Below, piece by piece: positions 1 to 64,000 of a stretch of 64,000 nt of DNA. The first letter of the stretch is position 1. Every line of letters begins with the position of its first letter. The stretch is taken from contig CBINON010000023.1 in assembly GCA_966252325.1 (NCBI GenBank), positions 878 to 64,877 on the forward strand. Direction: 5' to 3'. The notes under the pieces are model-generated. The model was not told where the DNA came from. It did not search any database and worked only from the letters and a program-made list of their open reading frames with translations. The DNA comes from an uncultured bacterium. GTDB taxonomy: Bacteria; Verrucomicrobiota; Verrucomicrobiia; Verrucomicrobiales; Verrucomicrobiaceae. Made by a program: the position numbers and the translations under genes.

Positions 1-584
1 TCCTGCAGATACAGCGGTTCGAGGGGCCGGGCAGCCCGTGCCGTCACTGTTGCCTCATCGAAGCCGGCTGCCAGGCGCGCCAGCGCGACCGCGTCAGGAC
101 GCACGGAGACCACGCTCGTCAGGCCGAGCGGCACCGCCGCGTCATAGGTGAACCAGTCGCCACCGTCCGCGACTTCGGCGTGCGCCGCCTCGGCATCGAG
201 CAGGTGAAGTTCCGCCACCTCGCCGTCGGCGATGCGCGCCACATAATACTGGCCGCGACGGGCATCGCCCAGCACACGGTAGGGGCTTGCGGCGGCGGTG
301 ACGAGGGAGGGCAGGCCGAAGACGGGCCAGCCGCGCGCCAGGGCGACCGCCTGCGCGGCGGCGATGGCGATGCGCACGCCGGTGTACGAGCCCGGACCTG
401 TGCCGACCACGAGTCGGGCCGGACCCGCGCCCAGCGCCTCCAGCGCCACGCCGAGCGGGGCGAACAGGCGGGCGTTGTGCGAGCGCTCACTGGTGAAGGC
501 GGCCTCATGCAGCACTTCGCCATCGCGGACAACGGCGAGCACGCCGCGCGGGCTGGAGAGATCGAGGGCTAGAACGGCAGTCAT
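1..584 (-). CDS. tsaB: tRNA t6A biosynthesis protein TsaB (YeaZ family), 3' end cut by the window edge
   Basis: Minus strand read by eye from the ATG at 584-582: MTAVLALDLSSPRGVLAVVRDGEVLHEAAFTSERSHNARLF...VVGTGPGSYTGVRIAIAAAQAVALARGWPV. GPGSYTGxRI is the YeaZ/TsaB signature. ATGA overlap with the tsaE stop. Missing from the ORF track because its stop lies beyond position 1. Confidence 0.8.
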   Translation of the reverse strand, partial: MTAVLALDLSSPRGVLAVVRDGEVLHEAAFTSERSHNARLFAPLGVALEALGAGPARLVVGTGPGSYTGVRIAIAAAQAVALARGWPVFGLPSLVTAAASPYRVLGDARRGQYYVARIADGEVAELHLLDAEAAHAEVADGGDWFTYDAAVPLGLTSVVSVRPDAVALARLAAGFDEATVTARAARPLEPLYLQ

Positions 585-994
585 GGGGCGGTCTTCTCCA
601 TCACACGCCGGGAACCATCCGGCAAGGGTTCGAAGGCAAACCAGCGCGTCTGCGCGGGCAGCAGGCCGGGAAAGCGGTCGGCCCATTCGACGACCACGAC
701 GCCGGCTTCATCCAGAATGTCATCCCAGCCCGCCGCCAGCACCGCCTCCGGTCGCTCATGGCGATAAAAGTCAAAGTGAAACACCGGCAGCCGGCCGTCG
801 CGGTACTCATGGACGAGGGTAAAGGTCGGGCTGGTGACGGCAGCCTGCGAGCCGAGCCCGGCGACGATGCCCTTGACGGCCTGGGTCTTGCCGGCGCCGA
901 GCGGACCGCAGAGGGCCACGACCGCGCCGGCGGCCAGGGAGGCGCCGAGCGCATGCCCCCAGTCCAGGGTGTCTTCCGGAGTCGCCAGTTTCAT
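581..994 (-). CDS. tsaE: tRNA t6A biosynthesis ATPase TsaE (YjeE)
   Basis: 137-aa ORF with P-loop GPLGAGKTQAVKG, then TSPTFTLVHEY and FDFYR blocks typical of TsaE. ATGA overlaps on both sides (thiL stop, tsaB start). Confidence 0.9.
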   Translation of the reverse strand: MKLATPEDTLDWGHALGASLAAGAVVALCGPLGAGKTQAVKGIVAGLGSQAAVTSPTFTLVHEYRDGRLPVFHFDFYRHERPEAVLAAGWDDILDEAGVVVVEWADRFPGLLPAQTRWFAFEPLPDGSRRVMEKTAP

Positions 995-1881
995 GCGCGA
1001 AAATGATCCCAGCCTCCGGTGGGTGCAGTGCGGCGCCGCGGGGTGTCGGTAAGCCGGCCGATGCAGGTCAGCGGCAGGCGCGGGAAGGCCCTGCGCCAGG
1101 CTGCCAGCGCTGCGGGCCGCACCTCGGGGGCGACCGCCAGCAGCAGCTCATAATCCTCGCCGTCACCCCAGGCCTGGGCAGGGCTGCAGCCGGCCGTGCA
1201 GGGCAGTGCCTCCGGCTCCACCTCAAAGCCGAGGCCGGCACCACCAGCGAGGCGAGGCAGATCCCTGGCGAGGCCATCGCTGAGATCCATCATGGCGCGC
1301 ACGGGCAGTCGCCTGGCCAGCCACTGCGCCTCGGCGAGGCGGGGCTGGAAGCGCAGGTGACGCCCCCCGAGCGAACCGCCGAGGCGGCCGGTGACAAACA
1401 GTCGGTCACCGGCGCGCGCGCCATGCCGGCGCACCCAGGCGTTCGCCGGGGCATCGCCGCTAAGGCTGACCGTGACGATGAGCTGGCCGCCGCGGGCGGT
1501 TTCGCCGCCGACCACCGCCACCCCGTGCTGACGTGCCAGCGCGTGCAGCCCGCGGTAGAGATCGAGCACCCGCCGCACCGGTGTGGCCGGCGGCGCGATG
1601 AGGGTGACCAGGGCGTGGCGCGGCGTCGCCGCCATGGCGGCGAAATCGCTGAGCACGCGCGCCAGCGCCTTGCGGCCGATCAGGTGCGCGGGGGTGTCGG
1701 CAGTGAAGTGCACCCCCTCGACGACGGTGTCGGTTTTGAGCAGCAGGTGCCGGCCCGGGCGCGGCGCATGCACAACCGCACAGTCATCGCCCGGCCCCTC
1801 GACCACCCCGGCGCCGCTGCGGCGGCCGTGGACGAGGCGGCGGATGAGTTCGTCCTCACCGATGTCGGCCAGGGTCTTCAT
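991..1881 (-). CDS. thiL: thiamine-monophosphate kinase ThiL
   Basis: C-terminal 296 aa of the 595-aa track ORF, starting MKTLADIGEDELIRRL. Carries GDDCAV and DLSDGLARDL blocks of the AIR-synthase-like ThiL fold. The upstream 299 codons are Arg/Ala/Pro-rich and overlap the CPBP gene in another frame, so the start is placed at 1881. Confidence 0.85.
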   Translation of the reverse strand: MKTLADIGEDELIRRLVHGRRSGAGVVEGPGDDCAVVHAPRPGRHLLLKTDTVVEGVHFTADTPAHLIGRKALARVLSDFAAMAATPRHALVTLIAPPATPVRRVLDLYRGLHALARQHGVAVVGGETARGGQLIVTVSLSGDAPANAWVRRHGARAGDRLFVTGRLGGSLGGRHLRFQPRLAEAQWLARRLPVRAMMDLSDGLARDLPRLAGGAGLGFEVEPEALPCTAGCSPAQAWGDGEDYELLLAVAPEVRPAALAAWRRAFPRLPLTCIGRLTDTPRRRTAPTGGWDHFRA

Positions 1882-2720
1882 GCCGTGGCCTCCGGAAACA
1901 GCAGGAGCAGCGCGAGGCTGGTCAGGTTGAAGAGGGCATGCAGGAGCATGGGCACGAGCAGGCTGCCGCTGAGTTCGTAGGCGGCGCAGAGCAGCAGGGC
2001 GAGCACGGCAAGCGGCAGCAGGCTGCCGACGTGCAGGTGAACGACGGCGAACAGCAGCGCCGAACAGAGGGCGGCGAACCAGGCGTCGGTGAAGCGCTTG
2101 ATGACCCCGTAGATGAAGCCGCGGAAGAGCAGTTCCTCGACGAGCGGCGCGACGATGACCGCGGCGACCACGAGCACGATGCGGGCGGCGGTGTCGCCCG
2201 AATCGCGGAAGGCGCGCACGGCATCCTGGGCCTCGAGATCGGGCCAGAAGGACTGCAGCCAGTGGTTGACGCCCCAGGCGACACCGTTGACGACGAGCAG
2301 CAGCGGCAGCATGAGGACCAGGGTGAGACCGACCGCCGACAGCGGCCCGAGCCGGCGCACACCGAACAACTCGGCGGCGTGCAGGCCGCGAACGCCCCTG
2401 AGATAAAACAGCAGCAGGGCGGCGGCGAAGAGCTGCACAAAGATGCCGCTGGCGACGAGCGACGCACTGAGTTCGGGTTCCACCTCGGCGGCGGCCCCGC
2501 CGCCGGCCTGGCGCAGGCCGCCGAGCAGCAGCAGCGACAGCGCCGCAACCACAACCGCATCGGCGGCGATGTAGGCTCGGGCATCGACCCGGCCGCCCCA
2601 GTTCCAGCCGGCGGCGGGGCGCGCCAGGCGCAGAACCTTGTAGGCGGCGGCACCGGCGAGCAGGGCCAGCCAGACCAGCAGGGTCACGTCCTTGAGGACG
2701 GCGGTCGTGAGGGCATCCAT
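1878..2720 (-). CDS. CPBP (CAAX/Abi) family intramembrane metalloprotease
   Basis: 280-aa polytopic membrane protein with the three CPBP motifs: EELLFRG, FAVVH and HALFN. ATGA overlap with the thiL start. Confidence 0.85.
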   Translation of the reverse strand: MDALTTAVLKDVTLLVWLALLAGAAAYKVLRLARPAAGWNWGGRVDARAYIAADAVVVAALSLLLLGGLRQAGGGAAAEVEPELSASLVASGIFVQLFAAALLLFYLRGVRGLHAAELFGVRRLGPLSAVGLTLVLMLPLLLVVNGVAWGVNHWLQSFWPDLEAQDAVRAFRDSGDTAARIVLVVAAVIVAPLVEELLFRGFIYGVIKRFTDAWFAALCSALLFAVVHLHVGSLLPLAVLALLLCAAYELSGSLLVPMLLHALFNLTSLALLLLFPEATA

Positions 2721-2725
2721 GGGAC

Positions 2726-3736
2726 TCAGCGCACCAGCCAGGCCGGAAGATAATACAGCAGGCCGGGCTGCACGGCACCGGTCGGACCGCCGGCGAGTTC
2801 GAGTTTCACCGGCCCGGCGGCGCGCGCCGTGGCCAGACCTAGCAGGGACAGCAGACCCGGATTCGAGCGGTACTTCACCACCCGGGCGCCCGGCGCCTTG
2901 CCCAGCTCACGGGCCGACTCCCAAGCATCTTCGAGGTAGCCAACCTGATCGACCAAGCCCTCCTTGAGCGCCTGGGCACCGGTGAAGACGCGGCCGTCGG
3001 CGACCGTGCCGCGCAGTTGCTCCGGCGTCTTGCCGCGGGCCTGGGCAACAACGCCGAGGAAGCGTTCGTACATTTCATTGACCAGTCCCTGCACGTAGGC
3101 CGCCTCCTCCTCGCGCATGGGGCGCGCGCCGCTGAGGGTGTCCTTGAAGGCACCGCTGGTGAAGGCGCGGGCGCCAAGCCCCACCTTTTCCAACAGTCCG
3201 TGGTAGCTGAACGATTCCATCATGACACCGATGCTGCCGGTGAGGGTGGTTTCCGAGGCGACGATCCTGCTGGCGCCGCAGGCGACATAATAACCGCCGC
3301 TGGCGGCGACGGCATCCATGTAAACCACGACCGGCTTTTTGGCCGCCGCCCGCCGCACCGCCGCATACAGGGTGTCGGAGGCGGTGACCTCGCCGCCCGG
3401 TGAATGAATGCGCAGCAGCACCGCCTTCACCGCGTCGTCGGCGACCGCCTGCTCGAGCGCCTGCTTGATGAGGTCGAGCTGCGGCAGGGCACCGCCGAGC
3501 AGGCCGCTGTCGCCGCCCGCCGAGGTGATGAGCCCTTCCAGATCAATCTGCGCGATCTTGTCGGCCACACCTGCCGAACCCGGCGCCTCGAGTCGCTCCT
3601 CGAGGGGGACGCGCGACTCTTCGGCAGCACCGGCACTGCCGGCGAGGGCGGCCGATTGCAGGATGTTAAAGCCGATGCTGACGAGCAGGGCGAGGACGAG
3701 CAGGCCGGTGAGGCACCCCATGGCGACGCGGTTCAT
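2726..3736 (-). CDS. sppA: signal peptide peptidase SppA (36K type)
   Basis: Blocks LRIHSPGGEVTAS, AASGGYYVA and TGSIGV, followed by a ClpP/crotonase-like C-terminus. Start placed at MNRVAMGCLTGLLVLALLV (TM helix). The track ORF extends to 3898, but the extra 54 codons are Arg/Pro-rich. Confidence 0.8.
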   Translation of the reverse strand: MNRVAMGCLTGLLVLALLVSIGFNILQSAALAGSAGAAEESRVPLEERLEAPGSAGVADKIAQIDLEGLITSAGGDSGLLGGALPQLDLIKQALEQAVADDAVKAVLLRIHSPGGEVTASDTLYAAVRRAAAKKPVVVYMDAVAASGGYYVACGASRIVASETTLTGSIGVMMESFSYHGLLEKVGLGARAFTSGAFKDTLSGARPMREEEAAYVQGLVNEMYERFLGVVAQARGKTPEQLRGTVADGRVFTGAQALKEGLVDQVGYLEDAWESARELGKAPGARVVKYRSNPGLLSLLGLATARAAGPVKLELAGGPTGAVQPGLLYYLPAWLVR

Positions 3737-3878
3737 GGCCGTGAGTCTAGGCGGTGCCGCGCGTCCTGGCAAGGCCGCCGAAGCCGGGTTTGGCCGTTGA
3801 TTCCGCGGCCGAGAGGGGCGAGACTGTTTTTGCATCCCGTTGACGGCCGGTCGCTGTCGTGCGAGGAGCGGCGCCCTC

Positions 3879-4463
3879 ATGAAGTACCTCACCGTCATCC
3901 GTCATGCCAAGTCGAGCTGGGCCCAGCCCGGCCTGCCCGACCATGACCGGCCGCTCAATGAGCGCGGCCGGCGCGCGGCACCAGCGGTGGCCTCCTTCCT
4001 GCAGCGCACCTACTTTGACGCCGCCCAGGCACCGGCCCTGCTGCCGGCGCCCGACGCCCTGGTCAGCAGCACGGCCCTGCGCGCGGTCGCCACCGCCCAG
4101 TGCATGCGCGAGGTGTTCGGCCTGCCGGTGGCGGCGCTGCAGCTGGACTCGCGACTGTACCTGGCCTCGGCCCAGCGCCTGCTGGAAGTCGTGCGCGGCC
4201 TCGACGAATCCTGGCGGCACGCCGTGCTCTTTGGCCACAATCCGGGGCTGCTGGAATTCGCCGAGCACCTTCTCGTGCGCGCCCACGTGCCGCGCATGCC
4301 AACCTGTTCGGCGGTGATTCTGGCGCTGCCGCACGCCTACTGGGGGCTCGCGGACTGGGGCGAGGCGCAGTTGGTTGGCTATGTCACCCCGCGGGCCATC
4401 GAGCGCCGTTTTCCGGAACTGTATGCCGGCATCTCGCAGCACTCCGCCGACGAGGACGCTTAG
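3879..4463 (+). CDS. histidine phosphatase family protein (SixA-like)
   Basis: MKYLTVIRHAKSSW...RPLNERGRR...LFGHNPG matches the RHG-type catalytic core of SixA and phosphoglycerate-mutase-like phosphatases. Start chosen at the internal ATG 3879. Confidence 0.75.
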   Translation: MKYLTVIRHAKSSWAQPGLPDHDRPLNERGRRAAPAVASFLQRTYFDAAQAPALLPAPDALVSSTALRAVATAQCMREVFGLPVAALQLDSRLYLASAQRLLEVVRGLDESWRHAVLFGHNPGLLEFAEHLLVRAHVPRMPTCSAVILALPHAYWGLADWGEAQLVGYVTPRAIERRFPELYAGISQHSADEDA

Positions 4464-4648
4464 GCCTTCTGCAGGAAGGTGAAGACAACGACACCCAGCA
4501 GAAGAAACGTGGCGGCAATGAGCATTCCGGCGATCATGATGTCCGCTGCATAGGTCAAAAGCGCGACGCGCGCCAGCAAAAGTTTTTGGCCGCCAGCCGA
4601 CGGTCGCGCTGCCTGCCGCGGCACATTCTTTGCCCCGGGAACTGACAT
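4460..4648 (-). CDS. possible small membrane protein (hypothetical)
   Basis: 62-aa ORF whose last 25 aa (MIAGMLIAATFLLLGVVVFTFLQKA) form one hydrophobic helix. Its stop overlaps the convergent SixA-like stop. No family recognised and codon usage is less GC3-biased than its neighbours. Confidence 0.25.
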   Translation of the reverse strand: MSVPGAKNVPRQAARPSAGGQKLLLARVALLTYAADIMIAGMLIAATFLLLGVVVFTFLQKA

Positions 4649-4717
4649 TCACCTTGATTCGCCGGCCGAGCGATGCCAGTTTGAAGGCTCGTTTTACAAC
4701 ATTTCACCTCACTGACC

Positions 4718-5014
4718 ATGGGACAACAGCTCAACAAGATCGTCAAACGCCGCCGCCGGAAACTCTACCTCGCCCGCAAGAAGGCGCTGGCCAAGTCCGG
4801 CCAGGCGCGCAAGACCCCGGCCACCAAGGCCACCGCGGCCAAGCCCGCCGCCAAGAAGACGGCCGCGAAAAAGCCGGCCGCCAAGAAGGTCGCCAAGGCC
4901 GCCGCCGAAACCCAGGCTCCTGTCGCCGAGACCCCGGCCGTCGAAACCCCGGCGGTTGTCGCCGAGGTCGAGACTCCCGTCACGGAAGCTCCGGCGCCCG
5001 CCGCTGAAGCCTGA
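4718..5014 (+). CDS. Lys/Ala-rich basic protein with acidic Pro/Glu/Thr-rich tail (histone H1-like composition)
   Basis: 98-aa [103 protein letters not shown]3 usage is consistent with a real gene. It lies directly upstream of rpsP on the same strand. Confidence 0.6.
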
Positions 5015-5021
5015 TCTCCGC

Positions 5022-5065
5022 GCGGGCGGTGGCCAATCGGAAAAAAACCGGTTGCTTTCGCCCGC
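5022..5065 (+). terminator. long hairpin between the basic-protein gene and rpsP (terminator or leader structure)
   Basis: GCGGGCG (5022-5028) pairs with CGCCCGC (5059-5065). An inner stem GCCAATCGG/CCGGTTGC closes an A7 loop. No clean U-tract follows, so it may be a leader structure rather than an intrinsic terminator. Confidence 0.3.
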
Positions 5066-5111
5066 TCCTCCGGCATTTTGCCCACCCCTTAGACCGTATT
5101 TTTTCATTCCC

Positions 5112-5363
5112 ATGGCAGTCGCAATCCGTCTCCGTCAAGAAGGCTCCAAAGGCCGTCCGTTCTACCGCATCGTCGCCGCCGACCAGCGCTACCGTCGCGA
5201 CGGCCGCTTCCTGGAGATCCTCGGCACCTACGATCCCGCCCTCAAAGCCGGCAATGCCGACGTCAACCTGGAGCGTGTGAACGCTTGGATTGCCAATGGC
5301 GCCCAGCCCACGGAAACCGTTCGCAGCCTCATCAAGAAGGCGCGTGCGGCCCAGAATGCCTGA
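5112..5363 (+). CDS. rpsP: 30S ribosomal protein S16
   Basis: [42 protein letters not shown] is a canonical bS16 N-terminus. Start taken at the internal ATG 5112 of the track ORF 4956-5363. Confidence 0.95.
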
Positions 5364-5429
5364 TTCACCCCTTCCCTGCACCGTCGCCGCCCGGTTCCCT
5401 GGCGGCATCTCTGCGTACTCCCGCCCGCC

Positions 5430-5756
5430 ATGGATGCCCCCGAAGCTCTGCGCGAATTTCTGACCTACGTGGTGGCCAACCTGATCGACCACCCAAAGGA
5501 GGCCACCATTGCCAGCGGGCGCAGTGCCAACGGCGGGCTGGCGTTTCGAGTCATGCTCGCCCCCGACGACGTGCGCCTCGTGCACGGCCGCAACGGCATG
5601 ACCGCCAGCGCCATCCGCTCCCTTCTGCAAACCGCCGCCGAGAGGCACGGCCTCAAGGTGAGCCTGAAGATTGGCAGCGTGCGCGACGAGGACGGCAGCG
5701 AGCCGGAAGGCCGTGCGGAGAGCGAAGCCACTGACGACGCGACCGCCGAGTCCTGA
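5430..5756 (+). CDS. KH-domain RNA-binding protein (YlqC/UPF0109-like)
   Basis: 108 aa with LREFLTYVVANLIDHPKEA...GRNGMTASAIRSLL (a GxxG-type KH loop). It occupies the conserved position immediately after rpsP. Confidence 0.85.
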   Translation: MDAPEALREFLTYVVANLIDHPKEATIASGRSANGGLAFRVMLAPDDVRLVHGRNGMTASAIRSLLQTAAERHGLKVSLKIGSVRDEDGSEPEGRAESEATDDATAES

Positions 5757-5763
5757 CGCCCCG

Positions 5764-7158
5764 ATGCCCCTGAAGCTTCACGACACCCTGACGCGCGCCG
5801 AGCGGACGCTGCGACCCCTCGACGGCCGCACCCTCAAATTGTACTGCTGCGGACCGACCGTTTACGGCCCCGCCCACATCGGCAACTTCCGCACCTTTGT
5901 CCTGCAGGACGTCTTTCGGCGCGTGGTGGAACACGGCGGCCTGGAAACGCTGCATGTGCGCAACCTGACGGATGTCGACGACAAGACCATCCGCGACTCG
6001 CAGAAGGCCGGCCAGCCGCTGACCGAGTTCACCCGGCACTGGACGGCAAAATTCCATGCCGACTGCGCGGCGCTGAACCTGCTGCCGCCGCATGTCGAAC
6101 CGGGAGCGGTCGACCACATCCCGCACCAGATCCGCATGATCGAGGCGCTCGTCGCCCGCGGCCACGCCTATGCGGCGGCCGATGGCAGCGTCTATTTCAA
6201 GGTCGCCTCCTTCCCCGAGTACGGCCGTCTGTCGCACCTCGACGAGCGCGAGCTGAAACCCGCCGCGACGGCCACCGACAGCGATGAGTACGGCAAGGAC
6301 GCGGTCGCCGATTTCGCCCTGTGGAAGGCGCGCAAGCCCGAGGATGGCCCGAACTTCTGGCCCAGCCCCTGGGGCGAGGGCCGGCCCGGCTGGCACCTCG
6401 AATGCAGCGCCATGGCGCTGGAATACCTCGGCGAGGACTTCGACGTGCACAGCGGCGGCGTCGACCTGGTGTTCCCGCACCACGAGAACGAGATCGCCCA
6501 GAGCTGCTGCGCCACCCACGGCCACTTTGCCCGCCACTGGTTCCACATCGCCCATCTCATGGTCGACGGCGGCAAGATGAGCAAGAGCCTGGGCAACCTG
6601 TACACGCTCGACGACCTGCGGCAGCGCGGCTACACGCCGGCCGAGACGCGTTACGTGCTGATCAACGGTCATTACCGTGCACCGCTGAACTTCACCTTTC
6701 ACTCGCTCGACGCCGCCCGCCAGGCCCTGCACAAGCTCGCCAAAAACGCGCAGGCCCTGTGCACGGCGGCAGGGGCGGAGACCGGCTCGCCGGCACCCGG
6801 GCCGTTCGCGGCCGCCTGGGCGCTGCTCGAGGACGATCTCAACGTGCCGGGTGCACTCGGCGAGGTCTTTGCCACCCTCAACCGCCTGAAGCCGGCCGCG
6901 CTTGCCGCCCCGGAGGCGGCGGCCACGCTCGCCGGCCTGCACTTCCTGCTCACCGCCCTCGGCCTGCAACTGCCGGACCTGCGTGAAGAGGTCGCGGAAA
7001 CCGCGCCGGCGGAGATCACCACCCTCGCCGAACGGCGCTGGCAGGCCAAGCAGGCGCGCGACTGGCCCGCCGCCGATGCCCTGCGCCTGGAGCTGGAGTC
7101 CGCCGGCTGGCTGGTCAAGGACGGCAAGGACGGCTGGCAGCTCGTGCGCAAGGCCTGA
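5764..7158 (+). CDS. cysS: cysteine--tRNA ligase
   Basis: MPLKLHDTLTR...CGPTVYGPAHIGNFRTF (HIGH-type motif) and KMSKSLGN (KMSKS motif). Start placed at ATG 5764 inside the longer track ORF. Confidence 0.95.
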   Translation: MPLKLHDTLTRAERTLRPLDGRTLKLYCCGPTVYGPAHIGNFRTFVLQDVFRRVVEHGGLETLHVRNLTDVDDKTIRDSQKAGQPLTEFTRHWTAKFHADCAALNLLPPHVEPGAVDHIPHQIRMIEALVARGHAYAAADGSVYFKVASFPEYGRLSHLDERELKPAATATDSDEYGKDAVADFALWKARKPEDGPNFWPSPWGEGRPGWHLECSAMALEYLGEDFDVHSGGVDLVFPHHENEIAQSCCATHGHFARHWFHIAHLMVDGGKMSKSLGNLYTLDDLRQRGYTPAETRYVLINGHYRAPLNFTFHSLDAARQALHKLAKNAQALCTAAGAETGSPAPGPFAAAWALLEDDLNVPGALGEVFATLNRLKPAALAAPEAAATLAGLHFLLTALGLQLPDLREEVAETAPAEITTLAERRWQAKQARDWPAADALRLELESAGWLVKDGKDGWQLVRKA

Positions 7159-7199
7159 GCCGCTAGATCGGGACGGCAGGCAGCGTATTCTGCCCCGAC

Positions 7200-8648
<1,449 letters not shown>

Positions 8649-8862
8649 GTTTCGGCGACACCCCACGTCCCCCCTTCCGTCAGCCGCGCGCCACCGCCAG
8701 TGCAGGGCTGCCCGTGGCGACCACTCGCTGGCGTGCCTGTGCCCGCGGACGTCTCGCCACCATGGGTGGGGCAGTGCTGCGGCGGAAGCCGCGCGCGATC
8801 AAGACTGCCGCCCTCCGGCACGCCAGGCGAACCGCGACGGGGCAGACCGAGCCAGCCGGGGC

Positions 8863-9645
8863 TCAGGGCTGCGTGACGGCCAAGCCAGCGGTTTCTCCGC
8901 TCGGGCCGGGGTCGCGGGTGAGCGGCCAAGCCGCACCGATGTTGAGACGCTCCGGCGGCTCAAGCCCACGCGATTTGCCGTCGCCAAAAAGGACCGTTTG
9001 GTAGGCCAGCGGCACGACGGTTGCACAGACCCGGTCCTCGCCGAGACGCTGGACATGCAGCAGGGCCGCGTACGTGCGCTTCTCGAGCTTGATGACATCC
9101 CCCGCTGCGCAGGGCGCCTCGGCGGCGGCCAGGCCGGGCATGACGAATTCCATGTCGACATCCTCAAAGTCCGTGGCGCGCGCACGCAGCACCCAGCCCT
9201 TGGCAAAGACATCTTCCCGGGCCAGCGGGCGGACCTCAAGCACGCGGTAGGAACCCGTCAGGTAGGCAGGCTGCTCGTGCTGGTGGTTTTTCAGGTAGGA
9301 ACGCTTGAGCAGGTCGTTGCGCAGGCTGAGCTGGGCGTCGGTGTAGGCAAAGAATTCCGCCATGAGGTCCCGCGCCCCAAGGGCCTTGCCGGCGGGCGCC
9401 GTGTACAAGGAGTAGGGGCGCAGCGGCATCAGTTTGCCGCACTTGGCAAGCAGGTTGTAATTGAAGGGCTTTTCCGGCTGGGAAAAGACCATGATGCTGA
9501 AAAACCAGCAGAAGGTGGCCACCCCCATGAGCAGGGTGATCAACACCGCCCACCAGAAGATGCCGCCGGTTTCCTTCTTCTGCGACATGCTGCCGCCCCC
9601 GTAGGATCGGTACTCGCTGCCATCGCTGAGAAATCTCACATGCAT
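8863..9645 (-). CDS. hypothetical membrane-anchored protein
   Basis: 260-aa ORF with gene-like GC3 usage and one N-terminal TM helix (IFWWAVLITLLMGVATFCWFFSIMVF), followed by a ~200-aa soluble region. No motif recognised. The true start may be MSQKKE at 9588. Confidence 0.55.
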   Translation of the reverse strand: MHVRFLSDGSEYRSYGGGSMSQKKETGGIFWWAVLITLLMGVATFCWFFSIMVFSQPEKPFNYNLLAKCGKLMPLRPYSLYTAPAGKALGARDLMAEFFAYTDAQLSLRNDLLKRSYLKNHQHEQPAYLTGSYRVLEVRPLAREDVFAKGWVLRARATDFEDVDMEFVMPGLAAAEAPCAAGDVIKLEKRTYAALLHVQRLGEDRVCATVVPLAYQTVLFGDGKSRGLEPPERLNIGAAWPLTRDPGPSGETAGLAVTQP

Positions 9646-9753
9646 GATGAGGTTCTAGAGAGTATGAATTTTATGGAAATTTACCCCTCAACTTAAGGGC
9701 TGAAGGTGGGATTGGAAAGGATCAATTGCGAGAAACGCTTGTTTTCGAGTGGC

Positions 9754-10089
9754 TTACCCCTCCTGTTTGGGTTCAAACGAGGTCCCGCACCCACAACTAC
9801 GGGCGGCATGGGGATTTTCAATCTTGAATCCGGCGTCATTGAGCGCGTCGACGTAGTCGATCCGGCTGCCGTCGAGCAGGTCCAGGCTGTCGGCGGCGAC
9901 AATGACCGAAACGCCGTCCTGGGAAAAAACCCGGTCGCTTTCGGCCGGCTGAGCGACGCGCATTGAATATTGCAGCCCTGCACAGCCACCGCGTTCGATG
10001 GCCAGCCGGAGGCCGCTGCCCGCCGGCGCATCGTTCTCCGTCAGCAGACGCCGGAGTTGACAGACGGCAGAGTCGGTGAGCTGAATCAT
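9754..10089 (-). CDS. erpA: iron-sulfur cluster insertion protein, IscA/ErpA (HesB) family
   Basis: Last 111 aa of the 331-aa track ORF: MIQLTDSAVCQLRRLL...GLRLAIERGGCAGLQY...CGCGTSF, the three-Cys A-type carrier signature. The upstream part of the ORF is antisense junk over mutL. Confidence 0.85.
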   Translation of the reverse strand: MIQLTDSAVCQLRRLLTENDAPAGSGLRLAIERGGCAGLQYSMRVAQPAESDRVFSQDGVSVIVAADSLDLLDGSRIDYVDALNDAGFKIENPHAARSCGCGTSFEPKQEG

Positions 10090-10186
10090 GAACGGGAAAA
10101 GGGAGGAGAGAACCTTGTCTGCTTTCCACAACAGACTTTCCGTTGCAAGTGTTACGCGATGACGCACCACCCAAATTGCAGCATTT

Positions 10187-11974
10187 ATGTCAAAAATCCG
10201 CATTCTTCCTGACGCCCTGGCCAGCCAGGTGGCCGCCGGCGAGGTGGTGGAGCGGCCGGCCGCCGTGGTCCGCGAACTCGTCGAGAACAGTCTCGACGCC
10301 GGAGCCACGCACATCACGGTCGAGATCCAGCGCGGCGGGTCCGCTCTGATCCGGGTCACCGACGACGGCTGCGGCATGGGCCGAGAAGACGCGCTGCTCT
10401 GCATCGAGCGGCATGCCACCAGCAAGATCCGCACCAAGGAGGACCTTGCAGCCATCCGCAGCTTTGGTTTCCGCGGCGAGGCCCTGCCGAGCATTGCCAG
10501 CGTCGCCCGCTTCCGCCTGGCCACCCGCGAGGCCAGCGCCCTAGCCGGCACGGAGGTGGAGATCCACGGTGGCAAACTCGCGCATGTGCGCGACCACGGC
10601 GGCGCACCTGGCACGGTGATCGAGGCGCGCTCGTTGTTTTTCAACGTGCCCGCGCGCCGCAAGTTCCTGCGCACCGAAGCCACCGAGTACGCCCACGTCG
10701 AGCAGCAGTTCCGCCTGCACGCGATCGCCCATCCCGGCGTCGCCTTCACCCTGGTGCGCGACGGCAGCCCCGCCTTTCACCTGCCCTCCACCGCCGACCG
10801 ACTCGAACGCATCCGTGGCCTGGTCGGCGACGAACTGGCCGCGCGCCTCATTGAGGTGCGCCCCTTCAATCATCAGGGCATCCGTATCCACGGTCACATT
10901 GGCGGGCCGGGGCTGAGTCGCTCGAGCCGGCAGCAGCAGCTGACTTTCCTCAACGGCCGCCCGATCGAGAGTCCGGCGATCAACTACGGGCTGCGCGAGG
11001 GTTTCCACACCCTGCTCATGAAGGGGCAGTATCCGGTGACCTTCCTGTTCCTGGAAATGGAACCCGAAAGCTTCGACATCAACGTGCATCCGGCCAAGAA
11101 AGAGGTGCGCTTTCACGACGGCATCCGCGTCCGCGAAGCCGTCGCGCGCGCGGTCGGCCAAACCCTGGAGGGCACCTCCAGGCTGCCCGCCGCCGAAAGC
11201 TTCACACGCCCACCGCGTGTCGCCGCCCCGGCACCCCACCCGGTGCTGCCGCTGCAAGCGGTGCAGCCCGTGCCCGTGGCAGTTCCGCCGGTGCCGCCCG
11301 CAGTCGGACCTGTCGGACCTGTCGGACCTGTCGGACCTGTCGGACCCGTCGGACCCGTCGGCGCCGTGCCGGTGCCGCCGCGCGAGGCAACGCCGGAATT
11401 CCGTGTCATCGGTGTGCTCCACCGACTGTATGTACTGCTGGAAAGTCCAGAGGGACTGGTGCTCATGGACCAGCATGCGGCGCATGAACGTGTCAATTTC
11501 GAGCGCATGCGCCGCGCCATGGAACAGGGCGGCGTGCCCAGCCAGCGCCTGCTGATGCCGGTCACTCTGCAGGCCAGCCCGCGCGACGCCGACCTTCTGG
11601 CCCGCAACCTGCCAACCCTGGCAAGGCTCGGCATCGAGGCCGAAGCCTTCGGGCCGAACACCTTCAAGATTGAGGCCCTGCCCACCTTTGTGAAGACCGA
11701 CGACCCGATAGGCTGGCTGGATCAGGTCATCGAGGAGTTGCGCAGCGCCAGTTCGCGCACCTCCAGCCTGCGCTTGGGTGAAGACATGATCGCCACCACG
11801 GTCTGCCGTCATTCGGTCAAGGCCAATGACCGCCTTGCACCCGCCGAAATCGAGGCGCTGCTGCGCGACCTGCTCGCCTGCGAAATGCCCTACTGCTGCC
11901 CGCACGGCCGCCCCACCCTCATCCAGATGTCGCTCGCGGAACTCGAGCGGAAATTTGGCCGGCGCGCGCCCTGA
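10187..11974 (+). CDS. mutL: DNA mismatch repair protein MutL (endonuclease type)
   Basis: N-terminal GHKL ATPase motifs (VVRELVENSLDAGAT, DDGCGM). C-terminal endonuclease motif DQHAAHERVNFE (DQHAxxExxxxE). The two domains are joined by a Pro/Val-rich linker that contains a tandem repeat. Confidence 0.95.
   Translation: MSKIRILPDALASQVAAGEVVERPAAVVRELVENSLDAGATHITVEIQRGGSALIRVTDDGCGMGREDALLCIERHATSKIRTKEDLAAIRSFGFRGEALPSIASVARFRLATREASALAGTEVEIHGGKLAHVRDHGGAPGTVIEARSLFFNVPARRKFLRTEATEYAHVEQQFRLHAIAHPGVAFTLVRDGSPAFHLPSTADRLERIRGLVGDELAARLIEVRPFNHQGIRIHGHIGGPGLSRSSRQQQLTFLNGRPIESPAINYGLREGFHTLLMKGQYPVTFLFLEMEPESFDINVHPAKKEVRFHDGIRVREAVARAVGQTLEGTSRLPAAESFTRPPRVAAPAPHPVLPLQAVQPVPVAVPPVPPAVGPVGPVGPVGPVGPVGPVGAVPVPPREATPEFRVIGVLHRLYVLLESPEGLVLMDQHAAHERVNFERMRRAMEQGGVPSQRLLMPVTLQASPRDADLLARNLPTLARLGIEAEAFGPNTFKIEALPTFVKTDDPIGWLDQVIEELRSASSRTSSLRLGEDMIATTVCRHSVKANDRLAPAEIEALLRDLLACEMPYCCPHGRPTLIQMSLAELERKFGRRAP
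11303..11365 (+). repeat. in-frame 9-bp tandem repeat (GTCGGACCY, 6 good copies plus 1 degenerate) inside mutL
   Basis: Read directly: gtcggacct x4, gtcggaccc x2, gtcggcgcc x1, encoding VGPVGPVGPVGPVGPVGPVGA in the MutL interdomain linker. Confidence 0.9.
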
Positions 11975-12048
11975 AGAAATCGTCACATCTTCCAGCTCGC
12001 CCTCGAGTCCTCACCGCCCTAAGTGTCACTTTCGCCACAATTCCCACC

Positions 12049-13707
12049 ATGATTCTCGCCTTCCTAACCTTTCTCGGCAGCCTCGGTCTCTTCCTCTTCG
12101 GCATGAAGGTGATGAGCGAGGCCCTGCAAAAACTCTCGGGCGAGCGTCTGCGCGGCATGATGCGGGCGATGACGGTGAACCGATTCACCGGCCTGCTCTC
12201 CGGCCTGCTGGTGACCAGCCTCGTGCAATCCTCATCGGCGACGACGGTGATGATCGTCAGTTTCGTCAACGCCGGCCTGCTCAACCTGTTCGAGTCGATC
12301 GGCATGATCATGGGCGCCAACCTCGGCACGACTACCACGTTCTGGATCATCTCCTTCCTCGGCTTCAAGTTCAGCCTGAGCAGCATCGCCCTGCCCATCA
12401 TTGGCGTCGGCTTCCCGATGATGTTCCTGCGCAACGCCAAGATCCGCGACAGCGGCGAGTTCCTGGTCGGCTTCGGCCTGCTGTTCTTCGGCCTGCTCAT
12501 GCTCAAGGACTCGGTGCCCGACATCCAGAAGAGCCCGGAGCTGCTGCAGTTCGTGCAGAGCTTCACCGGCAAGGGGATTTTCTCCGTGCTGTTCTTTTTC
12601 ACCTTCGGCACGGTACTGACCATTCTGGTGCAGTCCTCCTCGGTGGCCGGCGCCATCACCCTGACCCTCGCCTACAAGGGCTGGATCGACTACCCCTCGT
12701 CGGCCGCCATCATCCTCGGCGAGAACGTCGGCACGACGATCACCGCCAACATCGCCGCCATCACCGGCAACACCGCCGCCAAGCGCGCCGCCTTCGCCCA
12801 CTTCCTGTTCAATGCCCTCGGCGTCGTCTGGGCCATCCTGCTGTTCGCGCCCTTTGCCGGACTCATCGACTGGCTTGTCCCCGGCGACGCCACCCAGCCC
12901 AAGGCCCTGCCCCTGCACCTCGCCGGCTTCCACAGTGGCTTCAACCTCCTCAACATCGCCCTCATGATCGGCTTCGTGCCGCAGCTCGTTCGTCTGGTCG
13001 AACGCGCGATCCGCGGCCGGCCGGAGGGCCCGGCCACCCATGTCAGCCTGCGCCGGGGGTCGCTGCCTCAGACCGCCGAACTCAGCCTGGCCGAGGCCGA
13101 GCGCGAGGTGCAAACCCTGACGACCCACGCGCGCGAACTGGTCGACGGCTTCCTCGAGGTTTTTGGTCGCCCTGAGGCGGAAACTTCCTCCCGCCTGGAC
13201 AGCCTGCGGCAGCTCGAGGAGACCAGTGATGAGATTGCGCTCGACGTCACCCAGTACCTGGTGCGCTGCTCCTCGGCCGGCCTCAGCGAGGCGTCGATGA
13301 CACGTGTCGCCGCGCTGCTGCGTGTCATCGCCGAACTCGAGGACATGTGCGACTGCGGCAACCGCCTCATTCAGCTCTCCAGCCGGCGCGTGCGCAAGGG
13401 TCACGAACTGCCTGAGGAAACCCTCGCACAGCTGCGTGAGTACGGCCGCCTGCTCGCCGAATTCCTCAGCTTCCTCGCCGGCTGCCTGCCGCGCGGAGTG
13501 CAGGCCCAGGACATGGAGATCGCGCTGGAAATGGAGGCGCGCATCGACGCCGCGCGCAAGCGCCTGCGCAAGGAGTCGGTGACCCGCATGCTGGCCTCCG
13601 GCGAAACGATCAAGGCCGAGGTTCTGTACATGGACGTGCTCAACAACATGCGCCGGGTTGGCAAGCATGCGATGAACATCCTCGAAGCCCTGCGCCTGGA
13701 GGCCTGA
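12049..13707 (+). CDS. Na+/phosphate cotransporter family protein with C-terminal PhoU-like domain
   Basis: 552 aa. N-terminus MILAFLTFLGSLGLFLFGMKVMSEALQKL and the duplicated QSSSATT / QSSSVAG blocks are typical of the NptA/YjbB family. The ~200-aa helical C-terminal region resembles PhoU repeats. Confidence 0.9.
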   Translation: MILAFLTFLGSLGLFLFGMKVMSEALQKLSGERLRGMMRAMTVNRFTGLLSGLLVTSLVQSSSATTVMIVSFVNAGLLNLFESIGMIMGANLGTTTTFWIISFLGFKFSLSSIALPIIGVGFPMMFLRNAKIRDSGEFLVGFGLLFFGLLMLKDSVPDIQKSPELLQFVQSFTGKGIFSVLFFFTFGTVLTILVQSSSVAGAITLTLAYKGWIDYPSSAAIILGENVGTTITANIAAITGNTAAKRAAFAHFLFNALGVVWAILLFAPFAGLIDWLVPGDATQPKALPLHLAGFHSGFNLLNIALMIGFVPQLVRLVERAIRGRPEGPATHVSLRRGSLPQTAELSLAEAEREVQTLTTHARELVDGFLEVFGRPEAETSSRLDSLRQLEETSDEIALDVTQYLVRCSSAGLSEASMTRVAALLRVIAELEDMCDCGNRLIQLSSRRVRKGHELPEETLAQLREYGRLLAEFLSFLAGCLPRGVQAQDMEIALEMEARIDAARKRLRKESVTRMLASGETIKAEVLYMDVLNNMRRVGKHAMNILEALRLEA

Positions 13708-13714
13708 GAGGCCG

Positions 13715-14476
13715 CTAGCCGATGCGGCCGCGCACATAGGCCTCAGTGCGGGCGTCGAGCGGTGTCGTGAACAGCTCCAGGGTCGGCCCGGCCTCAATCA
13801 GCCGGCCCTGGTAAAAAAAGGCCGTCCGGTCGGCCACCCGGCGCGCCTGCTCGAGGTTGTGGGTGACAATGACGATCGTGTAATCCTGGCGCAACCGGCT
13901 GAGCAACTCCTCGATCTTCAGGGTCGCCACCGGATCGAGTGAGGCGCAGGGCTCGTCCATGAGCAGGATTTCCGGTTGGTTGGCGATCGCCCGGGCGATG
14001 CACAGGCGCTGCTGCTGGCCGCCGGACAGGCCGGCGGCGCCCTCATGCAGGCGGTCCTTCACCTCGTCCCACAGAAAGGCCTCGCGCAGGCTGCGCTCGG
14101 CGGCCTCGTCCAGGCGGCGGCGGTCGCGGCAGCCGGCGATGCGCAGCGGGAAGACGACGTTTTCATAGAGGCTGGCGGCAAACGGATTGGTCTTCTGGAA
14201 CACCATGCCGACGCGCCGGCGCAGGGCGATGACCTCGGCTGCGGGATCAAAGACACTGCGGCCGCCGACCCGGATGTCGCCGGTGTGGCGCACCTCGTCA
14301 TTGAGATCGTGCAGGCGGTTGAAGTTGCGCAGCAGGGTGGTCTTGCCGCAGCCGGAGGGGCCGATGAAGGCGGTGATCTCACGCTCGCGCACCGCCAGGC
14401 AGATGCCATCGAGCACCTGCTTCGGGCCGTACCAGAAGGAGAAGTTGTCGACGTGGAGGGTGTCGCGCGGTGTCAT
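13715..14476 (-). CDS. pstB: phosphate ABC transporter ATP-binding protein PstB
   Basis: Walker A GPSGCGKTT, signature LSGGQQQRL, Walker B LLMDEP, and the PstB-typical N-terminus (LHVDNFSFWYG). Confidence 0.95.
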   Translation of the reverse strand: MTPRDTLHVDNFSFWYGPKQVLDGICLAVREREITAFIGPSGCGKTTLLRNFNRLHDLNDEVRHTGDIRVGGRSVFDPAAEVIALRRRVGMVFQKTNPFAASLYENVVFPLRIAGCRDRRRLDEAAERSLREAFLWDEVKDRLHEGAAGLSGGQQQRLCIARAIANQPEILLMDEPCASLDPVATLKIEELLSRLRQDYTIVIVTHNLEQARRVADRTAFFYQGRLIEAGPTLELFTTPLDARTEAYVRGRIG

Positions 14477-14482
14477 GGCGAA

Positions 14483-16261
14483 TCAGAACAGCCCGGCCTG
14501 GTGACGTCGGCGCAGCCGTGCGCGGACCCGGATGGCGGCGAGGTTGAGCAGCAGCACCAGCAAAAGCAGCAGCAGGGTGGTGGCAAAGACCATCGGGATC
14601 GCCGCCTCGGCGTCGGGCGATTGAAAGCCGAGGTCATAGATGTGGAAGCCGAGGTGCATGAACTTGCGTTCGGGGTGCAGGAACGGCCAGGTGCCATCGA
14701 CCGGCAGGGCCGGCGCCAGCTTGACGACACCGGTGATCATCAGCGGCGCCACCTCGCCGGCGCCCCGCGCCATGGCCAGGATGACCCCCGTCATCATGCC
14801 CGGCAGGGCGCCCGGCAGAACGACATGACGGATCATCTGCCAGCGCGAGGCTCCCGCAGCCAGCGCGGCCTCGCGGATGCCCTGCGGCACGGCTGCCAGC
14901 GCCTCCTCGGTCGCCACAATGACGACCGGCAGGGTCATCAGGGCCAGGGTCAGCGAGGCCCAGAGAAGACCGCCGGTGCCGTAGGTCGGTGCTGGCAGGC
15001 GCTCGCGGAAAAAGCCGCTGAAGTACGGACAGCGCGCCAGGGCCAGGAAGAGCAGGAGCACCCCGGCGATCCACAGCGCACCCTCGAGACGTCGTCGACC
15101 CGCCGCGCGGCGCGCCTGGCCCGGCACCGGGGCGCCGTTGGCCATGGCCAGCCAGGAGGCGGTGCCGACGGCGGCCAGCGCGCCCAGGGCGCACAGCGAC
15201 CAAGTCACGGGCGGCAGTGGCTGCCGTGCGCCACCATCGATGAAGCCGCCGGCGCCGTAGACAAAAAAACCGAGCCCGAAAACGCCAAAGACGATGGAGG
15301 GCACGCCGGCCAGGTTGTTGACGCAGATCCGCACGGTGCGCACGGCCAGGCCCTGGCGTGCATACTCGCGCAGGTAAACCGCGGCCAGCACGCCCAGGGG
15401 CGTCACCAGCACGGCCATCAGCAGGGTCATCACAAAGGTGCCAAACAAGGCCGGAAAAACGCCGCCCTCCGTGTTCGCCTCGCGCGGTTCGGCGCTGAGA
15501 AACTCGCTCACACCGGCCGCAAACACACCCACACGATTCCAGAGACCCAGCCCCACCGCCGGATGCATGCGCAGCAGGTCGGCGACCCGGTAGGAACACG
15601 GCTCCCCGGAGGCGAGTCGGACCTCGAGCCGCGCCGCCTCCAGGGTCTCTCGCAACTGTCGGGCTTCAGCGGCCAGGGCCTCGAACCGGCGCTGTTCTTC
15701 AGCGCCCGCCTGCAGCCGCCCGGCAAGGGCCGGGATGCGGCGTTTCTCCAGGTCGAGAATGGCAGCACGGCGGGCATGACCGGCCGCCATCGCCTGCTGC
15801 AGCACCGACTCAAAAGCCGCCTCATCCGCCCCGATTCGCCGACCGTCGCCCAGATGCAGGGCCTCCGGCCGAAAGATGGCGTCGCCGTGCTCGCTGCGGC
15901 GCGCCACCCAGTAACCGTGCGCCGGCGCGCGCTCAAGGATCCTGGACGCTTCGATGCGACGGAAGGCCAACCGGTAGACCTCCTTGTTGCCGGTGAAGTA
16001 CTGGTGCTCGACGGCCCCGCTGCGGTCCGGACCACGCCGCTCCGCCACGCGCACGAGGCTGCCGGCGAAGGTCTCCACACCGCCGTCGTCCGTGCGCGCA
16101 CTGACCTGCCAGACATCGCGCGGCCAGAACACCGCCAGTCCCTTGACCGCGACCAGCAGCAGCAGGCCGGCAATCATGATCAGGCCCACGGCCAGACCGG
16201 CCGCACTCAGCCAGACAAAGGGTTCGGCGCGCGGGCGCGGGACTGGTGCTTCGGAACTCAT
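14483..16261 (-). CDS. pstA: phosphate ABC transporter permease PstA, long form
   Basis: 592 aa. The C-terminal half carries the MetI-type permease core with EAALAAGASRWQMI (EAA loop). A ~250-aa soluble insertion follows TM1. ATGA-type overlap with pstC. Confidence 0.85.
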   Translation of the reverse strand: MSSEAPVPRPRAEPFVWLSAAGLAVGLIMIAGLLLLVAVKGLAVFWPRDVWQVSARTDDGGVETFAGSLVRVAERRGPDRSGAVEHQYFTGNKEVYRLAFRRIEASRILERAPAHGYWVARRSEHGDAIFRPEALHLGDGRRIGADEAAFESVLQQAMAAGHARRAAILDLEKRRIPALAGRLQAGAEEQRRFEALAAEARQLRETLEAARLEVRLASGEPCSYRVADLLRMHPAVGLGLWNRVGVFAAGVSEFLSAEPREANTEGGVFPALFGTFVMTLLMAVLVTPLGVLAAVYLREYARQGLAVRTVRICVNNLAGVPSIVFGVFGLGFFVYGAGGFIDGGARQPLPPVTWSLCALGALAAVGTASWLAMANGAPVPGQARRAAGRRRLEGALWIAGVLLLFLALARCPYFSGFFRERLPAPTYGTGGLLWASLTLALMTLPVVIVATEEALAAVPQGIREAALAAGASRWQMIRHVVLPGALPGMMTGVILAMARGAGEVAPLMITGVVKLAPALPVDGTWPFLHPERKFMHLGFHIYDLGFQSPDAEAAIPMVFATTLLLLLLVLLLNLAAIRVRARLRRRHQAGLF

Positions 16262-18606
16262 GAACCGGTCTTGTAGCGCGCGCGCAGCCGTTGCCGCAGC
16301 AACTCGGCGGCCGTGTTGAGGACGAAGGTCATCAGGAACAGCGCCAGGGCGCCGAGGAAAAGCGTGCGATAGTGGGTGGATCCCTGGGCGGCCTCGGGCA
16401 ACTCTACCGCCAGGTTGGCCGACAGCGTGCGCATGCCATCAAACGGATTCCAGTGCGCGGCCAGGGGGAAGCCCCCCTCGCCCAACAGCAAACCGCCGGC
16501 CGCATCCATCACCGGCGTGTTGCCAGTCGCCATGACCACAATCATCGTCTCGCCCACCGCGCGACCAAAGCCGATCATGAGCGCCGAGAACAGGCCGGCG
16601 GAGGCGACCGGCAGCACAATGGTGCGCGCCACCTGCCAGCGCGAGGCCCCAAGGGCCTCGGCGGCGGCGACCAGGTCGCGCGGCACATGGGCCAGGGCAT
16701 CCTCGGCGAGGGTGAAGATCACCGGGATGACGGCGAAGCCCATCATGAAACCGACCACCAGGCCGTTGCGCTGGTCAAAGGGCAGGCCGGTGACCTGGGG
16801 CCACCAGAGACGGAAATCGGCGACCCGCGCGCCATCGGGCAGGACGGCGACGCAGAAGCTGCTCTCGAGCAAGGGTCCAAGCTGCCAGGCGGCCCAGCCC
16901 GCCAGCAGCAGCAGGGGCGCCAGCAGGAGCGGTTCCCACCCCTCCAGCCGCCGCAGACTGCGCCCGTGCGGCAGCGTCCGCCAGACGGCCGCGGTCGAAA
17001 GCGCCGCCAGTGGCAGGACGGTGAGCAGCAGCAGGGCGGAGGGCACCCGCGTTTCGATCAGCGGCGCCAGCCAGAGCGCGGCAACAAAACCCAGCACGAC
17101 TGAAGGCAGCGAGGCCATGATCTCCATGGCCGGCTTGACCACCGCGCGCAGACGGGGGCGGGCAAACTGCGCCGTGTAAAGGGCCGCCAGCAGGGCCACC
17201 GGCACGGCAAAGATCATGGCGTAAAAGGTGCCCTTGAACGAACCTATGATGAGCGGCACGAGGGACAACTTGGGTTCAAAATCGTCCGAGCCGCTGGTCG
17301 ATTGCCAAGCGTGGGCGGGTCGTGCAAAACCCTCATACCAAAGCTTGCCGAAAAACGCGCGCAGACCGGCCTCGGGATGCGGATCATCGATCCGAAACAG
17401 CTGCACGCGGCCCTCACAGGTCACCACCGCAAGGTGCTCGCCACGGGCATCCACCAGCAAGGAGGAAACGCCGCCCGGCAAAGGCAGGCGTCGGCGCACA
17501 CTGGCTGTCGTGGCCTGGCAGAGCGCCAGTTCCCCGGCTCCGGCCACCACAAAGCTGCGTCCGGTCGGTGAAGCCGAACAGGCCTGCAGCGCCCCCTTCA
17601 GCGGCCGCAGTTCACGGGTCAGGCCAAACTCGCGGTGGCGCCCGCCTTCCGGCACGAACAGGCTGTAGAGTCGCACCCGGCCGTCGAGATCGTGGCAGAT
17701 CAGGCTGACCCCACCGGCTAAAAACTCGATGCCCACCAGGTCCGTGTCCGCGAATGGCCGCCAGACCTGGCGCAACTGCCAGCCCTGCGCTGAATAGTGC
17801 AGAAACAGCACCCTCCCATCCGCTGTCCGCACGGCCATGCCCTCCGCCAGCACCACGACCTGTTCCGGCACGGCTCCGTCGAGACGGTCCGTCAAATCTT
17901 CGCTGGATTCCGTCAGCGGCGCACCGCCACCCATCAAACTGCGCCGCTCCCGCAGCACCAACCCGTGCAGACGGCGCCCCTGCGGCCCCTCGCCCAGGAG
18001 CGCCACCAGACGGCGCTCGCCAAAGCCGGCGTATGCCAGCTGGCACAGCTCTGCCGGCGCGCCGGGCATGGCCGGCAGACGCTCCACCTCGATCCGATCC
18101 GTGACTCCATCCGCGGTCGTCAACCGCGGAGTCAGCAAGGCCAGACGGCCGTCGTCGAGCAGGGCAACGAAGCCGCTGCCGTCGGGATTGCGCGTCAGGT
18201 GCCGCGGGCGCAGCCCCGCAGGCAGGGGCAGCGCCTGCTCGCGACCGTCGCTGCCACGCAACCGCAGCACAGCCGCCTCGGCGTCATGCCATCCGACGCT
18301 GCCGCCCTGGCCGTCGAGCCACAGCGCGGCACCGACCGGTGCGCGCACGCTCCCGAGCGCCTCGAGGCGCGCACCGCGGAAGAGCGGCGCCACCTCCAGC
18401 AGAATGAACAGCAGCATGCCAAACACCACGGCGATGACGGCGATGCCTCCAAAGACGATGAGCGCGTGCATGAGGCGGTCGGTGCGACGCACCGAGGCGG
18501 CCACGCGGAAACGCGCGGGCAGGCCGTCACCCTCCCCGCCGCCCGGGGTGGCGACCGCGTCCTCGGCTCGGCGTTGGGATGGCATGACAGCGTGGCTGGC
18601 GCGCAC
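16258..18606 (-). CDS. pstC: phosphate ABC transporter permease PstC, long form with ~400-aa periplasmic N-terminal domain
   Basis: 782 aa. The C-terminal ~330 aa have the PstC permease core with EAAEALGASRWQ (EAA loop). The N-terminal part is one TM helix followed by a beta-rich region (repeated DGR..L / GR..L strands). The start may be MPSQRR at 18585. Confidence 0.85.
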   Translation of the reverse strand: MRASHAVMPSQRRAEDAVATPGGGEGDGLPARFRVAASVRRTDRLMHALIVFGGIAVIAVVFGMLLFILLEVAPLFRGARLEALGSVRAPVGAALWLDGQGGSVGWHDAEAAVLRLRGSDGREQALPLPAGLRPRHLTRNPDGSGFVALLDDGRLALLTPRLTTADGVTDRIEVERLPAMPGAPAELCQLAYAGFGERRLVALLGEGPQGRRLHGLVLRERRSLMGGGAPLTESSEDLTDRLDGAVPEQVVVLAEGMAVRTADGRVLFLHYSAQGWQLRQVWRPFADTDLVGIEFLAGGVSLICHDLDGRVRLYSLFVPEGGRHREFGLTRELRPLKGALQACSASPTGRSFVVAGAGELALCQATTASVRRRLPLPGGVSSLLVDARGEHLAVVTCEGRVQLFRIDDPHPEAGLRAFFGKLWYEGFARPAHAWQSTSGSDDFEPKLSLVPLIIGSFKGTFYAMIFAVPVALLAALYTAQFARPRLRAVVKPAMEIMASLPSVVLGFVAALWLAPLIETRVPSALLLLTVLPLAALSTAAVWRTLPHGRSLRRLEGWEPLLLAPLLLLAGWAAWQLGPLLESSFCVAVLPDGARVADFRLWWPQVTGLPFDQRNGLVVGFMMGFAVIPVIFTLAEDALAHVPRDLVAAAEALGASRWQVARTIVLPVASAGLFSALMIGFGRAVGETMIVVMATGNTPVMDAAGGLLLGEGGFPLAAHWNPFDGMRTLSANLAVELPEAAQGSTHYRTLFLGALALFLMTFVLNTAAELLRQRLRARYKTGS

Positions 18607-18723
18607 GGCGCCAGCTGCATCAAAGGGGGCGCCCGTCGCTTTGCAACCGCGATTGCGGCACCTTCCCCTTGCCCGCCGGCGTAGAAACGTCTACCTAAAC
18701 CTTCCGAACCACCCCACCGACCC

Positions 18724-19335
18724 ATGGCCCACACCCTCGCCCCCCTGCCCTACGACAAAGCGGCCCTCGAGCCCCACATCGACGCCGCCACGATGGAGAT
18801 CCACCACGGTCGTCATCACAACGCCTACGTGACCAATCTCAATGCCGCCCTCGCCGGCAAGGCCGACCTTGAGGCGCTGTCCATTGAGGACCTCTGCAAG
18901 AACCTCGCCCAGGTGCCCGCCGACATCCAGACTGCCGTGCGCAACAACGGTGGCGGCCACTACAACCACACGCTGTTCTGGAACCTCATGGCCCCGAACG
19001 CCGGCGGCGCGCCGACCGGCAAACTCGCCGAGGCCATCGACGCCGCCTTCGGCAGCTTCGACGCCTTCAAGGAAGCCTTCGCCAAGGCCGGGGTCACCCG
19101 CTTCGGCTCCGGCTGGGCCTGGCTGGTCGTCAAGGACGGCAAGCTCGCCATCACCTCAACGCCGAACCAGGACAACCCGCTCATGGACGGCAGCGGCACG
19201 CCGATCCTCGGCTGCGACGTCTGGGAACACGCCTACTACCTCAAGTACCAGAACAAGCGCCCCGACTACATCGGCGCCTGGTGGAACGTGGTGAACTGGA
19301 ACGCCGTCGCCGAGCTCTACGCCAAGGCGCTCTGA
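18724..19335 (+). CDS. sodA: superoxide dismutase (Mn type)
   Basis: [39 protein letters not shown] (as in E. coli SodA ANQDSPLM) and DVWEHAYYL. Confidence 0.95.
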
Positions 19336-19352
19336 GCCCGCCCGACTTCATC

Positions 19353-19387
19353 GCCGCCGGCGCCGCAAGGCCCGGCGGCTTTTTGTT
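19353..19387 (+). terminator. rho-independent terminator after sodA
   Basis: GCCGCCGG (19353-19360) pairs with CCGGCGGC (19372-19379), immediately followed by TTTTTGTT. Confidence 0.6.
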
Positions 19388-19499
19388 GGCCGCGGTTCGA
19401 CGCGCATCGCTTGCGACGCCCTTTCCGGAATGGAACCGGTCCCATGGCCATCGGATTCACTGGCACGCGATGCCCGCGGGAGTATATTCATGTTTTGTC

Positions 19500-19931
19500 A
19501 TGGCCGAACCCGCCCCCACCATCGAAACCCGCGAGGAAGTCATGTTTTTCGACACCGACATCGGCGGGGTCGTCCACAACATCGCCTACCTGCGCATGAT
19601 CGAGACCGCGCGCACCCGCCTCGCCGCCAAGCTCGGCATGCAACTGCGCGAGATGGCGCAAACCCAGGTCTACCCGGTCGTCGTGCGCACGGAGATCGAT
19701 TACCGCAAACCCGCCACCCTCGGCGATGATCTCGTCATCTCCGGCCGCCTGGAATCGGTCGAGCGCGTGCGTTTCTGGGTGGCCTTCGAAATCCGCCGCG
19801 CCGGCGAGGACACCCGCCTGATCACCTGCCGGCAGTCGCTCGCCCTGGTGCAGATGCCGCAGGGCCGGCCGCTGCGCCTGCCGGCCGACTGGGCCGACAA
19901 GTACGGCCACCTCGGTCGCGAGACCGCCTGA
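19500..19931 (+). CDS. acyl-CoA thioesterase, 4HBT/YbgC family
   Basis: Internal start MAEPAPTIETREEVMFFDTDIGGVVHNIAYLRMIE. DxDxxGxVHNxxY is the hot-dog 4HBT catalytic block. Confidence 0.8.
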   Translation: MAEPAPTIETREEVMFFDTDIGGVVHNIAYLRMIETARTRLAAKLGMQLREMAQTQVYPVVVRTEIDYRKPATLGDDLVISGRLESVERVRFWVAFEIRRAGEDTRLITCRQSLALVQMPQGRPLRLPADWADKYGHLGRETA

Positions 19932-19981
19932 GACGCGCCACGGCACTTGCGCGGCCGGCGCCACCGGCTTAAAAAGCCGCC

Positions 19982-21187
19982 ATGGCCACCATCGCCGTCC
20001 TCGGCACACTCGACACCAAGGGACCCGAACACGCCTACGTGGCGGACCTCATCCGCGCGCGCGGACACCAACCCCTGCTCATCGACACCGGCACCGGCGC
20101 GCCGGCCACCGTGTCCCCCGACCTGACCCGCGAGCAGGTGGCGGCCGCCGGCGGCGTCGATCTGCCCGGCCTGCTCGCCCGCCGCGACCGCGGCGAGGCG
20201 GTGACCGCCATGTCCGGCGCCGCGGCGCAACTGCTCGCCCAACTCGCCGCCGAGGGCCGCATCCAGGGGGTCATCTCCCTCGGCGGTGGCGGCGGCACCG
20301 CGATCAGCACTGCCGCCATGCGCGCCCTGCCGGTCGGCTTCCCCAAGCTGATGGTGTCCACCCTCGCCGCCGGCAACACCGCTCCCTATGTCGGCACCAA
20401 GGACATCGTCATGATGCCCAGCATCGTCGACGTCAACGGCCTCAACCGCCTGTCGCGCGTCCTGCTCGCGCGCGCCGCCGGCGCCATCTGCGGCATGGTC
20501 GAGGCCGAACCGCCCGCCGCCGCCGACAAACCGCTGATCTGCGCCTCGATGTTTGGCAACACCACCGAGTGCGTCAACGCCGCCAAGCAGATCCTCGAGG
20601 AGGCCGGCTACGAGGTCCTTGTCTTCGCCGCCACCGGCACCGGCGGCCGCATCATGGAGAGCCTGATCGAAAGCGGCATGATCAGCGGCGTGCTCGACAT
20701 CACCACCACCGAGTGGGCCGATGAACTCGTCGGCGGCGTGCTCAACGCCGGCCCGACCCGCCTCGAGGCCGCCGGCAGGGCCGGCGTGCCCGCCATCGTC
20801 ACCCCGGGCTGCCTCGACATGGTCAACTTCGGCGAACCCGCCAGCGTGCCGGAGAAGTTCAAAGACCGCCTGTTCTACCAACACAACCCGCAGGTCACCC
20901 TCATGCGCACCAACGCCGAGGAGTGCACCCTGCTCGGACGCATCCTGGCCGACAAACTCAACGCCTACACCGCGCCGGTCACCGTCCTCATCCCGCGCCG
21001 CGCCATCAGCGTCATCAGCGCCCCCGGCCAGCCCTTCCATGATCCGGAGGCCGACGAGGCCCTGTTCGCCAGCCTGAAGGCCCACCTGCGGGTCGACATC
21101 CCGGTCGTCGAGATGGACTGCGAAATCAACGCCCCCGAGTTCGCCGCCGCCTGCGCCCACACCCTGCTGGCCCAGCTGGGCCGCTGA
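19982..21187 (+). CDS. UPF0261 (Tm-1-like ATP-binding) family protein
   Basis: 401 aa. MATIAVLGTLDTKGPEHAYV...GVISLGGGGGT...MFGNTT are the conserved blocks I associate with UPF0261. Confidence 0.75.
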   Translation: MATIAVLGTLDTKGPEHAYVADLIRARGHQPLLIDTGTGAPATVSPDLTREQVAAAGGVDLPGLLARRDRGEAVTAMSGAAAQLLAQLAAEGRIQGVISLGGGGGTAISTAAMRALPVGFPKLMVSTLAAGNTAPYVGTKDIVMMPSIVDVNGLNRLSRVLLARAAGAICGMVEAEPPAAADKPLICASMFGNTTECVNAAKQILEEAGYEVLVFAATGTGGRIMESLIESGMISGVLDITTTEWADELVGGVLNAGPTRLEAAGRAGVPAIVTPGCLDMVNFGEPASVPEKFKDRLFYQHNPQVTLMRTNAEECTLLGRILADKLNAYTAPVTVLIPRRAISVISAPGQPFHDPEADEALFASLKAHLRVDIPVVEMDCEINAPEFAAACAHTLLAQLGR

Positions 21188-21189
21188 AG

Positions 21190-21245
21190 CATTTCAGATC
21201 TCAGATTCTCCGATCTTCGATCTCCCATCTTCCATCTTCCATCCC
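21190..21245. repeat. degenerate 7-bp tandem repeat (about 8 units) in the intergenic leader of nagZ
   Basis: Read in 7-bp register: CATTTCA GATCTCA GATTCTC CGATCTT CGATCTC CCATCTT CCATCTT CCATCCC. It ends 5 nt before the nagZ ATG and is a pyrimidine-rich, locally AT-rich patch in GC-rich DNA. Confidence 0.8.
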
Positions 21246-21250
21246 CAACC

Positions 21251-22348
21251 ATGTCCCTCGGCCAACTTCTTCTCACCGGCGTGCCCGGCCCCGTGCTCGA
21301 CGCCGAAACCGCCGCCCGCTTCAAGAAGCTGCAGCCCGGCGGTTTCATCCTGTTCGGCCGCAACATCCAGTCGCCTGAACAGCTGCGCAAACTCATCGAC
21401 GACCTGCGCGACCTCTCCGACATCGAGCCCTTCATCACCATCGACCAGGAGGGCGGCCGCGTCTCGCGCCTGCGCCTGATTGGCGAGGAGCCGCCGAATG
21501 CCCAGCAACTGCGCGACAAGGGCGACCCCGCCCTGATCAAGTGGCATGGCCGCCTCACCGGCGAGCTGCTGCGCCTGTTCGGCTTCAACCTCGACCTTTG
21601 CCCGGTGCTCGACATCTCCTATGACGACACCGCCGACAACTCGCTCAAGGGCCGCTGCTGGGGCCGCGATCCGCAGCAGGTGATCAGCAATGCCGGCGTC
21701 TTCAACCGCGCCCTGCGCAAGGAGGGCATCCTCTCCTGTGCCAAGCACTTCCCCGGCTACGGCCCGGCCGAGTGCGACCCGCATGAATTCCTGCCGGTCA
21801 TCACCAAGAGTCGCCGGGAGATGGAGCTGAGCGAGCTGCTGCCCTACTCCGCCCTGCTGCCGGAGCTCGACAGCGTGATGACCTGCCACAGCAACTACAC
21901 CGCCTACGATCCCGACCGCGGCCGCTGGCCGGCCAGCCTCAGCCACAATGTCTGCACCAAGCTGCTGCGCGACCAGCTCGGCTTCGAGGGCCTGGCGATG
22001 ACCGACGACCTCGACATGGGGGCCATCCTCAACGAGGTCACCTTCGAGAAGGCCATCCAGGAGGCCGTGCGCGCCGGCAACGACCTGGTCATGATCTGTC
22101 ACCGCCTGGAGATGGTGGAGCTCGCCCGCCGGCATCTGGAAGGTGTCGAACACCCCATCCTGCACGACGCCCTGGTGCGCATCGAGAAGACCAAGAAGCG
22201 CCTGCGCGCGCCCGACGCCTTCCGTCTCGACCGCTTCGCCGCCCTCAACCGCGAGATCTGGGACCTGCGCGTCGCCACCCTCGGCGAGGAGCGCGCGAAA
22301 ATCCTCAGCGTCGAGGACGGCAAGCGCTCCCCCGTCGAGCTCTACTGA
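21251..22348 (+). CDS. nagZ: beta-N-acetylhexosaminidase NagZ (GH3)
   Basis: GGFILFGRNI, ITIDQEGGRVSRL and KHFPGYG blocks of GH3 NagZ. Confidence 0.9.
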   Translation: MSLGQLLLTGVPGPVLDAETAARFKKLQPGGFILFGRNIQSPEQLRKLIDDLRDLSDIEPFITIDQEGGRVSRLRLIGEEPPNAQQLRDKGDPALIKWHGRLTGELLRLFGFNLDLCPVLDISYDDTADNSLKGRCWGRDPQQVISNAGVFNRALRKEGILSCAKHFPGYGPAECDPHEFLPVITKSRREMELSELLPYSALLPELDSVMTCHSNYTAYDPDRGRWPASLSHNVCTKLLRDQLGFEGLAMTDDLDMGAILNEVTFEKAIQEAVRAGNDLVMICHRLEMVELARRHLEGVEHPILHDALVRIEKTKKRLRAPDAFRLDRFAALNREIWDLRVATLGEERAKILSVEDGKRSPVELY

Positions 22349-22367
22349 TCCGCACCTCCGCTCTCCA

Positions 22368-23900
22368 CTACGGTGACTCCGCCTCCTGGTCGTCCGGCAT
22401 GCGCTCGACGAAGCGCATGGCGTGGTCGATGAAGCGCAGCGGCACGTCGTCGGTGGGACCGTTGCGGTTCTTGGCAAGGATGAGCACGGCCTGGCCCTTC
22501 TTCTTCGCCTCCGCCTCCTCGTCACCGACGTTCATCTTGGCGCCGGCGTAGTCCTCGCGGGTGAGCAGGCCGACCATGTCGGCATCCTGCTCGATCGAGC
22601 CGGATTCACGCAGGTCGGAGAGCACGGGCCGCTGGCCCTTGCGCGACTCGACGGCGCGGTTGAGCTGGGCGAGCACGATGATGGGCACGTTCAGTTCCTT
22701 GGCCAGCCCCTTCACGCCGGCGGAGATTTCGGCAATTTCGATCTGGCGGTTTTCCTTGCCGCGCTTGCTGCCCGAGGTCATGAGCTGGAGGTAGTCGATC
22801 ATGATCATCTCGATGCCGTGCAGCTTCTTGAGGCGGCGCGCCTTGGCGCGCATTTCGAGCACATCGAGGCCGGGCGTCTCGTCGATCAGGATCGCCGAGC
22901 GCTGCAGTTCGCGCGTCGCCTTGGCCAGCGCCTCCTGCTGGGCGCGCGACAGCAGGCCGCGCGAGAGATCCTGCATGGAGAGCTGGGCGCGCGAGACGAG
23001 CAGGCGTCGCACCAGCATGGTGGCGCTCATTTCCAGGCTGAACACCGCGCAGGGCCGGCCGCTGTCGACGGCGATGTGCTCGACGATGTTCATGGCCAGC
23101 GAGGTCTTGCCCATGGAGGGTCGGGCCGCGATGACGAACATTTCCCCGCCCTGCAGGCCGCTGCTCATGCTGTCGAGCTTGCTGTAGCCGGTCGACAGGC
23201 CGCGCAACTGGCCGGGATGCTCCAGCATGTACTGAATGCTGTCGATGGCCTCGGCGACGTGGGCGCTCAGGCTCTTGATGCCGTCCTCCTTGCCGGAGGA
23301 TTCGCGCACGGCGAGGATGCGCTGCTCGGCGTGGTCGACCAGCGTGCCGACATCCTCGTCGATCTGTTCCTTGCCGTGCTCGTAGGCGTAATGGATGTTG
23401 AGGGAACTGGCGTGGATGAGCTGGCGGAGGATGTGCTTGTCGAGCACGATCTTCTTGTAGTACGGGTAGTGCGCGGGCACCGGCACGTACGTGAACAGCT
23501 CGCTGATCGCCGCCGGACCGCCGACCCGGTCGAGCAGGCCCTGGCCGCGCAGGGCGTTGGTGAGGGTGACCGGATCGATGGCGAGGTGCTTGTCGTCGAA
23601 CTCGAGCAGCATCTCGTAGACCGTGCGGTTGGCCTCGTGGTAGAAGGCCGCAGCCGGCAGGGTGACACGGCTGTCGGCGAGTCGTTCGTTCGGGTCCTGC
23701 AGCAGGCTGGAAATCACCCCCTTTTCCGCCTCGTCGCTGAACGGCAGGGCGCGGTTGATGTTGGCAAGCAGTTCCTCGGCGCTCGGAATCTCGTTGCGTT
23801 TGCGGCCGAAGGGATTGGCCTGCGGCACGGCGGCGGCGCGGTCGGGCAGTTCACCTGGGGCGGCGGCAGCCTGGGCGAGATTGGAAGCGGATTCAGCCAT
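22368..23900 (-). CDS. dnaB: replicative DNA helicase DnaB
   Basis: PFSDEAEKGVISSLL N-terminal domain, Walker A ARPSMGKTS, and IDYLQLM / IIVLAQLNR blocks. Start placed at MAESASNLAQ (23900); the track ORF starts at 23939. Confidence 0.95.
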   Translation of the reverse strand: MAESASNLAQAAAAPGELPDRAAAVPQANPFGRKRNEIPSAEELLANINRALPFSDEAEKGVISSLLQDPNERLADSRVTLPAAAFYHEANRTVYEMLLEFDDKHLAIDPVTLTNALRGQGLLDRVGGPAAISELFTYVPVPAHYPYYKKIVLDKHILRQLIHASSLNIHYAYEHGKEQIDEDVGTLVDHAEQRILAVRESSGKEDGIKSLSAHVAEAIDSIQYMLEHPGQLRGLSTGYSKLDSMSSGLQGGEMFVIAARPSMGKTSLAMNIVEHIAVDSGRPCAVFSLEMSATMLVRRLLVSRAQLSMQDLSRGLLSRAQQEALAKATRELQRSAILIDETPGLDVLEMRAKARRLKKLHGIEMIMIDYLQLMTSGSKRGKENRQIEIAEISAGVKGLAKELNVPIIVLAQLNRAVESRKGQRPVLSDLRESGSIEQDADMVGLLTREDYAGAKMNVGDEEAEAKKKGQAVLILAKNRNGPTDDVPLRFIDHAMRFVERMPDDQEAESP

Positions 23901-23979
23901 GGGAGGGGTCAACCAGAGGCAGGAAGGCGGGGGCGTCAATCAGAGCAACTCTGTGAATAAGCCCGCAGGCTGGGGGATC

Positions 23980-24000
23980 AGATTTCAGATTTCAAACTTC
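23980..24000. repeat. 7-bp tandem repeat (AGATTTC AGATTTC AAACTTC) in the dnaB / M50-protease divergent region
   Basis: Read directly from 23980-24000. Same 7-bp periodicity and TTTCA core as the repeats at 21190 and 62749. Confidence 0.7.
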
Positions 24001-24072
24001 AGAGGCGGGATCGCCGGTCTGCAGGCATTTCCTGCTTGTCGCGCCGCTTCCAGCCGGCAAGGTGGCGGCCTC

Positions 24073-24726
24073 ATGCTGCGCTTCCGCCTCCTCGGCTTCC
24101 CGATCGCCGTTCACTGGTTCTTCTGGGTCAACATGGCCCTGCTCGGCGGTGCCATCGATGCGAGAACCCCGGAGGCCATGCGCGCCCTGCTGATGTGGAT
24201 GGCCGCGGGTTTCGTCTCGATCCTCGTGCATGAACTCGGCCACGCGCTGGCGATGCGCAACTATGGCGACCGCCGAGTTGGCATCCTGCTGTACGCCTTT
24301 GGCGGCGTCGCCCAGGGCAGCCGCGGCCTGACCCGCTCGCAGGATTTCTACGTCAGCGCGGCCGGCCCCTTCGTGCAGATCGCCGCCGGTGTCGCCATCT
24401 GGTGGCTGCGCGATTTCTGGCAGCCGCCACCCGGGTTGGTCCGAGCCTTTCTGAATGCCTTCCTGCAGGTCAGCCTGTTCTGGGGCATCCTCAACCTCTT
24501 CCCGATCATCCCGCTCGACGGCGGCCACATCGCCCGCGCCCTGCTCGGCCCGCGCCGGCTGCGCATCGCCCTCACCCTCAGCCTGGTCTGCGCCATCGGC
24601 GGCGCCCTGTTCTTCATCCAGCACGGCGGCCTCTTCGCCACGGTCTTCTTCGGCATGTTCGCCTTCAACAACTGGAAGGAACTGCAGGGCCAACCGCAGG
24701 TGCCCTGGATGATCGGCCGCGACTGA
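24073..24726 (+). CDS. site-2 protease (M50) family metalloprotease
   Basis: 217-aa polytopic membrane protein from MLRFRLLGFPIAVHWFFW, with HELGHAL zinc motif and NLFPIIPLDGGH (the second M50 motif). Confidence 0.8.
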   Translation: MLRFRLLGFPIAVHWFFWVNMALLGGAIDARTPEAMRALLMWMAAGFVSILVHELGHALAMRNYGDRRVGILLYAFGGVAQGSRGLTRSQDFYVSAAGPFVQIAAGVAIWWLRDFWQPPPGLVRAFLNAFLQVSLFWGILNLFPIIPLDGGHIARALLGPRRLRIALTLSLVCAIGGALFFIQHGGLFATVFFGMFAFNNWKELQGQPQVPWMIGRD

Positions 24727-24759
24727 GCCCGGCCTCCGCCACGTAATCTTTTCTCTGCC

Positions 24760-26085
24760 ATGAGCGCCCTCGACGATCTCCTCACCTGCCTGCGCTTTCC
24801 CAGCGTCTCCACCGATCCCAAACACCGCGGCGACGTGCGCGCCTGTGCCGACTGGCTGCTCGCCAAGCTGCGTTCGCTCGGACTCGATGCCGCCCTGCAC
24901 GAAACCCCGGGCCATCCGGTGCTGCTCGCCAAAAACGCCCATCAACCCGGCCGGCGCACCGTGCTGCTCTACGGCCACTACGATGTCCAGCCGCCGGAGC
25001 CCTTCGGCGAATGGTTGTCGCCCCCCTTCGAACCCACCCTGCGCGACGGCCGCATCTACGCCCGCGGCGCCACCGACAACAAGGGCCAGCTCATGGCCCA
25101 TGTCGCCGGCCTCGCTGAAACCCTCGCCGCCCACGGCGAGCTGCCGGTCAACCTGACGATCCTGTTCGAGGGCGAGGAGGAGATCGGCAGCCCGAACCTG
25201 CGCCCCTTTCTGGAAGCCAACCGCGACGAACTCGCCTGCGACGTGGTTGCCATCTCCGACACCGGCATGGTCGCCCCCGGCGTCGGCACCTTCACCTACG
25301 GCCTGCGCGGCATCGCCTGCCTGGAAGCGCGCGTGCACGGGCCGTCGATTGACCTGCATTCCGGCATCTTCGGCGGCGCGGTGGCGAATCCGGCCACGAT
25401 CGCCGCGCGCCTTGCCGCCTCCCTGCACGATGCCGAGGGACGGGTGGTCATCCCGGGTTTTTACGACGCCGTGCGCCCCCTGCAGGACTGGGAGCGCGCC
25501 GCCTGGGCGGAGCTGGGCGACGGCGATGCCGAGACCCTGGAATTGACGGGGTCGCCCGCCCTGTTCGGCGAGCCGGGCTTCAGCGAACGCGAGCGCCGCT
25601 GGGCGCGGCCGACCGCCGAGGTCAACGGCATCGGCGGCGGCTGGCAGGGCGCCGGCTCGAAGACGGTCATCCCGCGCGAGGCCTTTGTGAAAGTCTCCTT
25701 CCGCCTCGTGCCCGACCAGGATCCCGAGACGGTGCTCAACCTCGCCGAACAACACCTGCGCGCCCAGGCACCCGCCGGCGTACGCCTGGAGATCGTGCGC
25801 GGCCACACCGGGCGCGCCTACCTGACCGACCCGCAGAGCCCGCTCGGCCAGGCCGCCTGCCGGGCCCTGGAAAAGACCTTTGGCGGCCGTGTCGCCCTGA
25901 TCCGTGAAGGCGGCAGCATCCCGATCGTGCAGGCCTTCAAAGAGGTACTCGGTGCCGACACCCTGCTGCTCGGCCTGGCCCTGCCCGACTGCCAGGCACA
26001 CGCGCCGAACGAAAACTTTCCCGTCGCCAACTTTGAAGCCGGCATCCGCCTCAATCAGGAACTGCTGCGCGAACTGGCGCGTTGA
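24760..26085 (+). CDS. M20 family dipeptidase / peptidase
   Basis: 441 aa with LLYGHYDVQP, ARGATDNKGQ and EGEEEIGS blocks typical of M20 (ArgE/DapE/CPG2-like) metallopeptidases. Confidence 0.9.
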   Translation: MSALDDLLTCLRFPSVSTDPKHRGDVRACADWLLAKLRSLGLDAALHETPGHPVLLAKNAHQPGRRTVLLYGHYDVQPPEPFGEWLSPPFEPTLRDGRIYARGATDNKGQLMAHVAGLAETLAAHGELPVNLTILFEGEEEIGSPNLRPFLEANRDELACDVVAISDTGMVAPGVGTFTYGLRGIACLEARVHGPSIDLHSGIFGGAVANPATIAARLAASLHDAEGRVVIPGFYDAVRPLQDWERAAWAELGDGDAETLELTGSPALFGEPGFSERERRWARPTAEVNGIGGGWQGAGSKTVIPREAFVKVSFRLVPDQDPETVLNLAEQHLRAQAPAGVRLEIVRGHTGRAYLTDPQSPLGQAACRALEKTFGGRVALIREGGSIPIVQAFKEVLGADTLLLGLALPDCQAHAPNENFPVANFEAGIRLNQELLRELAR

Positions 26086-26123
26086 AGATCCCGCCCAGCC
26101 AACAGCCGCCATCCCAGCCCGAA

Positions 26124-26145
26124 CCGAGGCAAGTCATTGCCTCGG
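26124..26145. terminator. perfect 8-bp hairpin between convergent genes (possible bidirectional terminator)
   Basis: CCGAGGCA agtcat TGCCTCGG, between the M20 stop (26085) and the His-rich lipoprotein stop (26193). No U-tract. Confidence 0.35.
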
Positions 26146-26192
26146 CGTCCGGGACGGGCGCAGGCTTGGACGGCGCTCGAACCGCACTCCCC

Positions 26193-26390
26193 TCAGTGCG
26201 GCTTGGCCGCCTTGTCGCCATGACCTTCGGCCGGCTTGGCATGGGCATCCTTGCCGTGGCTGTCGCCGTGGCCTTCACCATGCGCCTTGTGCATGCCTTC
26301 GTGCAGCACCTGGGTGCTTTCCCAGGAATGCTTGTCGCAGGAGACGGAGCAAAACAGCAGGGCGAGGGCGGCGAAGGCGGGGGCTTTCAT
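26193..26390 (-). CDS. small His-rich putative lipoprotein
   Basis: Last 65 aa of the track ORF: MKAPAFAALALLFCSVSC (signal peptide plus lipobox-like Cys), then DKHSWESTQVLHEGMHKAHGEGHGDSHGKDAHAKPAEGHGDKAAKPH. That is 11 His in 47 mature residues, with repeated HG(D/E) units. Confidence 0.55.
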   Translation of the reverse strand: MKAPAFAALALLFCSVSCDKHSWESTQVLHEGMHKAHGEGHGDSHGKDAHAKPAEGHGDKAAKPH

Positions 26391-26526
26391 GGTCGGTGAC
26401 GAATCGTATCGATAGGCGATATCAACCGCCATGCAACGCGGTTTTTGCCGCCGGGCGCGCCGTTTCCGCAGATCGCCGGAAGTTGAGGACGGGATTGCCA
26501 CCCGCGTCTCCCATGGCTGGGTCAAT

Positions 26527-28008
26527 CTACGCGCAGCGGCCCTCGCGCAACTGCCGCCAGGCCAAGCCCAGATGGGCGGCAAGATCGCTGGGAAGGACGG
26601 ACTCCGGCGCTCCATCAAGGGCGGCGAGTTCGGCGGCGCGACCGCACAACCAGGCGGCAAGACCGGCGGCCCGCGGGGGTGGCAGGCCCTGAGCCAGCAG
26701 GGCGACAGCCACACCGGTCAGGAAATCGCCCATGCCACCGGTGGCCATGCCGGCGTGACCGGTGCTGTTGAAGCGCAGTGGCTGACCGGCGCAGGCAATG
26801 ACCGTGCGCGCGCCCTTGAGCAGCAGGGTGTGCCCCGGATGGGCTTCGGCAAAGCCGCGGGCGCAGGTGGCGCGATCACCGACCGCGCCGGCCAGTCGCT
26901 GCATCTCGCCGGGGTGCGGGGTCAGCAGGCGCGGACCGGCGGCGTGGCTCAGGGGTTCCAGCCCGTGCCGGGCCAACTGGGTGAGGGCGTCGGCATCGAC
27001 GACAACCGGCACCGGCGCCTGGCGCAGCAGATCCGCCACCTCGTCGCCATGGGCAAAGCCGAGTCCGGGACCGACGGCGAGCGCATCAAAACCCTCGGCA
27101 GCGCGGCGGGCATCGTCGATCCGGCGCACCATGACCTCGGCCGGCAGGCGGGCGGCCAGCACGGCCTGCGCCTCGGGCTCACGCACCAGCAGGGTCACCA
27201 GACCGGCGCCGGTGCGCAGGGCACCGAGGCAGGCGAGTTCGGCGGCGCCATAGAATCCCGGCGAGCCGGCCAGCACACCGATGCGTCCGGCCTGGCCCTT
27301 GTGGCAGTCGTGGCCGCGACGCGGCAGCCAGGGCCGCAGCAGGTCCGGGGTCAGCAGTTCGGCATCGGGGTCGCCCTGCAGGAAGGGCTCCAGCTCTGCC
27401 AGCGGCACCCGGGCCAGGCGCCCCACGTGCTGGACGGCGGCATCGGCGACCAGCCCCCGCTTGACCGCCGCCACGGTGACCGTCACATCGGCGACCACCG
27501 CGTCTGCGGCCGGCACCCCGGAATCGCCATCGAGCCCCGAGGGCAGGTCCATGGCGATCGTGCTGGCGCCCTGCTCCAGGCGCAGGCGGTTCATCTCGCC
27601 GGCGAGAGCGGAGTACTCGGGTCGCAATGGCCCGGAGCTGCCCAAGCCGAGCAGGCCGTCGAGGCAGACGAGCGGACCGGAATCGCAACGCGTCTCGGCC
27701 GGGCCGACTTCAAGTCCGCCCAGTTCATGCCAATGCCGGGCCGGCAGCGGTTTGAAATCGCTCGGGTCGCGGGCGCAACGGGCCTGCAGGCGCCAGCCGG
27801 CAGCGCGCAATTCGCGACCGGCGACCAGGGCGTCGCCGGCGTTGTTGCCCGTGCCAAGATAGAGTCGGGCCGTGCCGGGCACGGGGAAAAACTGGCGAAT
27901 GACGCGGGCGATGCCACAACCGGCCTGCTCCATGAGGGCGTCGGCGCTGACGCCACTGGCGAAAGCACGCGCCTCGGCCTCCTGCATCTGGCGGCACGTG
28001 ACGAGCAT
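26527..28008 (-). CDS. nnr: bifunctional NAD(P)H-hydrate repair enzyme Nnr (epimerase / ADP-dependent dehydratase)
   Basis: From MLVTCRQMQEAEARAF. YjeF-N block GTGNNAGDALVAGR and C-terminal carbohydrate-kinase-like block GMATGGMGDFLTG. Confidence 0.9.
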   Translation of the reverse strand: MLVTCRQMQEAEARAFASGVSADALMEQAGCGIARVIRQFFPVPGTARLYLGTGNNAGDALVAGRELRAAGWRLQARCARDPSDFKPLPARHWHELGGLEVGPAETRCDSGPLVCLDGLLGLGSSGPLRPEYSALAGEMNRLRLEQGASTIAMDLPSGLDGDSGVPAADAVVADVTVTVAAVKRGLVADAAVQHVGRLARVPLAELEPFLQGDPDAELLTPDLLRPWLPRRGHDCHKGQAGRIGVLAGSPGFYGAAELACLGALRTGAGLVTLLVREPEAQAVLAARLPAEVMVRRIDDARRAAEGFDALAVGPGLGFAHGDEVADLLRQAPVPVVVDADALTQLARHGLEPLSHAAGPRLLTPHPGEMQRLAGAVGDRATCARGFAEAHPGHTLLLKGARTVIACAGQPLRFNSTGHAGMATGGMGDFLTGVAVALLAQGLPPPRAAGLAAWLCGRAAELAALDGAPESVLPSDLAAHLGLAWRQLREGRCA

Positions 28009-28018
28009 GGCGGGCGGA

Positions 28019-28648
28019 TCAGCGGGCGCGTTTGTAGGCGACGATGCCCTGGGCGATGCCCTCGGCGATGCGGGCTCGGAAGGCACCGCTCATCATCTTC
28101 GCGCGCTCGGCGGAGTTGCTGACGAAGCCGCACTCCACCAGCACCGCCGGGTTGCGGGTGGTTTTGCGGATGACGAAGTAGCTGGCGTGCTTGACGCCGC
28201 GATTGGTCAGGCCGGTCGACTGCAGCAGATAGGCCTGGATGTAGGCGGCGAGGGTGTAACTGCCGTCGAAATGGTAGAAGGTTTCAACGCCATGGCCGCT
28301 GCCGCCGCGGCTGTAGTTGTAGTGGATGCTGACGAAGATCGCGTTGCCGCGGCTGTTGCCGTAGTCGGCACGCCGCTGCAGCGGGATGAAGACATCGGTG
28401 CCGCGCGTCAGGATGACGCGGAAGCCGGCTTCCTTGAGCAGGCGCTCGACGCGCCGGGCGGTGTCGAGGCAGAGATGCTTTTCATACACGTAACCGATCG
28501 AGGCCCCGCGATCATGATCGCCGTGACCGGCATCAAGGATGACCGTGTCGAAGGCGCGCGCCGCACCGGAGACAAGCAGGACCGCCAGCAGAGCCAACAC
28601 CCCCGGGAAACGTCCAAGGCGTTGAGGCAGTGAAAAGGGGGCGGTCAT
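28019..28648 (-). CDS. N-acetylmuramoyl-L-alanine amidase (Amidase_3)
   Basis: Last 209 aa of the 751-aa track ORF: signal peptide, then ILDAGHGDHDRGA, FVSIHYN and LVECGFVSN, the Zn-ligand blocks of AmiA/B/C-type amidases. Confidence 0.9.
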   Translation of the reverse strand: MTAPFSLPQRLGRFPGVLALLAVLLVSGAARAFDTVILDAGHGDHDRGASIGYVYEKHLCLDTARRVERLLKEAGFRVILTRGTDVFIPLQRRADYGNSRGNAIFVSIHYNYSRGGSGHGVETFYHFDGSYTLAAYIQAYLLQSTGLTNRGVKHASYFVIRKTTRNPAVLVECGFVSNSAERAKMMSGAFRARIAEGIAQGIVAYKRAR

Positions 28649-28777
28649 GGATTCGGGATTCGGGGCGGACCTTGTCGGGCAGTAAGCGCCTTTGCCGTCC
28701 GGGGTCAAGCGTTTTGGCGGCAGGCGGCGGACGACATTGGCTTGAGAATCGGCGGCGGTGGCGACGTTGGTTTGGGC

Positions 28778-29800
28778 ATGCTTCCACGCCTGCTTCTGCC
28801 CCTGCTGTTCGTCGCCGCCGCGCCGGCGGAAACGCCGCTGCGCCACATCGTCTTTGGTTCCTGCCTCGACAAGACCGAGCACCCCATGCTCGACCGCACG
28901 CTGACGCTGCCGATGGACCTGTTTGTTTACCTGGGCGACAACATCTATGCCGACACCGAGGACATGAACGTCATGCGGGCCAAGTACCGCGCCCTGGCGG
29001 ACAGCCACTTTCACCGCGGCCTGCTCGAGCGCGCGCCGGTGCTCGCCACCTGGGACGATCACGATTTCGGCGCCAACGACGGCGGGGCGGACTACCCCAA
29101 GCGGCGCGAGGCGCAACAGGAGTTTCTCGACTGGCTGCAGGTTCCGGCCGACTCGCCGCGCCGCAGCCGCGAGGGCGTCTATGACGCCCGTGTCTTTGGG
29201 CCGGCCGAGCGCTCGGTGCAGGTGATCCTGCTCGACACCCGCTACTTCCGCAGTCCGCTCAAGCGCGTGCCCAAGAGCCAGGGCGGCATCGGTGGCAGCG
29301 CGGTGCCAAACGATGATCCGGCGGCGACCCTGCTCGGCGAGGCGCAGTGGCGCTGGCTGGAGGAACACCTGCGCCAGCCGGCGCGCCTGCGCCTGATCGC
29401 CTCCAGCATCCAGTTTGCCGCCGCCGCCAGCGGCAGCGAGAGCTGGGCGAACTTTCCGCGCGAGCAGCGCCGCCTCATCGAGCTGATCCGCCGCACGCAG
29501 GCCGAAGGCGTGCTCTTCCTGAGTGGCGACCGCCATTGGTGCGAGTTTTCGACCCTGACCGAAAACGTCCCCTACCCCCTGCACGACCTCACCGCCAGCT
29601 CGATGACCCAGGTCCACCCGCGCGGCACGCCGACGCCCAACGTCCATCGCTCGCTGCCGAAGACCTTTCACCAACCGAATGTCGGCACGCTCGACATCGA
29701 CTGGCAGGCCGCCGACCCGGAGTTGCGCCTGCGCATCGTCGATGAAGCGGGTGCGGTGCAGATCGAAAAAACCCTGCGCCTCGGCGAACTGCGCCCCTGA
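28778..29800 (+). CDS. alkaline phosphatase D (PhoD) family protein
   Basis: Signal peptide MLPRLLLPLLFVAAAPA, then metallophosphatase blocks FGSC, YLGDNIYAD, WDDHDFGAND and FLSGDRHW. Confidence 0.85.
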   Translation: MLPRLLLPLLFVAAAPAETPLRHIVFGSCLDKTEHPMLDRTLTLPMDLFVYLGDNIYADTEDMNVMRAKYRALADSHFHRGLLERAPVLATWDDHDFGANDGGADYPKRREAQQEFLDWLQVPADSPRRSREGVYDARVFGPAERSVQVILLDTRYFRSPLKRVPKSQGGIGGSAVPNDDPAATLLGEAQWRWLEEHLRQPARLRLIASSIQFAAAASGSESWANFPREQRRLIELIRRTQAEGVLFLSGDRHWCEFSTLTENVPYPLHDLTASSMTQVHPRGTPTPNVHRSLPKTFHQPNVGTLDIDWQAADPELRLRIVDEAGAVQIEKTLRLGELRP

Positions 29801-29867
29801 GCCGTTCGCGCTTGCACCTCGGCACCGGCGTTGCCACAGTGATCGCTCAACCCGGAATAACCCCCAC

Positions 29868-30755
29868 ATGAGCAGCCAGAACATCGCCTTTGTCGGAGTC
29901 GGACGCATGGGAGCCAACATGGCCCGCCGCCTGCAGGACTGCGGCCACCGCATCACCGCCGTGTACGATGCCCACCGCCCGATCGCGGAAAGCCTCGCCA
30001 CCGAACTCGGCTGCGCCGCGCCTGCCAGCCTGCGCGAGGTCACTGCGGCGGCCGACCTGATCTTCACCGTCGTCACCAACGACGCAGCCATGGAGGCCAT
30101 CTTCTTCCAGCCGGAGGACAACCTGCTGCAGGGCGCCGCCGGTCGCACCTTCATCAACTGCGCAACGCTGTCGCCCGCCATCCACCGCCGGGTCGACGCC
30201 GCCGCCCGCGCCGCCGGTGCCGACTGCCTGGAGGCCGCCATGGCCTCGTCGATCAGCCACGCCCGCGAGGGCAAGCTCTACCTCATGGTCGGCGGCGACG
30301 AAGCCGTCTACCAGCGCCTGCTGCCGGTGCTCGAGCAGATGAGCGTCAACCGTCGCCACGTCGGCGCCATGGGCCGTGCCGCTGAGGTCAAGGCCCTGGT
30401 CAACATGGTGATGAACATCAACACCGCCGGCCTGGCCGAGGGCCTCGGCCTCGCCGCCGCGCTCGGCCACGACCTCGACATGATCCGCGAGGTGTTCAGC
30501 CAGACCGGCGCCAACAGTCGCGTCCTGGAGACCGACAGCGCCGACATGGTCGCGCGTGAGCACGACTGCTGGTTCTCCGCCGAACACGCCGCCAAGGACA
30601 GTGGCATCGCCGCCGGCCTCGCCACCGAAACCGGCCTCAACCTGCCGCTGAACAGCGCCACGAAGGCCCAGTATGACCGCATGGTTGCCCTCGGCCTCGG
30701 CGGGCTCGACAAGTCCGGCATCGCCGAACTGACCTTCAAGGGGCGCCACGGCTGA
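29868..30755 (+). CDS. NAD(P)-dependent oxidoreductase (3-hydroxyisobutyrate / 6-phosphogluconate dehydrogenase-like)
   Basis: MSSQNIAFVGVGRMGANMARRL Rossmann motif and a C-terminal all-helical domain (KALVNMV...AAKD). Confidence 0.85.
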   Translation: MSSQNIAFVGVGRMGANMARRLQDCGHRITAVYDAHRPIAESLATELGCAAPASLREVTAAADLIFTVVTNDAAMEAIFFQPEDNLLQGAAGRTFINCATLSPAIHRRVDAAARAAGADCLEAAMASSISHAREGKLYLMVGGDEAVYQRLLPVLEQMSVNRRHVGAMGRAAEVKALVNMVMNINTAGLAEGLGLAAALGHDLDMIREVFSQTGANSRVLETDSADMVAREHDCWFSAEHAAKDSGIAAGLATETGLNLPLNSATKAQYDRMVALGLGGLDKSGIAELTFKGRHG

Positions 30756-30780
30756 ACGCCGCGGCCGTTGCACCACGCTC

Positions 30781-32088
30781 ATGCCTGCCAACGTCCGGCT
30801 CTTCCTGGCGTTTCGGCTGCTGTTCAACTGCCGCTTCTACTACCCGGTCTACACCATCCTTTTCCTCGACCTCGGCCTCAACCTGGCCGAGTTCGCGGCG
30901 CTCAACGTCATTTGGGCGCTCACCATCGTCCTGCTGGAGGTGCCCTCGGGCGCCCTGGCCGACCGCTTCGGCCGCCGCCCCCTTGTGGTCGCCGCCGGCG
31001 GGTTGATGGTCGCCGAAATGGCCCTGCTCTGCCTGATGCCGCCGGGCCGGCACGACTTGGTGTTCTGGATGTTTGTGGTCAATCGCATCCTCAGCGGCAC
31101 CGCCGAGGCCTGTGCCAGCGGTGCCGACGAGGCCCTTGCCTACGACAGCCTGCCGGAGGCCGAGCGCACCCGCCAGTGGCCGGCGGTCATGGCCAGTCTG
31201 AGCCGGCTCATGGCCATCGGCTTCGTTGTCGCCTTTGTCAGTGGCGGCCTGCTCTATGACCATGAGGGCGTGCTCGCCCTGCTCAACAGCCTTGGCCTGC
31301 CCGCGCTGGAACGCACCTGGACGATGAAGCTGCCCCTGCTCTTCAACCTGTTCACGGCCCTCGCCTGCCTGGGGGTGGCCCTGCGCCTGCGCGAGCCCGG
31401 ACAACCACCCGCACTCGGCGGCTCCTGGACCCAGGAAACGGCGCGCGCCTTGCGCGGCATGCTCGCCACCGGCACCTGGATCTGGCGCCATGAGGCGGCC
31501 TTCCGCCTGCTCGTTTTGGCCGTCGTCTTCGACAGCATCATCCGCCTCTTCCTCACGGTCGCCAGCAACTTCTACCGCCTCGTCGGCATCGACGAAGCCT
31601 GGTACGGCGTCATCGGCACGGTCGCCTCCCTGCTCGGCCTGGCCAGCGCCGGGCTGATGGAACGCATGGCCCGGCATGGCCGCGAGCGCGATCACTTCCT
31701 GTTCGTCGCCGCCCTGACCCTGGCGGGCCTGCTCGGCGCCGCCCACCCGCAGCCGGGCTGGACCGGCATCGCCCTGATCCTGCCGCTCATGCTGGCCATG
31801 CGCTTCCTGCAGTTCTTTCTGTCGCACCACCTCAACGCCGCCGCCGATTCCGCCCACCGCGCCACGGTGCTCAGCTTTCGCGGCCTGACCACCAACCTCG
31901 CCTACGGCCTGCTCACCCTGCTCTTCGGCTGGCACACCGCCTGGCTGCAGGGACGGTTGAACCTGCCCGCCGAGGATCCCGGCGTCTTTGCCGCCAGCCT
32001 GCGGGTCTGGCCATGGTGGTTCGCCGGCAGCCTCGCGCTGGGCCTGCTGGTGCTGCGCCTGCGGCGGCGCTCAGGCAAGCGCCGGTGA
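30781..32088 (+). CDS. MFS transporter
   Basis: 435 aa, about 12 predicted TM helices, with the MFS loop motif GALADRFGRRP between TM2 and TM3. Confidence 0.8.
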   Translation: MPANVRLFLAFRLLFNCRFYYPVYTILFLDLGLNLAEFAALNVIWALTIVLLEVPSGALADRFGRRPLVVAAGGLMVAEMALLCLMPPGRHDLVFWMFVVNRILSGTAEACASGADEALAYDSLPEAERTRQWPAVMASLSRLMAIGFVVAFVSGGLLYDHEGVLALLNSLGLPALERTWTMKLPLLFNLFTALACLGVALRLREPGQPPALGGSWTQETARALRGMLATGTWIWRHEAAFRLLVLAVVFDSIIRLFLTVASNFYRLVGIDEAWYGVIGTVASLLGLASAGLMERMARHGRERDHFLFVAALTLAGLLGAAHPQPGWTGIALILPLMLAMRFLQFFLSHHLNAAADSAHRATVLSFRGLTTNLAYGLLTLLFGWHTAWLQGRLNLPAEDPGVFAASLRVWPWWFAGSLALGLLVLRLRRRSGKRR

Positions 32089-32100
32089 ACCGCAGCGAAC

Positions 32101-33426
32101 TCAGCGTCGCAGGACGCGGATGTGCTCCAGCGCCGCCTCCTGCATGAAGCGAGTCGCCGCCGGTGTGTTGGTGTGGCCGGCCAGCACGTCGACATGCAAC
32201 TTCTTGGCCACCGGCAGGGCGTTGCAGGCGGCCAGCACACTCGTCGGCGGGCAGGTCACATCGATGTAACCCACGGTCACCGCCGCCCCCTGGCAGCGGG
32301 CGCGGGCCGCGAAGTTGACGGCGTCGACGTAGCGCGCGGTCTGCTGCACCGCCGCGTCCGGACGACCGTCGGCGCCGGCAGGCACCAGCTTGGGCCAGCC
32401 GTTGACCCGGCCGACCCCCGCACCGCTGTGATCACAGCCGGCGGGCACGCCGGCGCAGATGAAACTGACACGGGCATCGAGGCCGGCTGCCGCCAGAGCT
32501 TGATAACCGCCCTGGCTGGAGCCGTAAACGATCAGCGTGCGACCGTCCCACTCCGGTTGAGCGGCGAGGAAGTCGATGGCGCGAATGACGCGCAGGAACA
32601 TGCCGGTGAAGTAGTTTTGCTGACGCTCCATGCGGCCGGCATACCGGTAATCCTTGAGCGCCCCGGCAGCCTGGGCCGTGTAAAACGCCTCGGACCGGCC
32701 GTTGGGCAACCCGTGGGCATTGATGTCGAGCGCCAGCATCCCACCCTCCTTGGCCGCCCAACTGGTACTGCCAGCCAGGCTGGCACTGCGCACGCCAGCG
32801 CCATGAACGGTGAGCACCGCCGGCAGACTGCCTGGGCGGGCGCCAACCGGGCGGCTGAGATAGCCGGACACCGGCGCCCCCAGGCAGGCCACCTTGACGT
32901 CGAAACACTCGAGCTTCACCGCGCCCGGTGCACTGGCCGCTGCGGCAGGTGCCGGCACGGGCACAAGCTCCGCCATCGGCTCGACCCCAGCCAGTGCGGC
33001 CTTTTGTGCCGTCCAGAAGGCGTCAAAGTCGTCCGGCACCGGCAGGCTCGGGCGGATCTCCTGGGGATCGAAACCCGCCGAAGCCAGGGCCGAGGCCTTG
33101 CCCGCGGTGGCGCGCAGCAGCAGAAAGCCCGGTTCGTCCAGTGTGCCTTCCAAACGGCCCTTGCCACCGCTCAGACGCACCTGCACCGGCACTTGCGGAT
33201 CGACACCGTCCTTCGACAGCACGCAGGTCACCGTCACATCCTCCGCCGGCTTGCCGCCCTGGCTGGCCTCGATCAGGAAAACCGCCGTCTCGCCGCGCCG
33301 ATACAACGCGTCGGGACGCTCCACCGAGGCTTTCAGGCGCAGGACCGCTGCGGGCGGTGGCGACGATTTCACCTGGGCGGACAGGGGCACGGCAAGGCAG
33401 AGAAAGGAGAGGAGCAATCGGATCAT
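32101..33426 (-). CDS. acetylxylan esterase / cephalosporin-C deacetylase family (CE7) with N-terminal extra domain
   Basis: From MIRLLLSFLCLAVPLSAQ (signal peptide). The alpha/beta-hydrolase core has the nucleophile elbow YGSSQGG and an AXE1-like block LTVHGAG. About 130 aa of beta-rich sequence precede it. Confidence 0.8.
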   Translation of the reverse strand: MIRLLLSFLCLAVPLSAQVKSSPPPAAVLRLKASVERPDALYRRGETAVFLIEASQGGKPAEDVTVTCVLSKDGVDPQVPVQVRLSGGKGRLEGTLDEPGFLLLRATAGKASALASAGFDPQEIRPSLPVPDDFDAFWTAQKAALAGVEPMAELVPVPAPAAAASAPGAVKLECFDVKVACLGAPVSGYLSRPVGARPGSLPAVLTVHGAGVRSASLAGSTSWAAKEGGMLALDINAHGLPNGRSEAFYTAQAAGALKDYRYAGRMERQQNYFTGMFLRVIRAIDFLAAQPEWDGRTLIVYGSSQGGYQALAAAGLDARVSFICAGVPAGCDHSGAGVGRVNGWPKLVPAGADGRPDAAVQQTARYVDAVNFAARARCQGAAVTVGYIDVTCPPTSVLAACNALPVAKKLHVDVLAGHTNTPAATRFMQEAALEHIRVLRR

Positions 33427-33604
33427 GGCGACGAATTCCAACGCGCGCCGAGTCGACGGTCTTCGGCTCCCGGCAAGAAAAGTCCCCGGCAACTGAACGC
33501 GTCGCACCGGCACACCGTCAAAGCCACGTCTTGACCCCGCTGCAGGCGACCGCCACCTTGACGGACACCCCCGGAGCCCCGATGCCCAACCCCGCGCCCC
33601 ACGC

Positions 33605-36181
33605 ATGAGCCCACCGGACAGCAGCGAACTGCAACTGCAGGACCGCATCGGCACCGGCAGTTGCGGCGAGGTCTTTCGCGCCACCGCCGAAGGACGCGCC
33701 TGCGCGGTCAAGCTTTTCTCGACGATGTCCGTGAACCGGCGCGGGCTGGAAAACACGCTGCGTCGCCTCGCCTCCCTGCCGCCGCACCCGGGGATCCTGC
33801 CGGTCGATCGCTTCGAGATCGGCAGCGGCCCGTGTCGCTTGGCCATGCCCTTGGTCGGCTTCCTGGAACGTGACCCTCAGGGGCGCCGGATCTGGCACAC
33901 GCCCACGCTCGAAGCGCTGTGCGAATCCGGGGTCGACCATGAGCGCGCCTGGAACCTCATTCACCAAATCGCTGAAGCGCTCGCCTGGTTGCACCGCCAC
34001 GGCCTCGTGCACGGCAACCTGCGGCCGGTCAACATCTTCATCGAAGCCGGGCCGCCGGAGACCGCGCGCCTGACCGACCTCGCGCAGGGCTGGGTCGGCG
34101 GCGTGCACCGGCTCGACCTGACCGACCACTTCCTCAACCTCGCCCCCGAACAGGCGGAGAATCCGGACGGCGTCTTCCAAGGCCACGGCGCCGGTGCGGA
34201 CGTGTACAGCTTCGGCGTGCTCGCCTACCGCCTGCTCACCGGCCGACGCCCGCGCGGTGCCGAGATGTGGGCGGCGCAGACCGCTTTCGTTGCCGAAAAA
34301 GCCGCCGCCGGCCTGGCCTACGGCATCGATCAGGCCGCCCTGCTGGCCGCCGTGCGCGCCCAACCCAAGATCGAGTGGCCGGAACCCGCGGCCGACAAAT
34401 GGGAGGAGCGCCGCCGCCACATCCTCGAACGCTGCCTCGACCTCAATCCCGCCGCCCGCTGGGCCGACATGCGCGAGGTGCTGCGCGAATTCGAGGTGCT
34501 GGAAGCGGATCGTCAGATCGAGGCAAGCCGCGACTGGGTCGATCTGGAACGTCGCGCCCAATCCAGGCGGGTCCTGAGCCTGCAGATCCTCGCCGCCTGC
34601 CTCGCCGGCCTGCTCGTGGCCGGGGGCGCCACCGCCTTCCTGCTGCTGCACCGCGCCCGTCAGGCAGAGCAGGCGGCGCAGACGGAGGCCGCCGGCCTGC
34701 GGGCCGATCTCAGCCGTGGCGAACAGTCGCAAAGCGAGCTGACCGCCGAACTCGAGCGCGCCCGGGCGGCCGTGCGCACGGCCGAAGTCCGCCGCGGGGA
34801 AGCTCAGGCCGCGGTCGATCAGTTTCTCACCCTGCTGCTGGAATTCCCCGCCGGCGACGAACTCGAGTCGGGACTCGTGCGCAGCCAGCTCGATGACGCG
34901 CTGAAGTTTTGTCTCGCCAGCCTGCCGGCGCTCGAGGCCGACCCAGCGCTCGGCTTTGAGCGACTGCGCGCCTATGCCAACCTTGGCCGCATTCACCTGC
35001 GTCTGCGGGAGCATGGACCGGCGCGCGAGTTCCTCGACAAGGCGCGCAGGCAGGGCGAGCGCCTGCTCAAGCAGCCGCCGGCAGGCCTGCCCCTCGGACG
35101 GATCCACACCTGGCAGGGACGTTCCTGCCTGCTGCTCGCCGACCTGCACGAACGCCGCGCCGAGCGGGCCACCGCGCTGGAGCGCCTGCGCGAAGCCGCG
35201 CACAGCCTGGGCGAAGGCTTGGCGGCGGATCCAACCCACCGATCGGCCCGTCAGGAAGCGGCCCGCGCCTGGCTGCAATTCGGCCAGCTCAGCCGTCAGC
35301 AGGGCAGCCTCGACGAGGCCCGCAAGGCCCTGGCCCGGGTGCGCGAGACCCTCGATGCCCAACACCTCGCCCCCGGCACCCTGCCCGAGGAAAACTTTCT
35401 GCTGGCGCGCGCCCGGTTTGCCGAGGGCCTCGTCCAGCGCGACGCCGGCCAGGCGCGCGAAGCCCTCGACACCCTGCTGGAGGCCGTCACCGAGATGGGC
35501 CGGCTCGTTGCAGGAAGCTCACCTCGCCATCAGGGCCAGGCCCTGCTGCTGGCCGAAGCCTACACCGAACTCGCCGAACTCATCGCCCGCCAAGTCGGCG
35601 CCCAGGAAGCCCGCGAGGCGCACGATCAGGCCGTGCCGGTCCTGCTTGAGCTCAACCGCCTGCACCCCGAGTGGGCCGATGTGAAGTACCTGCTCGCCCG
35701 CAACTACGGCGCCATCTCACTGCTTGAGCGCGACCTCGGCAACCGCGAGACCGCAGTCAAGAAAAAGCAGGACGCCATCGAACTGGTCAACGAAATCCTT
35801 GCCGACGAGACCGACAACCCCCGGTGGCGCGCCCTGCAGGCGTGCCTGCGCGGCGAGTACGCCGAACTCATGACCGATCTCGGCAAGCCGGACGCCGCCC
35901 TGCCCATCCTCAAACAGGCCATCGCCGCCGCCGTCGAACTGCTGGCCGGCGAAGACGGCACCCGCCTGACCCACGAACGCCGCGCCGCGGAAATCCAACT
36001 CGCCCAAATGTATGGCGTGCTCGGCCACACTCACCAGAACCTGAAGCAGACGACTGAGGCCAAAGCCGCCTTCACCACCGCGCTCGAACGCTGGCAGAAA
36101 CTCGCCGCCCTGGTCCCGGGCGACGAAACCCTTCAGCAGGGCCTCGCATGGACGCGCGAGCGACTCGCCAAACTGAAATGA
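33605..36181 (+). CDS. membrane Ser/Thr-kinase-like protein with TPR-rich C-terminal region; catalytic Asp replaced (predicted pseudokinase)
   Basis: Hanks-type motifs are present: GTGSCGEV (Gly loop), CAVKL (Lys) and LAPE (APE). The catalytic loop reads HGNLRPVN instead of HRDLKPxN (34010-34033), and DFG reads DLA (34076-34084). One TM helix (VLSLQILAACLAGLLVAGGATAFLLL) is followed by a coiled coil and ~450 aa of TPR-like helical repeats. Confidence 0.85.
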   Translation: MSPPDSSELQLQDRIGTGSCGEVFRATAEGRACAVKLFSTMSVNRRGLENTLRRLASLPPHPGILPVDRFEIGSGPCRLAMPLVGFLERDPQGRRIWHTPTLEALCESGVDHERAWNLIHQIAEALAWLHRHGLVHGNLRPVNIFIEAGPPETARLTDLAQGWVGGVHRLDLTDHFLNLAPEQAENPDGVFQGHGAGADVYSFGVLAYRLLTGRRPRGAEMWAAQTAFVAEKAAAGLAYGIDQAALLAAVRAQPKIEWPEPAADKWEERRRHILERCLDLNPAARWADMREVLREFEVLEADRQIEASRDWVDLERRAQSRRVLSLQILAACLAGLLVAGGATAFLLLHRARQAEQAAQTEAAGLRADLSRGEQSQSELTAELERARAAVRTAEVRRGEAQAAVDQFLTLLLEFPAGDELESGLVRSQLDDALKFCLASLPALEADPALGFERLRAYANLGRIHLRLREHGPAREFLDKARRQGERLLKQPPAGLPLGRIHTWQGRSCLLLADLHERRAERATALERLREAAHSLGEGLAADPTHRSARQEAARAWLQFGQLSRQQGSLDEARKALARVRETLDAQHLAPGTLPEENFLLARARFAEGLVQRDAGQAREALDTLLEAVTEMGRLVAGSSPRHQGQALLLAEAYTELAELIARQVGAQEAREAHDQAVPVLLELNRLHPEWADVKYLLARNYGAISLLERDLGNRETAVKKKQDAIELVNEILADETDNPRWRALQACLRGEYAELMTDLGKPDAALPILKQAIAAAVELLAGEDGTRLTHERRAAEIQLAQMYGVLGHTHQNLKQTTEAKAAFTTALERWQKLAALVPGDETLQQGLAWTRERLAKLK

Positions 36182-36184
36182 GTC

Positions 36185-38092
36185 TCATGGCCGCCAGACG
36201 GCCGTACCCATATGATAGCCGGGATGCTCCGGCGCACTCTTGCTGTAGTAAGCGGTGACGATCCGGCCATCGGCAAGCTGCACGCTCGACGGATAGCCGC
36301 AGTCGTTCGAATGGCTCACCGCCAAGCGGACATGCGCCCCCCAGGTCTGGCCTTCATCCGAACTGAACTTGGCGCAGACGCCGTGGCGACCGGCGATGCG
36401 CACACCGTAGGTCAGCAGCAGGCGACCATCTTTCAGGCGCAGCAGGTGGCCGTTGATCTCGTTGCGTTCCGTGGCCCGCACCGGTTTGGCCCAGGTGCGG
36501 CCGCCGTCGTCGCTGCGGAAAATGTCCATCGCCTCAACGCGCGCCGCCGCCAGCCAGTGCCCCTGCCCCAGCGGAAACAGCTGCGTTTCATTGTGACGAT
36601 CGCCAATGACCGCCACCGCCTGCCAGCTGCGGCCATCGTCGTCACTGCGGAAGTGCCAGGAGCGGAAACTCTGGATCTTCGACGACCGCATCGGATCCGC
36701 CAGCCGCCCCTGATAGCAGGAAACATGCAGGACGCCGGCGGCATCGGCCCAGACATCGCCAAACGGGATGTACTCGGTCCAGCCCGGCTCGGCGCGGGGA
36801 AAGTTCTCGTGCCGCGTCCAGGTGCGGCCGCCGTCGGCGGAGCGCAGGATCCAGTTGCCAAGGATGGCGTCGCGGAACGGCGCCTGCTTGGGCCGCTCCG
36901 CCTGCTTGCGATCCGTCCAGCCCGAGCAGAGCACGACCCAATCGCCATTGCCCGCCAGGCCGGCGGCGTGGTTCATGCGGATCGTGCCCGGCTCGTGGCG
37001 GGTGACCGTCGAGCGCTTCTCCCAGGTGATGCCATCGCGGCTCACCCAACAATCGATGTCGCCTTCCAGCGTGCCATGCCCGGGCTGGTTGTGCAGCACG
37101 GCGAAAATCTCGCCCTGCGGTGTCAGCGTCAGGTTGGGCCACGCGCAGACCTCCTTGACCGCGACGTGGCGGCTCAGCTCGCGCGGCCGCGGTTCGCGCG
37201 CCAGCGCCAGCCGCTCCTGGGTGCGCCGCCACTCGAGACCCGGATGTTCGGTGCGAAACCGCACCAGCCGTCCCTGCTCCATCTCAGTGACGTAAACGGT
37301 GCGACCGTCAGGCCCGCCAAAGCAGAGATTCGAGGGTTTGGCACCCAGCACCTCCACCTCGTGCAGCACCTCACCTTTGGCGCCGAGCACCACCACCGTA
37401 CCCTTGCCGTGGCGGGTGACATGCAGGCGCCCCTCGACATCGACCCGCATGCCGTCAAAGCCATGGTCCTCAAAGCGGGCGAACTCGCGTTTGCCGACCA
37501 GGTTGCCATCGGTCTCGACGCGGAAGGCCCAGATGACCCGCTGCACGCTCTCGTTGACATAGAGGGTGCGTCCATCCGGACTGAGGTCGATGCCGTTGGT
37601 GGTGCCCAACCCGTCGGCCGCCAGCGCGACACGCCCCGCGCGATCGATCCGCCAGAGGCGTCCGGTCCCCGCCTTCCAGTCCGGGTCGCTGGCGTAAATG
37701 GTGCCATCGGCCGCCAGCGCGAGATCGTTCGGCTGACTCATGCGCGCCTCGTGGGCAAAGACGCGAACGACCTTTGTCGCCGGATCCACCTGCAGGATGT
37801 TGTGGCCGGTGTAATCGGCGACGTACAGCAGGCCGTCGGGGCCGAACCGGCTGCCATTGGCCGTGCTGCCCTCCGGCAGCTTGACAAACAGCTCCGCCCG
37901 GCCCTCCGGCGTGACACGCCCGAGGGTGTGTTCGCCGCCGAACTTGACGCAGTAGACGTTGCCGTCGCCGTCCACCGCCGGCCCCTCGATGCCGGAGGTG
38001 AAGAGTCCGGGGGCGGTGAACGGCTCGGCCTGGAACAAGGTTTCCGCACTGGCGACGGCGGTGGCGAGCAAAAAAGGCAAGAGCAGGCGCAT
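36185..38092 (-). CDS. secreted fusion of an SMP-30/gluconolactonase/LRE-like beta-propeller and a BNR/Asp-box (sialidase-like) beta-propeller
   Basis: Signal peptide MRLLLPFLLATAVASA. The N-terminal ~300 aa carry SMP-30-like blocks (GPAVDGDGNVY, PNDLALAADGTIYASD, TNGIDLSPDGRTLYV, FDGMRVD, PSNLCFGG). The C-terminal ~330 aa carry five Asp-boxes (SRDGITW, SADGGRTW, SDDDGRSW, SDDGGRTW, SSDEGQTW). Confidence 0.85.
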   Translation of the reverse strand: MRLLLPFLLATAVASAETLFQAEPFTAPGLFTSGIEGPAVDGDGNVYCVKFGGEHTLGRVTPEGRAELFVKLPEGSTANGSRFGPDGLLYVADYTGHNILQVDPATKVVRVFAHEARMSQPNDLALAADGTIYASDPDWKAGTGRLWRIDRAGRVALAADGLGTTNGIDLSPDGRTLYVNESVQRVIWAFRVETDGNLVGKREFARFEDHGFDGMRVDVEGRLHVTRHGKGTVVVLGAKGEVLHEVEVLGAKPSNLCFGGPDGRTVYVTEMEQGRLVRFRTEHPGLEWRRTQERLALAREPRPRELSRHVAVKEVCAWPNLTLTPQGEIFAVLHNQPGHGTLEGDIDCWVSRDGITWEKRSTVTRHEPGTIRMNHAAGLAGNGDWVVLCSGWTDRKQAERPKQAPFRDAILGNWILRSADGGRTWTRHENFPRAEPGWTEYIPFGDVWADAAGVLHVSCYQGRLADPMRSSKIQSFRSWHFRSDDDGRSWQAVAVIGDRHNETQLFPLGQGHWLAAARVEAMDIFRSDDGGRTWAKPVRATERNEINGHLLRLKDGRLLLTYGVRIAGRHGVCAKFSSDEGQTWGAHVRLAVSHSNDCGYPSSVQLADGRIVTAYYSKSAPEHPGYHMGTAVWRP

Positions 38093-38217
38093 GGCCGAAC
38101 AATACGCGCCGGACTGCCCAAAACCTTCGCCTCGGACACAGGCGCAAGATCTGCACAGCGATTCCTCTTCCTCATGACCGCGAACTGGGGGATGCTGGGT
38201 TGAATTCTCAACGCTTC

Positions 38218-41200
38218 ATGAAAACGCCGCTCCTCTATCTTCTGCTTCTCGGAGCCGCGCCACTCAGCGCCCAATTCACCGGCAGCGACGACTTCGCCAG
38301 CGAGACCAAGAACGCCACCAAGTGGGGCGCGGACATCTCCGGCGGCTCCGGCCAACTGACCCAGGCGGGTGGCTTCGTGCGCTACACCAGCGCGGGCCTG
38401 ACGGACGACGACTTCATGGCCTGGCCCTGGATCGTCGGCACCGGGCCGCTCGATCAAAACTGGAGCATCCAGGCGGATGTGCATGTGCCCATCATTGCCC
38501 TGCCCGAAGGCTTCGCCGCCGCCGGCATCGGCATCGGCGTGCGCAACAGCAACAATCCCGACGACACCTTCACCCTCGCGCTCGAAAACGAACGATCGCC
38601 CGGCCAGGCCCAGCAGTTCAACTACTTCAATGGCATCGACATCGGCGGCGACGGCAACGAAACCAACCATCCCGCATCCGGTCAGGACGGCGCAGTGCGC
38701 ATCTCCTGGAATGCCGCCACCCGCACGCTGACCGCCGAATTCGACGCCGATGGCGCCGTCAACGGTTACCAATGGATCCCCTTCAACAGCTTCAACCCCT
38801 TTTCCGGCGGCTGGCTCATGGGGCCCGAAACCCAGCTGGAGATCTTCCTCCTGGGGGCCTCGGAAAACATTGCGGTCACCGAAGACGACAACGTCCACGC
38901 CGACAACTTTGCGGTGGCACTGACCACGCCAGCCAACCTGTTCGGCGCCGACAACTTCAACGACGACGCGCGCGATCCCACGAAGTGGGGGACGAACGAC
39001 GCGCAAAACACCGGCCTGTTGAACGAAGTCAGCGGCCGCCTCGAGTACACGGGACAGGCTGACATCGAACCCTTCGGCTACGCCGAACGGCCGTGGATCC
39101 TCAACACCGGCAGCTACACCGAGGATTGGGAGGCGCGCGTGGACGTGCATGTGGACGCCATCCCCATGGGCGTTGCGGGCGACCGCACCCAGATGGTGCT
39201 GGCGGTCTACGGCAACGACCACACCGGCGAAATCCAGCTTGAGCTTGAGCACGACGGTGCGAACCCACAGCGACGCTTCCGCTCCACCACGGACGGGGAC
39301 ATCGGCGAAACCACGGCCAACACCACCACGACCGACGGCGCCCTGCGCATCAGCTTCAACGCCGCGCAGAAGGTGCTGACCTTCGCCTATGATGCCAATG
39401 GACCGGTCGGCGGCTACTCCTGGACGACGCTGAAGACCCTCGACGTCGATGCGCCCGCCAGCGACTGGCTGATGGCTGAGACCTCGCGCTTCAGTCTGGC
39501 CATCTTTGGCGAGCATGAGGGTGTCACCGTGGAACCCGGCGAGGCCTGGGCCGACAACTTCGAGGCGACCAGCGCCCTGCCCTCCGTCGTTGCCGGCACG
39601 CCGACCGGCACGGAGAATTTTGCCGGCGCCGCCAAGGACGGCAGCAAGTGGGGCGCCAATCTCAAGTCCGGCGCCGGCCAACTCACCCAGACGGGCGGCG
39701 TGCTGCAGTACACCAGCACCGCCACCTCGGAGGATGACTTCATGGCCTGGCCCTGGCTGGTCAGTGCGCCGTTCGCGAGCGACTGGAGCGTGCAGACCGA
39801 TGTGCACCTGCCCTGGATCCCGCTGGCCGACGACTTCACCGCCGTCGGGGTCGGCCTCTTCGTCAGCCACAGCGCCGACATGGACGACAACTTCAGCGCC
39901 ATGCTGGAAAACTACCGCTACCCGGGTGCGCCGCAGAGCTTCCACTTCTTCAATGAGGAAAGCATCAACGACGAGGGCGATGAAACCTTTGTCGACGCCC
40001 CCTCCAGCCATGCCGCCGTGCGCGTCAGCTGGGATGCCGCCAGCCAGACCCTGTCGGCCGCCTACGATCCGGACGGCCGCCTCAACGGCTACACCTGGAC
40101 CGTGTTCCGCACCTTCAATCCGGTCACCCAGGGCTGGGGCATGACGGGCACCGGCAGCTTCAAGATCCATCTGGGCGCCTACTCCGAAACGACGGCGGTC
40201 ACCGCGGCGCACGGCGTGCATGCCGACAACTTCCGCACCTTTGGCCTGCCGGGCAACCCGATTGCCCCGGTGGTAAAAACCCTGGCCGCGACCGGCATTG
40301 GCTTCGACGGCGCCACCCTCAATGGCTCGGTCGACGCCAAGGGGTCGGAGCGCGACGTCTTCTTTGACTATGGCACAACAACCGCCTTCGGCATGAGCGT
40401 GCCAGCGCTGCCCGCCAGCGTCGACGGTGGCGGTGCACAGTCGGTCTCGGCCGTGATCGGCGGCCTGCTGCCGCACACGAAGTACTTCTTCCGCACCCGC
40501 GCCGAGGGCCTGCTGGGTACCGCCAGCGCCACCCCCCTGTCTTTCACCACGGCCAATCGCAACCCCACCGGCAGCAACGACAGTTTCACCGTGCTGCCCG
40601 GCAGTGTCGTCGTGCTCAACGTGCTCGACAACGATGTCGATCCCGACGGCGATCCCCTCGCCCTCACCTCCGTCACCGCCCCCGCGGCCGGCGCCAAGGT
40701 CAAGAAGACCGGCAACACGGTCCTGCTTACCACCGCGGCCGGCTTCAACGCCCCCAACGGCTTCACCTACAAACTCGCCGACGCCTTTGGCGGCAGCGCT
40801 CAGGCCAGCGTCGCCCTCGTGCCCGGCACGCTGGAACTGGATCTGGCGACCCAGGATGACCTCACCTCCGCGGGCGGCAGCTACGACGTCGTGGTGACCG
40901 CCAACGGCCTTTGGTCGGTGGCCGCACCCGCCTGGGTGCGCGCCGAACCGGCCGCCGGCAACGGCAGCACCACGGTAACGCTCTCGGTCCAGCCGAACAC
41001 CGGCACCAAGCCACGCACCGGCACCGTCTTCATTGGCGGCGTCGCCCACACGGTCACTCAAGCCGGGGTGCTTAAGCCAGCGCTTGCCATGCCCGCGGAT
41101 GTCCCGGGGGGCATCGTCAGCGGCAACTACGATCTGCTCATTCCGGTCGAGAATCTGCCGGTGGTGTTCTCCATCAAAAACCTGCCGCCCGGCCTGACCG

Positions 41201-42465
41201 CCAACGGTGCCACCGGCTCGATCACCGGCAAACCGCTCAAGGCAGGCGACTACAACGTCGAAATCCGCGCCAAAAACGCCGCCGGCAGCGCCGACGAGGT
41301 GCTCACCTTCGACATCTACGTCGCCGCGCTTGACGAAGGCCTGGTCGGCCTCTTCCACGGCTTGGTCGATCCGCATGCCGACCACAACGGCAAGCTCGGT
41401 TCGCGCCTCGAACTCACGGTGGCCAGCACGGGCGCTGTTTCAGGCAAGGCCGTCACTGGCACGGTCGCCAGCCCCTTCAAGGGCCAACTGGACGCCTCTG
41501 CCAACGACCCCGAACACCCCGTCTGCCGCCTGAGCGTGCCACGCAAGGGCCTGCCGCCCCTGCAGGTGGAAGTGCAGTTCGATGCCACTGAAGGCACCCT
41601 CGCCGGCAACGTCTACGAAGACGACCCCGGGGAGAACGCCGCCGTTGAGGCCTGGCGCAACCCTTGGAAAAAGCTCGGCCCGACACCGTCCGATGCCGGT
41701 TTCGCCGGCCCGCACAGCTTCCGCCTCATCCAGAACGATGCCGATCCCGGCCTGCCGCAGGGCGATGGCTTTGGCAGCTTCACGGTCTCGACCGCCAATG
41801 GCAGCCTCAGCCTCGCCGGCAAGACCGGGGACGGCGCGGCCTTTGTCGGCAAGACCTTCATCGGCCAGGAGGGCCAGGTGCTGCTGTATCAGGCACTCTA
41901 TGCCAAGCGCGGCTCGCTGGCCGGCGTGCTGCAGGTCAATGCCGGGGCCACCCCTGCCGACAACACCGTTGGCGGCGACGCCCGCTGGTTCAAGCCCGAT
42001 GGCGGCGAGGCCAGCAAGGACACCCTCTATCCGCGAGGCTTGGATCTGACCCTTGATGTCGACGGCGGCGGTTACCCGCTGCTTGAAAAGGGCGACCTCG
42101 TGATGGGCCTCACCCCAGGCAACAACAATGCGCTGCTTGAGTTCAGTGCCGGCGGCCTCGATGGCGACGGCTTCGACCAACTCTTCACCGTGGTCAATCC
42201 AAGTGCCACCGGGATCACCAACAAGGCCGTCATCGTCAAGGATGCCGGCGCCAATCCGAACCGGGTCAAGGTGGCGAAGTTCGACGCCAAAACCGGCGCC
42301 CTCGCCGGTGAATTCTGGATCGGCGCCCGCAAGGCCCCCTGGTTCGGCCAACTCGTCCAGAGTGGCGGCGAGGTCCGCGGCCACGGTTTCTTCGTGCTGC
42401 CGGAAACCGCCGGCAGCGGTGCCCAGCGTCTGTCCGGCCGACTGTTCCTGACGGCACCCGAGTGA
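38218..42465 (+). CDS. 1415-aa secreted multi-domain protein: 3 tandem ~205-aa unassigned (jelly-roll/lectin-like?) domains, FN3-like, cadherin-like, BACON-like and He_PIG-like Ig domains, and a ~380-aa unknown C-terminal region
   Basis: Signal peptide MKTPLLYLLLLGAAPLSAQ (ATG 38218; the track uses TTG 38200). Three internal repeats each start D(N)F...KWG and end (H/W)ADNF: 38287-38910, 38947-39561 and 39612-40233. They are followed by ATLNGSVDAKGSERDVFFDYGTTTAFG (FN3-like), VLDNDVDPDGDPL (cadherin/VCBS-like), GGSYDVVVTANGLWSVAAPAWV (BACON-like) and NLPPGLTANGATGSITGKP (He_PIG-like). Confidence 0.85.
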   Translation: MKTPLLYLLLLGAAPLSAQFTGSDDFASETKNATKWGADISGGSGQLTQAGGFVRYTSAGLTDDDFMAWPWIVGTGPLDQNWSIQADVHVPIIALPEGFAAAGIGIGVRNSNNPDDTFTLALENERSPGQAQQFNYFNGIDIGGDGNETNHPASGQDGAVRISWNAATRTLTAEFDADGAVNGYQWIPFNSFNPFSGGWLMGPETQLEIFLLGASENIAVTEDDNVHADNFAVALTTPANLFGADNFNDDARDPTKWGTNDAQNTGLLNEVSGRLEYTGQADIEPFGYAERPWILNTGSYTEDWEARVDVHVDAIPMGVAGDRTQMVLAVYGNDHTGEIQLELEHDGANPQRRFRSTTDGDIGETTANTTTTDGALRISFNAAQKVLTFAYDANGPVGGYSWTTLKTLDVDAPASDWLMAETSRFSLAIFGEHEGVTVEPGEAWADNFEATSALPSVVAGTPTGTENFAGAAKDGSKWGANLKSGAGQLTQTGGVLQYTSTATSEDDFMAWPWLVSAPFASDWSVQTDVHLPWIPLADDFTAVGVGLFVSHSADMDDNFSAMLENYRYPGAPQSFHFFNEESINDEGDETFVDAPSSHAAVRVSWDAASQTLSAAYDPDGRLNGYTWTVFRTFNPVTQGWGMTGTGSFKIHLGAYSETTAVTAAHGVHADNFRTFGLPGNPIAPVVKTLAATGIGFDGATLNGSVDAKGSERDVFFDYGTTTAFGMSVPALPASVDGGGAQSVSAVIGGLLPHTKYFFRTRAEGLLGTASATPLSFTTANRNPTGSNDSFTVLPGSVVVLNVLDNDVDPDGDPLALTSVTAPAAGAKVKKTGNTVLLTTAAGFNAPNGFTYKLADAFGGSAQASVALVPGTLELDLATQDDLTSAGGSYDVVVTANGLWSVAAPAWVRAEPAAGNGSTTVTLSVQPNTGTKPRTGTVFIGGVAHTVTQAGVLKPALAMPADVPGGIVSGNYDLLIPVENLPVVFSIKNLPPGLTANGATGSITGKPLKAGDYNVEIRAKNAAGSADEVLTFDIYVAALDEGLVGLFHGLVDPHADHNGKLGSRLELTVASTGAVSGKAVTGTVASPFKGQLDASANDPEHPVCRLSVPRKGLPPLQVEVQFDATEGTLAGNVYEDDPGENAAVEAWRNPWKKLGPTPSDAGFAGPHSFRLIQNDADPGLPQGDGFGSFTVSTANGSLSLAGKTGDGAAFVGKTFIGQEGQVLLYQALYAKRGSLAGVLQVNAGATPADNTVGGDARWFKPDGGEASKDTLYPRGLDLTLDVDGGGYPLLEKGDLVMGLTPGNNNALLEFSAGGLDGDGFDQLFTVVNPSATGITNKAVIVKDAGANPNRVKVAKFDAKTGALAGEFWIGARKAPWFGQLVQSGGEVRGHGFFVLPETAGSGAQRLSGRLFLTAPE

Positions 42466-42630
42466 TCCCCTGCCGGGGCGCGCGGTTCCGTCCGTAGCGC
42501 ACCGCCTCCTGCGGGCTCCGCCGACTCCCACCGGCGACCTTGCACGGAGCGGCCGCTGCGGGCGGGACCCCGCGCCCCGCAGGCCAGATTCCCGGTGAGA
42601 TCGCCGGCCGGCCGGCGTTTTCTCCGCACC

Positions 42631-43578
42631 ATGCGCCTGCTGCCCGTCCTGCTTCTGCTGCTCGCTGGCTGCGATCGGCCGCCGCCCAGGCCGGAGGCGC
42701 CGCGCGGCGTCATCGGGGTCTCGCTGCTCACCCTCGACAACCCCTTCTTCAAGGTGATCGGCGACAGCCTCAGCGCCGAGGCCGCCAGGCACGGCTTCGA
42801 CACCCTCGTGGTGAGCGGCGACAAGGACGTCGCCAAGCAGGGCAACCAGATCAAGGACTTCATCGTCCGCGATGTCGCCGCCATCGTGCTCAGCCCCTGC
42901 GATTCGAAATCGGTCGTGCCGGTGATCCGCGAAGCCAACGCCGCCGGCATCCCGGTGCTGACCGTCGACGTGCCCTGCCATGAGCCCGGCGTGACCCTGG
43001 TGACGCAGATCGCCACCGACAACCTCGGCGGCGGGCGCGAGGCCGGCCGGGCCATGATCGAAGCCCTCGGCGCCCGCGGCGGCAAGGTGGCGGTGCTGCA
43101 CCTCAAGCAGGTCGAATCCTGCCAGTTGCGCGTGCGCGGCTTCCGCGAAGTGATCGAGGCCCACAACGCCGCGGGCGGCCCGCGCATCGACATCGTCGCC
43201 GAACTCGAAAGCGGCGGCGCCAAAGACCTCGGCTACAAGGCGGCCGAGGACACCCTGCAGGCCCACCCCGACCTGCGCGGCCTCTTCGCCATCAACGATC
43301 CGGCGGCGCTCGGGGCGCGCGCCGCCCTGGAAAAGGCCGGCCGGGAAAAGCAGGTGGTGATCATCGGTTTCGACGGCCAACCCGAGGGCCGACAGGCCAT
43401 CCTCGACGGCCGTTTGTATGCCGATCCCGTGCAGTTTCCCGACAAGATGGGGGTGCAGGCCGTGCAGGCGATCCTGAACTGGTCGCGCGGCCTGCCCGTG
43501 CCGGAACAGATCCTGATTCCAACCGAGCTGTACCGACAGGCCGACGCCCGGCGCGACCCGACGCTGACCCCGCCATGA
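42631..43578 (+). CDS. sugar ABC transporter substrate-binding lipoprotein (RbsB-like, PBP type I)
   Basis: MRLLPVLLLLLAGC lipobox, then IGVSLLTLDNPFFKVIGD, DFIVRDVAAIVLSP and GLFAINDPAALGA blocks of ribose/galactose-type binding proteins. Confidence 0.85.
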   Translation: MRLLPVLLLLLAGCDRPPPRPEAPRGVIGVSLLTLDNPFFKVIGDSLSAEAARHGFDTLVVSGDKDVAKQGNQIKDFIVRDVAAIVLSPCDSKSVVPVIREANAAGIPVLTVDVPCHEPGVTLVTQIATDNLGGGREAGRAMIEALGARGGKVAVLHLKQVESCQLRVRGFREVIEAHNAAGGPRIDIVAELESGGAKDLGYKAAEDTLQAHPDLRGLFAINDPAALGARAALEKAGREKQVVIIGFDGQPEGRQAILDGRLYADPVQFPDKMGVQAVQAILNWSRGLPVPEQILIPTELYRQADARRDPTLTPP

Positions 43579-44870
43579 AACGGCTCCCTTCCGAAACCGG
43601 CATGCTGGTCGTGCTGGCGGCACTGGCCGCCCTCTTCAGCGCGCTGACCCTGCGCGAGCAACCGCTTGAGGGCGAAGCCGCGCTGGCCCAACTCGCCGGC
43701 GCGGCAAGCGCGGGCCAGACCACCTTGATTGCCATGCGCGCCAGTCCCGGCGAAACCGAACTGGCCGAAGCCCTGTCAGTGCGCTGGCGCAACGTGGGTG
43801 TGCGGGTCGCAGCCGTGGTGCAAGGCGAACCCGCGGCCGTGCGCGCCGCACTCGACCAACTGCAGGCCGAGGGCACCCGGCTCGACCTCGTCGCCTGTTC
43901 GCCCGCCACTGCGCGCTGGCTCGTGATCGAGGAACTCACCCGCAGCTTCCCGAAACTCGCCGCGCCGCGCGTGGTGCAGCCGCAGAGCCGGCACTGGCCG
44001 GACTTCCTCAAGGCCGACAACCTGCTCAACATCGCCAACCAGATCAGCGTCATCGCCATCCTGGCGGTCGGCATGACCCTGGTCATTCTCACCGGCGGCA
44101 TCGACCTCTCGGTCGGCAGCCTGCTGGCCCTGGCGGCGGTCGGCAGCACCTGGCTGGTGCGCGAAGCCTTTGGCGGCCCCGATGCCGGTGCGGCCGGCAT
44201 GACCCTGGCCGGCCTGGTCGCCGTGCTGCTCTGCGGCGGCGTCGGTGCCTGCAACGGCCTGATGGTGACCCGCTTCGACATCCCGCCCTTCATCGCCACC
44301 CTGGCCGTCATGCTGGTGGCCAGCGGCCTGGCCTTCACCCTCGCCGAAGGACAGTCGATCTACCAGCTGCCCGAGTCCTTCGTCTGGCTCGGCCGCGGCA
44401 CCGGCCTGTTTGGCCTGCCCAACGCCGTGCTTCTCACCGCCGGCCTGTTTGTGACCGCCCACCTGCTGCTCGCCCACACCCGCCTCGGCCGGCACCTCTA
44501 TGCCGTCGGCGGCAACCGCGAGGCCGCCCTGGTCTCGGGCGTGCCGGTCGACCGCGTGCTGCGCTTTGCCTACGCCGCCAGCGGCCTGCTCGCCGGCCTC
44601 GGCGGCGTGGTCATGGCCTCCCAGTTGAAAAGCGGTTCACCCACCTACGGCGGCATGTACGAACTCTATGTCATCGCCGCGGTCGTGGTCGGTGGCGCCA
44701 GCCTGAATGGCGGTCGCGGCAGCATGGCCGGCACGCTCACCGGCGCCCTCATCATCGCCGTGATCCAGAACGGCATGAACCTGACCAACGTCGAGAGCTA
44801 CACCCAGAAGGTCGTGCTCGGCCTGGTCATCCTCGGCGCCGTGCTGGCGGATCGCTGGCGCCGGCGCTGA
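43575..44870 (+). CDS. sugar ABC transporter permease (RbsC/AraH-like) with ~125-aa insertion after TM1
   Basis: ATGA overlap with the binding-protein gene. The C-terminal 300 aa have the typical branched-sugar permease core (NIANQISVIAILAVGMTLVILTGGIDLSVGS...GGASLNGGRGS). Residues ~25-150 are a soluble Ala/Leu-rich insert not expected in RbsC. Confidence 0.85.
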   Translation: MKRLPSETGMLVVLAALAALFSALTLREQPLEGEAALAQLAGAASAGQTTLIAMRASPGETELAEALSVRWRNVGVRVAAVVQGEPAAVRAALDQLQAEGTRLDLVACSPATARWLVIEELTRSFPKLAAPRVVQPQSRHWPDFLKADNLLNIANQISVIAILAVGMTLVILTGGIDLSVGSLLALAAVGSTWLVREAFGGPDAGAAGMTLAGLVAVLLCGGVGACNGLMVTRFDIPPFIATLAVMLVASGLAFTLAEGQSIYQLPESFVWLGRGTGLFGLPNAVLLTAGLFVTAHLLLAHTRLGRHLYAVGGNREAALVSGVPVDRVLRFAYAASGLLAGLGGVVMASQLKSGSPTYGGMYELYVIAAVVVGGASLNGGRGSMAGTLTGALIIAVIQNGMNLTNVESYTQKVVLGLVILGAVLADRWRRR

Positions 44871-44933
44871 CGCCTTTTCGCGCTGGAAATGCCCGGCGAC
44901 CGCCGCTTAGTTGCCGTTTCACCCGTCCCGACC

Positions 44934-47123
44934 ATGGCCACCGAGAAAACCGCGTCCCTCAAAGACCTCCTCCTTGTGGGTGAGGAAAACCTGCCCGCCA
45001 CCGGCGGCTACCTGCTGCTGCCGGGACGCATGGATCTCGCCGGGGTACAGCGCCTTGAGCAGGCCCTGCAGGGTCGGAAGATCCTCTACCTCATCGAGCA
45101 GGGTGGCACCCTGTCCGAGCCGCTGCGCGCCCACCTCGAACAACCGCAGGTTCACGCCCTGGCGATCTCGCCGGACTGCAGCGATGCCGCCAGCTTCCGC
45201 CGCGCCCTCGCCGCCGAGATCGGCGAGGACACGGTCGCCGTCTTCCTGCCGGCCGAGGCCGCCTGCCTGGGCGCGCCCCTGACCACCGTGCCCGGCGTGC
45301 GCCTCGATTTCCTGGTCAAGAGCGGTTTCCCGGTCCTGCCCGCCTACCTGCTGCACTGGCGCGAGGTGATGCCGGACATCGGCCCGCGCCCGACCGAGGA
45401 CGCCGGCCTCCTGGCCCTCGGCCAGCTCATCCCGGAGGAGGACCTCAGCCTGTCGGTCTACCAGGAGCGGCTGTTCGAACTGTCCGAGGCCTGCTTCAAC
45501 CGCCATCCTCTGCTCGGGCTCAACCTTGCCTACGCCCTGCTGCTCGGCTTCAAGCGCCACGGCCGCAGCAACACGCTCATCGACGGCAAAGACGAGAAGC
45601 CCTACAGCTATGAGCTTGTCCTCGCCATGGCCATCGCCCTGTCCAAGGTGATCCGCGCGCAAACCCGGCAGGCGCGCGTCGGCATCGTCCTGCCCCCCGG
45701 CCTTGGCGGCCTGGTCGCCAACGTCGCCGTGCTGCTCGCCGGCAAGATCCCGGTCAACCTCAACTTCACCGCCGGCCGCGCCGCCGTCGAGCACGCCATC
45801 AAGGCCTCGGGCATCGACAAGCTCATCACGGCCGACATCGTCGTCCGCAAGATGCAGGCCTTCCCCTGGCCGCCGACCCGACAGCTCCTGCTCATCGAGC
45901 GCGTGCTGCCAGGCCTGAAAACAAAAATCGGGATCTGGCTGGCCCTGTCGCGCCTGCTGCCCGCGCCCGTGCTCGCCGCCGTGCTCGGTGTGCCGCGCAA
46001 GGGCGGCGACCGCGAGGCGCTGCTGCTGTTCACCAGCGGCAGTTCCGGCCATCCCAAGGGCGTTGTCCTGACCCATCGCAACCTGCTCGCCAACGTCATC
46101 CAGTTTGGCTCCCGCCTCGCCCTCGGCCGCGGCGATTCCATCCTCGGCTGCCTGCCGCTCTTCCACAGCTTCGGCTGCACGGTGACCCTCTGGTACCCGG
46201 TCATCGCCGGTCTCGACCTCGTCACCTACCCGAGCCCGCTGGAAACGAAAAAGCTCGCCGAGCTCGTGGAAAGCCACCGCATCAGCCTGATGATCGCCAC
46301 GCCCACCTTCCTGCGCGGCTGGCTGCGTGGCGTGCCGCGCGAGGCCCTGGCCAGCCTGAAACTGGTCGTCACCGGCGCCGAAAAACTGCCGCCGAGCGTG
46401 GCGGAAGCCTTTGAGCAGCGCTTCGGCAAGCGCGTGTATGAGGGCTACGGCCTGACCGAAACCGCGCCCGTGTCGAACGTCAACCTGCCCGACCCGCTGC
46501 CGCTGGGCGACGACCGCGGCGGCCACGTCTGGCTGGCCAGCCATCGGCCGGGCAGCGTCGGCCAGCTCATGCCCGGCCTGGCCGTGCGCATCACCGAGCC
46601 CGAGAGCGGCCTGCCGCAGTCGCTGCATGAAACCGGCATGATCTGGTTCCGCGGCGCCAACGTCTTCCCCGGCTACCACGAGGACCCGAAGCGCAGCGCC
46701 GAGGTCATCGACACCGAGGGCTGGTTCCGCACCGGCGACCTCGGCCGCGTCGACATCGACGGCTTCCTGCACATCGAGGGCCGGCTCAGCCGCTTCTCGA
46801 AGATCGGCGGCGAGATGGTGCCGCATGAAACCGTCGAGGAAGCGCTCATCAAGGCGCTCGGCCTGGAGAACGAGGCCTATCGCCGGGTTGCTGTCGTCGG
46901 CGTGCCCGACCCCGACAAGGGCGAGGCCCTGGTCCTGCTCAGCAGCCTGCCCGGCGGCCCCGAGGCACAGGAGATCATCGAGCTGCGCTACCGCCTGCTC
47001 GACAAGGGCCTGCCCGCGCTCTGGATTCCCAAGCGCCTGATCCGCGTCGACGACATCCCCATCCTCTCCTCCGGCAAGCTCGACGTGCAGGCCTGCGAAA
47101 AGCTGGCACGCGGGGTAGCCTGA
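44934..47123 (+). CDS. AMP-binding (acyl-ACP/acyl-CoA synthetase-like, Aas-type) enzyme with ~230-aa unassigned N-terminal domain
   Basis: The adenylate-forming core has [20 protein letters not shown] (A3 motif), YEGYGLTET (A5) and FRTGDLG (A7/A8). The N-terminal 230 aa contain no H-x4-D acyltransferase motif. Confidence 0.85.
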
Positions 47124-47151
47124 GCGGACTCGCAGCCCTTCCCGGCGCTTC

Positions 47152-47180
47152 TTGACCCGCGGTCCAAACGGGGTTAGGCT
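47152..47180 (+). promoter_or_regulatory. candidate sigma70-type promoter for lepA
   Basis: TTGACC (47152-47157), a 17-nt spacer, then TAGGCT (47175-47180), 17 nt upstream of the lepA ATG. Sequence match only. Confidence 0.3.
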
Positions 47181-47196
47181 GAACATCCCCCAACCG

Positions 47197-48993
<1,797 letters not shown>

Positions 48994-49012
48994 GCGGGCC
49001 GCCCTTGTGCGC

Positions 49013-50014
49013 ATGAAACCCCTGCTCTTCCTGCACATCGGCACCCACAAGACGGGGTCAACCGCGATCCAGCGCGCGCTGCCGGTCGGCGGCGCCGCCG
49101 CCCTCAAGGCCGGGCTGGTCCGCCTCGACATCCATGGCGACGTCGCCCGCGCCAGCTGGACCGAGGACGACGCCCGCGCCCTGCGCGCCAGCCTCGCCGG
49201 CCAGATCGTGCCGGGCGTGAGCCGCTACCTGCTCACCTGCGAGGGCTTCAGTGGCGACCCCCTGCGCGGCTACGCCAACGCCCCGGTCGCCGCCGCCCGC
49301 CTGCGCGCCGCCACCGCCGATTTCGACGTCCGTGTCGTCGTTTTCCTGCGCCGCCAGGACGATTTCCTGGAGTCGATCTACACCCAGCTCATCCACCAGG
49401 GCGGCTCGCAGTCCTTCGACGACTTCCTGCGCAGCCTGCCGCCCGGCGGTCCCGACTGGCAGCGCCTGCTCGACACCTACGCCACTGAGTTCGGCCGCGA
49501 AAACCTCGTCGTCCGCCGCTACCACTCCGCCTTTTACCCGCGCCCGGAAAGCCTGCTGGAAGATTTCTGCGCCATCCTGGGCATCCCGACCAGCGCCCTG
49601 GTCAAGGCCGATGCCACGCCCAACCAGGGCTACTCCCACGAGGCGCAGGAACTGGCCCGGGTCTGCAACCCGCATCTCGACGACGCCGGCCGCCGGCAAC
49701 TGCGCCAGCTCCTGCAAAAGATCAGCCCGAAGCCGGTCTTCCAGAGTTACGCCTACCTCGACCTGCCCGCCCGCCGCAGCCTGCTCACCGCCTGCGCCGA
49801 GTCCAATGCGGCGGTGGCCCGCGAGTTCTTCCAAGGCGAACCGCTCTTCCCTGAACCCGAGGATGCCGCCACCACCCGCGCGAACCGCGAACCCCTGGTC
49901 GCCACCCTGGTGAAAATGCTGCTCGAACGCCAGCGCGGCTCCCGCCTGGTGCGCCTCGCCGGCAAGATCGATCGCGCCCTCGGCGGCCTGAAGCGCTCCT
50001 CCCCCCAGCCATGA
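49013..50014 (+). CDS. P-loop sulfotransferase-like protein (hypothetical)
   Basis: MKPLLFLHIGTHKTGSTAIQ resembles the 5'-PSB (PAPS-binding) loop of sulfotransferase-fold proteins, and VVFLRRQDDFLESIY resembles a 3'-PB region. ATGA overlap with the next gene. The assignment is weak. Confidence 0.55.
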   Translation: MKPLLFLHIGTHKTGSTAIQRALPVGGAAALKAGLVRLDIHGDVARASWTEDDARALRASLAGQIVPGVSRYLLTCEGFSGDPLRGYANAPVAAARLRAATADFDVRVVVFLRRQDDFLESIYTQLIHQGGSQSFDDFLRSLPPGGPDWQRLLDTYATEFGRENLVVRRYHSAFYPRPESLLEDFCAILGIPTSALVKADATPNQGYSHEAQELARVCNPHLDDAGRRQLRQLLQKISPKPVFQSYAYLDLPARRSLLTACAESNAAVAREFFQGEPLFPEPEDAATTRANREPLVATLVKMLLERQRGSRLVRLAGKIDRALGGLKRSSPQP

Positions 50015-51795
50015 CCCCCGCCGCCGCGACCGCGCCCACCGCCGGATCGCCGCCGGCGCGCACGCTGCTGGTCCACGGCGCCTTCGCCACCCAGGCCGCC
50101 CGGCGCGCCATCCGGGACTGGAAGCGCACGGTCGCCCTGGAAGTGGATCTCGCCCTGCCCGAATCCCTGCGCCGCCAGTGCGCCGCCGTGCTCACCGTGC
50201 CGCCGCTGCTGCCGGAAGCCGAGGCCGAGCAACTGCAGGAACGCGCCGAGGCGGTGCTCGATGCCTTTCTCGAGGAACGCGTCCGCCTGCCCGGGCTCGC
50301 CACCGACCGACGTTTCCGTGCCGCCTGCATGAGCATCGAGGCCTGGCGCATCGTTGTGCCGCACGTGGTCTGCCTCGAGTACGCCCGCCGCGCGCTCGCT
50401 CACGGCCCCTTCGAGCGGATCGTCGTCGCCCCGGGCGCCGGCATCAGTCAGCCGGCCTTCGAACAGCTCGCCCGCGCCCTCGGCGTGCCGCTGGAGGTGC
50501 TGCCCTTCGATCGCGAGGAGCCGCCCGTTTTCTGGATGCTCAAGCGCCGCTGGCAGCGCTTTCGCCATCGCCGCCAGGCCGCCCGTCAAGCCGCCGCCCC
50601 CGCCCGCCTGCCGGCCTCCGCGGGCGCGGGCGAACGCTGGTGCGCCGACGCCCGCCTTGAAACCCTCGTTGCGAATGAGGACAAGGCCGGCCGCTGGCAC
50701 CGCGGCCCGGGGTTTCAGGACCCCGATCCGGCGGCGCTGTCCGCCCTCACCGACCGCTACCGCGCCTGGTGGCAGGCTTGGTGGCAGGACTGGCGCAACG
50801 CCCACCCGCAGGAGGAGCCGCTCAGCGATTTCTGGATTCTCGAACGCCTGGGCGACTGGTTCAGCCGCGAACGTTACCCCCTGCACGCCCAACTGCTCGA
50901 ACAGGCGCGCGCCGCTGTCGCCACCGCACCGCCGCAGCGTGTTCTCATCGGCTCGATGCGCGGCCGCCGGGAACTGCTCTGGGGCCTCGCCGCCCAGGAG
51001 CAGGGCATTCCGGCCGCGGTGTACACGATCGACTGCCACATCGATCCGCGCCTCGTCTTCAAGCCCGACCTCGCCCTCTGCGATGACACCCGCCAGTGCG
51101 AGATCGCCGCGGCCCGGCTGGCACCGCAACAGGTGGTGCGCGTGCGCTCGCACCGGCGTCCCCCCGGCCGCGACGTCGTCGGTCCGCCGCAACCGCATGC
51201 CCGGCCGCGCCTGCTGCTCGCCGACACCTACTACTCCGGCATGGTCGCCTCGAGTTCGCCCCTGCTGAGTTTCTGGGCCTACGAACGCCTGGTCGAGGCG
51301 GCACGGGCGCTGCCCGACTGCGATTTCATCCTCAAGTTTCACCCCGTGCGCGAGCGACCGGAGGCGGTCTTCCACCTCAGCGGCCTGCACCATCTCCACC
51401 TCTGGCAGCGCGAGCGCTTCATCCGCAGCCTGCGCCCGCCCCCGAACCTGCGCCTGCTCGCCCCCGAGGCGCGCCTCTCCGACGAACTGCCGCACGCCGA
51501 CCTGCTGCTCAACATCCAGTCCTACGCCGGGCTCGAGGCCTTCGCCCTCGACATCCCGGTCATCTACCTGCAGCCCTGGGACGAGGAAGGACTGTACCCG
51601 CGCATGAACGCCCTCGGCGCCATGCGGGTCGCCACCGACACGCCGCGCCTGCTGGCCCTGATTCGCGAACTGCTCGGCGACGACAGCCAACGCCGAACCC
51701 AGCTCGAGCGCCAGCACGCCTACCTCGACTATTTCTATTCCCAGGGGCATCCCGCCTGCGCCGACGCCGCCGCGGACGCACCCGGCGGCGCTTGA
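50011..51795 (+). CDS. uncharacterised 594-aa protein, paralogue A; C-terminal GT-B-like half with K-F-H-P motif
   Basis: Collinear with the 589-aa protein at 55928-57697 (shared blocks are listed in the findings). DFILKFHPVRE lies at 51325-51357. LLLNIQSYAGLEAFALDIPVIYL resembles the nucleotide-sugar-binding helix of GT-B glycosyltransferases. Confidence 0.7.
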   Translation: MTPAAATAPTAGSPPARTLLVHGAFATQAARRAIRDWKRTVALEVDLALPESLRRQCAAVLTVPPLLPEAEAEQLQERAEAVLDAFLEERVRLPGLATDRRFRAACMSIEAWRIVVPHVVCLEYARRALAHGPFERIVVAPGAGISQPAFEQLARALGVPLEVLPFDREEPPVFWMLKRRWQRFRHRRQAARQAAAPARLPASAGAGERWCADARLETLVANEDKAGRWHRGPGFQDPDPAALSALTDRYRAWWQAWWQDWRNAHPQEEPLSDFWILERLGDWFSRERYPLHAQLLEQARAAVATAPPQRVLIGSMRGRRELLWGLAAQEQGIPAAVYTIDCHIDPRLVFKPDLALCDDTRQCEIAAARLAPQQVVRVRSHRRPPGRDVVGPPQPHARPRLLLADTYYSGMVASSSPLLSFWAYERLVEAARALPDCDFILKFHPVRERPEAVFHLSGLHHLHLWQRERFIRSLRPPPNLRLLAPEARLSDELPHADLLLNIQSYAGLEAFALDIPVIYLQPWDEEGLYPRMNALGAMRVATDTPRLLALIRELLGDDSQRRTQLERQHAYLDYFYSQGHPACADAAADAPGGA

Positions 51796-51837
51796 CGACC
51801 CGGCGTGTGCGGCTCATGCTGACGTTTTCCGCCGGGC

Positions 51838-52548
51838 ATGGCCGACCCCACTTCTTCCAGCATCCCCGACCTGCCGCCGCTGGTGATCGAAAACGGCCGC
51901 GAGCGACTGCGCGCCCTCGTCGCCCGCCAACTCGGCAGCTTCTTCGAATACCAGCCCGCGCAGGATGACGCGGCGCTCGACGCCGCCCTGGCATCCGCGC
52001 TCGACCGCGTGCGCCAGTGCTTCGGCCGCATCGTCCTCAAGCGCTACCGCCGCGATGACGGCGCCGCGGTGCTGAATCCCTTCCACTCGGGCCAGTACTG
52101 CATCTTCCTCTACTGCCTGAGCCGTGCGCTGGCCCTCTCCGGTGCGGACAGCCTGGCCGACCGCGTGTACTACCTCAACCGCGCCCTCAACGGCGTCGAC
52201 CTCTTCCATCAGGTGGAACTGCCCGAGGTCTTCTGCCTCGAGCACCCGCTCGGCGCCGTCATCGGCCGCGCCCGCATTGGCGACGGCTTTTTCTTTGCTC
52301 AGGGCGTCACCGTCGGCGGCAACAAGGGCGCCTACCCGGTGATCGGTCGCCACGTGTCGCTGCTCTCCAACTCCAAGGTCGTCGGTGCCTCGGTGCTCGG
52401 CGATCACGTCATCCTTGCCGCCAACAGCTACGTCAAGGACGCGGTCATCCCGCCGCACTCCATCGTCTTCGGCCAGGACCGTCACCTCGTCATCAAACCG
52501 AACCCCGGTGGCCTGACCACGCCGATCTTTGAGGAGGGCCTCGCATGA
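51838..52548 (+). CDS. left-handed beta-helix acyltransferase (serine O-acetyltransferase-like)
   Basis: Helical N-terminal domain followed by hexapeptide repeats (IGRARIGDGFFFAQGVTVGGNKGAYPVIGRHVSLLSNSKVVGASVLGDHVILAANSYV). Confidence 0.75.
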   Translation: MADPTSSSIPDLPPLVIENGRERLRALVARQLGSFFEYQPAQDDAALDAALASALDRVRQCFGRIVLKRYRRDDGAAVLNPFHSGQYCIFLYCLSRALALSGADSLADRVYYLNRALNGVDLFHQVELPEVFCLEHPLGAVIGRARIGDGFFFAQGVTVGGNKGAYPVIGRHVSLLSNSKVVGASVLGDHVILAANSYVKDAVIPPHSIVFGQDRHLVIKPNPGGLTTPIFEEGLA

Positions 52549-53483
52549 GCCAGCCGCGCGCCCTGATCATCGGCCTCGGTTCCATCGGCCGCCGCCACCA
52601 GACCTTGCTCACCGACCTGGGCTGCGCCGTCGCCGCCTGCACCCGCCACGCCCAGCCCGACCTGCCCTGCTTCGAGGATCTGGACGCCGCGCTGCGCGAG
52701 CACCAGCCGCAGTTCATCGTTGTCGCCAACCCGACCGCCGATCACGAGGCCACCCTGCAGCGCCTCGCCGAGCTCGCACCGGAGGCGCGCGTGCTGGTCG
52801 AAAAACCCCTGTGCAGTCACGTGCCCGCCCCCCTGCTACCCGGTCTGGCGGAGCGGATCTCGGTCGGCTACAACCTGCGCTTTCACCCCGCCGTGCTCGC
52901 CCTGCGCCAGGCGCTGCGCGACGAACAACCGGTCAGCGCCCAGCTCTACGCCGGCCAGCACCTGCCCGACTGGCGCCCCGGCCGCGACTACCGCAGCTCC
53001 TACTCGGCCTCGACCGCCAAGGGCGGCGGCGTGCTGCGCGACCTCAGCCATGAACTCGATCTCGGGCTCTGGCTCTTTGGCCCCTGGCAGCGGCTCGTCG
53101 CCCACGGCGGCCATTTCAGCGGTCTCGAGATCGAGACCGAGGACACGGTCGGCCTCTGGTGGCAGGCCGCCCGCTGCCCCAAGGTCGGCGTCGAGATCAA
53201 CTACCTCGACCGCGCCCCGCGCCGCTCGATCCTCGTGCACACCCGCCGGCACACCTGGGAGGCCGATGTGCTCGGCAGCCGCCTGCTGCGCGACGGCAGC
53301 GTCCTGGAAAGCTGGAGCCCGGAACGCAACGCCACCTACCGCGATCAGGATCGCGCCTGGCTGCGAAACGACACCGGCGTGCTCTGCACCTTTGACGAGG
53401 GCCTTGCCGTGCTGCACATGATCGCGGCCGCCGAAGCCTCCCTTCACCAGGCCGCCTGGATCCGTTCCTCCCCCTCTTCATGA
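52545..53483 (+). CDS. Gfo/Idh/MocA family oxidoreductase
   Basis: ALIIGLGSIGRRH Rossmann start and the VLVEKPLC block. ATGA overlaps with both neighbours. Confidence 0.8.
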   Translation: MSQPRALIIGLGSIGRRHQTLLTDLGCAVAACTRHAQPDLPCFEDLDAALREHQPQFIVVANPTADHEATLQRLAELAPEARVLVEKPLCSHVPAPLLPGLAERISVGYNLRFHPAVLALRQALRDEQPVSAQLYAGQHLPDWRPGRDYRSSYSASTAKGGGVLRDLSHELDLGLWLFGPWQRLVAHGGHFSGLEIETEDTVGLWWQAARCPKVGVEINYLDRAPRRSILVHTRRHTWEADVLGSRLLRDGSVLESWSPERNATYRDQDRAWLRNDTGVLCTFDEGLAVLHMIAAAEASLHQAAWIRSSPSS

Positions 53484-54190
53484 AGCACCTCATCTGCACG
53501 GTCTGCGCGCGCGGCGGCTCCAAAGGCGTGCCGGGCAAAAACACCCGACCCATGCTCGGCCAGCCGCTCATCCAGCACACCCTGCGCCAGGCGGTCGCCA
53601 GCGGCCTGTTCGACGCCGTGGTCGCCAGCAGCGACGACGAAGCCATTCTCTCCTGCGCCGCCGAAGTCCCCGGCGTGTCCACCCTGCTGCGCCCGGCCGA
53701 ACTCGCCAGCGACACCGCCGGCAAGGTGCCCGCCATCCGCCACGCCGTGCTGGAAATGGAAAAGCGACTGGGCCGCACCTGCGACATCGCCGTCGACCTC
53801 GATGTCACCTCGCCCCTGCGCGACCCGCAGGACATCCGCGACGCGGTCGCCCTGCTCATCGACGGTGTGCCCAACGTGCTCACCGCCATGCACTCGCGCC
53901 GCTCGCCCTACTTCAACCTGATCGAGCGCGGCAGCGACGGCCAGCTGCGCACCGCCAAGGAACTGCCCGGCGGCGTGCTGCGCCGCCAGGACGCGCCGCC
54001 CTGCTACGACATGAACGCCTCGATCTATGTCTGGCGCCGCGACGTGCTCGCCGCCGAGAACCGGCTCTTCCTGCCCGGCACCGCCCTGCATGTCATGCCC
54101 GAGGAACGCTCCTGGGACATCGACAGCGAGATGGACTGGGAGGTGGTGGAACTGCTCATGCGCCGCAAGCTCGAAACCTCCCGCGCATGA
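53480..54190 (+). CDS. acylneuraminate cytidylyltransferase family protein (CMP-nonulosonic acid synthetase, NeuA/LegF-like)
   Basis: ICTVCARGGSKGVPGKN (CMP-sugar synthetase P-loop), DVTSPLR and YDMNASIYVW blocks. Confidence 0.9.
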   Translation: MKHLICTVCARGGSKGVPGKNTRPMLGQPLIQHTLRQAVASGLFDAVVASSDDEAILSCAAEVPGVSTLLRPAELASDTAGKVPAIRHAVLEMEKRLGRTCDIAVDLDVTSPLRDPQDIRDAVALLIDGVPNVLTAMHSRRSPYFNLIERGSDGQLRTAKELPGGVLRRQDAPPCYDMNASIYVWRRDVLAAENRLFLPGTALHVMPEERSWDIDSEMDWEVVELLMRRKLETSRA

Positions 54191-54987
54191 AAACCCTCGC
54201 CGAACTTTCCAGTCTGAAGGGCCGCGCCGCCCTCATCACCGGTGGCGCCGGCCACCTCGGTCGCGCCATGGCCGCCGCCCTCGCCGAGCAGGGCGCCGTG
54301 GTCGCCCTGCTCGACCTCGACGCCAGCCGCGCCACCGACGCCGCCCGCGAACTCGAGGCCTCCGGCGCCCGCGCCTTGCCGCTTGCCGCCGACCTGACCA
54401 ACGCCGACGCCGCCCGCGCCGCCGTGCGTACCGCCGCCTCCGAACTCGGGGGCCTCGACATCCTCATCCATGCGGCCTCACTGGTCGGTACCGACAGCGT
54501 GCGCGGCTGGGCTGTGCCCTTCGCCGAGCAGAGCCTCGAAGCCTGGCACATGGCCCTGCGCGTCGGCCTCGATCCGGCCTTCACCCTCATCCAGGAGGCG
54601 CGCCCGCACCTCGAGGCCTCCGGCCACGGCTCAATCATCTTCGTGTCCTCGATCTACGGCCTGGTGGCTCCCGACCCCTCGCTTTACGACGGCACGCCCA
54701 TGCAGACCCCGGCCGCCTACGGCGCGGTCAAGGGCGCCCTCAACCAGCTCACCCGCCACTACGCCGCCCTGCTCGCCCCGCGCATCCGCGTCAACGCCCT
54801 GACGCCGGGCGGCATCTGGCGCGGCCAGAAGGAAACCTTTGTCGAGCGCTACACCCGCCGCACGCCCATGGGCCGCATGGGTCGCGAGGAGGATTTCAAG
54901 GGCGCCGCCGCCTTCCTGGCCAGCGATCTCTCGGCCTACGTCACCGGCCACAACCTCGTGGTCGATGGCGGCTGGACCGCCTGGTAA
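54187..54987 (+). CDS. SDR family oxidoreductase
   Basis: ITGGAGHLGRA (TGxxxGxG), NASL-type block IHAASL, catalytic YGAVKGAL (YxxxK) and PGGI. Confidence 0.9.
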   Translation: MKTLAELSSLKGRAALITGGAGHLGRAMAAALAEQGAVVALLDLDASRATDAARELEASGARALPLAADLTNADAARAAVRTAASELGGLDILIHAASLVGTDSVRGWAVPFAEQSLEAWHMALRVGLDPAFTLIQEARPHLEASGHGSIIFVSSIYGLVAPDPSLYDGTPMQTPAAYGAVKGALNQLTRHYAALLAPRIRVNALTPGGIWRGQKETFVERYTRRTPMGRMGREEDFKGAAAFLASDLSAYVTGHNLVVDGGWTAW

Positions 54988-54995
54988 AAAACGCC

Positions 54996-55931
54996 TCAGA
55001 CCGGTTCCGCCAGCAGGCTGGCGATCTCCGCCAGCGCGGCACCCGCCGGCACGGCGGACGCCGAGGGCAGTCGTTCCGAAGAATAATCAAAGGCGCTCAG
55101 CGCCCGGTGGCGCGGCGTCGGCCAGTGCCACTTCGGCGGATACACCGGCCCAAAAATCGTCAGCGCCGAGACTCCAAACGCCTGGGCCAGATGAGCGGCC
55201 GAGCCGTCGACCGCGACCACCAGACGGGCGCGACTGAGCGCATGCAGGTACTGCGGCAGGCTGGTCCGCCCCGACAGATCGATCAGGCCCGCCGGCGCCA
55301 ACTTGGTGATCTCGGCGCAATGCTGGCGCTCTTCGGGCGAACCACCGCCAGTCATCACCCAAGGCAGGCCGTCACCGGCCGAAGCCATGACCTCGGCCCA
55401 GGCCTGCGAGGTCCAGTACTTGGAAGGCCAGGCCGCCGTCGGATTGGCCAGCAGGAAGGGCCCCTCCGGCAGTTCCGGATGGCGCCAGTCGGCAGGCGGC
55501 TGCGCCAGCCGCGGCGGGGTGAAGGCTTCCGGCTCGCCGCCGAGCGCGCGCCAGAAGTACTGCGCCCAGTACTCGCGGCCAATCGGCTCGATGCGCACCT
55601 CGCGAAACAGCAGGCGATACCACCAGCGCACATGCCGCGCTTGATTGACCAGCAGGCAGCGCCGGCGCGACGGCACCCGTCGCGCGCTCCAGACCGCGCG
55701 CGTGCTCCAGCTCGTCGTCCAGGAAAGCGCCGCCCGCTCGTGCTGATCCGGGCCCCACACCGCCTGCTCCATGAGGCTGACCAGCGGCCGGAAGGCCTGC
55801 TTGACATGCAGGGCGCAGGGTCGACCCGAGCGCGCGGCCAACAGGCGGGTCACCGGCTCCAGCAGCGTGACATCGCCCAGCTGTTTGTCGCTGATCAGCG
55901 CGCACGGGCCCTCCAGTCTGGCTGCGCTCAT
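54996..55931 (-). CDS. glycosyltransferase family 9 (heptosyltransferase-like)
   Basis: 311 aa. C-terminal blocks LIDLSGRTSLPQYLHALSRARLVVAVDGSAAHLAQAFGVSALTIFGP match the GT9 (RfaF/RfaC-type) nucleotide-sugar-binding half. ATGA overlap with paralogue B upstream. Confidence 0.8.
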   Translation of the reverse strand: MSAARLEGPCALISDKQLGDVTLLEPVTRLLAARSGRPCALHVKQAFRPLVSLMEQAVWGPDQHERAALSWTTSWSTRAVWSARRVPSRRRCLLVNQARHVRWWYRLLFREVRIEPIGREYWAQYFWRALGGEPEAFTPPRLAQPPADWRHPELPEGPFLLANPTAAWPSKYWTSQAWAEVMASAGDGLPWVMTGGGSPEERQHCAEITKLAPAGLIDLSGRTSLPQYLHALSRARLVVAVDGSAAHLAQAFGVSALTIFGPVYPPKWHWPTPRHRALSAFDYSSERLPSASAVPAGAALAEIASLLAEPV

Positions 55932-57697
55932 GCTGACACCTCCCGCCCGCGCGTCAGCAGGCGATTGACGGCTTCCGTCAGGGTCTGCCGCGAGCTCCAG
56001 AAAAACTCCTGCTGATAGCGGTGCTGCGCCGCCACCTGGGCCTGCCGATGGGTGCGATCGCCAAACAAGCGTGTCAGGGCCTGGGTCAGTTCCTCGCCGC
56101 TTTCGCCCCAGGGCGGCTGCAGGCGTTGCTCGAGTTCGGGAAACAGAAAGAACTCCGGCGGATGCCGAACCAGAAAGACCACGGGCAGCCCGAGGTGAAA
56201 GGCCTCATGACCGGACACCGAGATCGTGTTGAGCAGCACTGCCGCCGACTGCATCGCCTCCTCCATCGGCTGTTCGGGTGGTGCCAGACGGACGTTCGAC
56301 GGCGGATTCAGGGAGCGCAGGTAACGGGTCTTCGATTGCACCTCGCTCTCGTCCATGCCGATGAAGCCGCGCTCCTCGCTCTTGGACGCGCGCAGCGGAT
56401 GAAACTTGATGACGAAGTCGAGCTGCGGCAGCCGTCGCGCCGCCTCGACGACGCTGCGATACTGGTACAAACAAGCCTGCGGATCGGTAATGACCGTCAT
56501 CGTGTCGGCATGCAGCACCTGCGGCCGCCGGCGCGCGAACGCGGCCTCGACCTGCTCCGGTGTGCGCGGCGGCGCGCCCGGCCGGCGATGGCCCCGCACA
56601 TCGAGAATGCGCTCAGCCGGATAACCGGCGGCAATCATGCGCGGGATGCCGCGCTGACCATCCACCAGGGCAAAGTCCGGCACGAACATGGTGCGCGGCT
56701 TGAGCAGGAAGTCGTAGGTGTAGGAAGCCACCGGAATGCCCAGGCGCGCCGCGGCCAGCGACCAGATGCCCTCCTCGGCGCCGATCTGGGTGTCGGCCAG
56801 CAGCAAGGCCGGCCGGAGTTCGCGCAGACGCGTCATGGCTTTTTCGACCAGGGCCGACCAGCGTGGGTACAGCCGCGGCACGTGATGCTCGCCCATCGCC
56901 CGATGCAGGTCGCGACAGCCAACCAGGGCGGGATCCGCGTCGAGCACCTCGGCCTGCCAGCGTCGCCACCAGTCGGCCCAGTGCGCGGTCTCCGCCGCCA
57001 GCGCCCCGGCCTCGGGTTCGCCCAGTTCGGCGGCCGTCACGGTCTGCAGACGGAAGCACGGGGCGGTCGGTTCGCGGGCCAGCAGGCGAGCGACGCGGCC
57101 GCTGGCGCAGAGCACCAGAGGCGCCTCGTCCGGGGCTGCCGGACGCGCGACCGTTTCAGCGGTCGCCGCCGCCGGCGCGCGCCGCCAGCGGCAGAGCCAG
57201 CGCTGCAGTCGGCGACGCAGGCTGCGCGGCCGCCACTCCGGTGCCAGACACTCGATGGCCAGTCCCTTTTCCGCCGCCACCTCGCGCCAGAAACCGAAGC
57301 TGACCCCGCTGCCGGCACAAACCACGAGGCGATCGAACTCGAAGCGGCTCCAGAGGTGGTCGCGCAGGGCCAGATTGAACAGCCGCATCGACATCCGGTC
57401 CTGGAACTCGCCGCCGAGCGCCGCCTTGCGCAGGTCGGCATCGCCGGGCCGGTCGCCGAGTTCCGGCCGCGGCCGCAGGTAGGGATCCATGGCCTCGGTC
57501 ATGCCTGCCAGCAGGGGCATGGCGGCGTCACGCCCGAAAATGTCGCGGGTGCTCAGCCAGGCGGCGACGCCCGGATACCGCCCGCGATCCAGCAGGGTGT
57601 CATATTCCAGCACCACCGCGCCCTCGGCGACCTCGGCCAGCCGTCGCTCCAGCGCCTGGGGCGCGAGGGAACCGGTGAGAACAAGCGTGCGGGGCAT
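55928..57697 (-). CDS. uncharacterised 589-aa protein, paralogue B of 50011-51795
   Basis: Collinear similarity to paralogue A along the full length. DFVIKFHPLRA has its KFHP codons at 56396-56407. VLLNTISVSGHEAFHLGLPVVFL is a GT-B-like helix. Confidence 0.7.
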   Translation of the reverse strand: MPRTLVLTGSLAPQALERRLAEVAEGAVVLEYDTLLDRGRYPGVAAWLSTRDIFGRDAAMPLLAGMTEAMDPYLRPRPELGDRPGDADLRKAALGGEFQDRMSMRLFNLALRDHLWSRFEFDRLVVCAGSGVSFGFWREVAAEKGLAIECLAPEWRPRSLRRRLQRWLCRWRRAPAAATAETVARPAAPDEAPLVLCASGRVARLLAREPTAPCFRLQTVTAAELGEPEAGALAAETAHWADWWRRWQAEVLDADPALVGCRDLHRAMGEHHVPRLYPRWSALVEKAMTRLRELRPALLLADTQIGAEEGIWSLAAARLGIPVASYTYDFLLKPRTMFVPDFALVDGQRGIPRMIAAGYPAERILDVRGHRRPGAPPRTPEQVEAAFARRRPQVLHADTMTVITDPQACLYQYRSVVEAARRLPQLDFVIKFHPLRASKSEERGFIGMDESEVQSKTRYLRSLNPPSNVRLAPPEQPMEEAMQSAAVLLNTISVSGHEAFHLGLPVVFLVRHPPEFFLFPELEQRLQPPWGESGEELTQALTRLFGDRTHRQAQVAAQHRYQQEFFWSSRQTLTEAVNRLLTRGREVSA

Positions 57698-57766
57698 GGG
57701 AGAGAGTTGGACAGCATGCTGAAAACCACCGGGCTCGCAACCCTGGGATGGGTGATCCGCCGACGG

Positions 57767-57795
57767 TTGACAGGCCGGGCGCGCATGGGTTATTG
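57767..57795 (+). promoter_or_regulatory. candidate promoter for the neuB-neuC-acetyltransferase operon
   Basis: Perfect TTGACA (57767-57772), a 17-nt spacer, then a weak -10 TTATTG (57790-57795). The ATG at 57805 would give an almost leaderless mRNA. Sequence match only. Confidence 0.25.
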
Positions 57796-57804
57796 CCGGG
57801 TTTC

Positions 57805-58848
57805 ATGATCGAATCCGCCGACTCCCTGGCCGAGAACACCGGCCGCTGCTTCATCATCGCTGAGGCGGGGGTGAACCACAATGGCGACCTCGCCCTCGCC
57901 CGTCAGTTGGTGATTGCCGCCGCGGCGGCCGGCGCCGATGCCGTGAAATTCCAGACCTTCCAAGCCGGCCACCTGGTCACGGCCGACGCCCCGCAGGCCG
58001 ATTACCAGGCACGCAACACGGGTCGCACCGAGAGCCAGTTCGACATGCTCAAGCGCCTGGAACTGCCGCTCGAGGCCTTCGCCGAACTCGCCGGGCTGTG
58101 CGCGGAAATGGGCATCGAATTCCTCTCGACCGCCTTCGACGAGGAGAGCGCCGACTTCCTCGCCGGCCTGGGCATGCGCTGCTTCAAGATTCCCTCCGGT
58201 GAGCTGACCAACCTGCCCTTCCTGCGCCACATCGGCGCCTTCGGTCGCCCGGTCATCGTCTCCACCGGCATGGGCACGATCGAGGAGGCGGAAACCGCGG
58301 TCGCCACCCTGCGCGAGGCCGGCAGCGGCCCGGTCACGGTGCTCCACTGCGTGACCCGCTATCCCACCCCGCCCGAGGAGGCAAACCTGCGCGCCATGCA
58401 CGTGCTGCGCCACGCGCTCGGCGTGCCGATCGGTTACTCCGACCACACCGAGGGCATCGAGGCGCCGGTGATCGCCGTCGCCGCCGGCGCCTGCGTCATC
58501 GAAAAGCATTTCACCCTCGACCGCGACCTGCCCGGCCCCGATCACAATGCCTCGCTCGAACCCGGCGAACTCGCCGAGATGGTGCACGCCATCCGCCGCG
58601 CCGAAGTCCTGCTCGGCCAGGCGCGCAAACAACCCGGTGCCGATGAACTCGCGGTCGCCCAGATCGTCCGCCGCAGCGTCGTCGCCCGCCGCGCCATCCC
58701 GGCCGGCAGCATCCTCGAACCCTCCATGCTGGTGCTGCGCCGCCCGGGCACCGGCATCCCGCCGGCGCGCCTGCACGAACTGCCGGGCAAGCGCGCCCTC
58801 GCGGACATCGCCGAGGGCGCCCTCATCCGCTGGGAGGATCTCGCATGA
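57805..58848 (+). CDS. neuB: NeuB-family nonulosonic acid synthase (LegI-like)
   Basis: FIIAEAGVNHNGDLALARQLV, DAVKFQTF, KIPSGELTN and YSDHTEG blocks, plus a C-terminal SAF domain (RRSVVARRAIPAGSIL). Start placed at the internal ATG 57805. Confidence 0.9.
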   Translation: MIESADSLAENTGRCFIIAEAGVNHNGDLALARQLVIAAAAAGADAVKFQTFQAGHLVTADAPQADYQARNTGRTESQFDMLKRLELPLEAFAELAGLCAEMGIEFLSTAFDEESADFLAGLGMRCFKIPSGELTNLPFLRHIGAFGRPVIVSTGMGTIEEAETAVATLREAGSGPVTVLHCVTRYPTPPEEANLRAMHVLRHALGVPIGYSDHTEGIEAPVIAVAAGACVIEKHFTLDRDLPGPDHNASLEPGELAEMVHAIRRAEVLLGQARKQPGADELAVAQIVRRSVVARRAIPAGSILEPSMLVLRRPGTGIPPARLHELPGKRALADIAEGALIRWEDLA

Positions 58849-59996
58849 GACGCATCGCCGTCGTCAGCACCGGCCGCTCGGACTACAGCATCTACCGGCC
58901 CCTGCTGCAGGCGATTCAGGCGCACCCGGACCTGCAACTGCAGGTGCTGGCCACCGGCATGCACCTCGACGAGCGCTTCGGCCGCACGGTCGATCTCGTG
59001 GAAAAGGACGGCTTTCCGGTCGCCGCGCGCATCCCGGTGCTGCAGGCCGACGACACCGCGCAGGGCATCGCCGCCGCCATGGCGGCCGGCGTCGCGGGTT
59101 TCGGTGCCCACTATGCAGCCGCAGCCCCCGACCTGCTGGTCGTGCTCGGCGACCGCTTTGAAATGTTCGCCGCCGCCCTGGCGGCCGTGCCCTTCAATCT
59201 GCCGATCCTGCACCTGCACGGGGGTGAACTCAGCGAGGGCGCGATGGACGACCGCTTTCGTCATGCGCTGACCAAGCTCAGCCACCTGCACGGGGTCGCC
59301 ACGGAAGTCTACCGGCGCCGCGTCATCCAGCTCGGCGAAGAACCCTGGCGCGTGCTCTACTGCGGCGCCCTCGCCCTCGACAACCTGCGCAGCCTGCGAC
59401 GGCTGACGCGCGCGGAACTCGAACAGCGCTTCGATCTCGACCTGAGCGAATCGCCCCTGCTGGTCACCCTGCACCCGACCACCAACGCCCCGGAACTCGC
59501 CGGCCCGCAAACCGAGGCCCTGCTCGAGGCGCTGCAGCAACTCGGCCTGCCCGTGGTCTTCACCATGCCCAATGCCGACACCGCCGGCAGTGTCATCCGC
59601 GCCCGCCTGCTGGAGTTCTGCCAAAACCACCGCCGCGCACGCTGGGTGGAGAACTTCGGCCCGGAAGCCTACTACTCGATGCTCGCCGAAGCGCGCGCCA
59701 TGGTGGGCAATTCTTCCAGCGGCCTGCTCGAGGCACCTTCCTTCGCCCTGCCGGTCGTCAACCTCGGCGACCGCCAGAAGGGCCGCCTGCGCGCCGCCAA
59801 CGTCATCGACGCGCCCTTCGAGCCCACGGCCATCGTCGCCGCCGTGCAGACCGCGCTGACGCCAGAGTTCAAAGCCCAGGCCGCGGGCCAGGAAAGTTTC
59901 TTTGGCGATGGCCATGCCGCCGAGCGACTCGTTGAACTGCTCGCCACCGTGCCGCTCGACGCACGCCTGCGCGACAAAACCTTCCACGATCTATGA
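58845..59996 (+). CDS. neuC: UDP/GDP-N-acetylglucosamine-type 2-epimerase (hydrolysing), NeuC/LegG-like
   Basis: MRRIAVVSTGRSDYSIYRPLL, LVVLGDRFEMF, HLHGGE and VGNSSSGLLEAP blocks of hydrolysing 2-epimerases. Confidence 0.9.
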   Translation: MRRIAVVSTGRSDYSIYRPLLQAIQAHPDLQLQVLATGMHLDERFGRTVDLVEKDGFPVAARIPVLQADDTAQGIAAAMAAGVAGFGAHYAAAAPDLLVVLGDRFEMFAAALAAVPFNLPILHLHGGELSEGAMDDRFRHALTKLSHLHGVATEVYRRRVIQLGEEPWRVLYCGALALDNLRSLRRLTRAELEQRFDLDLSESPLLVTLHPTTNAPELAGPQTEALLEALQQLGLPVVFTMPNADTAGSVIRARLLEFCQNHRRARWVENFGPEAYYSMLAEARAMVGNSSSGLLEAPSFALPVVNLGDRQKGRLRAANVIDAPFEPTAIVAAVQTALTPEFKAQAAGQESFFGDGHAAERLVELLATVPLDARLRDKTFHDL

Positions 59997-60610
59997 AATG
60001 CGTTCTCCTCGGTGCCGGCGGTCACGGACGCGTCCTGCTGGAGGCACGCCTGCCGCAGACCTTTGACGCCATTCTCGATGCCCGACCCGGCCTGCGCGAG
60101 GTCGCCGGCGTGCCCGTGCTCGGGGGCGACGACCTGCTGCCAGCTTTGGCCGCGCAGGGCTTCAGCCATTTCGTCGTCGGTGTCGGCTCGACCGCTGACA
60201 CCACGGCGCGCGCAAACCTGTTCCGCGCCGCGGTCGCCGCCGGTCTGGCCCCGCTCGCTGTGCTGCATCCCAGCGCCTGGATCTCGCCCTCCGCCCGTCT
60301 CGGCGAGGGTTGCCAGGTGCTGGCGCGGGCCGTCGTCAACACCGGCGCTGTGCTGAGCGACCATGTGCTGGTCAACACCGCCGCCGTGGTGGAGCATGAC
60401 TGCGAGATCGGCGACCACGTCCACCTGGCCAGCGGCGCCCTGCTCTGCGGCGGCGTGCGCGTCGGTGCCGGCGCGCACATTGGCGCCGGGGCCGTCATCC
60501 GCCAGGGCCTCCGCCTTGGCGACGGTGCCCTGGTCGGCGCGGGTGCCGTCGTGGTGCGCGACGTGCCCGCCGGTGCCCGCGTGGCCGGGGTGCCGGCCCG
60601 CCCGCTCTGA
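59993..60610 (+). CDS. NeuD/PglB/VioB family sugar N-acetyltransferase (LegH-like)
   Basis: Rossmann-like N-terminus MKCVLLGAGGHGRV, followed by hexapeptide repeats (VEHDCEIGDHVHLASGALLCGGVRVGAGAHIGAGAVI). Confidence 0.85.
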   Translation: MKCVLLGAGGHGRVLLEARLPQTFDAILDARPGLREVAGVPVLGGDDLLPALAAQGFSHFVVGVGSTADTTARANLFRAAVAAGLAPLAVLHPSAWISPSARLGEGCQVLARAVVNTGAVLSDHVLVNTAAVVEHDCEIGDHVHLASGALLCGGVRVGAGAHIGAGAVIRQGLRLGDGALVGAGAVVVRDVPAGARVAGVPARPL

Positions 60611-60695
60611 GCCCGGCCCACCCCGCAATTTCAGCAATTCGAATTTGTCATTGCCCCCTCCCCGTGGCACCGCCTTTCCTGCCCTGCGACCCGTC

Positions 60696-61742
60696 ATGAC
60701 GTCGAAACCCGTGAGCCAACTCTGCCTGCCGCCCGACGGCACGCTGTGGGACGCCCTGCGCGTGATCGACCAGGGCGCCTGCGGCATCTGCCTGCTGGTC
60801 GATCCGCAGCAGCACCTGCTCGGCACGGTGACCGATGGCGACATCCGCCGCGCCCTGCTCAAGGGCGCCACCCTGCAGGACCGCGTCCAGCCGCACGCGC
60901 ACACCGCCTTCACCAGCGTCCACGTGCGCACCCCGCGCGCCGAAGTGCTCGACCTCATGCAGGCCCGGCAAATCCATCAGGTGCCGATCGTCGACGACGA
61001 GGGCCGCCTGAAGGGCCTGCACCTGCTGCACGAGATCATCGGCTCGGCCCCGCGCCCCAACTGGGCGGTGATCATGGCCGGCGGCAAGGGCACCCGCCTT
61101 GGCGAACTCACCCGCAGCACGCCCAAACCGATGCTCAAGGTCGCCGGCCGCCCGATCCTCGAGCGCCTGGTCCTGCACCTGGTCGGCTCCGGCATCCGCC
61201 GCATCTTCATCTCGACGAACTACCTCGCCGGCCAGATCGAGGAACACTTCGGCGATGGCACCCGCTTCGGCTGCCGGATCGAGTACCTGCGCGAGCAGCC
61301 CGAGGAACCACTCGGCACCGGCGGCTCGCTCGCCCTGCTGCCGGAAGCGCCGACCGATCCGGTCTTTGTCTGCAACGGCGACCTCGTCACCCAGGTCGAC
61401 ATCGCCGGCCTGCTCGAGTTCCACCGCGAGGGCGGGCAGCTCGCCACCATCGGCGTGCGCGGCTACACCCACGAGATCCCCTTCGGCTGCCTCGAAGTCA
61501 GCGACGGCCGGGTGCTCAGCCTCGTCGAAAAACCGGCGCTCTCCCAGCTCATCAACGCCGGCATCTACGTGCTCGAACCGGCCCTGGTCGCGCGCGTGCC
61601 GCGCCGGCACTTCCCCATCACCGAACTCTTCGAACAGGCCCTCAGTCAGGGCGATCCGGTCGGCGCCTTCGAGATTGCCGACGAATGGATCGACGTCGGC
61701 CAGCGCGAACAACTCAAACAGGCGCGCGGCGGCGCGCAATGA
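60696..61742 (+). CDS. CBS-domain nucleotidyltransferase (PtmE-like sugar-1-phosphate nucleotidylyltransferase)
   Basis: From MTSKPVSQL. A tandem CBS pair (GTVTDGDIRRALL, HQVPIVDDEGRLKGL) is followed by IMAGGKGTRLGELT...PKPML (NTP_transferase G-loop). The track ORF start 60363 overlaps the acetyltransferase in another frame. Confidence 0.85.
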   Translation: MTSKPVSQLCLPPDGTLWDALRVIDQGACGICLLVDPQQHLLGTVTDGDIRRALLKGATLQDRVQPHAHTAFTSVHVRTPRAEVLDLMQARQIHQVPIVDDEGRLKGLHLLHEIIGSAPRPNWAVIMAGGKGTRLGELTRSTPKPMLKVAGRPILERLVLHLVGSGIRRIFISTNYLAGQIEEHFGDGTRFGCRIEYLREQPEEPLGTGGSLALLPEAPTDPVFVCNGDLVTQVDIAGLLEFHREGGQLATIGVRGYTHEIPFGCLEVSDGRVLSLVEKPALSQLINAGIYVLEPALVARVPRRHFPITELFEQALSQGDPVGAFEIADEWIDVGQREQLKQARGGAQ

Positions 61743-62737
61743 CACCACCCATGGGAACTTTCACTGGCAAAAACGTCTTCGTCACCGGTGCCGGTGGCTT
61801 CATCGGCAGCCACCTCGCCGAACACCTCGTCCGCGAGGGCGCCAAGGTGCGCGCCATGGTCCACTACAACGCCCTCGGCAAGCGCGGCTGGCTCGATCAC
61901 TCCGAGCTGGCCGGCGAGATGGAAATCCTTGCCGGCGACATCACCGACCGCGACAGCGTGCGCGCCGGCGTGCGCGGCTGCGACACGGTCTTCCACCTCG
62001 CCGCGCTGATCGCCATCCCCTACTCCTACCAGGCGCCGCGCAGCTACGTGCGCACCAACGTCGAGGGCACCCTCAACGTCCTGCAGGCCGCCCTCGAGGA
62101 GGGCGCGCGCCGGGTCCTGCACACCTCCACCAGCGAGGTCTACGGAACCGCCCGCTTTGTGCCCATCACCGAGGAACACCCGCTGCAGGGTCAGTCGCCC
62201 TACTCCGCCTCGAAGATCGGTGCCGACAAGATGGCCGAGGCCTTCGCCGCCTCCTACGAGCTGGAGGTCGTCACCGTCCGCCCCTTCAACACCTTCGGCC
62301 CGCGCCAGAGCCTGCGCGCGGTCATCCCGACCATCATCAGCCAGTGCCTGCGCGGCGACGAGGTGAAGCTCGGCGCCGTCCACCCGACGCGCGACCTCAA
62401 CTACGTGCAGAACACCGTCGAGGGTTTCTGCGCCGCGGCGCTCAGCCCCGCTGCCGCCGGCGAGGTCATCAACTTCGGCTCCGGCCGCGAAATCAGCGTC
62501 GGCGATCTCGCCGTGCTCATCGGCCGCCTGCTCGGCAAGGAGATCCGCATCCTCTGCGAACAGGAGCGCCTGCGCCCGGAAAAGAGCGAGGTCGAGCGCC
62601 TGCTCGCCTGCAACGCCAGGGCCAAGGCCCTGCTCAACTGGGAACCGCGCGTCAGCCTCGAACAGGGGCTGGAAAAAACCCTCGCCTGGCTGCAGCAGAA
62701 CGTCGAGCACTACCAGGCCAAGGGGTATGTGGTCTAA
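61739..62737 (+). CDS. legB: NAD-dependent sugar-nucleotide 4,6-dehydratase (LegB-like extended SDR)
   Basis: VFVTGAGGFIGSHL, STSEVYG and catalytic YSASK. ATGA overlap with the preceding stop (alternative start 61751). Confidence 0.85.
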   Translation: MTPPMGTFTGKNVFVTGAGGFIGSHLAEHLVREGAKVRAMVHYNALGKRGWLDHSELAGEMEILAGDITDRDSVRAGVRGCDTVFHLAALIAIPYSYQAPRSYVRTNVEGTLNVLQAALEEGARRVLHTSTSEVYGTARFVPITEEHPLQGQSPYSASKIGADKMAEAFAASYELEVVTVRPFNTFGPRQSLRAVIPTIISQCLRGDEVKLGAVHPTRDLNYVQNTVEGFCAAALSPAAAGEVINFGSGREISVGDLAVLIGRLLGKEIRILCEQERLRPEKSEVERLLACNARAKALLNWEPRVSLEQGLEKTLAWLQQNVEHYQAKGYVV

Positions 62738-62748
62738 CCGCGGACCCT

Positions 62749-62778
62749 GTTTCAAGTTTAAGGTTTAAAGTTTCAAGT
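62749..62778. repeat. 7-bp tandem repeat GTTTCAA GTTTAAG GTTTAAA GTTTCAA in the legB-legC spacer
   Basis: Read directly. Four heptamers in perfect register form the most AT-rich stretch of the locus, 31 nt upstream of the legC ATG. Confidence 0.85.
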
Positions 62779-62808
62779 CCGGCGCGGCAGCGTCACTCGT
62801 CCTTTCCC

Positions 62809-63987
62809 ATGTCCGAGCCTTCCTTCATCCCCCTCAGCGTGCCCCATCTGGGCGGCAACGAGTGGACCTACCTGAAGGACTGCCTGGACACCGGCTGGGT
62901 GTCGTCGGTGGGCTCGTATGTGAACCGCTTTGAGGCGATGCTCGCCGAGGCCGCCGGTACGCCGCATGGGGTCGCCGCCAACTCCGGCACCGCCGCCCTG
63001 CACATCGCCCTGCTGGTCGCCGGCGTGCAACCCGGCGATGCGGTGCTGGTCTCGTCGATGACCTTCATCGCCCCGGTCAACGCCATTCGCTACTGCGGCG
63101 CCGTGCCGGTGCTGGTCGACTCGGAACCGACCCACTGGCAGATGGATGTCGATCAGGTCCGCCGCTTCCTCGAAACCGACTGCGAGCAGCGCGACGGCGC
63201 CAGCTTCCACCGCGCCAGCGGTCGCCGCGTCGCCGCGGTCATCCCGGTGCACATCCTCGGTCATCCGGTCGACCTGACCGCCCTGCTGCCGCTCGCCGAA
63301 GCCCACGGCCTGACGGTCATTGAGGACGCCACCGAAAGCCTCGGCAGCCTGCTCCATGGCAGGCCCGCCGGCGGCATCGGCCACCTCGGCTGCTACAGTT
63401 TCAACGGCAACAAGATCCTCACCACCGGCGGCGGCGGCATGCTGGTCACGGCTCGCGAGGACTGGGCGCGCCGCGCCCGCCACCTGACCACCCAGGCCAA
63501 GGCCGATGCCGAGGAGTACATCCACGACGAGATCGGCTACAACTACCGCCTCACCAACCTGCAGGCCGCCTTCGGCTGCGCCCAGATGGAGGTGCTCGGC
63601 GACCGCGTGGCGCGTCGCCGCGCCATTCACGCCCTGTACCGCGCCGGCCTCTCTGACCTGCCCGGCCTGAGCTTCCAGGAGGAGGCCCCCGGTGTCTTCA
63701 GCAACTGCTGGCTGACCACCGTCCGCCTCGACCCCACGACCTTCGGCCTCGACGCCCGCACCCTGCGCACACGCCTGCGCGCGGCACGCATCGAAGCCCG
63801 CCCGCTCTGGCAACCCGCTCACCTCTCGCCCGCCCACCGCGACGCCCACCGCGACGCCCTCCGCCTGCCCTGCCCGCTGGCCGAAGACCTGTACGCGAAC
63901 TGCCTGTCCCTGCCCTCCTCCTCGTCGTCGAGCGACGACGACATCGCCCGCGTCATCGCCGAAGTGCGCGCCGCCGCCGGGCGTTGA
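62809..63987 (+). CDS. legC: DegT/DnrJ/EryC1/StrS family aminotransferase (LegC-like)
   Basis: IPLSVPHLGGNEWTYLKDCLDTGWVSS, ANSGTAALHIAL and SFNGNKILTTGGGGML (PLP-Lys block). Confidence 0.9.
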   Translation: MSEPSFIPLSVPHLGGNEWTYLKDCLDTGWVSSVGSYVNRFEAMLAEAAGTPHGVAANSGTAALHIALLVAGVQPGDAVLVSSMTFIAPVNAIRYCGAVPVLVDSEPTHWQMDVDQVRRFLETDCEQRDGASFHRASGRRVAAVIPVHILGHPVDLTALLPLAEAHGLTVIEDATESLGSLLHGRPAGGIGHLGCYSFNGNKILTTGGGGMLVTAREDWARRARHLTTQAKADAEEYIHDEIGYNYRLTNLQAAFGCAQMEVLGDRVARRRAIHALYRAGLSDLPGLSFQEEAPGVFSNCWLTTVRLDPTTFGLDARTLRTRLRAARIEARPLWQPAHLSPAHRDAHRDALRLPCPLAEDLYANCLSLPSSSSSSDDDIARVIAEVRAAAGR

Positions 63988-64000
63988 CCGCGCGTCGTCG

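Follow-up and report, generated by a model that had tools for sequence, protein, structure and literature searches.

L-type lectins have as hallmarks conserved Ca2+/Mn2+ ligands and an Asp/Gly/Asn sugar-binding triad. Among the systems that recognize a C-terminal domain of exported proteins, the T9SS is known mainly from Bacteroidota, and the T11SS has been described for Proteobacteria. The T11SS cargo proteins include variable N-terminal effectors and a C-terminal soluble eight-stranded barrel, preceded by a conserved pedestal, that directs their translocation across the outer membrane (PMC12282271).

The DNA analyzed here, a 64,000-nt stretch referred to as the window, includes a gene from a Prosthecobacter/Brevifollis-like verrucomicrobium. 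Its product would be a modular protein that is exported through Sec to an extracytoplasmic location and follows a head-stalk-tail plan. We consider the chances about even that this protein consists of a glycan-binding head, an Ig-like stalk and, as its tail, a retention or targeting cassette common to many other proteins. The cassette is thus a candidate answer to the question of how the protein is retained at the surface.

The gene and the organization of its product

Translation of the ORF at nucleotides 38218-42465 (plus strand) rendered a 1415-aa product with no internal stop. The codon-position GC of this ORF (GC3 0.84, GC2 0.50) matches that of genuine genes of the same window, and the product begins with a Sec-type signal peptide that lacks a lipobox cysteine, in agreement with the original description of a 1415-aa secreted protein. 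The ATG at 38218 is favored over the TTG at 38200 as the start codon because the full-length orthologs (44-85% identity) begin at the same MKT... sequence. The promoter is presumably located in the divergent intergenic region upstream (Table 1). A plus strand ORF at 36212-38203 was discarded as a shadow ORF. Orthologs are restricted to Prosthecobacter/Brevifollis-like Verrucomicrobiaceae, and no conserved gene neighbors were found among them.

Table 1. Location of the features of the gene and its product in the window.
Feature	Nucleotides (amino acids)	Strand	Evidence
Intergenic region separating the target gene from the divergent minus strand SGL/BNR_2 gene (36185-38092)	38093..38217		
Sec-type signal peptide, MKTPLLYLLLLGAAPLSA↓Q	38218..38274	+	sequence; N-terminus common to orthologs
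Repeat R1, ConA-like lectin-fold domain (predicted), DDFMAWPW subtype	38278..38922 (aa 21-235)	+	
Repeat R2, divergent copy	38932..39573 (aa 239-452)	+	
Repeat R3, 47% identical to R1	39598..40245 (aa 461-676)	+	
FN3-like module	40255..40551 (aa ~680-778)	+	weak Pur_ac_phosph_N match, E=0.023, under cut-off; PF00041/PF16656 matches in orthologs
Big_9/cadherin-like Ig domain, contains VLDNDVDPDGDPL	40555..40818 (aa 780-867)	+	PF17963 E=2.7e-15; PF17892 (Cadherin_5) E=2e-9
BACON domain	40858..41064 (aa 881-949)	+	PF13004 E=2.8e-7 (aa 903-949); PF19190 E=3.7e-5
He_PIG Ig-like domain, abuts the C-terminal domain	41080..41319 (aa ~955-1034)	+	PF05345 E=8.8e-6 (aa 988-1033)
C-terminal domain, all-beta	41320..42462 (aa 1035-1415)	+	profile search, AF2, Foldseek, motifs

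Pfam agrees with the cadherin-like, BACON and He_PIG modules that had been proposed, after an FN3-like one, downstream of the repeats. These three exceed the gathering score (in parentheses): PF17963 with 57.5 bits (23.6), PF13004 with 30.8 (25) and PF05345 with 26.5 (24). The FN3-like assignment is weak in this protein; two of the orthologs (P0010 and P0011) have precomputed PF00041/PF16656 matches, and a local HMM of the stretch recognizes 52 of the 157 further proteins with the C-terminal domain. The four modules would act as a stalk that spaces the head from the tail.

The repeat domain and its lectin-like fold

The three tandem repeats, each of about 215 amino acids, are genuine and well above chance. 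BLASTP comparisons showed 47% identity between R1 and R3 (E=1e-70), 33% between R1 and R2 (E=5e-27) and 31% between R2 and R3 (E=1e-23), which bears out the earlier observation that copies 1 and 3 are the closest to each other. The same three repeats, in the same order and with the same divergent middle copy, are present in 18 of 18 orthologs. The motifs KWG, DDFMAWPW/YAERPW, DVH, YD.DG..GY.W and ADNF, quoted previously as characteristic of the repeats, were all found, but the opening D(D/N)F reads ENF in copy 3 and RISW reads RISF in copy 2; the nucleotide given as the start of copy 3 (39612) is off the reading frame by one base, the in-frame codon beginning at 39613. The residues that are invariant across the repeat family are F, W, G, D67-V68, R141 and D156, and the His of the DVH motif varies among relatives, where DVS, DVT and DVN are found. 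Since R1-R3 have no match in Pfam, NCBIfam or PDB sequence searches, they lie, as had been proposed, outside any named sequence family, and the repeat domain is a small sequence family without an earlier model.

An AF2 model of the repeat domain (pLDDT 95.3, pTM 0.92) was compared by Foldseek to the PDB, rendering 133 matches at E<=1e-3; the best 50 of the 133 all have probability 1.0, with TM values of 0.44-0.59. Legume lectins rank at the top, together with the lectin heads of adhesins from Gram-positive bacteria (SraP, Aap and YwfG), and a phage Dit CBM2 is also found among the matches. The modelled fold is a concanavalin-A-like two-sheet beta-sandwich, nearest to the L-type lectins, and the previous guess of a lectin or LamG-like sandwich was thus right at the level of the fold. 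The repeats have this ConA-like fold in common with the L-type lectin domains (PF00139/PF18483) and with the SraP, Aap and YwfG heads (TM 0.45-0.57), and the likeness to these adhesins extends to the general organization, i.e., a lectin-fold head at the N-terminus of a long modular surface protein, an Ig-like stalk and, at the C-terminus, an anchor region (a candidate one in the window protein). On the other hand, identity to L-type lectins is just 10-16%, and the window protein differs from these adhesins in its three tandem copies, its diderm verrucomicrobial host and the lack of an LPXTG anchor. PF18483 scored below its gathering threshold against the repeats (17.6 bits, cut-off 78.3, E=0.0036) and matched none of 18 repeat-family members at E<=1; PDB sequence searches with the repeats returned no lectin. 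The conserved D.DG..GY.W loop is only suggestive of the metal and sugar ligands of these lectins. DUF1080 and LamG, named beforehand as families onto which the repeats might map, were checked and gave no match. No Pfam match to DUF1080/3-keto-disaccharide hydrolase (PF06439) was found in the window protein or the repeat family, nor one to Laminin_G_3 (PF13385); when the repeat profile was aligned by hhalign, the probability was 0.1% for a PF06439 protein (L001:14258-14899), a weak comparison in which the template is a single sequence, and 0.2% for the Laminin_G_3 region of P0020.

The repeat domain also constitutes, alone, whole proteins of about 270 amino acids with a signal peptide and 33-38% identity. 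These single-domain relatives (P0049-P0054) are classic members of the PEP-CTERM/exosortase cargo: they end in VPEP, a hydrophobic stretch and a basic tail immediately after the DNF strand, and Pfam PF07589 is present in one of them. The motif they have in common with the repeats is RPWILNTGSY of R2. Because they are PEP-CTERM proteins, the repeat can be considered a head module that belongs among the proteins displayed or secreted by these bacteria, one that would be displayed on alternative C-terminal anchors. The most likely ligand of the repeats is a carbohydrate or a polymer of a similar kind; three binding sites would give multivalency, and the divergent R2 may add a second specificity.

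The C-terminal domain defines a large family

The window protein differs from its PEP-CTERM relatives in that it ends in a folded domain of 381 amino acids; the He_PIG-tail cassette would take the place of the PEP-CTERM tail. No match to PEP-CTERM (PF07589), T9SS, LPXTG or autotransporter models was found in the protein, T9SS CTD models gave no match at E<=1 at its C-terminus in Pfam or NCBIfam, and the chain terminates in ...LSGRLFLTAPE, without a hydrophobic tail. The absence of a PEP-CTERM, T9SS or LPXTG-type sorting tail, as noted originally, was thus confirmed. In contrast, the description of the last ~380 amino acids as an orphan region did not hold. Amino acids 1035-1415 have no Pfam or NCBIfam match, but a profile search placed them in a family of 7,338 protein clusters (50% identity) at E<=1e-3, 1,497 of which are found at E<=1e-30, a large family that lacks a Pfam-A or NCBIfam model. 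Its motifs include WRNPW, LPQGDGFGSFTV, DG, WFKP, TGALAGEFWI, GHGFFVLP and the terminal RLSGRLFLTAPE; the conserved positions are nearly all Gly and aromatic, and polar residues are scarce among them.

In 173 of the 175 proteins examined, no more than 10 residues separate the end of the domain from the C-terminus, and in 140 of 157 non-ortholog members a He_PIG-like domain ends within 15 amino acids of its start. At their extreme C-terminus the members conserve SPK.SG(R/K)V.L, followed by 2-6 amino acids; 92 of 147 members have Pro as the final residue, and the window protein has Glu. Most members have Sec signal peptides; a lipobox-like motif was found in 3 of 147. The repeat domain is absent from all 157 non-orthologs. 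Among the heads present in the family are NHL and delta-60 propellers, I-set Ig, Calx-beta and cadherin-like domains, and some siblings bear the annotation of autotransporter-associated beta-strand protein. A few members have two or three copies of the tail domain; in the multi-copy proteins P0057 and P0058 one copy is located right after the signal peptide. There are also minimal proteins consisting of a signal peptide, He_PIG and the tail domain (P0111). The genes are dispersed with no conserved neighbor, at least two paralogs occur in one assembly, and the loci examined showed no partner machinery in the vicinity of a family member. Such scattering is the pattern of cargo families that have one sorting system in common.

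The AF2 model of the domain (pLDDT 83.9, pTM 0.84) is all-beta, with 27 predicted strands. From the strand pattern and the Foldseek matches of the sub-domains it apparently consists of three small up-and-down barrels (about aa 1044-1147, 1164-1285 and 1304-1412). The sub-domains match lipocalin/MoaF-like barrels of about 100-110 amino acids with probability 0.94-1.0 and TM per target of 0.48-0.65, the best of these matches having an rmsd of 3.1 A over 109 columns. Compared in its entirety, the model matches TbpB, the top PDB hit, and BFA1, DUF3598 and nitrobindin, with whole-domain TM of just ~0.2. While the individual thirds are structurally alike to lipocalin, MoaF-like and nitrobindin (calycin-like) barrels, and tandem-barrel proteins (BFA1, DUF3598, EF0376) are also matched, the tail differs from the single barrels in having no sequence similarity to them and in the fusion of three in a fixed array, as modelled with pTM 0.84.

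Possible roles of the tail and of the repeats

The tail and the He_PIG domain fused to it form a fixed cassette, common to thousands of large exported proteins with unrelated heads, that would target them to the cell envelope or retain them there. This organization resembles that of the T9SS CTD and the T11SS cargo barrel in the conserved folded C-terminal domain, the unrelated N-terminal effectors, the dispersed genes and the Sec export; T11SS cargo also makes use of a small soluble beta-barrel, with a pedestal before it (PMC12282271). The tail is, however, some four times as large as a T9SS CTD, with no sequence match to it, and differs from T11SS cargo in having three barrels instead of one and in that members are mostly non-lipoproteins. 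There was no sequence match of the tail to the TbpBBD-type barrel, and no DUF560 outer-membrane partner was found in the window or the other family loci examined. One could tentatively propose, with considerable doubt, that the He_PIG and triple-barrel cassette with its ...SPK.SG(R/K)V.L...P end serves as the tag or anchor by which cargo enters an envelope sorting pathway not described so far; the assignment of this pathway to Verrucomicrobiota relies solely on the verrucomicrobial origin of the named orthologs. It would serve thousands of large modular proteins, translocating or attaching them in functional analogy to the T9SS CTD or the T11SS barrel, and the window protein would be one cargo with a new lectin-fold family as its head.

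The tail could instead be the working end of the protein, its three lipocalin-like barrels binding a small hydrophobic or other ligand such as a lipid, haem, a cofactor or an envelope component, in which case the variable N-terminal parts would be accessory and the protein possibly soluble in the periplasm or the medium. This idea is in line with the barrels that the sub-domains match (lipocalin-like, MoaF-like, nitrobindin and TbpB-type), and the multi-copy proteins P0057 and P0058, with a copy directly after the signal peptide, and the minimal proteins are explained by a binding domain no less well than by a pure sorting tag. We nevertheless regard it as unlikely: few polar residues are conserved that could mark a ligand site, an ordinary binding module would not be expected to be terminal in 173 of 175 proteins or to have a conserved extreme C-terminus, and the heads (lectin fold, propellers) are themselves plausible working modules. 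The repeats, in turn, might be ConA-like glucanases or lyases (PL7-, GH16- or DUF1080-like) acting on polysaccharide rather than lectins, considering that Foldseek also matched PL7 alginate lyases (5zu5, 8wok, 4ozx), Rv0315-type beta-glucanases (5dxd, 4xdq) and GH43 C-terminal domains, that the TM values of these matches (0.49-0.59) are as good as those of the lectins, and that AXE1, SGL/BNR_2, GH3 and sugar ABC system genes are nearby. Inspection of the repeats revealed neither the GH16 ExDxxE nor the PL7 RxELR/QIH/YFKAG motifs, however, and the set of invariant residues with the variable DVH His, the lack of a sequence relation to the DUF1080 protein or the Laminin_G_3 domain, and the lack of conservation of the neighboring genes among orthologs all make an enzymatic role improbable; tandem divergent copies and single-domain PEP-CTERM forms look like binding modules.

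That the tail is a membrane-embedded outer-membrane beta-barrel exporting the rest of the protein in an autotransporter-like manner seems very improbable. It is an all-beta C-terminal domain on large passenger-like proteins, some siblings carrying the autotransporter-associated annotation, but Pfam shows no autotransporter beta-domain (PF03797), and the best Foldseek matches are small soluble barrels and propellers, with no outer-membrane barrel among the matches listed. The chains end in Pro or polar residues and not in an aromatic one, as outer-membrane barrel signals typically do, and internal and N-terminal copies of the domain occur in the family.

The gene and its three head domains

An open reading frame of the + strand is translated without interruption into a protein of 1415 amino acids that includes three tandem repeats (R1, R2 and R3, the head), a series of smaller modules and a C-terminal tail of 381 amino acids (see table). 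The G+C content by codon position (GC3 0.84, GC2 0.50) is like that of real genes in the window, whose GC content is 69%, and orthologs of equal length with the same MKT... start show 44-85% identity to the full-length protein. These results indicate, at the level of sequence, that the gene is real and under purifying selection, and that the ATG at position 38218 is likely the start codon. The protein starts with a Sec signal peptide, MKTPLLYLLLLGAAPLSA, which lacks a lipobox and is followed by QF. In a genome scan with the alignment of full-length orthologs as query, all such orthologs came from Prosthecobacter, Brevifollis, and Verrucomicrobiaceae MAGs.

Features of the three-repeat protein (amino acid positions) and of its surroundings in the window (nucleotide positions)
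Feature	Position	Strand	Remarks
R1	aa 21-235		
R2	aa 239-452		
R3	aa 461-676		
FN3-like module	aa ~680-778		weakly supported, better in orthologs
Big_9/Cadherin_5	aa 780-867		Pfam
BACON	aa 903-949		Pfam
He_PIG	aa 988-1033		Pfam
Tail	aa 1035-1415		
DUF1501 protein	7167-8645		E=7e-138
Ser/Thr protein kinase	33605-36181	+	858 aa, long TPR region, two genes upstream
SGL + BNR_2 protein	36185-38092	-	635 aa, real upstream neighbour, divergent
Rejected ORF	36212-38203	+	663 aa
Three-repeat protein	38218-42465	+	1415 aa
Sugar-binding periplasmic protein	42595-43578		next ORF, longest reading
Hairpin and T run	42602-42617		137 nt past the stop codon
Three ORFs	48932-51792 and 55931-57802		360, 646 and 624 aa, stop to stop
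Putative nonulosonic-acid genes	51823-58845		

Pairwise comparison bore out the original prediction of three tandem repeats of which the first and third are the closest: R1 and R3 share 47% identity (E=1e-70), while the pairs with R2 share 33% (R1, E=5e-27) and 31% (R3, E=1e-23). The motifs that had been read from the repeats were essentially correct, except that copy 3 opens with ENF and copy 2 has RISF, and the start proposed for copy 3, 39612, was off frame by one base. All 18 orthologs have three copies in identical order with a divergent middle copy, which indicates that the triplication is older than the ortholog group.

Whole-protein scans found no Pfam or NCBIfam model matching the repeats. 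The only trace was to the Pfam L-type lectin model, at 17.6 bits versus a cut-off of 78.3, and none of 18 copies of the repeat family matched a relevant Pfam model. Searches of PDB sequences with the repeat and tail profiles gave chance matches only (TBP, a monobody, and ribosomal S21; E~0.3-1). The hhalign comparisons with a DUF1080 protein and a Laminin_G_3 domain were negative, both being weak tests with single-sequence templates. On the other hand, an AlphaFold2 model of the repeat made from an 18-sequence alignment (pLDDT 95.3, pTM 0.92) consists of 15 strands, and Foldseek comparison to the PDB revealed 133 matches at E<=1e-3. The best 50 of the 133 all have probability 1.0 (TM 0.44-0.59, 9-17% identity) and all have the concanavalin-A-like lectin/glucanase fold. 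The matches include legume lectins, bean alpha-amylase inhibitor, the lectin heads of SraP, Aap, and YwfG, a phage Dit CBM2, PL7 alginate lyases, Rv0315-type glucanases, and GH43 C-terminal domains. At the level of the predicted fold this confirms the early guess of a lectin or LamG-like beta-sandwich, and the claim that the repeat lies outside any named sequence family held in the Pfam, NCBIfam, and PDB-sequence searches. Judging from the model, the repeat is a new sequence family within a well-known lectin/glucanase fold.

Since the repeat sequence has no visible GH16 or PL7 catalytic motif and the residues invariant across the family are mostly Trp, Phe, and Gly, in addition to D67-V68, R141, and D156, a binding role is favored over catalysis, and repeats acting as enzymes appear less likely.

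Relatives of the repeat were obtained by a word-index search of limited sensitivity. This kind of search added eight proteins with the repeat profile and six with the tail profile, small numbers that reflect its sensitivity limit, since an exhaustive search found far more tails. Single-domain relatives (P0049-P0054, ~270 amino acids, 33-38% identity to each copy) consist of a signal peptide and one repeat domain that runs straight into a PEP-CTERM signal, made up of VPEP, a hydrophobic stretch, and a basic tail. Pfam PF07589 is present in one of them. In the genome scan single-domain forms were found in Chthoniobacteraceae and one further Verrucomicrobiota MAG. Another relative, P0021, has two copies of the repeat domain, and P0029 has one copy followed by a dockerin-like tail. 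Taken together, these forms indicate that the head module is borne on varied C-terminal ends, one of them a recognized sorting signal. The 191-amino-acid P0052 shares 44% identity with the repeat domain over 58% of its length and comes from eukprot, a set of eukaryotic proteomes, in which it is likely a bacterial contamination.

The C-terminal tail family

Between head and tail, the predicted cadherin-like, BACON, and He_PIG modules were found by Pfam, and the FN3-like module was less clear. The remaining ~380 amino acids had been described as an orphan region, a view that did not survive comparison with other proteins. The first homology search already aligned amino acids ~880-1410 to the C-termini of P0020, P0024, P0026, and P0028, four proteins with different fronts. 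A profile made from 13 sequences was then searched exhaustively with HMMER against 1.84 billion cluster representatives; 7,338 proteins matched at E<=1e-3, of which 5,584 reached E<=1e-10 and 1,497 reached E<=1e-30. Their lengths go up to 6,550 amino acids. Scans of the whole protein and of the 13 tail copies found no Pfam or NCBIfam match for the tail.

In the 175 proteins of this family examined locally, 157 of which are non-orthologs, the tail ends within 10 residues of the C-terminus in all cases but two (173/175). A He_PIG-like domain is found in 142 of the 157 non-orthologs and abuts the tail in 140 of these 142, with a median gap of 1 amino acid; BACON, Big_9, and FN3-like modules are also common to about a third of the non-orthologs. 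None of the 157 includes the repeat domain. Their heads include propellers (NHL and delta-60, DUF5122), I-set Ig, Calx-beta, and cadherin-like arrays, and the annotation of one sibling reads autotransporter-associated beta-strand protein. Sec signal peptides are present in most of the full-length members, and a lipobox-like motif in 3 of 147.

Conserved tail positions are chiefly Gly and aromatic residues, in the motifs WRN.W, PQG.GYGSFTV, GKLADG, W.KP, TG.FSG.FTL, and G.G.FLLP. The last strand is conserved as (T/S)SPK.SG(R/K)V.L followed by 2-6 residues (42424-42462 in the window; P0057-P0203 in the family). Of 147 representatives, 92 have Pro as the final residue, and the protein described here ends in RLSGRLFLTAPE. 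A conserved terminal residue is unusual in a folded domain and may reflect recognition by a sorting machine or protection from carboxypeptidases.

The AlphaFold2 model of the tail (pLDDT 83.9, pTM 0.84) is all-beta; its 27 strands fall into three blocks (tail residues 10-113, 130-251, and 270-378). Foldseek matches of the whole model in the PDB are weak (TM ~0.2) but consistent in kind, among them TbpB, the quinohemoprotein amine dehydrogenase alpha subunit, BFA1, MoaF, DUF3598, a lipocalin-like protein, and nitrobindin. Single barrels of ~100-110 amino acids from a viral model library match one third of the tail well, the best with probability 1.0, TM 0.65 per target, and rmsd 3.1 A over 109 columns; a MoaF-like protein (TM 0.48) and a lipocalin-like protein (probability 0.94) of the same library also match a third. 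The model thus suggests three small soluble up-and-down barrels forming one rigid unit. Comparison of the thirds by hhalign found no significant sequence repeat, the best match being a 23-column TG.(S/A)G segment with 15% probability; if the barrels are duplicates, their sequences would have diverged beyond detection.

Possible role of the He_PIG and tail cassette

The most likely mechanism is one in which the protein would be exported by Sec, the three lectin-fold modules would form a head that binds a glycan or similar polymer multivalently, the Ig-type modules would form a stalk, and the He_PIG and triple-barrel cassette would be a shared module that directs the protein to, or holds it at, the envelope. 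The last step is suggested by comparative evidence. The terminal position is strict, the partner domain is fixed, and the extreme C-terminus is conserved, so that the tail resembles a shared sorting or anchoring module, while the heads are heterogeneous and relatives of the repeat bear PEP-CTERM instead. In addition, the genes are dispersed: orthologs and tail-bearing paralogs lie amid unrelated housekeeping genes, with different neighbours and no conserved operon partner at any locus read, and P0020 and P0028 come from one and the same assembly, which points to several tail paralogs per genome. A precedent exists in T11SS cargo (PMC12282271), where a small soluble barrel at the C-terminus serves as the signal for targeting to the outer membrane, although we do not claim that the tail belongs to this system.

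The main rival explanation is that the tail itself is a ligand-binding domain. This is favored by proteins with two or three full copies at a spacing of ~380 amino acids (P0057, P0058, P0059, P0061, and P0064), in one of which, P0057, the first copy begins directly behind the signal peptide; these proteins, which depart from the strict terminal placement, are either genuine or tandem genes fused in gene calling. It is also favored by minimal proteins (P0111, P0094, and P0108) in which the signal peptide is followed by He_PIG or a short N-terminal region and then by the tail alone, as in the 509-amino-acid P0111 (signal peptide, He_PIG, and tail), and which indicate that the cassette can exist without a passenger. 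A membrane-embedded barrel is less likely, as outer-membrane barrels are absent among the structural matches listed for the tail.

Verrucomicrobia such as Prosthecobacter possess an outer membrane, and to our knowledge the export of their very large modular proteins across it, or their fixing to it, is poorly understood. If the sorting or anchoring reading is right, the machinery could be found directly by phylogenetic profiling and the displayed proteome of these bacteria could be predicted from sequence. As natural variants of the repeat occur on two different anchors, its binding and localization can be tested by straightforward experiments. If the tail is just another binding module, the protein would be a modular adhesin of the ordinary kind, two domains of which merit family models. 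A lectin head with an Ig stalk and a C-terminal anchor region is an already known kind of plan. What is new is the repeat, a sequence family brought into the lectin-fold superfamily, and the finding that the supposed orphan tail belongs to a very large family, strictly terminal in position, that has no Pfam-A or NCBIfam model; no description of a verrucomicrobial C-terminal domain of this type was found in the literature searched.

Genomic surroundings

An Arg/Ala-rich reading frame without a Pfam match was rejected as an upstream partner and is a shadow ORF. The real upstream neighbour includes a gluconolactonase-like SGL domain and a sialidase-like BNR_2 domain. Downstream lies a sugar ABC system. 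The GC-rich hairpin past the stop codon is terminator-like. If the next gene is read at its longest, the hairpin lies just within it; the real start of that gene is therefore probably further downstream. Within the window there is no secretion or sortase gene, and no other gene includes the repeat or the tail domain. Kinases are found near two other tail-bearing genes (loci L017 and L018) as well as upstream of this one, a proximity that may well be due to chance as PVC genomes are kinase-rich.

Further downstream, genes for a hexapeptide acyltransferase, a GFO_IDH_MocA oxidoreductase, and a NeuB and SAF synthase resemble a cluster for making a nonulosonic-acid sugar (sialic or legionaminic acid type) for a glycan of the cell surface. 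Three ORFs in the same part of the window have coding-like GC3 and no Pfam match at E<=1e-6. The DUF1501 family is typical of Planctomycetes and Verrucomicrobia, and the presence of one such gene in the window agrees with the taxonomic placement based on the orthologs.

Follow-up and report, generated by a model that had tools for sequence, protein, structure and literature searches.

The window, a 64,000-nucleotide stretch of DNA from an uncultured member of the Verrucomicrobiaceae, carries a nonulosonate locus in which two paralogous genes, here called A and B, are embedded (Table 1). Pfam and NCBIfam searches identified a GT9 gene and a complete CMP-nonulosonate pathway of the legionaminic-acid type, in agreement with the preliminary description of the locus, and no other candidate for a nonulosonate transferase was named by these searches, which fits the earlier remark that a recognizable sialyltransferase is missing. 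Four genes fill the interval from A to GT9 (51838..54987, + strand). GT9 adjoins B in nearly all loci examined and in the window is translationally coupled to it by an ATGA overlap at the B stop codon.

Table 1. Genes and sequence features of the A/B locus (positions in the window).
Feature	Position	Strand	Evidence or remark
p335, orphan 335-aa protein	49007..50014	+	ATGA overlap with A start codon
Paralogue A, candidate CMP-nonulosonate glycosyltransferase	50011..51795	+	594 aa; N-terminal α/β domain, then GT-B catalytic module
A residues 1-292, accessory N-terminal α/β domain	50011..50886	+	modelled alone, pLDDT 91.5
A residues 293-594, module homologous to TIGR04396/BFO_1060 GT-B enzymes	50887..51795	+	hhalign
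A P352-Q362 (PDLALCDDTRQ), N-lobe strand end, D358	51064..51096	+	translation, invariant columns
A K442-F-H444-P445, (K/R)XHP motif, predicted CMP (cytosine/phosphate) binding site	51334..51345	+	translation KFHP
A S504-I518 (SYAGLEAFALDIPVI), predicted nucleotide ribose/phosphate-binding C-lobe loop and helix	51520..51564	+	
Hexapeptide acetyltransferase	51838-52548	+	Pfam/NCBIfam
GFO/IDH/MocA oxidoreductase	52545-53483	+	Pfam/NCBIfam
CMP-nonulosonate-type cytidylyltransferase	53480-54190	+	Pfam/NCBIfam
SDR	54187-54987	+	Pfam/NCBIfam
GT9, divergent (heptosyltransferase-like) glycosyltransferase	54996..55931	-	PF01075 61.6 bits
Paralogue B, candidate second CMP-nonulosonate glycosyltransferase	55928..57697	-	589 aa; architecture and invariant motif residues as in A
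B K431-F-H433-P434, (K/R)XHP motif	56396..56407	-	translation KFHP
Nonulosonate synthesis operon	57748..63987	+	
NeuB/LegI-type synthase	57748-58848	+	TIGR03569 449.7 bits
NeuC/LegG-type hydrolysing 2-epimerase	58845-59996	+	TIGR03568 419.6 bits
PglD-like N-acetyltransferase	59993-60610	+	Pfam
CBS-nucleotidyltransferase	within 60363-61742	+	Pfam
4,6-dehydratase	~61770-62737	+	Pfam
DegT aminotransferase	~62850 to window end	+	Pfam

The reading frames of A and B have exactly the boundaries, strands and lengths first assigned to them, with GC3 values of the coding type (0.88 and 0.83). BLASTP aligns the two proteins collinearly from residues 17 (A) and 3 (B) to residues 576 and 566, with 579 residues aligned, of which 30% are identical (459 score units, E = 6e-54). 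Because of this E value and the collinearity, the similarity is far above chance and A and B are full-length paralogues, as had been read from their translations. All shared blocks quoted at that stage are present in the alignment, namely TLLVHGAF/TLVLTGSL, a Trp-rich helix, GIPAAVYT/GIPVASYT, VRSHRRP/VRGHRRP, DFILKFHP/DFVIKFHP, IRSLRPPPNLRL/LRSLNPPSNVRL and LLLNIQSYAGLEAF/VLLNTISVSGHEAF.

The core family comprises 38 representatives among 1.84 billion proteins and is confined, in reference genomes, to the Verrucomicrobiaceae. An A/GT9/B trio beside neuB and a CTP_transf_3 gene was found in the window and in loci L004, L006, L010, L025, L032, L040 and L041, the last of which has an apparent Pse-type pathway without NeuC; the trio is also carried by Brevifollis gellanilyticus NBRC 108608. 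In other lineages, two distant relatives (P0077, P0080) are encoded directly after NeuB and a third (P0076) among nonulosonate genes. The proposed linkage to nonulosonate synthases was borne out for most orthologues, whose genes have neuB and a CMP-transferase gene as neighbours. Two observations count against a nonulosonate reading: in one MAG, A and p335 occur in a neighbourhood without glycan genes (L007/L012), and neuB is not visible within the flanks of L027, L029 and L031.

An AlphaFold2 model of A (pLDDT 93, pTM 0.91) has a GT-B fold, with 134 Foldseek matches in the PDB at E ≤ 1e-3. The recognizable entries in the best 50 matches are generic GT-B proteins, chiefly UDP-GlcNAc 2-epimerases, and none of these 50 entries mentions an enzyme of the sialyl, Kdo or TagF type in its title, which counts against a transferase reading. 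The GT-B fold that had been anticipated was found. Searches of A and B against PDB sequences gave nothing significant.

The initial statement that the two proteins match no nameable family is nearly right, in that the Pfam and NCBIfam matches (DUF6716, NF046086, TIGR04396) are all below threshold. DUF6716 (PF20471), itself an uncharacterised family annotated as a putative glycosyltransferase, scores 25.5 bits with A and 16.7 bits with B at a cut-off of 27, and the match is limited to about 100 C-lobe residues (positions 195-284 in a model of 342). It is matched at E ≤ 0.01 by 15 of the 26 sequences of the family set, which consists of A, B and 24 orthologues, and PF20471.5 is precomputed on some of the orthologues. 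The scores of A with NF046086 BFO_1060 (31.6 bits, cut-off 200) and TIGR04396 (22.6 bits, cut-off 125) are far below the cut-offs and count against a transferase reading; B reaches 14.2 bits with the former and gives no score with the latter.

Profile-profile comparison gave a much stronger signal. With hhalign, residues 293-589 of the family profile match positions 42-374 of a TIGR04396 profile built from 28 members with 98.4% probability (E = 4e-15, 278 columns), whereas control comparisons of the same family profile with NeuC, GT9 and NeuB gave 1.4%, 2.0% and 1.9%. The BFO_1060 model is matched below its threshold by 25 of the 26 family members (best E 8e-9) and by 70 of 78 distant relatives. 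Moreover, the A/B family profile recovered P0188, which belongs to BFO_1060/TIGR04396 proper (253 and 184 bits), with E = 1.6e-6 in the search of 1.84 billion proteins. By these profile comparisons, residues ~293-594 are specifically homologous, at the superfamily level, to the GT-B module of TIGR04396/BFO_1060 proteins. Profile and structure searches that might have led to another kind of enzyme point to glycosyltransferases, through TIGR04396/BFO_1060 in hhalign and the GT-B fold in Foldseek.

This homology gives a functional lead. In Tannerella forsythia, knock-outs of BFO_1060-family genes lose a terminal Pse or Leg derivative, and Tanf_01245 and TFUB4_00887 are genetically defined as transferases of Pse and Leg derivatives (PMC5420450). 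That the precedent is purely genetic counts against a transferase reading of A and B. The T. forsythia proteins have no predicted transmembrane segment (PMC5420450), and none is predicted here. The two groups share the K-x-H-P motif, the glutamate of E-A-(F/W), an N-lobe acid and an Arg, and both are encoded beside CMP-nonulosonate synthesis genes. The corresponding hhalign columns are KFHP/KPHP, E509/E286, D341/E81 and R382/R134 (A/TIGR04396), and E286, H241 and P242 are invariant within TIGR04396. The differences are substantial as well: identity is ~19% in the aligned part and A and B score far under the family cut-offs; they are ~590 aa long instead of ~445-450 aa, have a ~290-residue N-terminal domain that is absent from TIGR04396 proteins, and are missing the ~40 residues with which the TIGR04396 N-lobe begins; the invariant T-E-G of TIGR04396 is replaced by T-x-D; and A and B form a pair of paralogues accompanied by GT9. 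A and B are a distant, larger branch of the BFO_1060-type transferase family, which has been known so far only from the T. forsythia knock-outs.

The motifs that would carry catalysis are strongly conserved. K442, H444 and P445 are invariant in the 26 sequences of both clades, and the histidine is invariant in the 78 distant relatives too, so the conservation on which the first reading depended is confirmed. (K/R)XHP has been described as the CMP-binding motif of sialyltransferases and retaining Kdo-transferases (PMC12887879). S504, E509, P516 and V517 are likewise invariant in the 26 sequences. The motif had been assigned to the C-terminal half of a GT-B enzyme; K-x-H-P and the fold stand, but the module is not the C-terminal half only, since residues ~293-594 correspond to most of both lobes of the related enzymes.

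Sialyltransferases of GT38 (polysialyltransferase), GT52 and GT80 combine an HP motif with a D/E-D/E-G motif (PMC2169525, PMC12887879). A and B resemble them in the GT-B fold, (K/R)XHP, the expected CMP-ulosonate donor and an acidic residue at an N-lobe strand end, which is a candidate base. They differ in that none of the 26 members matches a sialyltransferase model such as PF07388 in Pfam, and in the absence of a strict D/E-D/E-G: no [DE][DE]G is conserved upstream of HP in these sequences. What comes closest is L-x-D358-(D/G), with the sequence C-D-D-T for clade A and V/A-D-G for clade B. D358 is invariant in the 26 sequences. The residue after it, 359, is always D in clade A and always G in clade B. 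D358 may act as the general base.

The N-terminal domain of A was modelled alone as residues 12-292 with good confidence (pLDDT 91.5, pTM 0.79), and a comparison with PDB structures gave no match up to the limit of E = 1e-3, the best having E = 0.046. Two of its helices stand out, one cationic and amphipathic (~173-193, charge +8) and one rich in Trp (~240-264), and G23, E44, R103, G142, G144, R179 and R215 are invariant in the 26 sequences. The Arg/Trp amphipathic helix and the Trp-rich helix suggest that this ~290-residue domain could hold the enzyme at the cytoplasmic face of the membrane or recognize the acceptor; A and B are most likely peripheral membrane proteins, judging from these helices. 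A duplication, with the N-terminal domain as a copy of the C-terminal half, was ruled out (hhalign 2%).

In view of the specific homology to TIGR04396/BFO_1060, the GT-B fold, the invariance of the HP motif and the linkage to neuB, the in silico evidence supports the earlier proposal of candidate nonulosonic-acid transferases. A and B are probably catalytically competent paralogous GT-B enzymes that transfer the CMP-activated nonulosonate of the locus, of the legionaminic-acid type, to a growing surface glycan. A possible mechanism can be modelled on sialyl- and Kdo-transferases. CMP would be bound by the C-lobe, with K442 and P445 of the K-x-H-P motif contacting the cytosine, and H444 contacting and protonating the phosphate leaving group. 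The ribose and phosphate would be held by S504 together with E486 or E509, and the acceptor hydroxyl could be activated in the interlobe cleft by an invariant N-lobe acid, either D358 or D341.

Clade B is 26% identical to clade A, and both copies are retained with fixed differences in the cleft loops. A and B most likely use different acceptors or form different linkages. Together with GT9, their constant companion, they probably add consecutive or alternative residues to one lipid-linked glycan, such as an LPS core, an O-chain or a capsule-like polymer. A more far-reaching and tentative view, to which we give rather less credence than doubt, is that the BFO_1060-like module and the previously unseen α/β domain, which would set acceptor choice, define a new GT family, and that A, B and GT9 form a three-enzyme module, possibly a membrane complex, that equips a lipid-linked glycan of non-flagellated Verrucomicrobia with a di-nonulosonate motif or one containing alternating nonulosonates.

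Three other explanations can be considered. In the first, which we regard as unlikely, A and B belong to the same clan of GT-B transferases and depend on a CMP- or CDP-linked donor, but this donor is not the nonulosonate made by the locus; they would form a linker or polymer for sugars added by other enzymes. One possibility is β-Kdo transfer from CMP-Kdo, as with KpsC/KpsS, and another is TagF-like transfer of polyol phosphate from a CDP-polyol. Any Gram-negative cell contains CMP-Kdo, which counts against a donor made by the locus. KpsC/KpsS-type retaining Kdo/Pse transferases (GT107, GT99, GT140; KpsS1 is GT118) and TagF-like enzymes belong to the same broad clan and share the GT-B fold, the HP motif and cytidine-nucleotide donors. 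Among the 78 distant relatives, 19 match Capsule_synth (KpsC/S), 8 Glyphos_transf (TagF) and one polyST, and the UniRef name of the Brevifollis orthologue is 'Capsule polysaccharide biosynthesis protein'. The MAG in which A and p335 lie apart from nonulosonate genes would also fit. A mixed profile of distant relatives (A3) found the TagF-like polymerase Cps3D (1.2e-12), KpsC (7.6e-10), TarL and TagF in the PDB; this profile is heterogeneous and includes GT4 and epimerase-like proteins, so these matches are not family-specific. The bridge to KpsC/KpsS and TagF thus runs via distant relatives (PF05159, PF04464 and the KpsC and TagF structures), with no direct match of A or B. Against this explanation, none of the 26 members matches Capsule_synth (PF05159; KpsC/KpsS, GT107) or the TagF-like Glyphos_transf (PF04464) at E ≤ 0.01, as compared with 25 for the BFO_1060 model. 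Furthermore, the locus has a sole cytidylyltransferase, a CTP_transf_3 (PseF/NeuA-like) protein, no genes for CDP-glycerol or CDP-ribitol synthesis were found in the locus by Pfam/NCBIfam, and the trio is linked to neuB across two apparent pathway types.

In the second explanation A and B work processively and synthesize a nonulosonate homopolymer or an alternating polymer on a primer made by GT9. Polysialyltransferases and, in Legionella, the poly-legionaminic O-chain are comparable. Such activity would be a special case of nonulosonate transfer, with fold and chemistry unchanged. With fixed differences in their clefts, the two paralogues could yield two alternating linkages, as do the dual modules of KpsC (PMC12887879), and the same clan includes the polymerases Cps3D, TarL, TagF and polyST. 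One of the distant relatives, P0080, shares its locus with a gene for a Wzt-type ABC transporter ATPase. Such ATPases are typical of polymers completed in the cytoplasm. However, none of the genes scanned with Pfam at 30781-63987 was recognized as a polymer export gene (Wzt/Wzm, KpsMT, Wzx/Wzy), and no sequence feature of A or B discriminates single addition from processive synthesis. We consider this explanation quite improbable.

It is highly improbable that A and B are GT-B-fold nucleotide-sugar 2-epimerases or hydrolase-like enzymes acting on a pathway intermediate: UDP-GlcNAc 2-epimerases head the Foldseek matches (E about 1e-8), E. coli WecB is the only marginal PDB sequence match of the family profile (E = 0.38), 28 of the 78 distant relatives match Epimerase_2, and epimerases also have His-Pro and S-G-G-x-x-E-A elements at equivalent places, but the hhalign probability for the NeuC family of the locus is negligible next to that for TIGR04396, epimerases give TM-scores of only about 0.5 on the target, none of the 26 members passes Epimerase_2 (PF02350) in Pfam and one gives a weak wecB match, which leaves a resemblance at the fold level only, and the otherwise complete pathway already has its 2-epimerase in NeuC.

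Transferases of legionaminic and pseudaminic acid, which are sialic-acid-like sugars, are few and poorly understood (PMC5420450). A and B would add a second, architecturally distinct branch, in which the two paralogues probably differ in acceptor or linkage. The known transferases comprise Maf and FlmG, which act on flagellins, together with KpsS1 (GT118) and the T. forsythia enzymes defined by genetics. If the assignment of A and B as nonulosonate transferases is true, they would widen the chemoenzymatic toolbox for Leg and Pse glycosides, and the locus may point to nonulosonate-decorated surface glycans in freshwater Verrucomicrobiaceae. We know of no solved structure in the TIGR04396 class, for which K442, H444, P445, D341, D358, E486, S504 and E509 provide a residue set for structure-function work.

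The gene upstream of A encodes p335, for which no match was found in Pfam, NCBIfam or the PDB. It is translationally coupled to A, with which it is paired in many genomes at 48-95% identity.

Two genes of the nonulosonate locus, here called A and B, encode proteins of almost the same length, and both open reading frames were found where the preliminary description had placed them. Their GC3 values (0.88 for A, 0.83 for B) are of the coding type, in a window of ~69% GC. In a BLASTP comparison the proteins align over 579 residues at 30% identity (E = 6e-54) and are collinear throughout; all sequence blocks that had been described as shared are present in this alignment, and the motif coordinates were checked by translation. 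A and B are probably CMP-nonulosonate glycosyltransferases that form a larger, only remotely related branch of the BFO_1060/TIGR04396 family and act on one surface glycan together with the product of the GT9 gene, a divergent heptosyltransferase-like gene next to B. The transferase role proposed in the preliminary description is retained with corrections, as a prediction from sequence and structural models. The chemistry to be expected is of a known kind; the novelty lies in the architecture, in the lineage and in the way two paralogues are combined with a GT9 enzyme.

Features of the window and gene order around A and B
Feature	Position	Strand	Description
Protein kinase gene	33605-36181	+	858-aa Ser/Thr protein kinase, long C-terminal TPR region
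SGL/BNR_2 gene	36185-38092	-	635-aa protein, SMP-30/gluconolactonase (SGL) domain and BNR_2 sialidase-like β-propeller
1421-aa gene	38200-42465	+	Big_9, cadherin-like, BACON and He_PIG domains
AMP-binding gene	44889-47123	+	744-aa enzyme, between ABC sugar-type permease and lepA
lepA	47152-48993		upstream of A/B cluster
p335	49007-50014	+	335-aa orphan, N-terminal HIGTHKTGST segment
A	50011-51795	+	ORF, 594 aa
B	55928-57697	-	ORF, 589 aa
B/neuB start region	57697-57810		B and NeuB-type synthase gene diverge
Unit 1		+	p335, A, hexapeptide acetyltransferase, GFO/IDH/MocA oxidoreductase, CTP_transf_3 cytidylyltransferase, SDR
Unit 2		-	B, then divergent GT9 glycosyltransferase
Unit 3, first part		+	NeuB/LegI-type synthase (TIGR03569, 449.7 bits), NeuC/LegG-type epimerase (419.6 bits), PglD-like acetyltransferase
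Unit 3, remainder		+	CBS-nucleotidyltransferase, 4,6-dehydratase, DegT aminotransferase (continues past window end)

The cluster consists of three transcription units and is a complete legionaminic-acid-type CMP-nonulosonate pathway, which we take to follow the GDP-sugar route established for Campylobacter. Pfam and NCBIfam supported the earlier view of a complete pathway lacking a recognisable sialyltransferase, and named no further nonulosonate transferase candidate in the locus. ATGA overlaps join the stop of p335 to the start of A, coupling them translationally, and the stop of B to the start of GT9. Pfam, NCBIfam and PDB searches found no match for the p335 protein; its HIGTHKTGST segment is at most reminiscent of P-loop or sulfotransferase-type motifs. 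The longest neuB reading frame starts 50 bp from the start of B, but since the NeuB domain begins only at residue 34 of this frame, neither the true neuB start codon nor the extent of the shared promoter region is certain.

The earlier statement that A and B match no nameable family holds insofar as no curated model is matched over its threshold, but there are sub-threshold matches to DUF6716 (Pfam, 25.5 bits, cut-off 27), to NF046086 'BFO_1060 family glycosyltransferase' (31.6 bits, cut-off 200) and to TIGR04396 (22.6 bits, cut-off 125). The sub-threshold BFO_1060 match recurs in 25 of 26 family members and in both clades. In T. forsythia, BFO_1060 of strain FDC 92A2 has the orthologues Tanf_01245 and TFUB4_00887; when these are deleted, the S-layer O-glycan lacks its terminal derivative of pseudaminic or legionaminic acid (PMC5420450). 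When 5.8 billion proteins were searched by word index, A retrieved 20 clusters and B 31. The family profile, run exhaustively against 1.84 billion representatives, recovered 343 proteins at E ≤ 1e-3, of which 38 reached E ≤ 1e-30. Among 78 distant relatives, 70 match the BFO_1060 model and 59 match TIGR04396. The A/B family profile also recovered, at E = 1.6e-6, the protein P0188, which with 253 and 184 bits genuinely belongs to both NCBIfam families. When the A/B profile was compared by hhalign with one built from 28 TIGR04396 proteins, the probability was 98.4% (E = 4e-15, 278 columns), with family residues 293-589 aligned to TIGR04396 positions 42-374. The alignment pairs KFHP with KPHP, E509 with the invariant E286, D341 with the invariant E81 and R382 with the invariant R134 (numbering of A first). 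Control profiles of orthologues of locus genes, from shallow alignments of 7 (NeuC), 18 (GT9) and 9 (NeuB) sequences, gave 1.4% for NeuC and 2.0% for GT9, both GT-B enzymes, and 1.9% for NeuB, which shows that the relationship to TIGR04396 goes beyond generic GT-B resemblance. Queries of A, B or their family profile against PDB sequences gave nothing useful, and the TIGR04396 profile detected no solved relative there. The Brevifollis protein is named merely 'glycosyltransferase' in RefSeq, and literature searches on DUF6716, TIGR04396, LIC12162 and Verrucomicrobia with legionaminic acid found no paper treating this family in the library searched.

An AlphaFold2 model of A, based on a 26-sequence alignment, is confident (pLDDT 93.0, pTM 0.91). 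Foldseek gave 134 PDB matches at E ≤ 1e-3, the best with E 7.6e-9 and a target TM-score of ~0.5. The recognisable entries among the best 50 of these are GT-B proteins, namely UDP-GlcNAc 2-epimerases, GT1, GT4, MurG and OGT, and no enzyme of the sialyl-, Kdo- or TagF-type appears in the titles of these 50. The fold of A is accordingly GT-B, without a close solved structure. Residues 12-292 modelled alone also form a confident α/β domain with long helices (pLDDT 91.5, pTM 0.79), in which G23, E44, R103, G142, G144, R179 and R215 are invariant. A known domain is ruled out for this half, as Foldseek found no PDB match at E ≤ 1e-3 (best 0.046), and so is an internal duplication that would make it a degenerate version of the C-terminal half, comparable to the dual modules of KpsC (hhalign 2%). 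Neither A nor B has a transmembrane segment. A strongly cationic amphipathic helix in B (residues 157-175, charge +8, µH 0.74; residues 173-193 in A) is followed by a conserved Trp-rich helix with nearly invariant W253, W254 and W257, a hint that the proteins may bind membranes peripherally.

Conservation was assessed over both clades and three intermediate sequences. In the catalytic module D341, D358, R382, K442, H444, P445, R447, N479, P485, E486, S504, E509, P516 and V517 are invariant and H381 nearly so; all invariant residues are retained in A and B, and on this evidence neither paralogue seems to be inactivated. The histidine of the HP motif, whose conservation the transferase proposal called for, is also invariant across the 78 distant relatives. 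In sialyltransferases (GT29/38/42/52/80) and retaining Kdo transferases (GT99/107), the (K/R)XHP motif is reported to bind CMP, the cytosine being contacted by the basic residue and stacked upon by the proline (PMC12887879). The strict D/E-D/E-G motif of sialyltransferases, in contrast, is absent. Of the distant relatives, 19 match the Capsule_synth model, 18 DUF6716, 8 Glyphos_transf and a single one polyST. None of the 26 family members matches Capsule_synth, Glyphos_transf or Epimerase_2 in Pfam. Use of another cytidine-nucleotide donor, for example that of Kdo or a polyol phosphate, is regarded as improbable. Processive polymerisation, a special case of CMP-nonulosonate transfer, is somewhat less probable still. 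An epimerase-like function, suggested by the Epimerase_2 matches of 28 distant relatives, is very improbable, as the NeuC profile control rules out epimerase identity.

When 185,579 species were scanned with one genome each, 28 loci were found, confined to Verrucomicrobiaceae and unclassified Verrucomicrobia (MAGs of Prosthecobacter and Brevifollis, and Brevifollis gellanilyticus NBRC 108608); the two clades occur together in at least 13 genomes. Identity between the window and its nearest loci is 93%, which assigns the window to a Prosthecobacter-like organism. GT9 adjoins B in almost all loci, and p335 is the neighbour of A in many loci of Verrucomicrobiaceae, among them L007, in which A is not near the sugar genes. 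The expected co-occurrence with neuB was borne out for most orthologues. In Brevifollis, on contig BKAG01000010, and in loci L040 and L041, B, GT9 and an A-like gene follow each other co-directionally and directly adjoin neuB and a cytidylyltransferase gene. Locus L041 (2548-13255) carries a 481-aa GNAT acetyltransferase and PseB/PseC-like genes; as NeuC is absent and the gene set differs, its pathway looks Pse-type, that elsewhere being Leg-type, which suggests that the trio of A, B and GT9 is tied to nonulosonate synthesis generally and not to one sugar. Nonulosonate genes also surround more distant ~600-aa relatives that have the N-terminal domain: P0077 lies directly 3' of NeuB, P0080 (Anaerolineae MAG) directly 3' of a cytidylyltransferase and NeuB in a locus with Wzt, and P0076 among PtmE-like, amidotransferase, dehydratase and aminotransferase genes. 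Local linkage is lacking, however, in one MAG with A and p335 among unrelated genes, and in L027, L029 and L031, where the trio lies among sugar-modifying genes with no neuB seen within the flanks. Next to the trio in L006 (14577-16703), L031 (14548-16674) and L040 (14886-17012) is a gene for a 708-aa Antibiotic_NAT-DUF4910-DUF2172 fusion, followed by a 387-aa methyltransferase; these probably modify sugar N-acyl groups.

The A and B clades share 26% identity. Among their fixed differences are the loop that follows the first aligned strand of the N-lobe, with G314-S315-M316 in A against D-T-Q in B, and position 359, which adjoins the candidate base and is D in A but G in B; these would be compatible with distinct acceptor or linkage specificities. 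Locus L004 of a Verrucomicrobiota MAG has two CTP_transf_3 genes (14697-15413 and 17040-17780; 33% and 74% identical to that of the window), which suggests two CMP-activated sugars, possibly one donor per paralogue. Flagellin glycosylation of the Maf/FlmG type was set aside, no Maf or FlmG-like gene being recognised among the genes scanned (30781-63987). Since Prosthecobacter and Brevifollis are described as non-motile and non-flagellated, and LPS cores are typical acceptors of GT9 enzymes, a lipid-linked glycan is the favoured acceptor.

Outside the cluster, the AMP-binding enzyme has an N-terminal extension of ~227 residues without a domain match. The 1421-aa product is presumably a large surface protein that could be a glycosylation target; its gene is missing from the close relative L002, as the homologues of its neighbours (36185-38092 and 42595-43578) adjoin there. 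The SGL/BNR_2 gene, which precedes the nonulosonate locus by ~11 kb, keeps the same position in L002.
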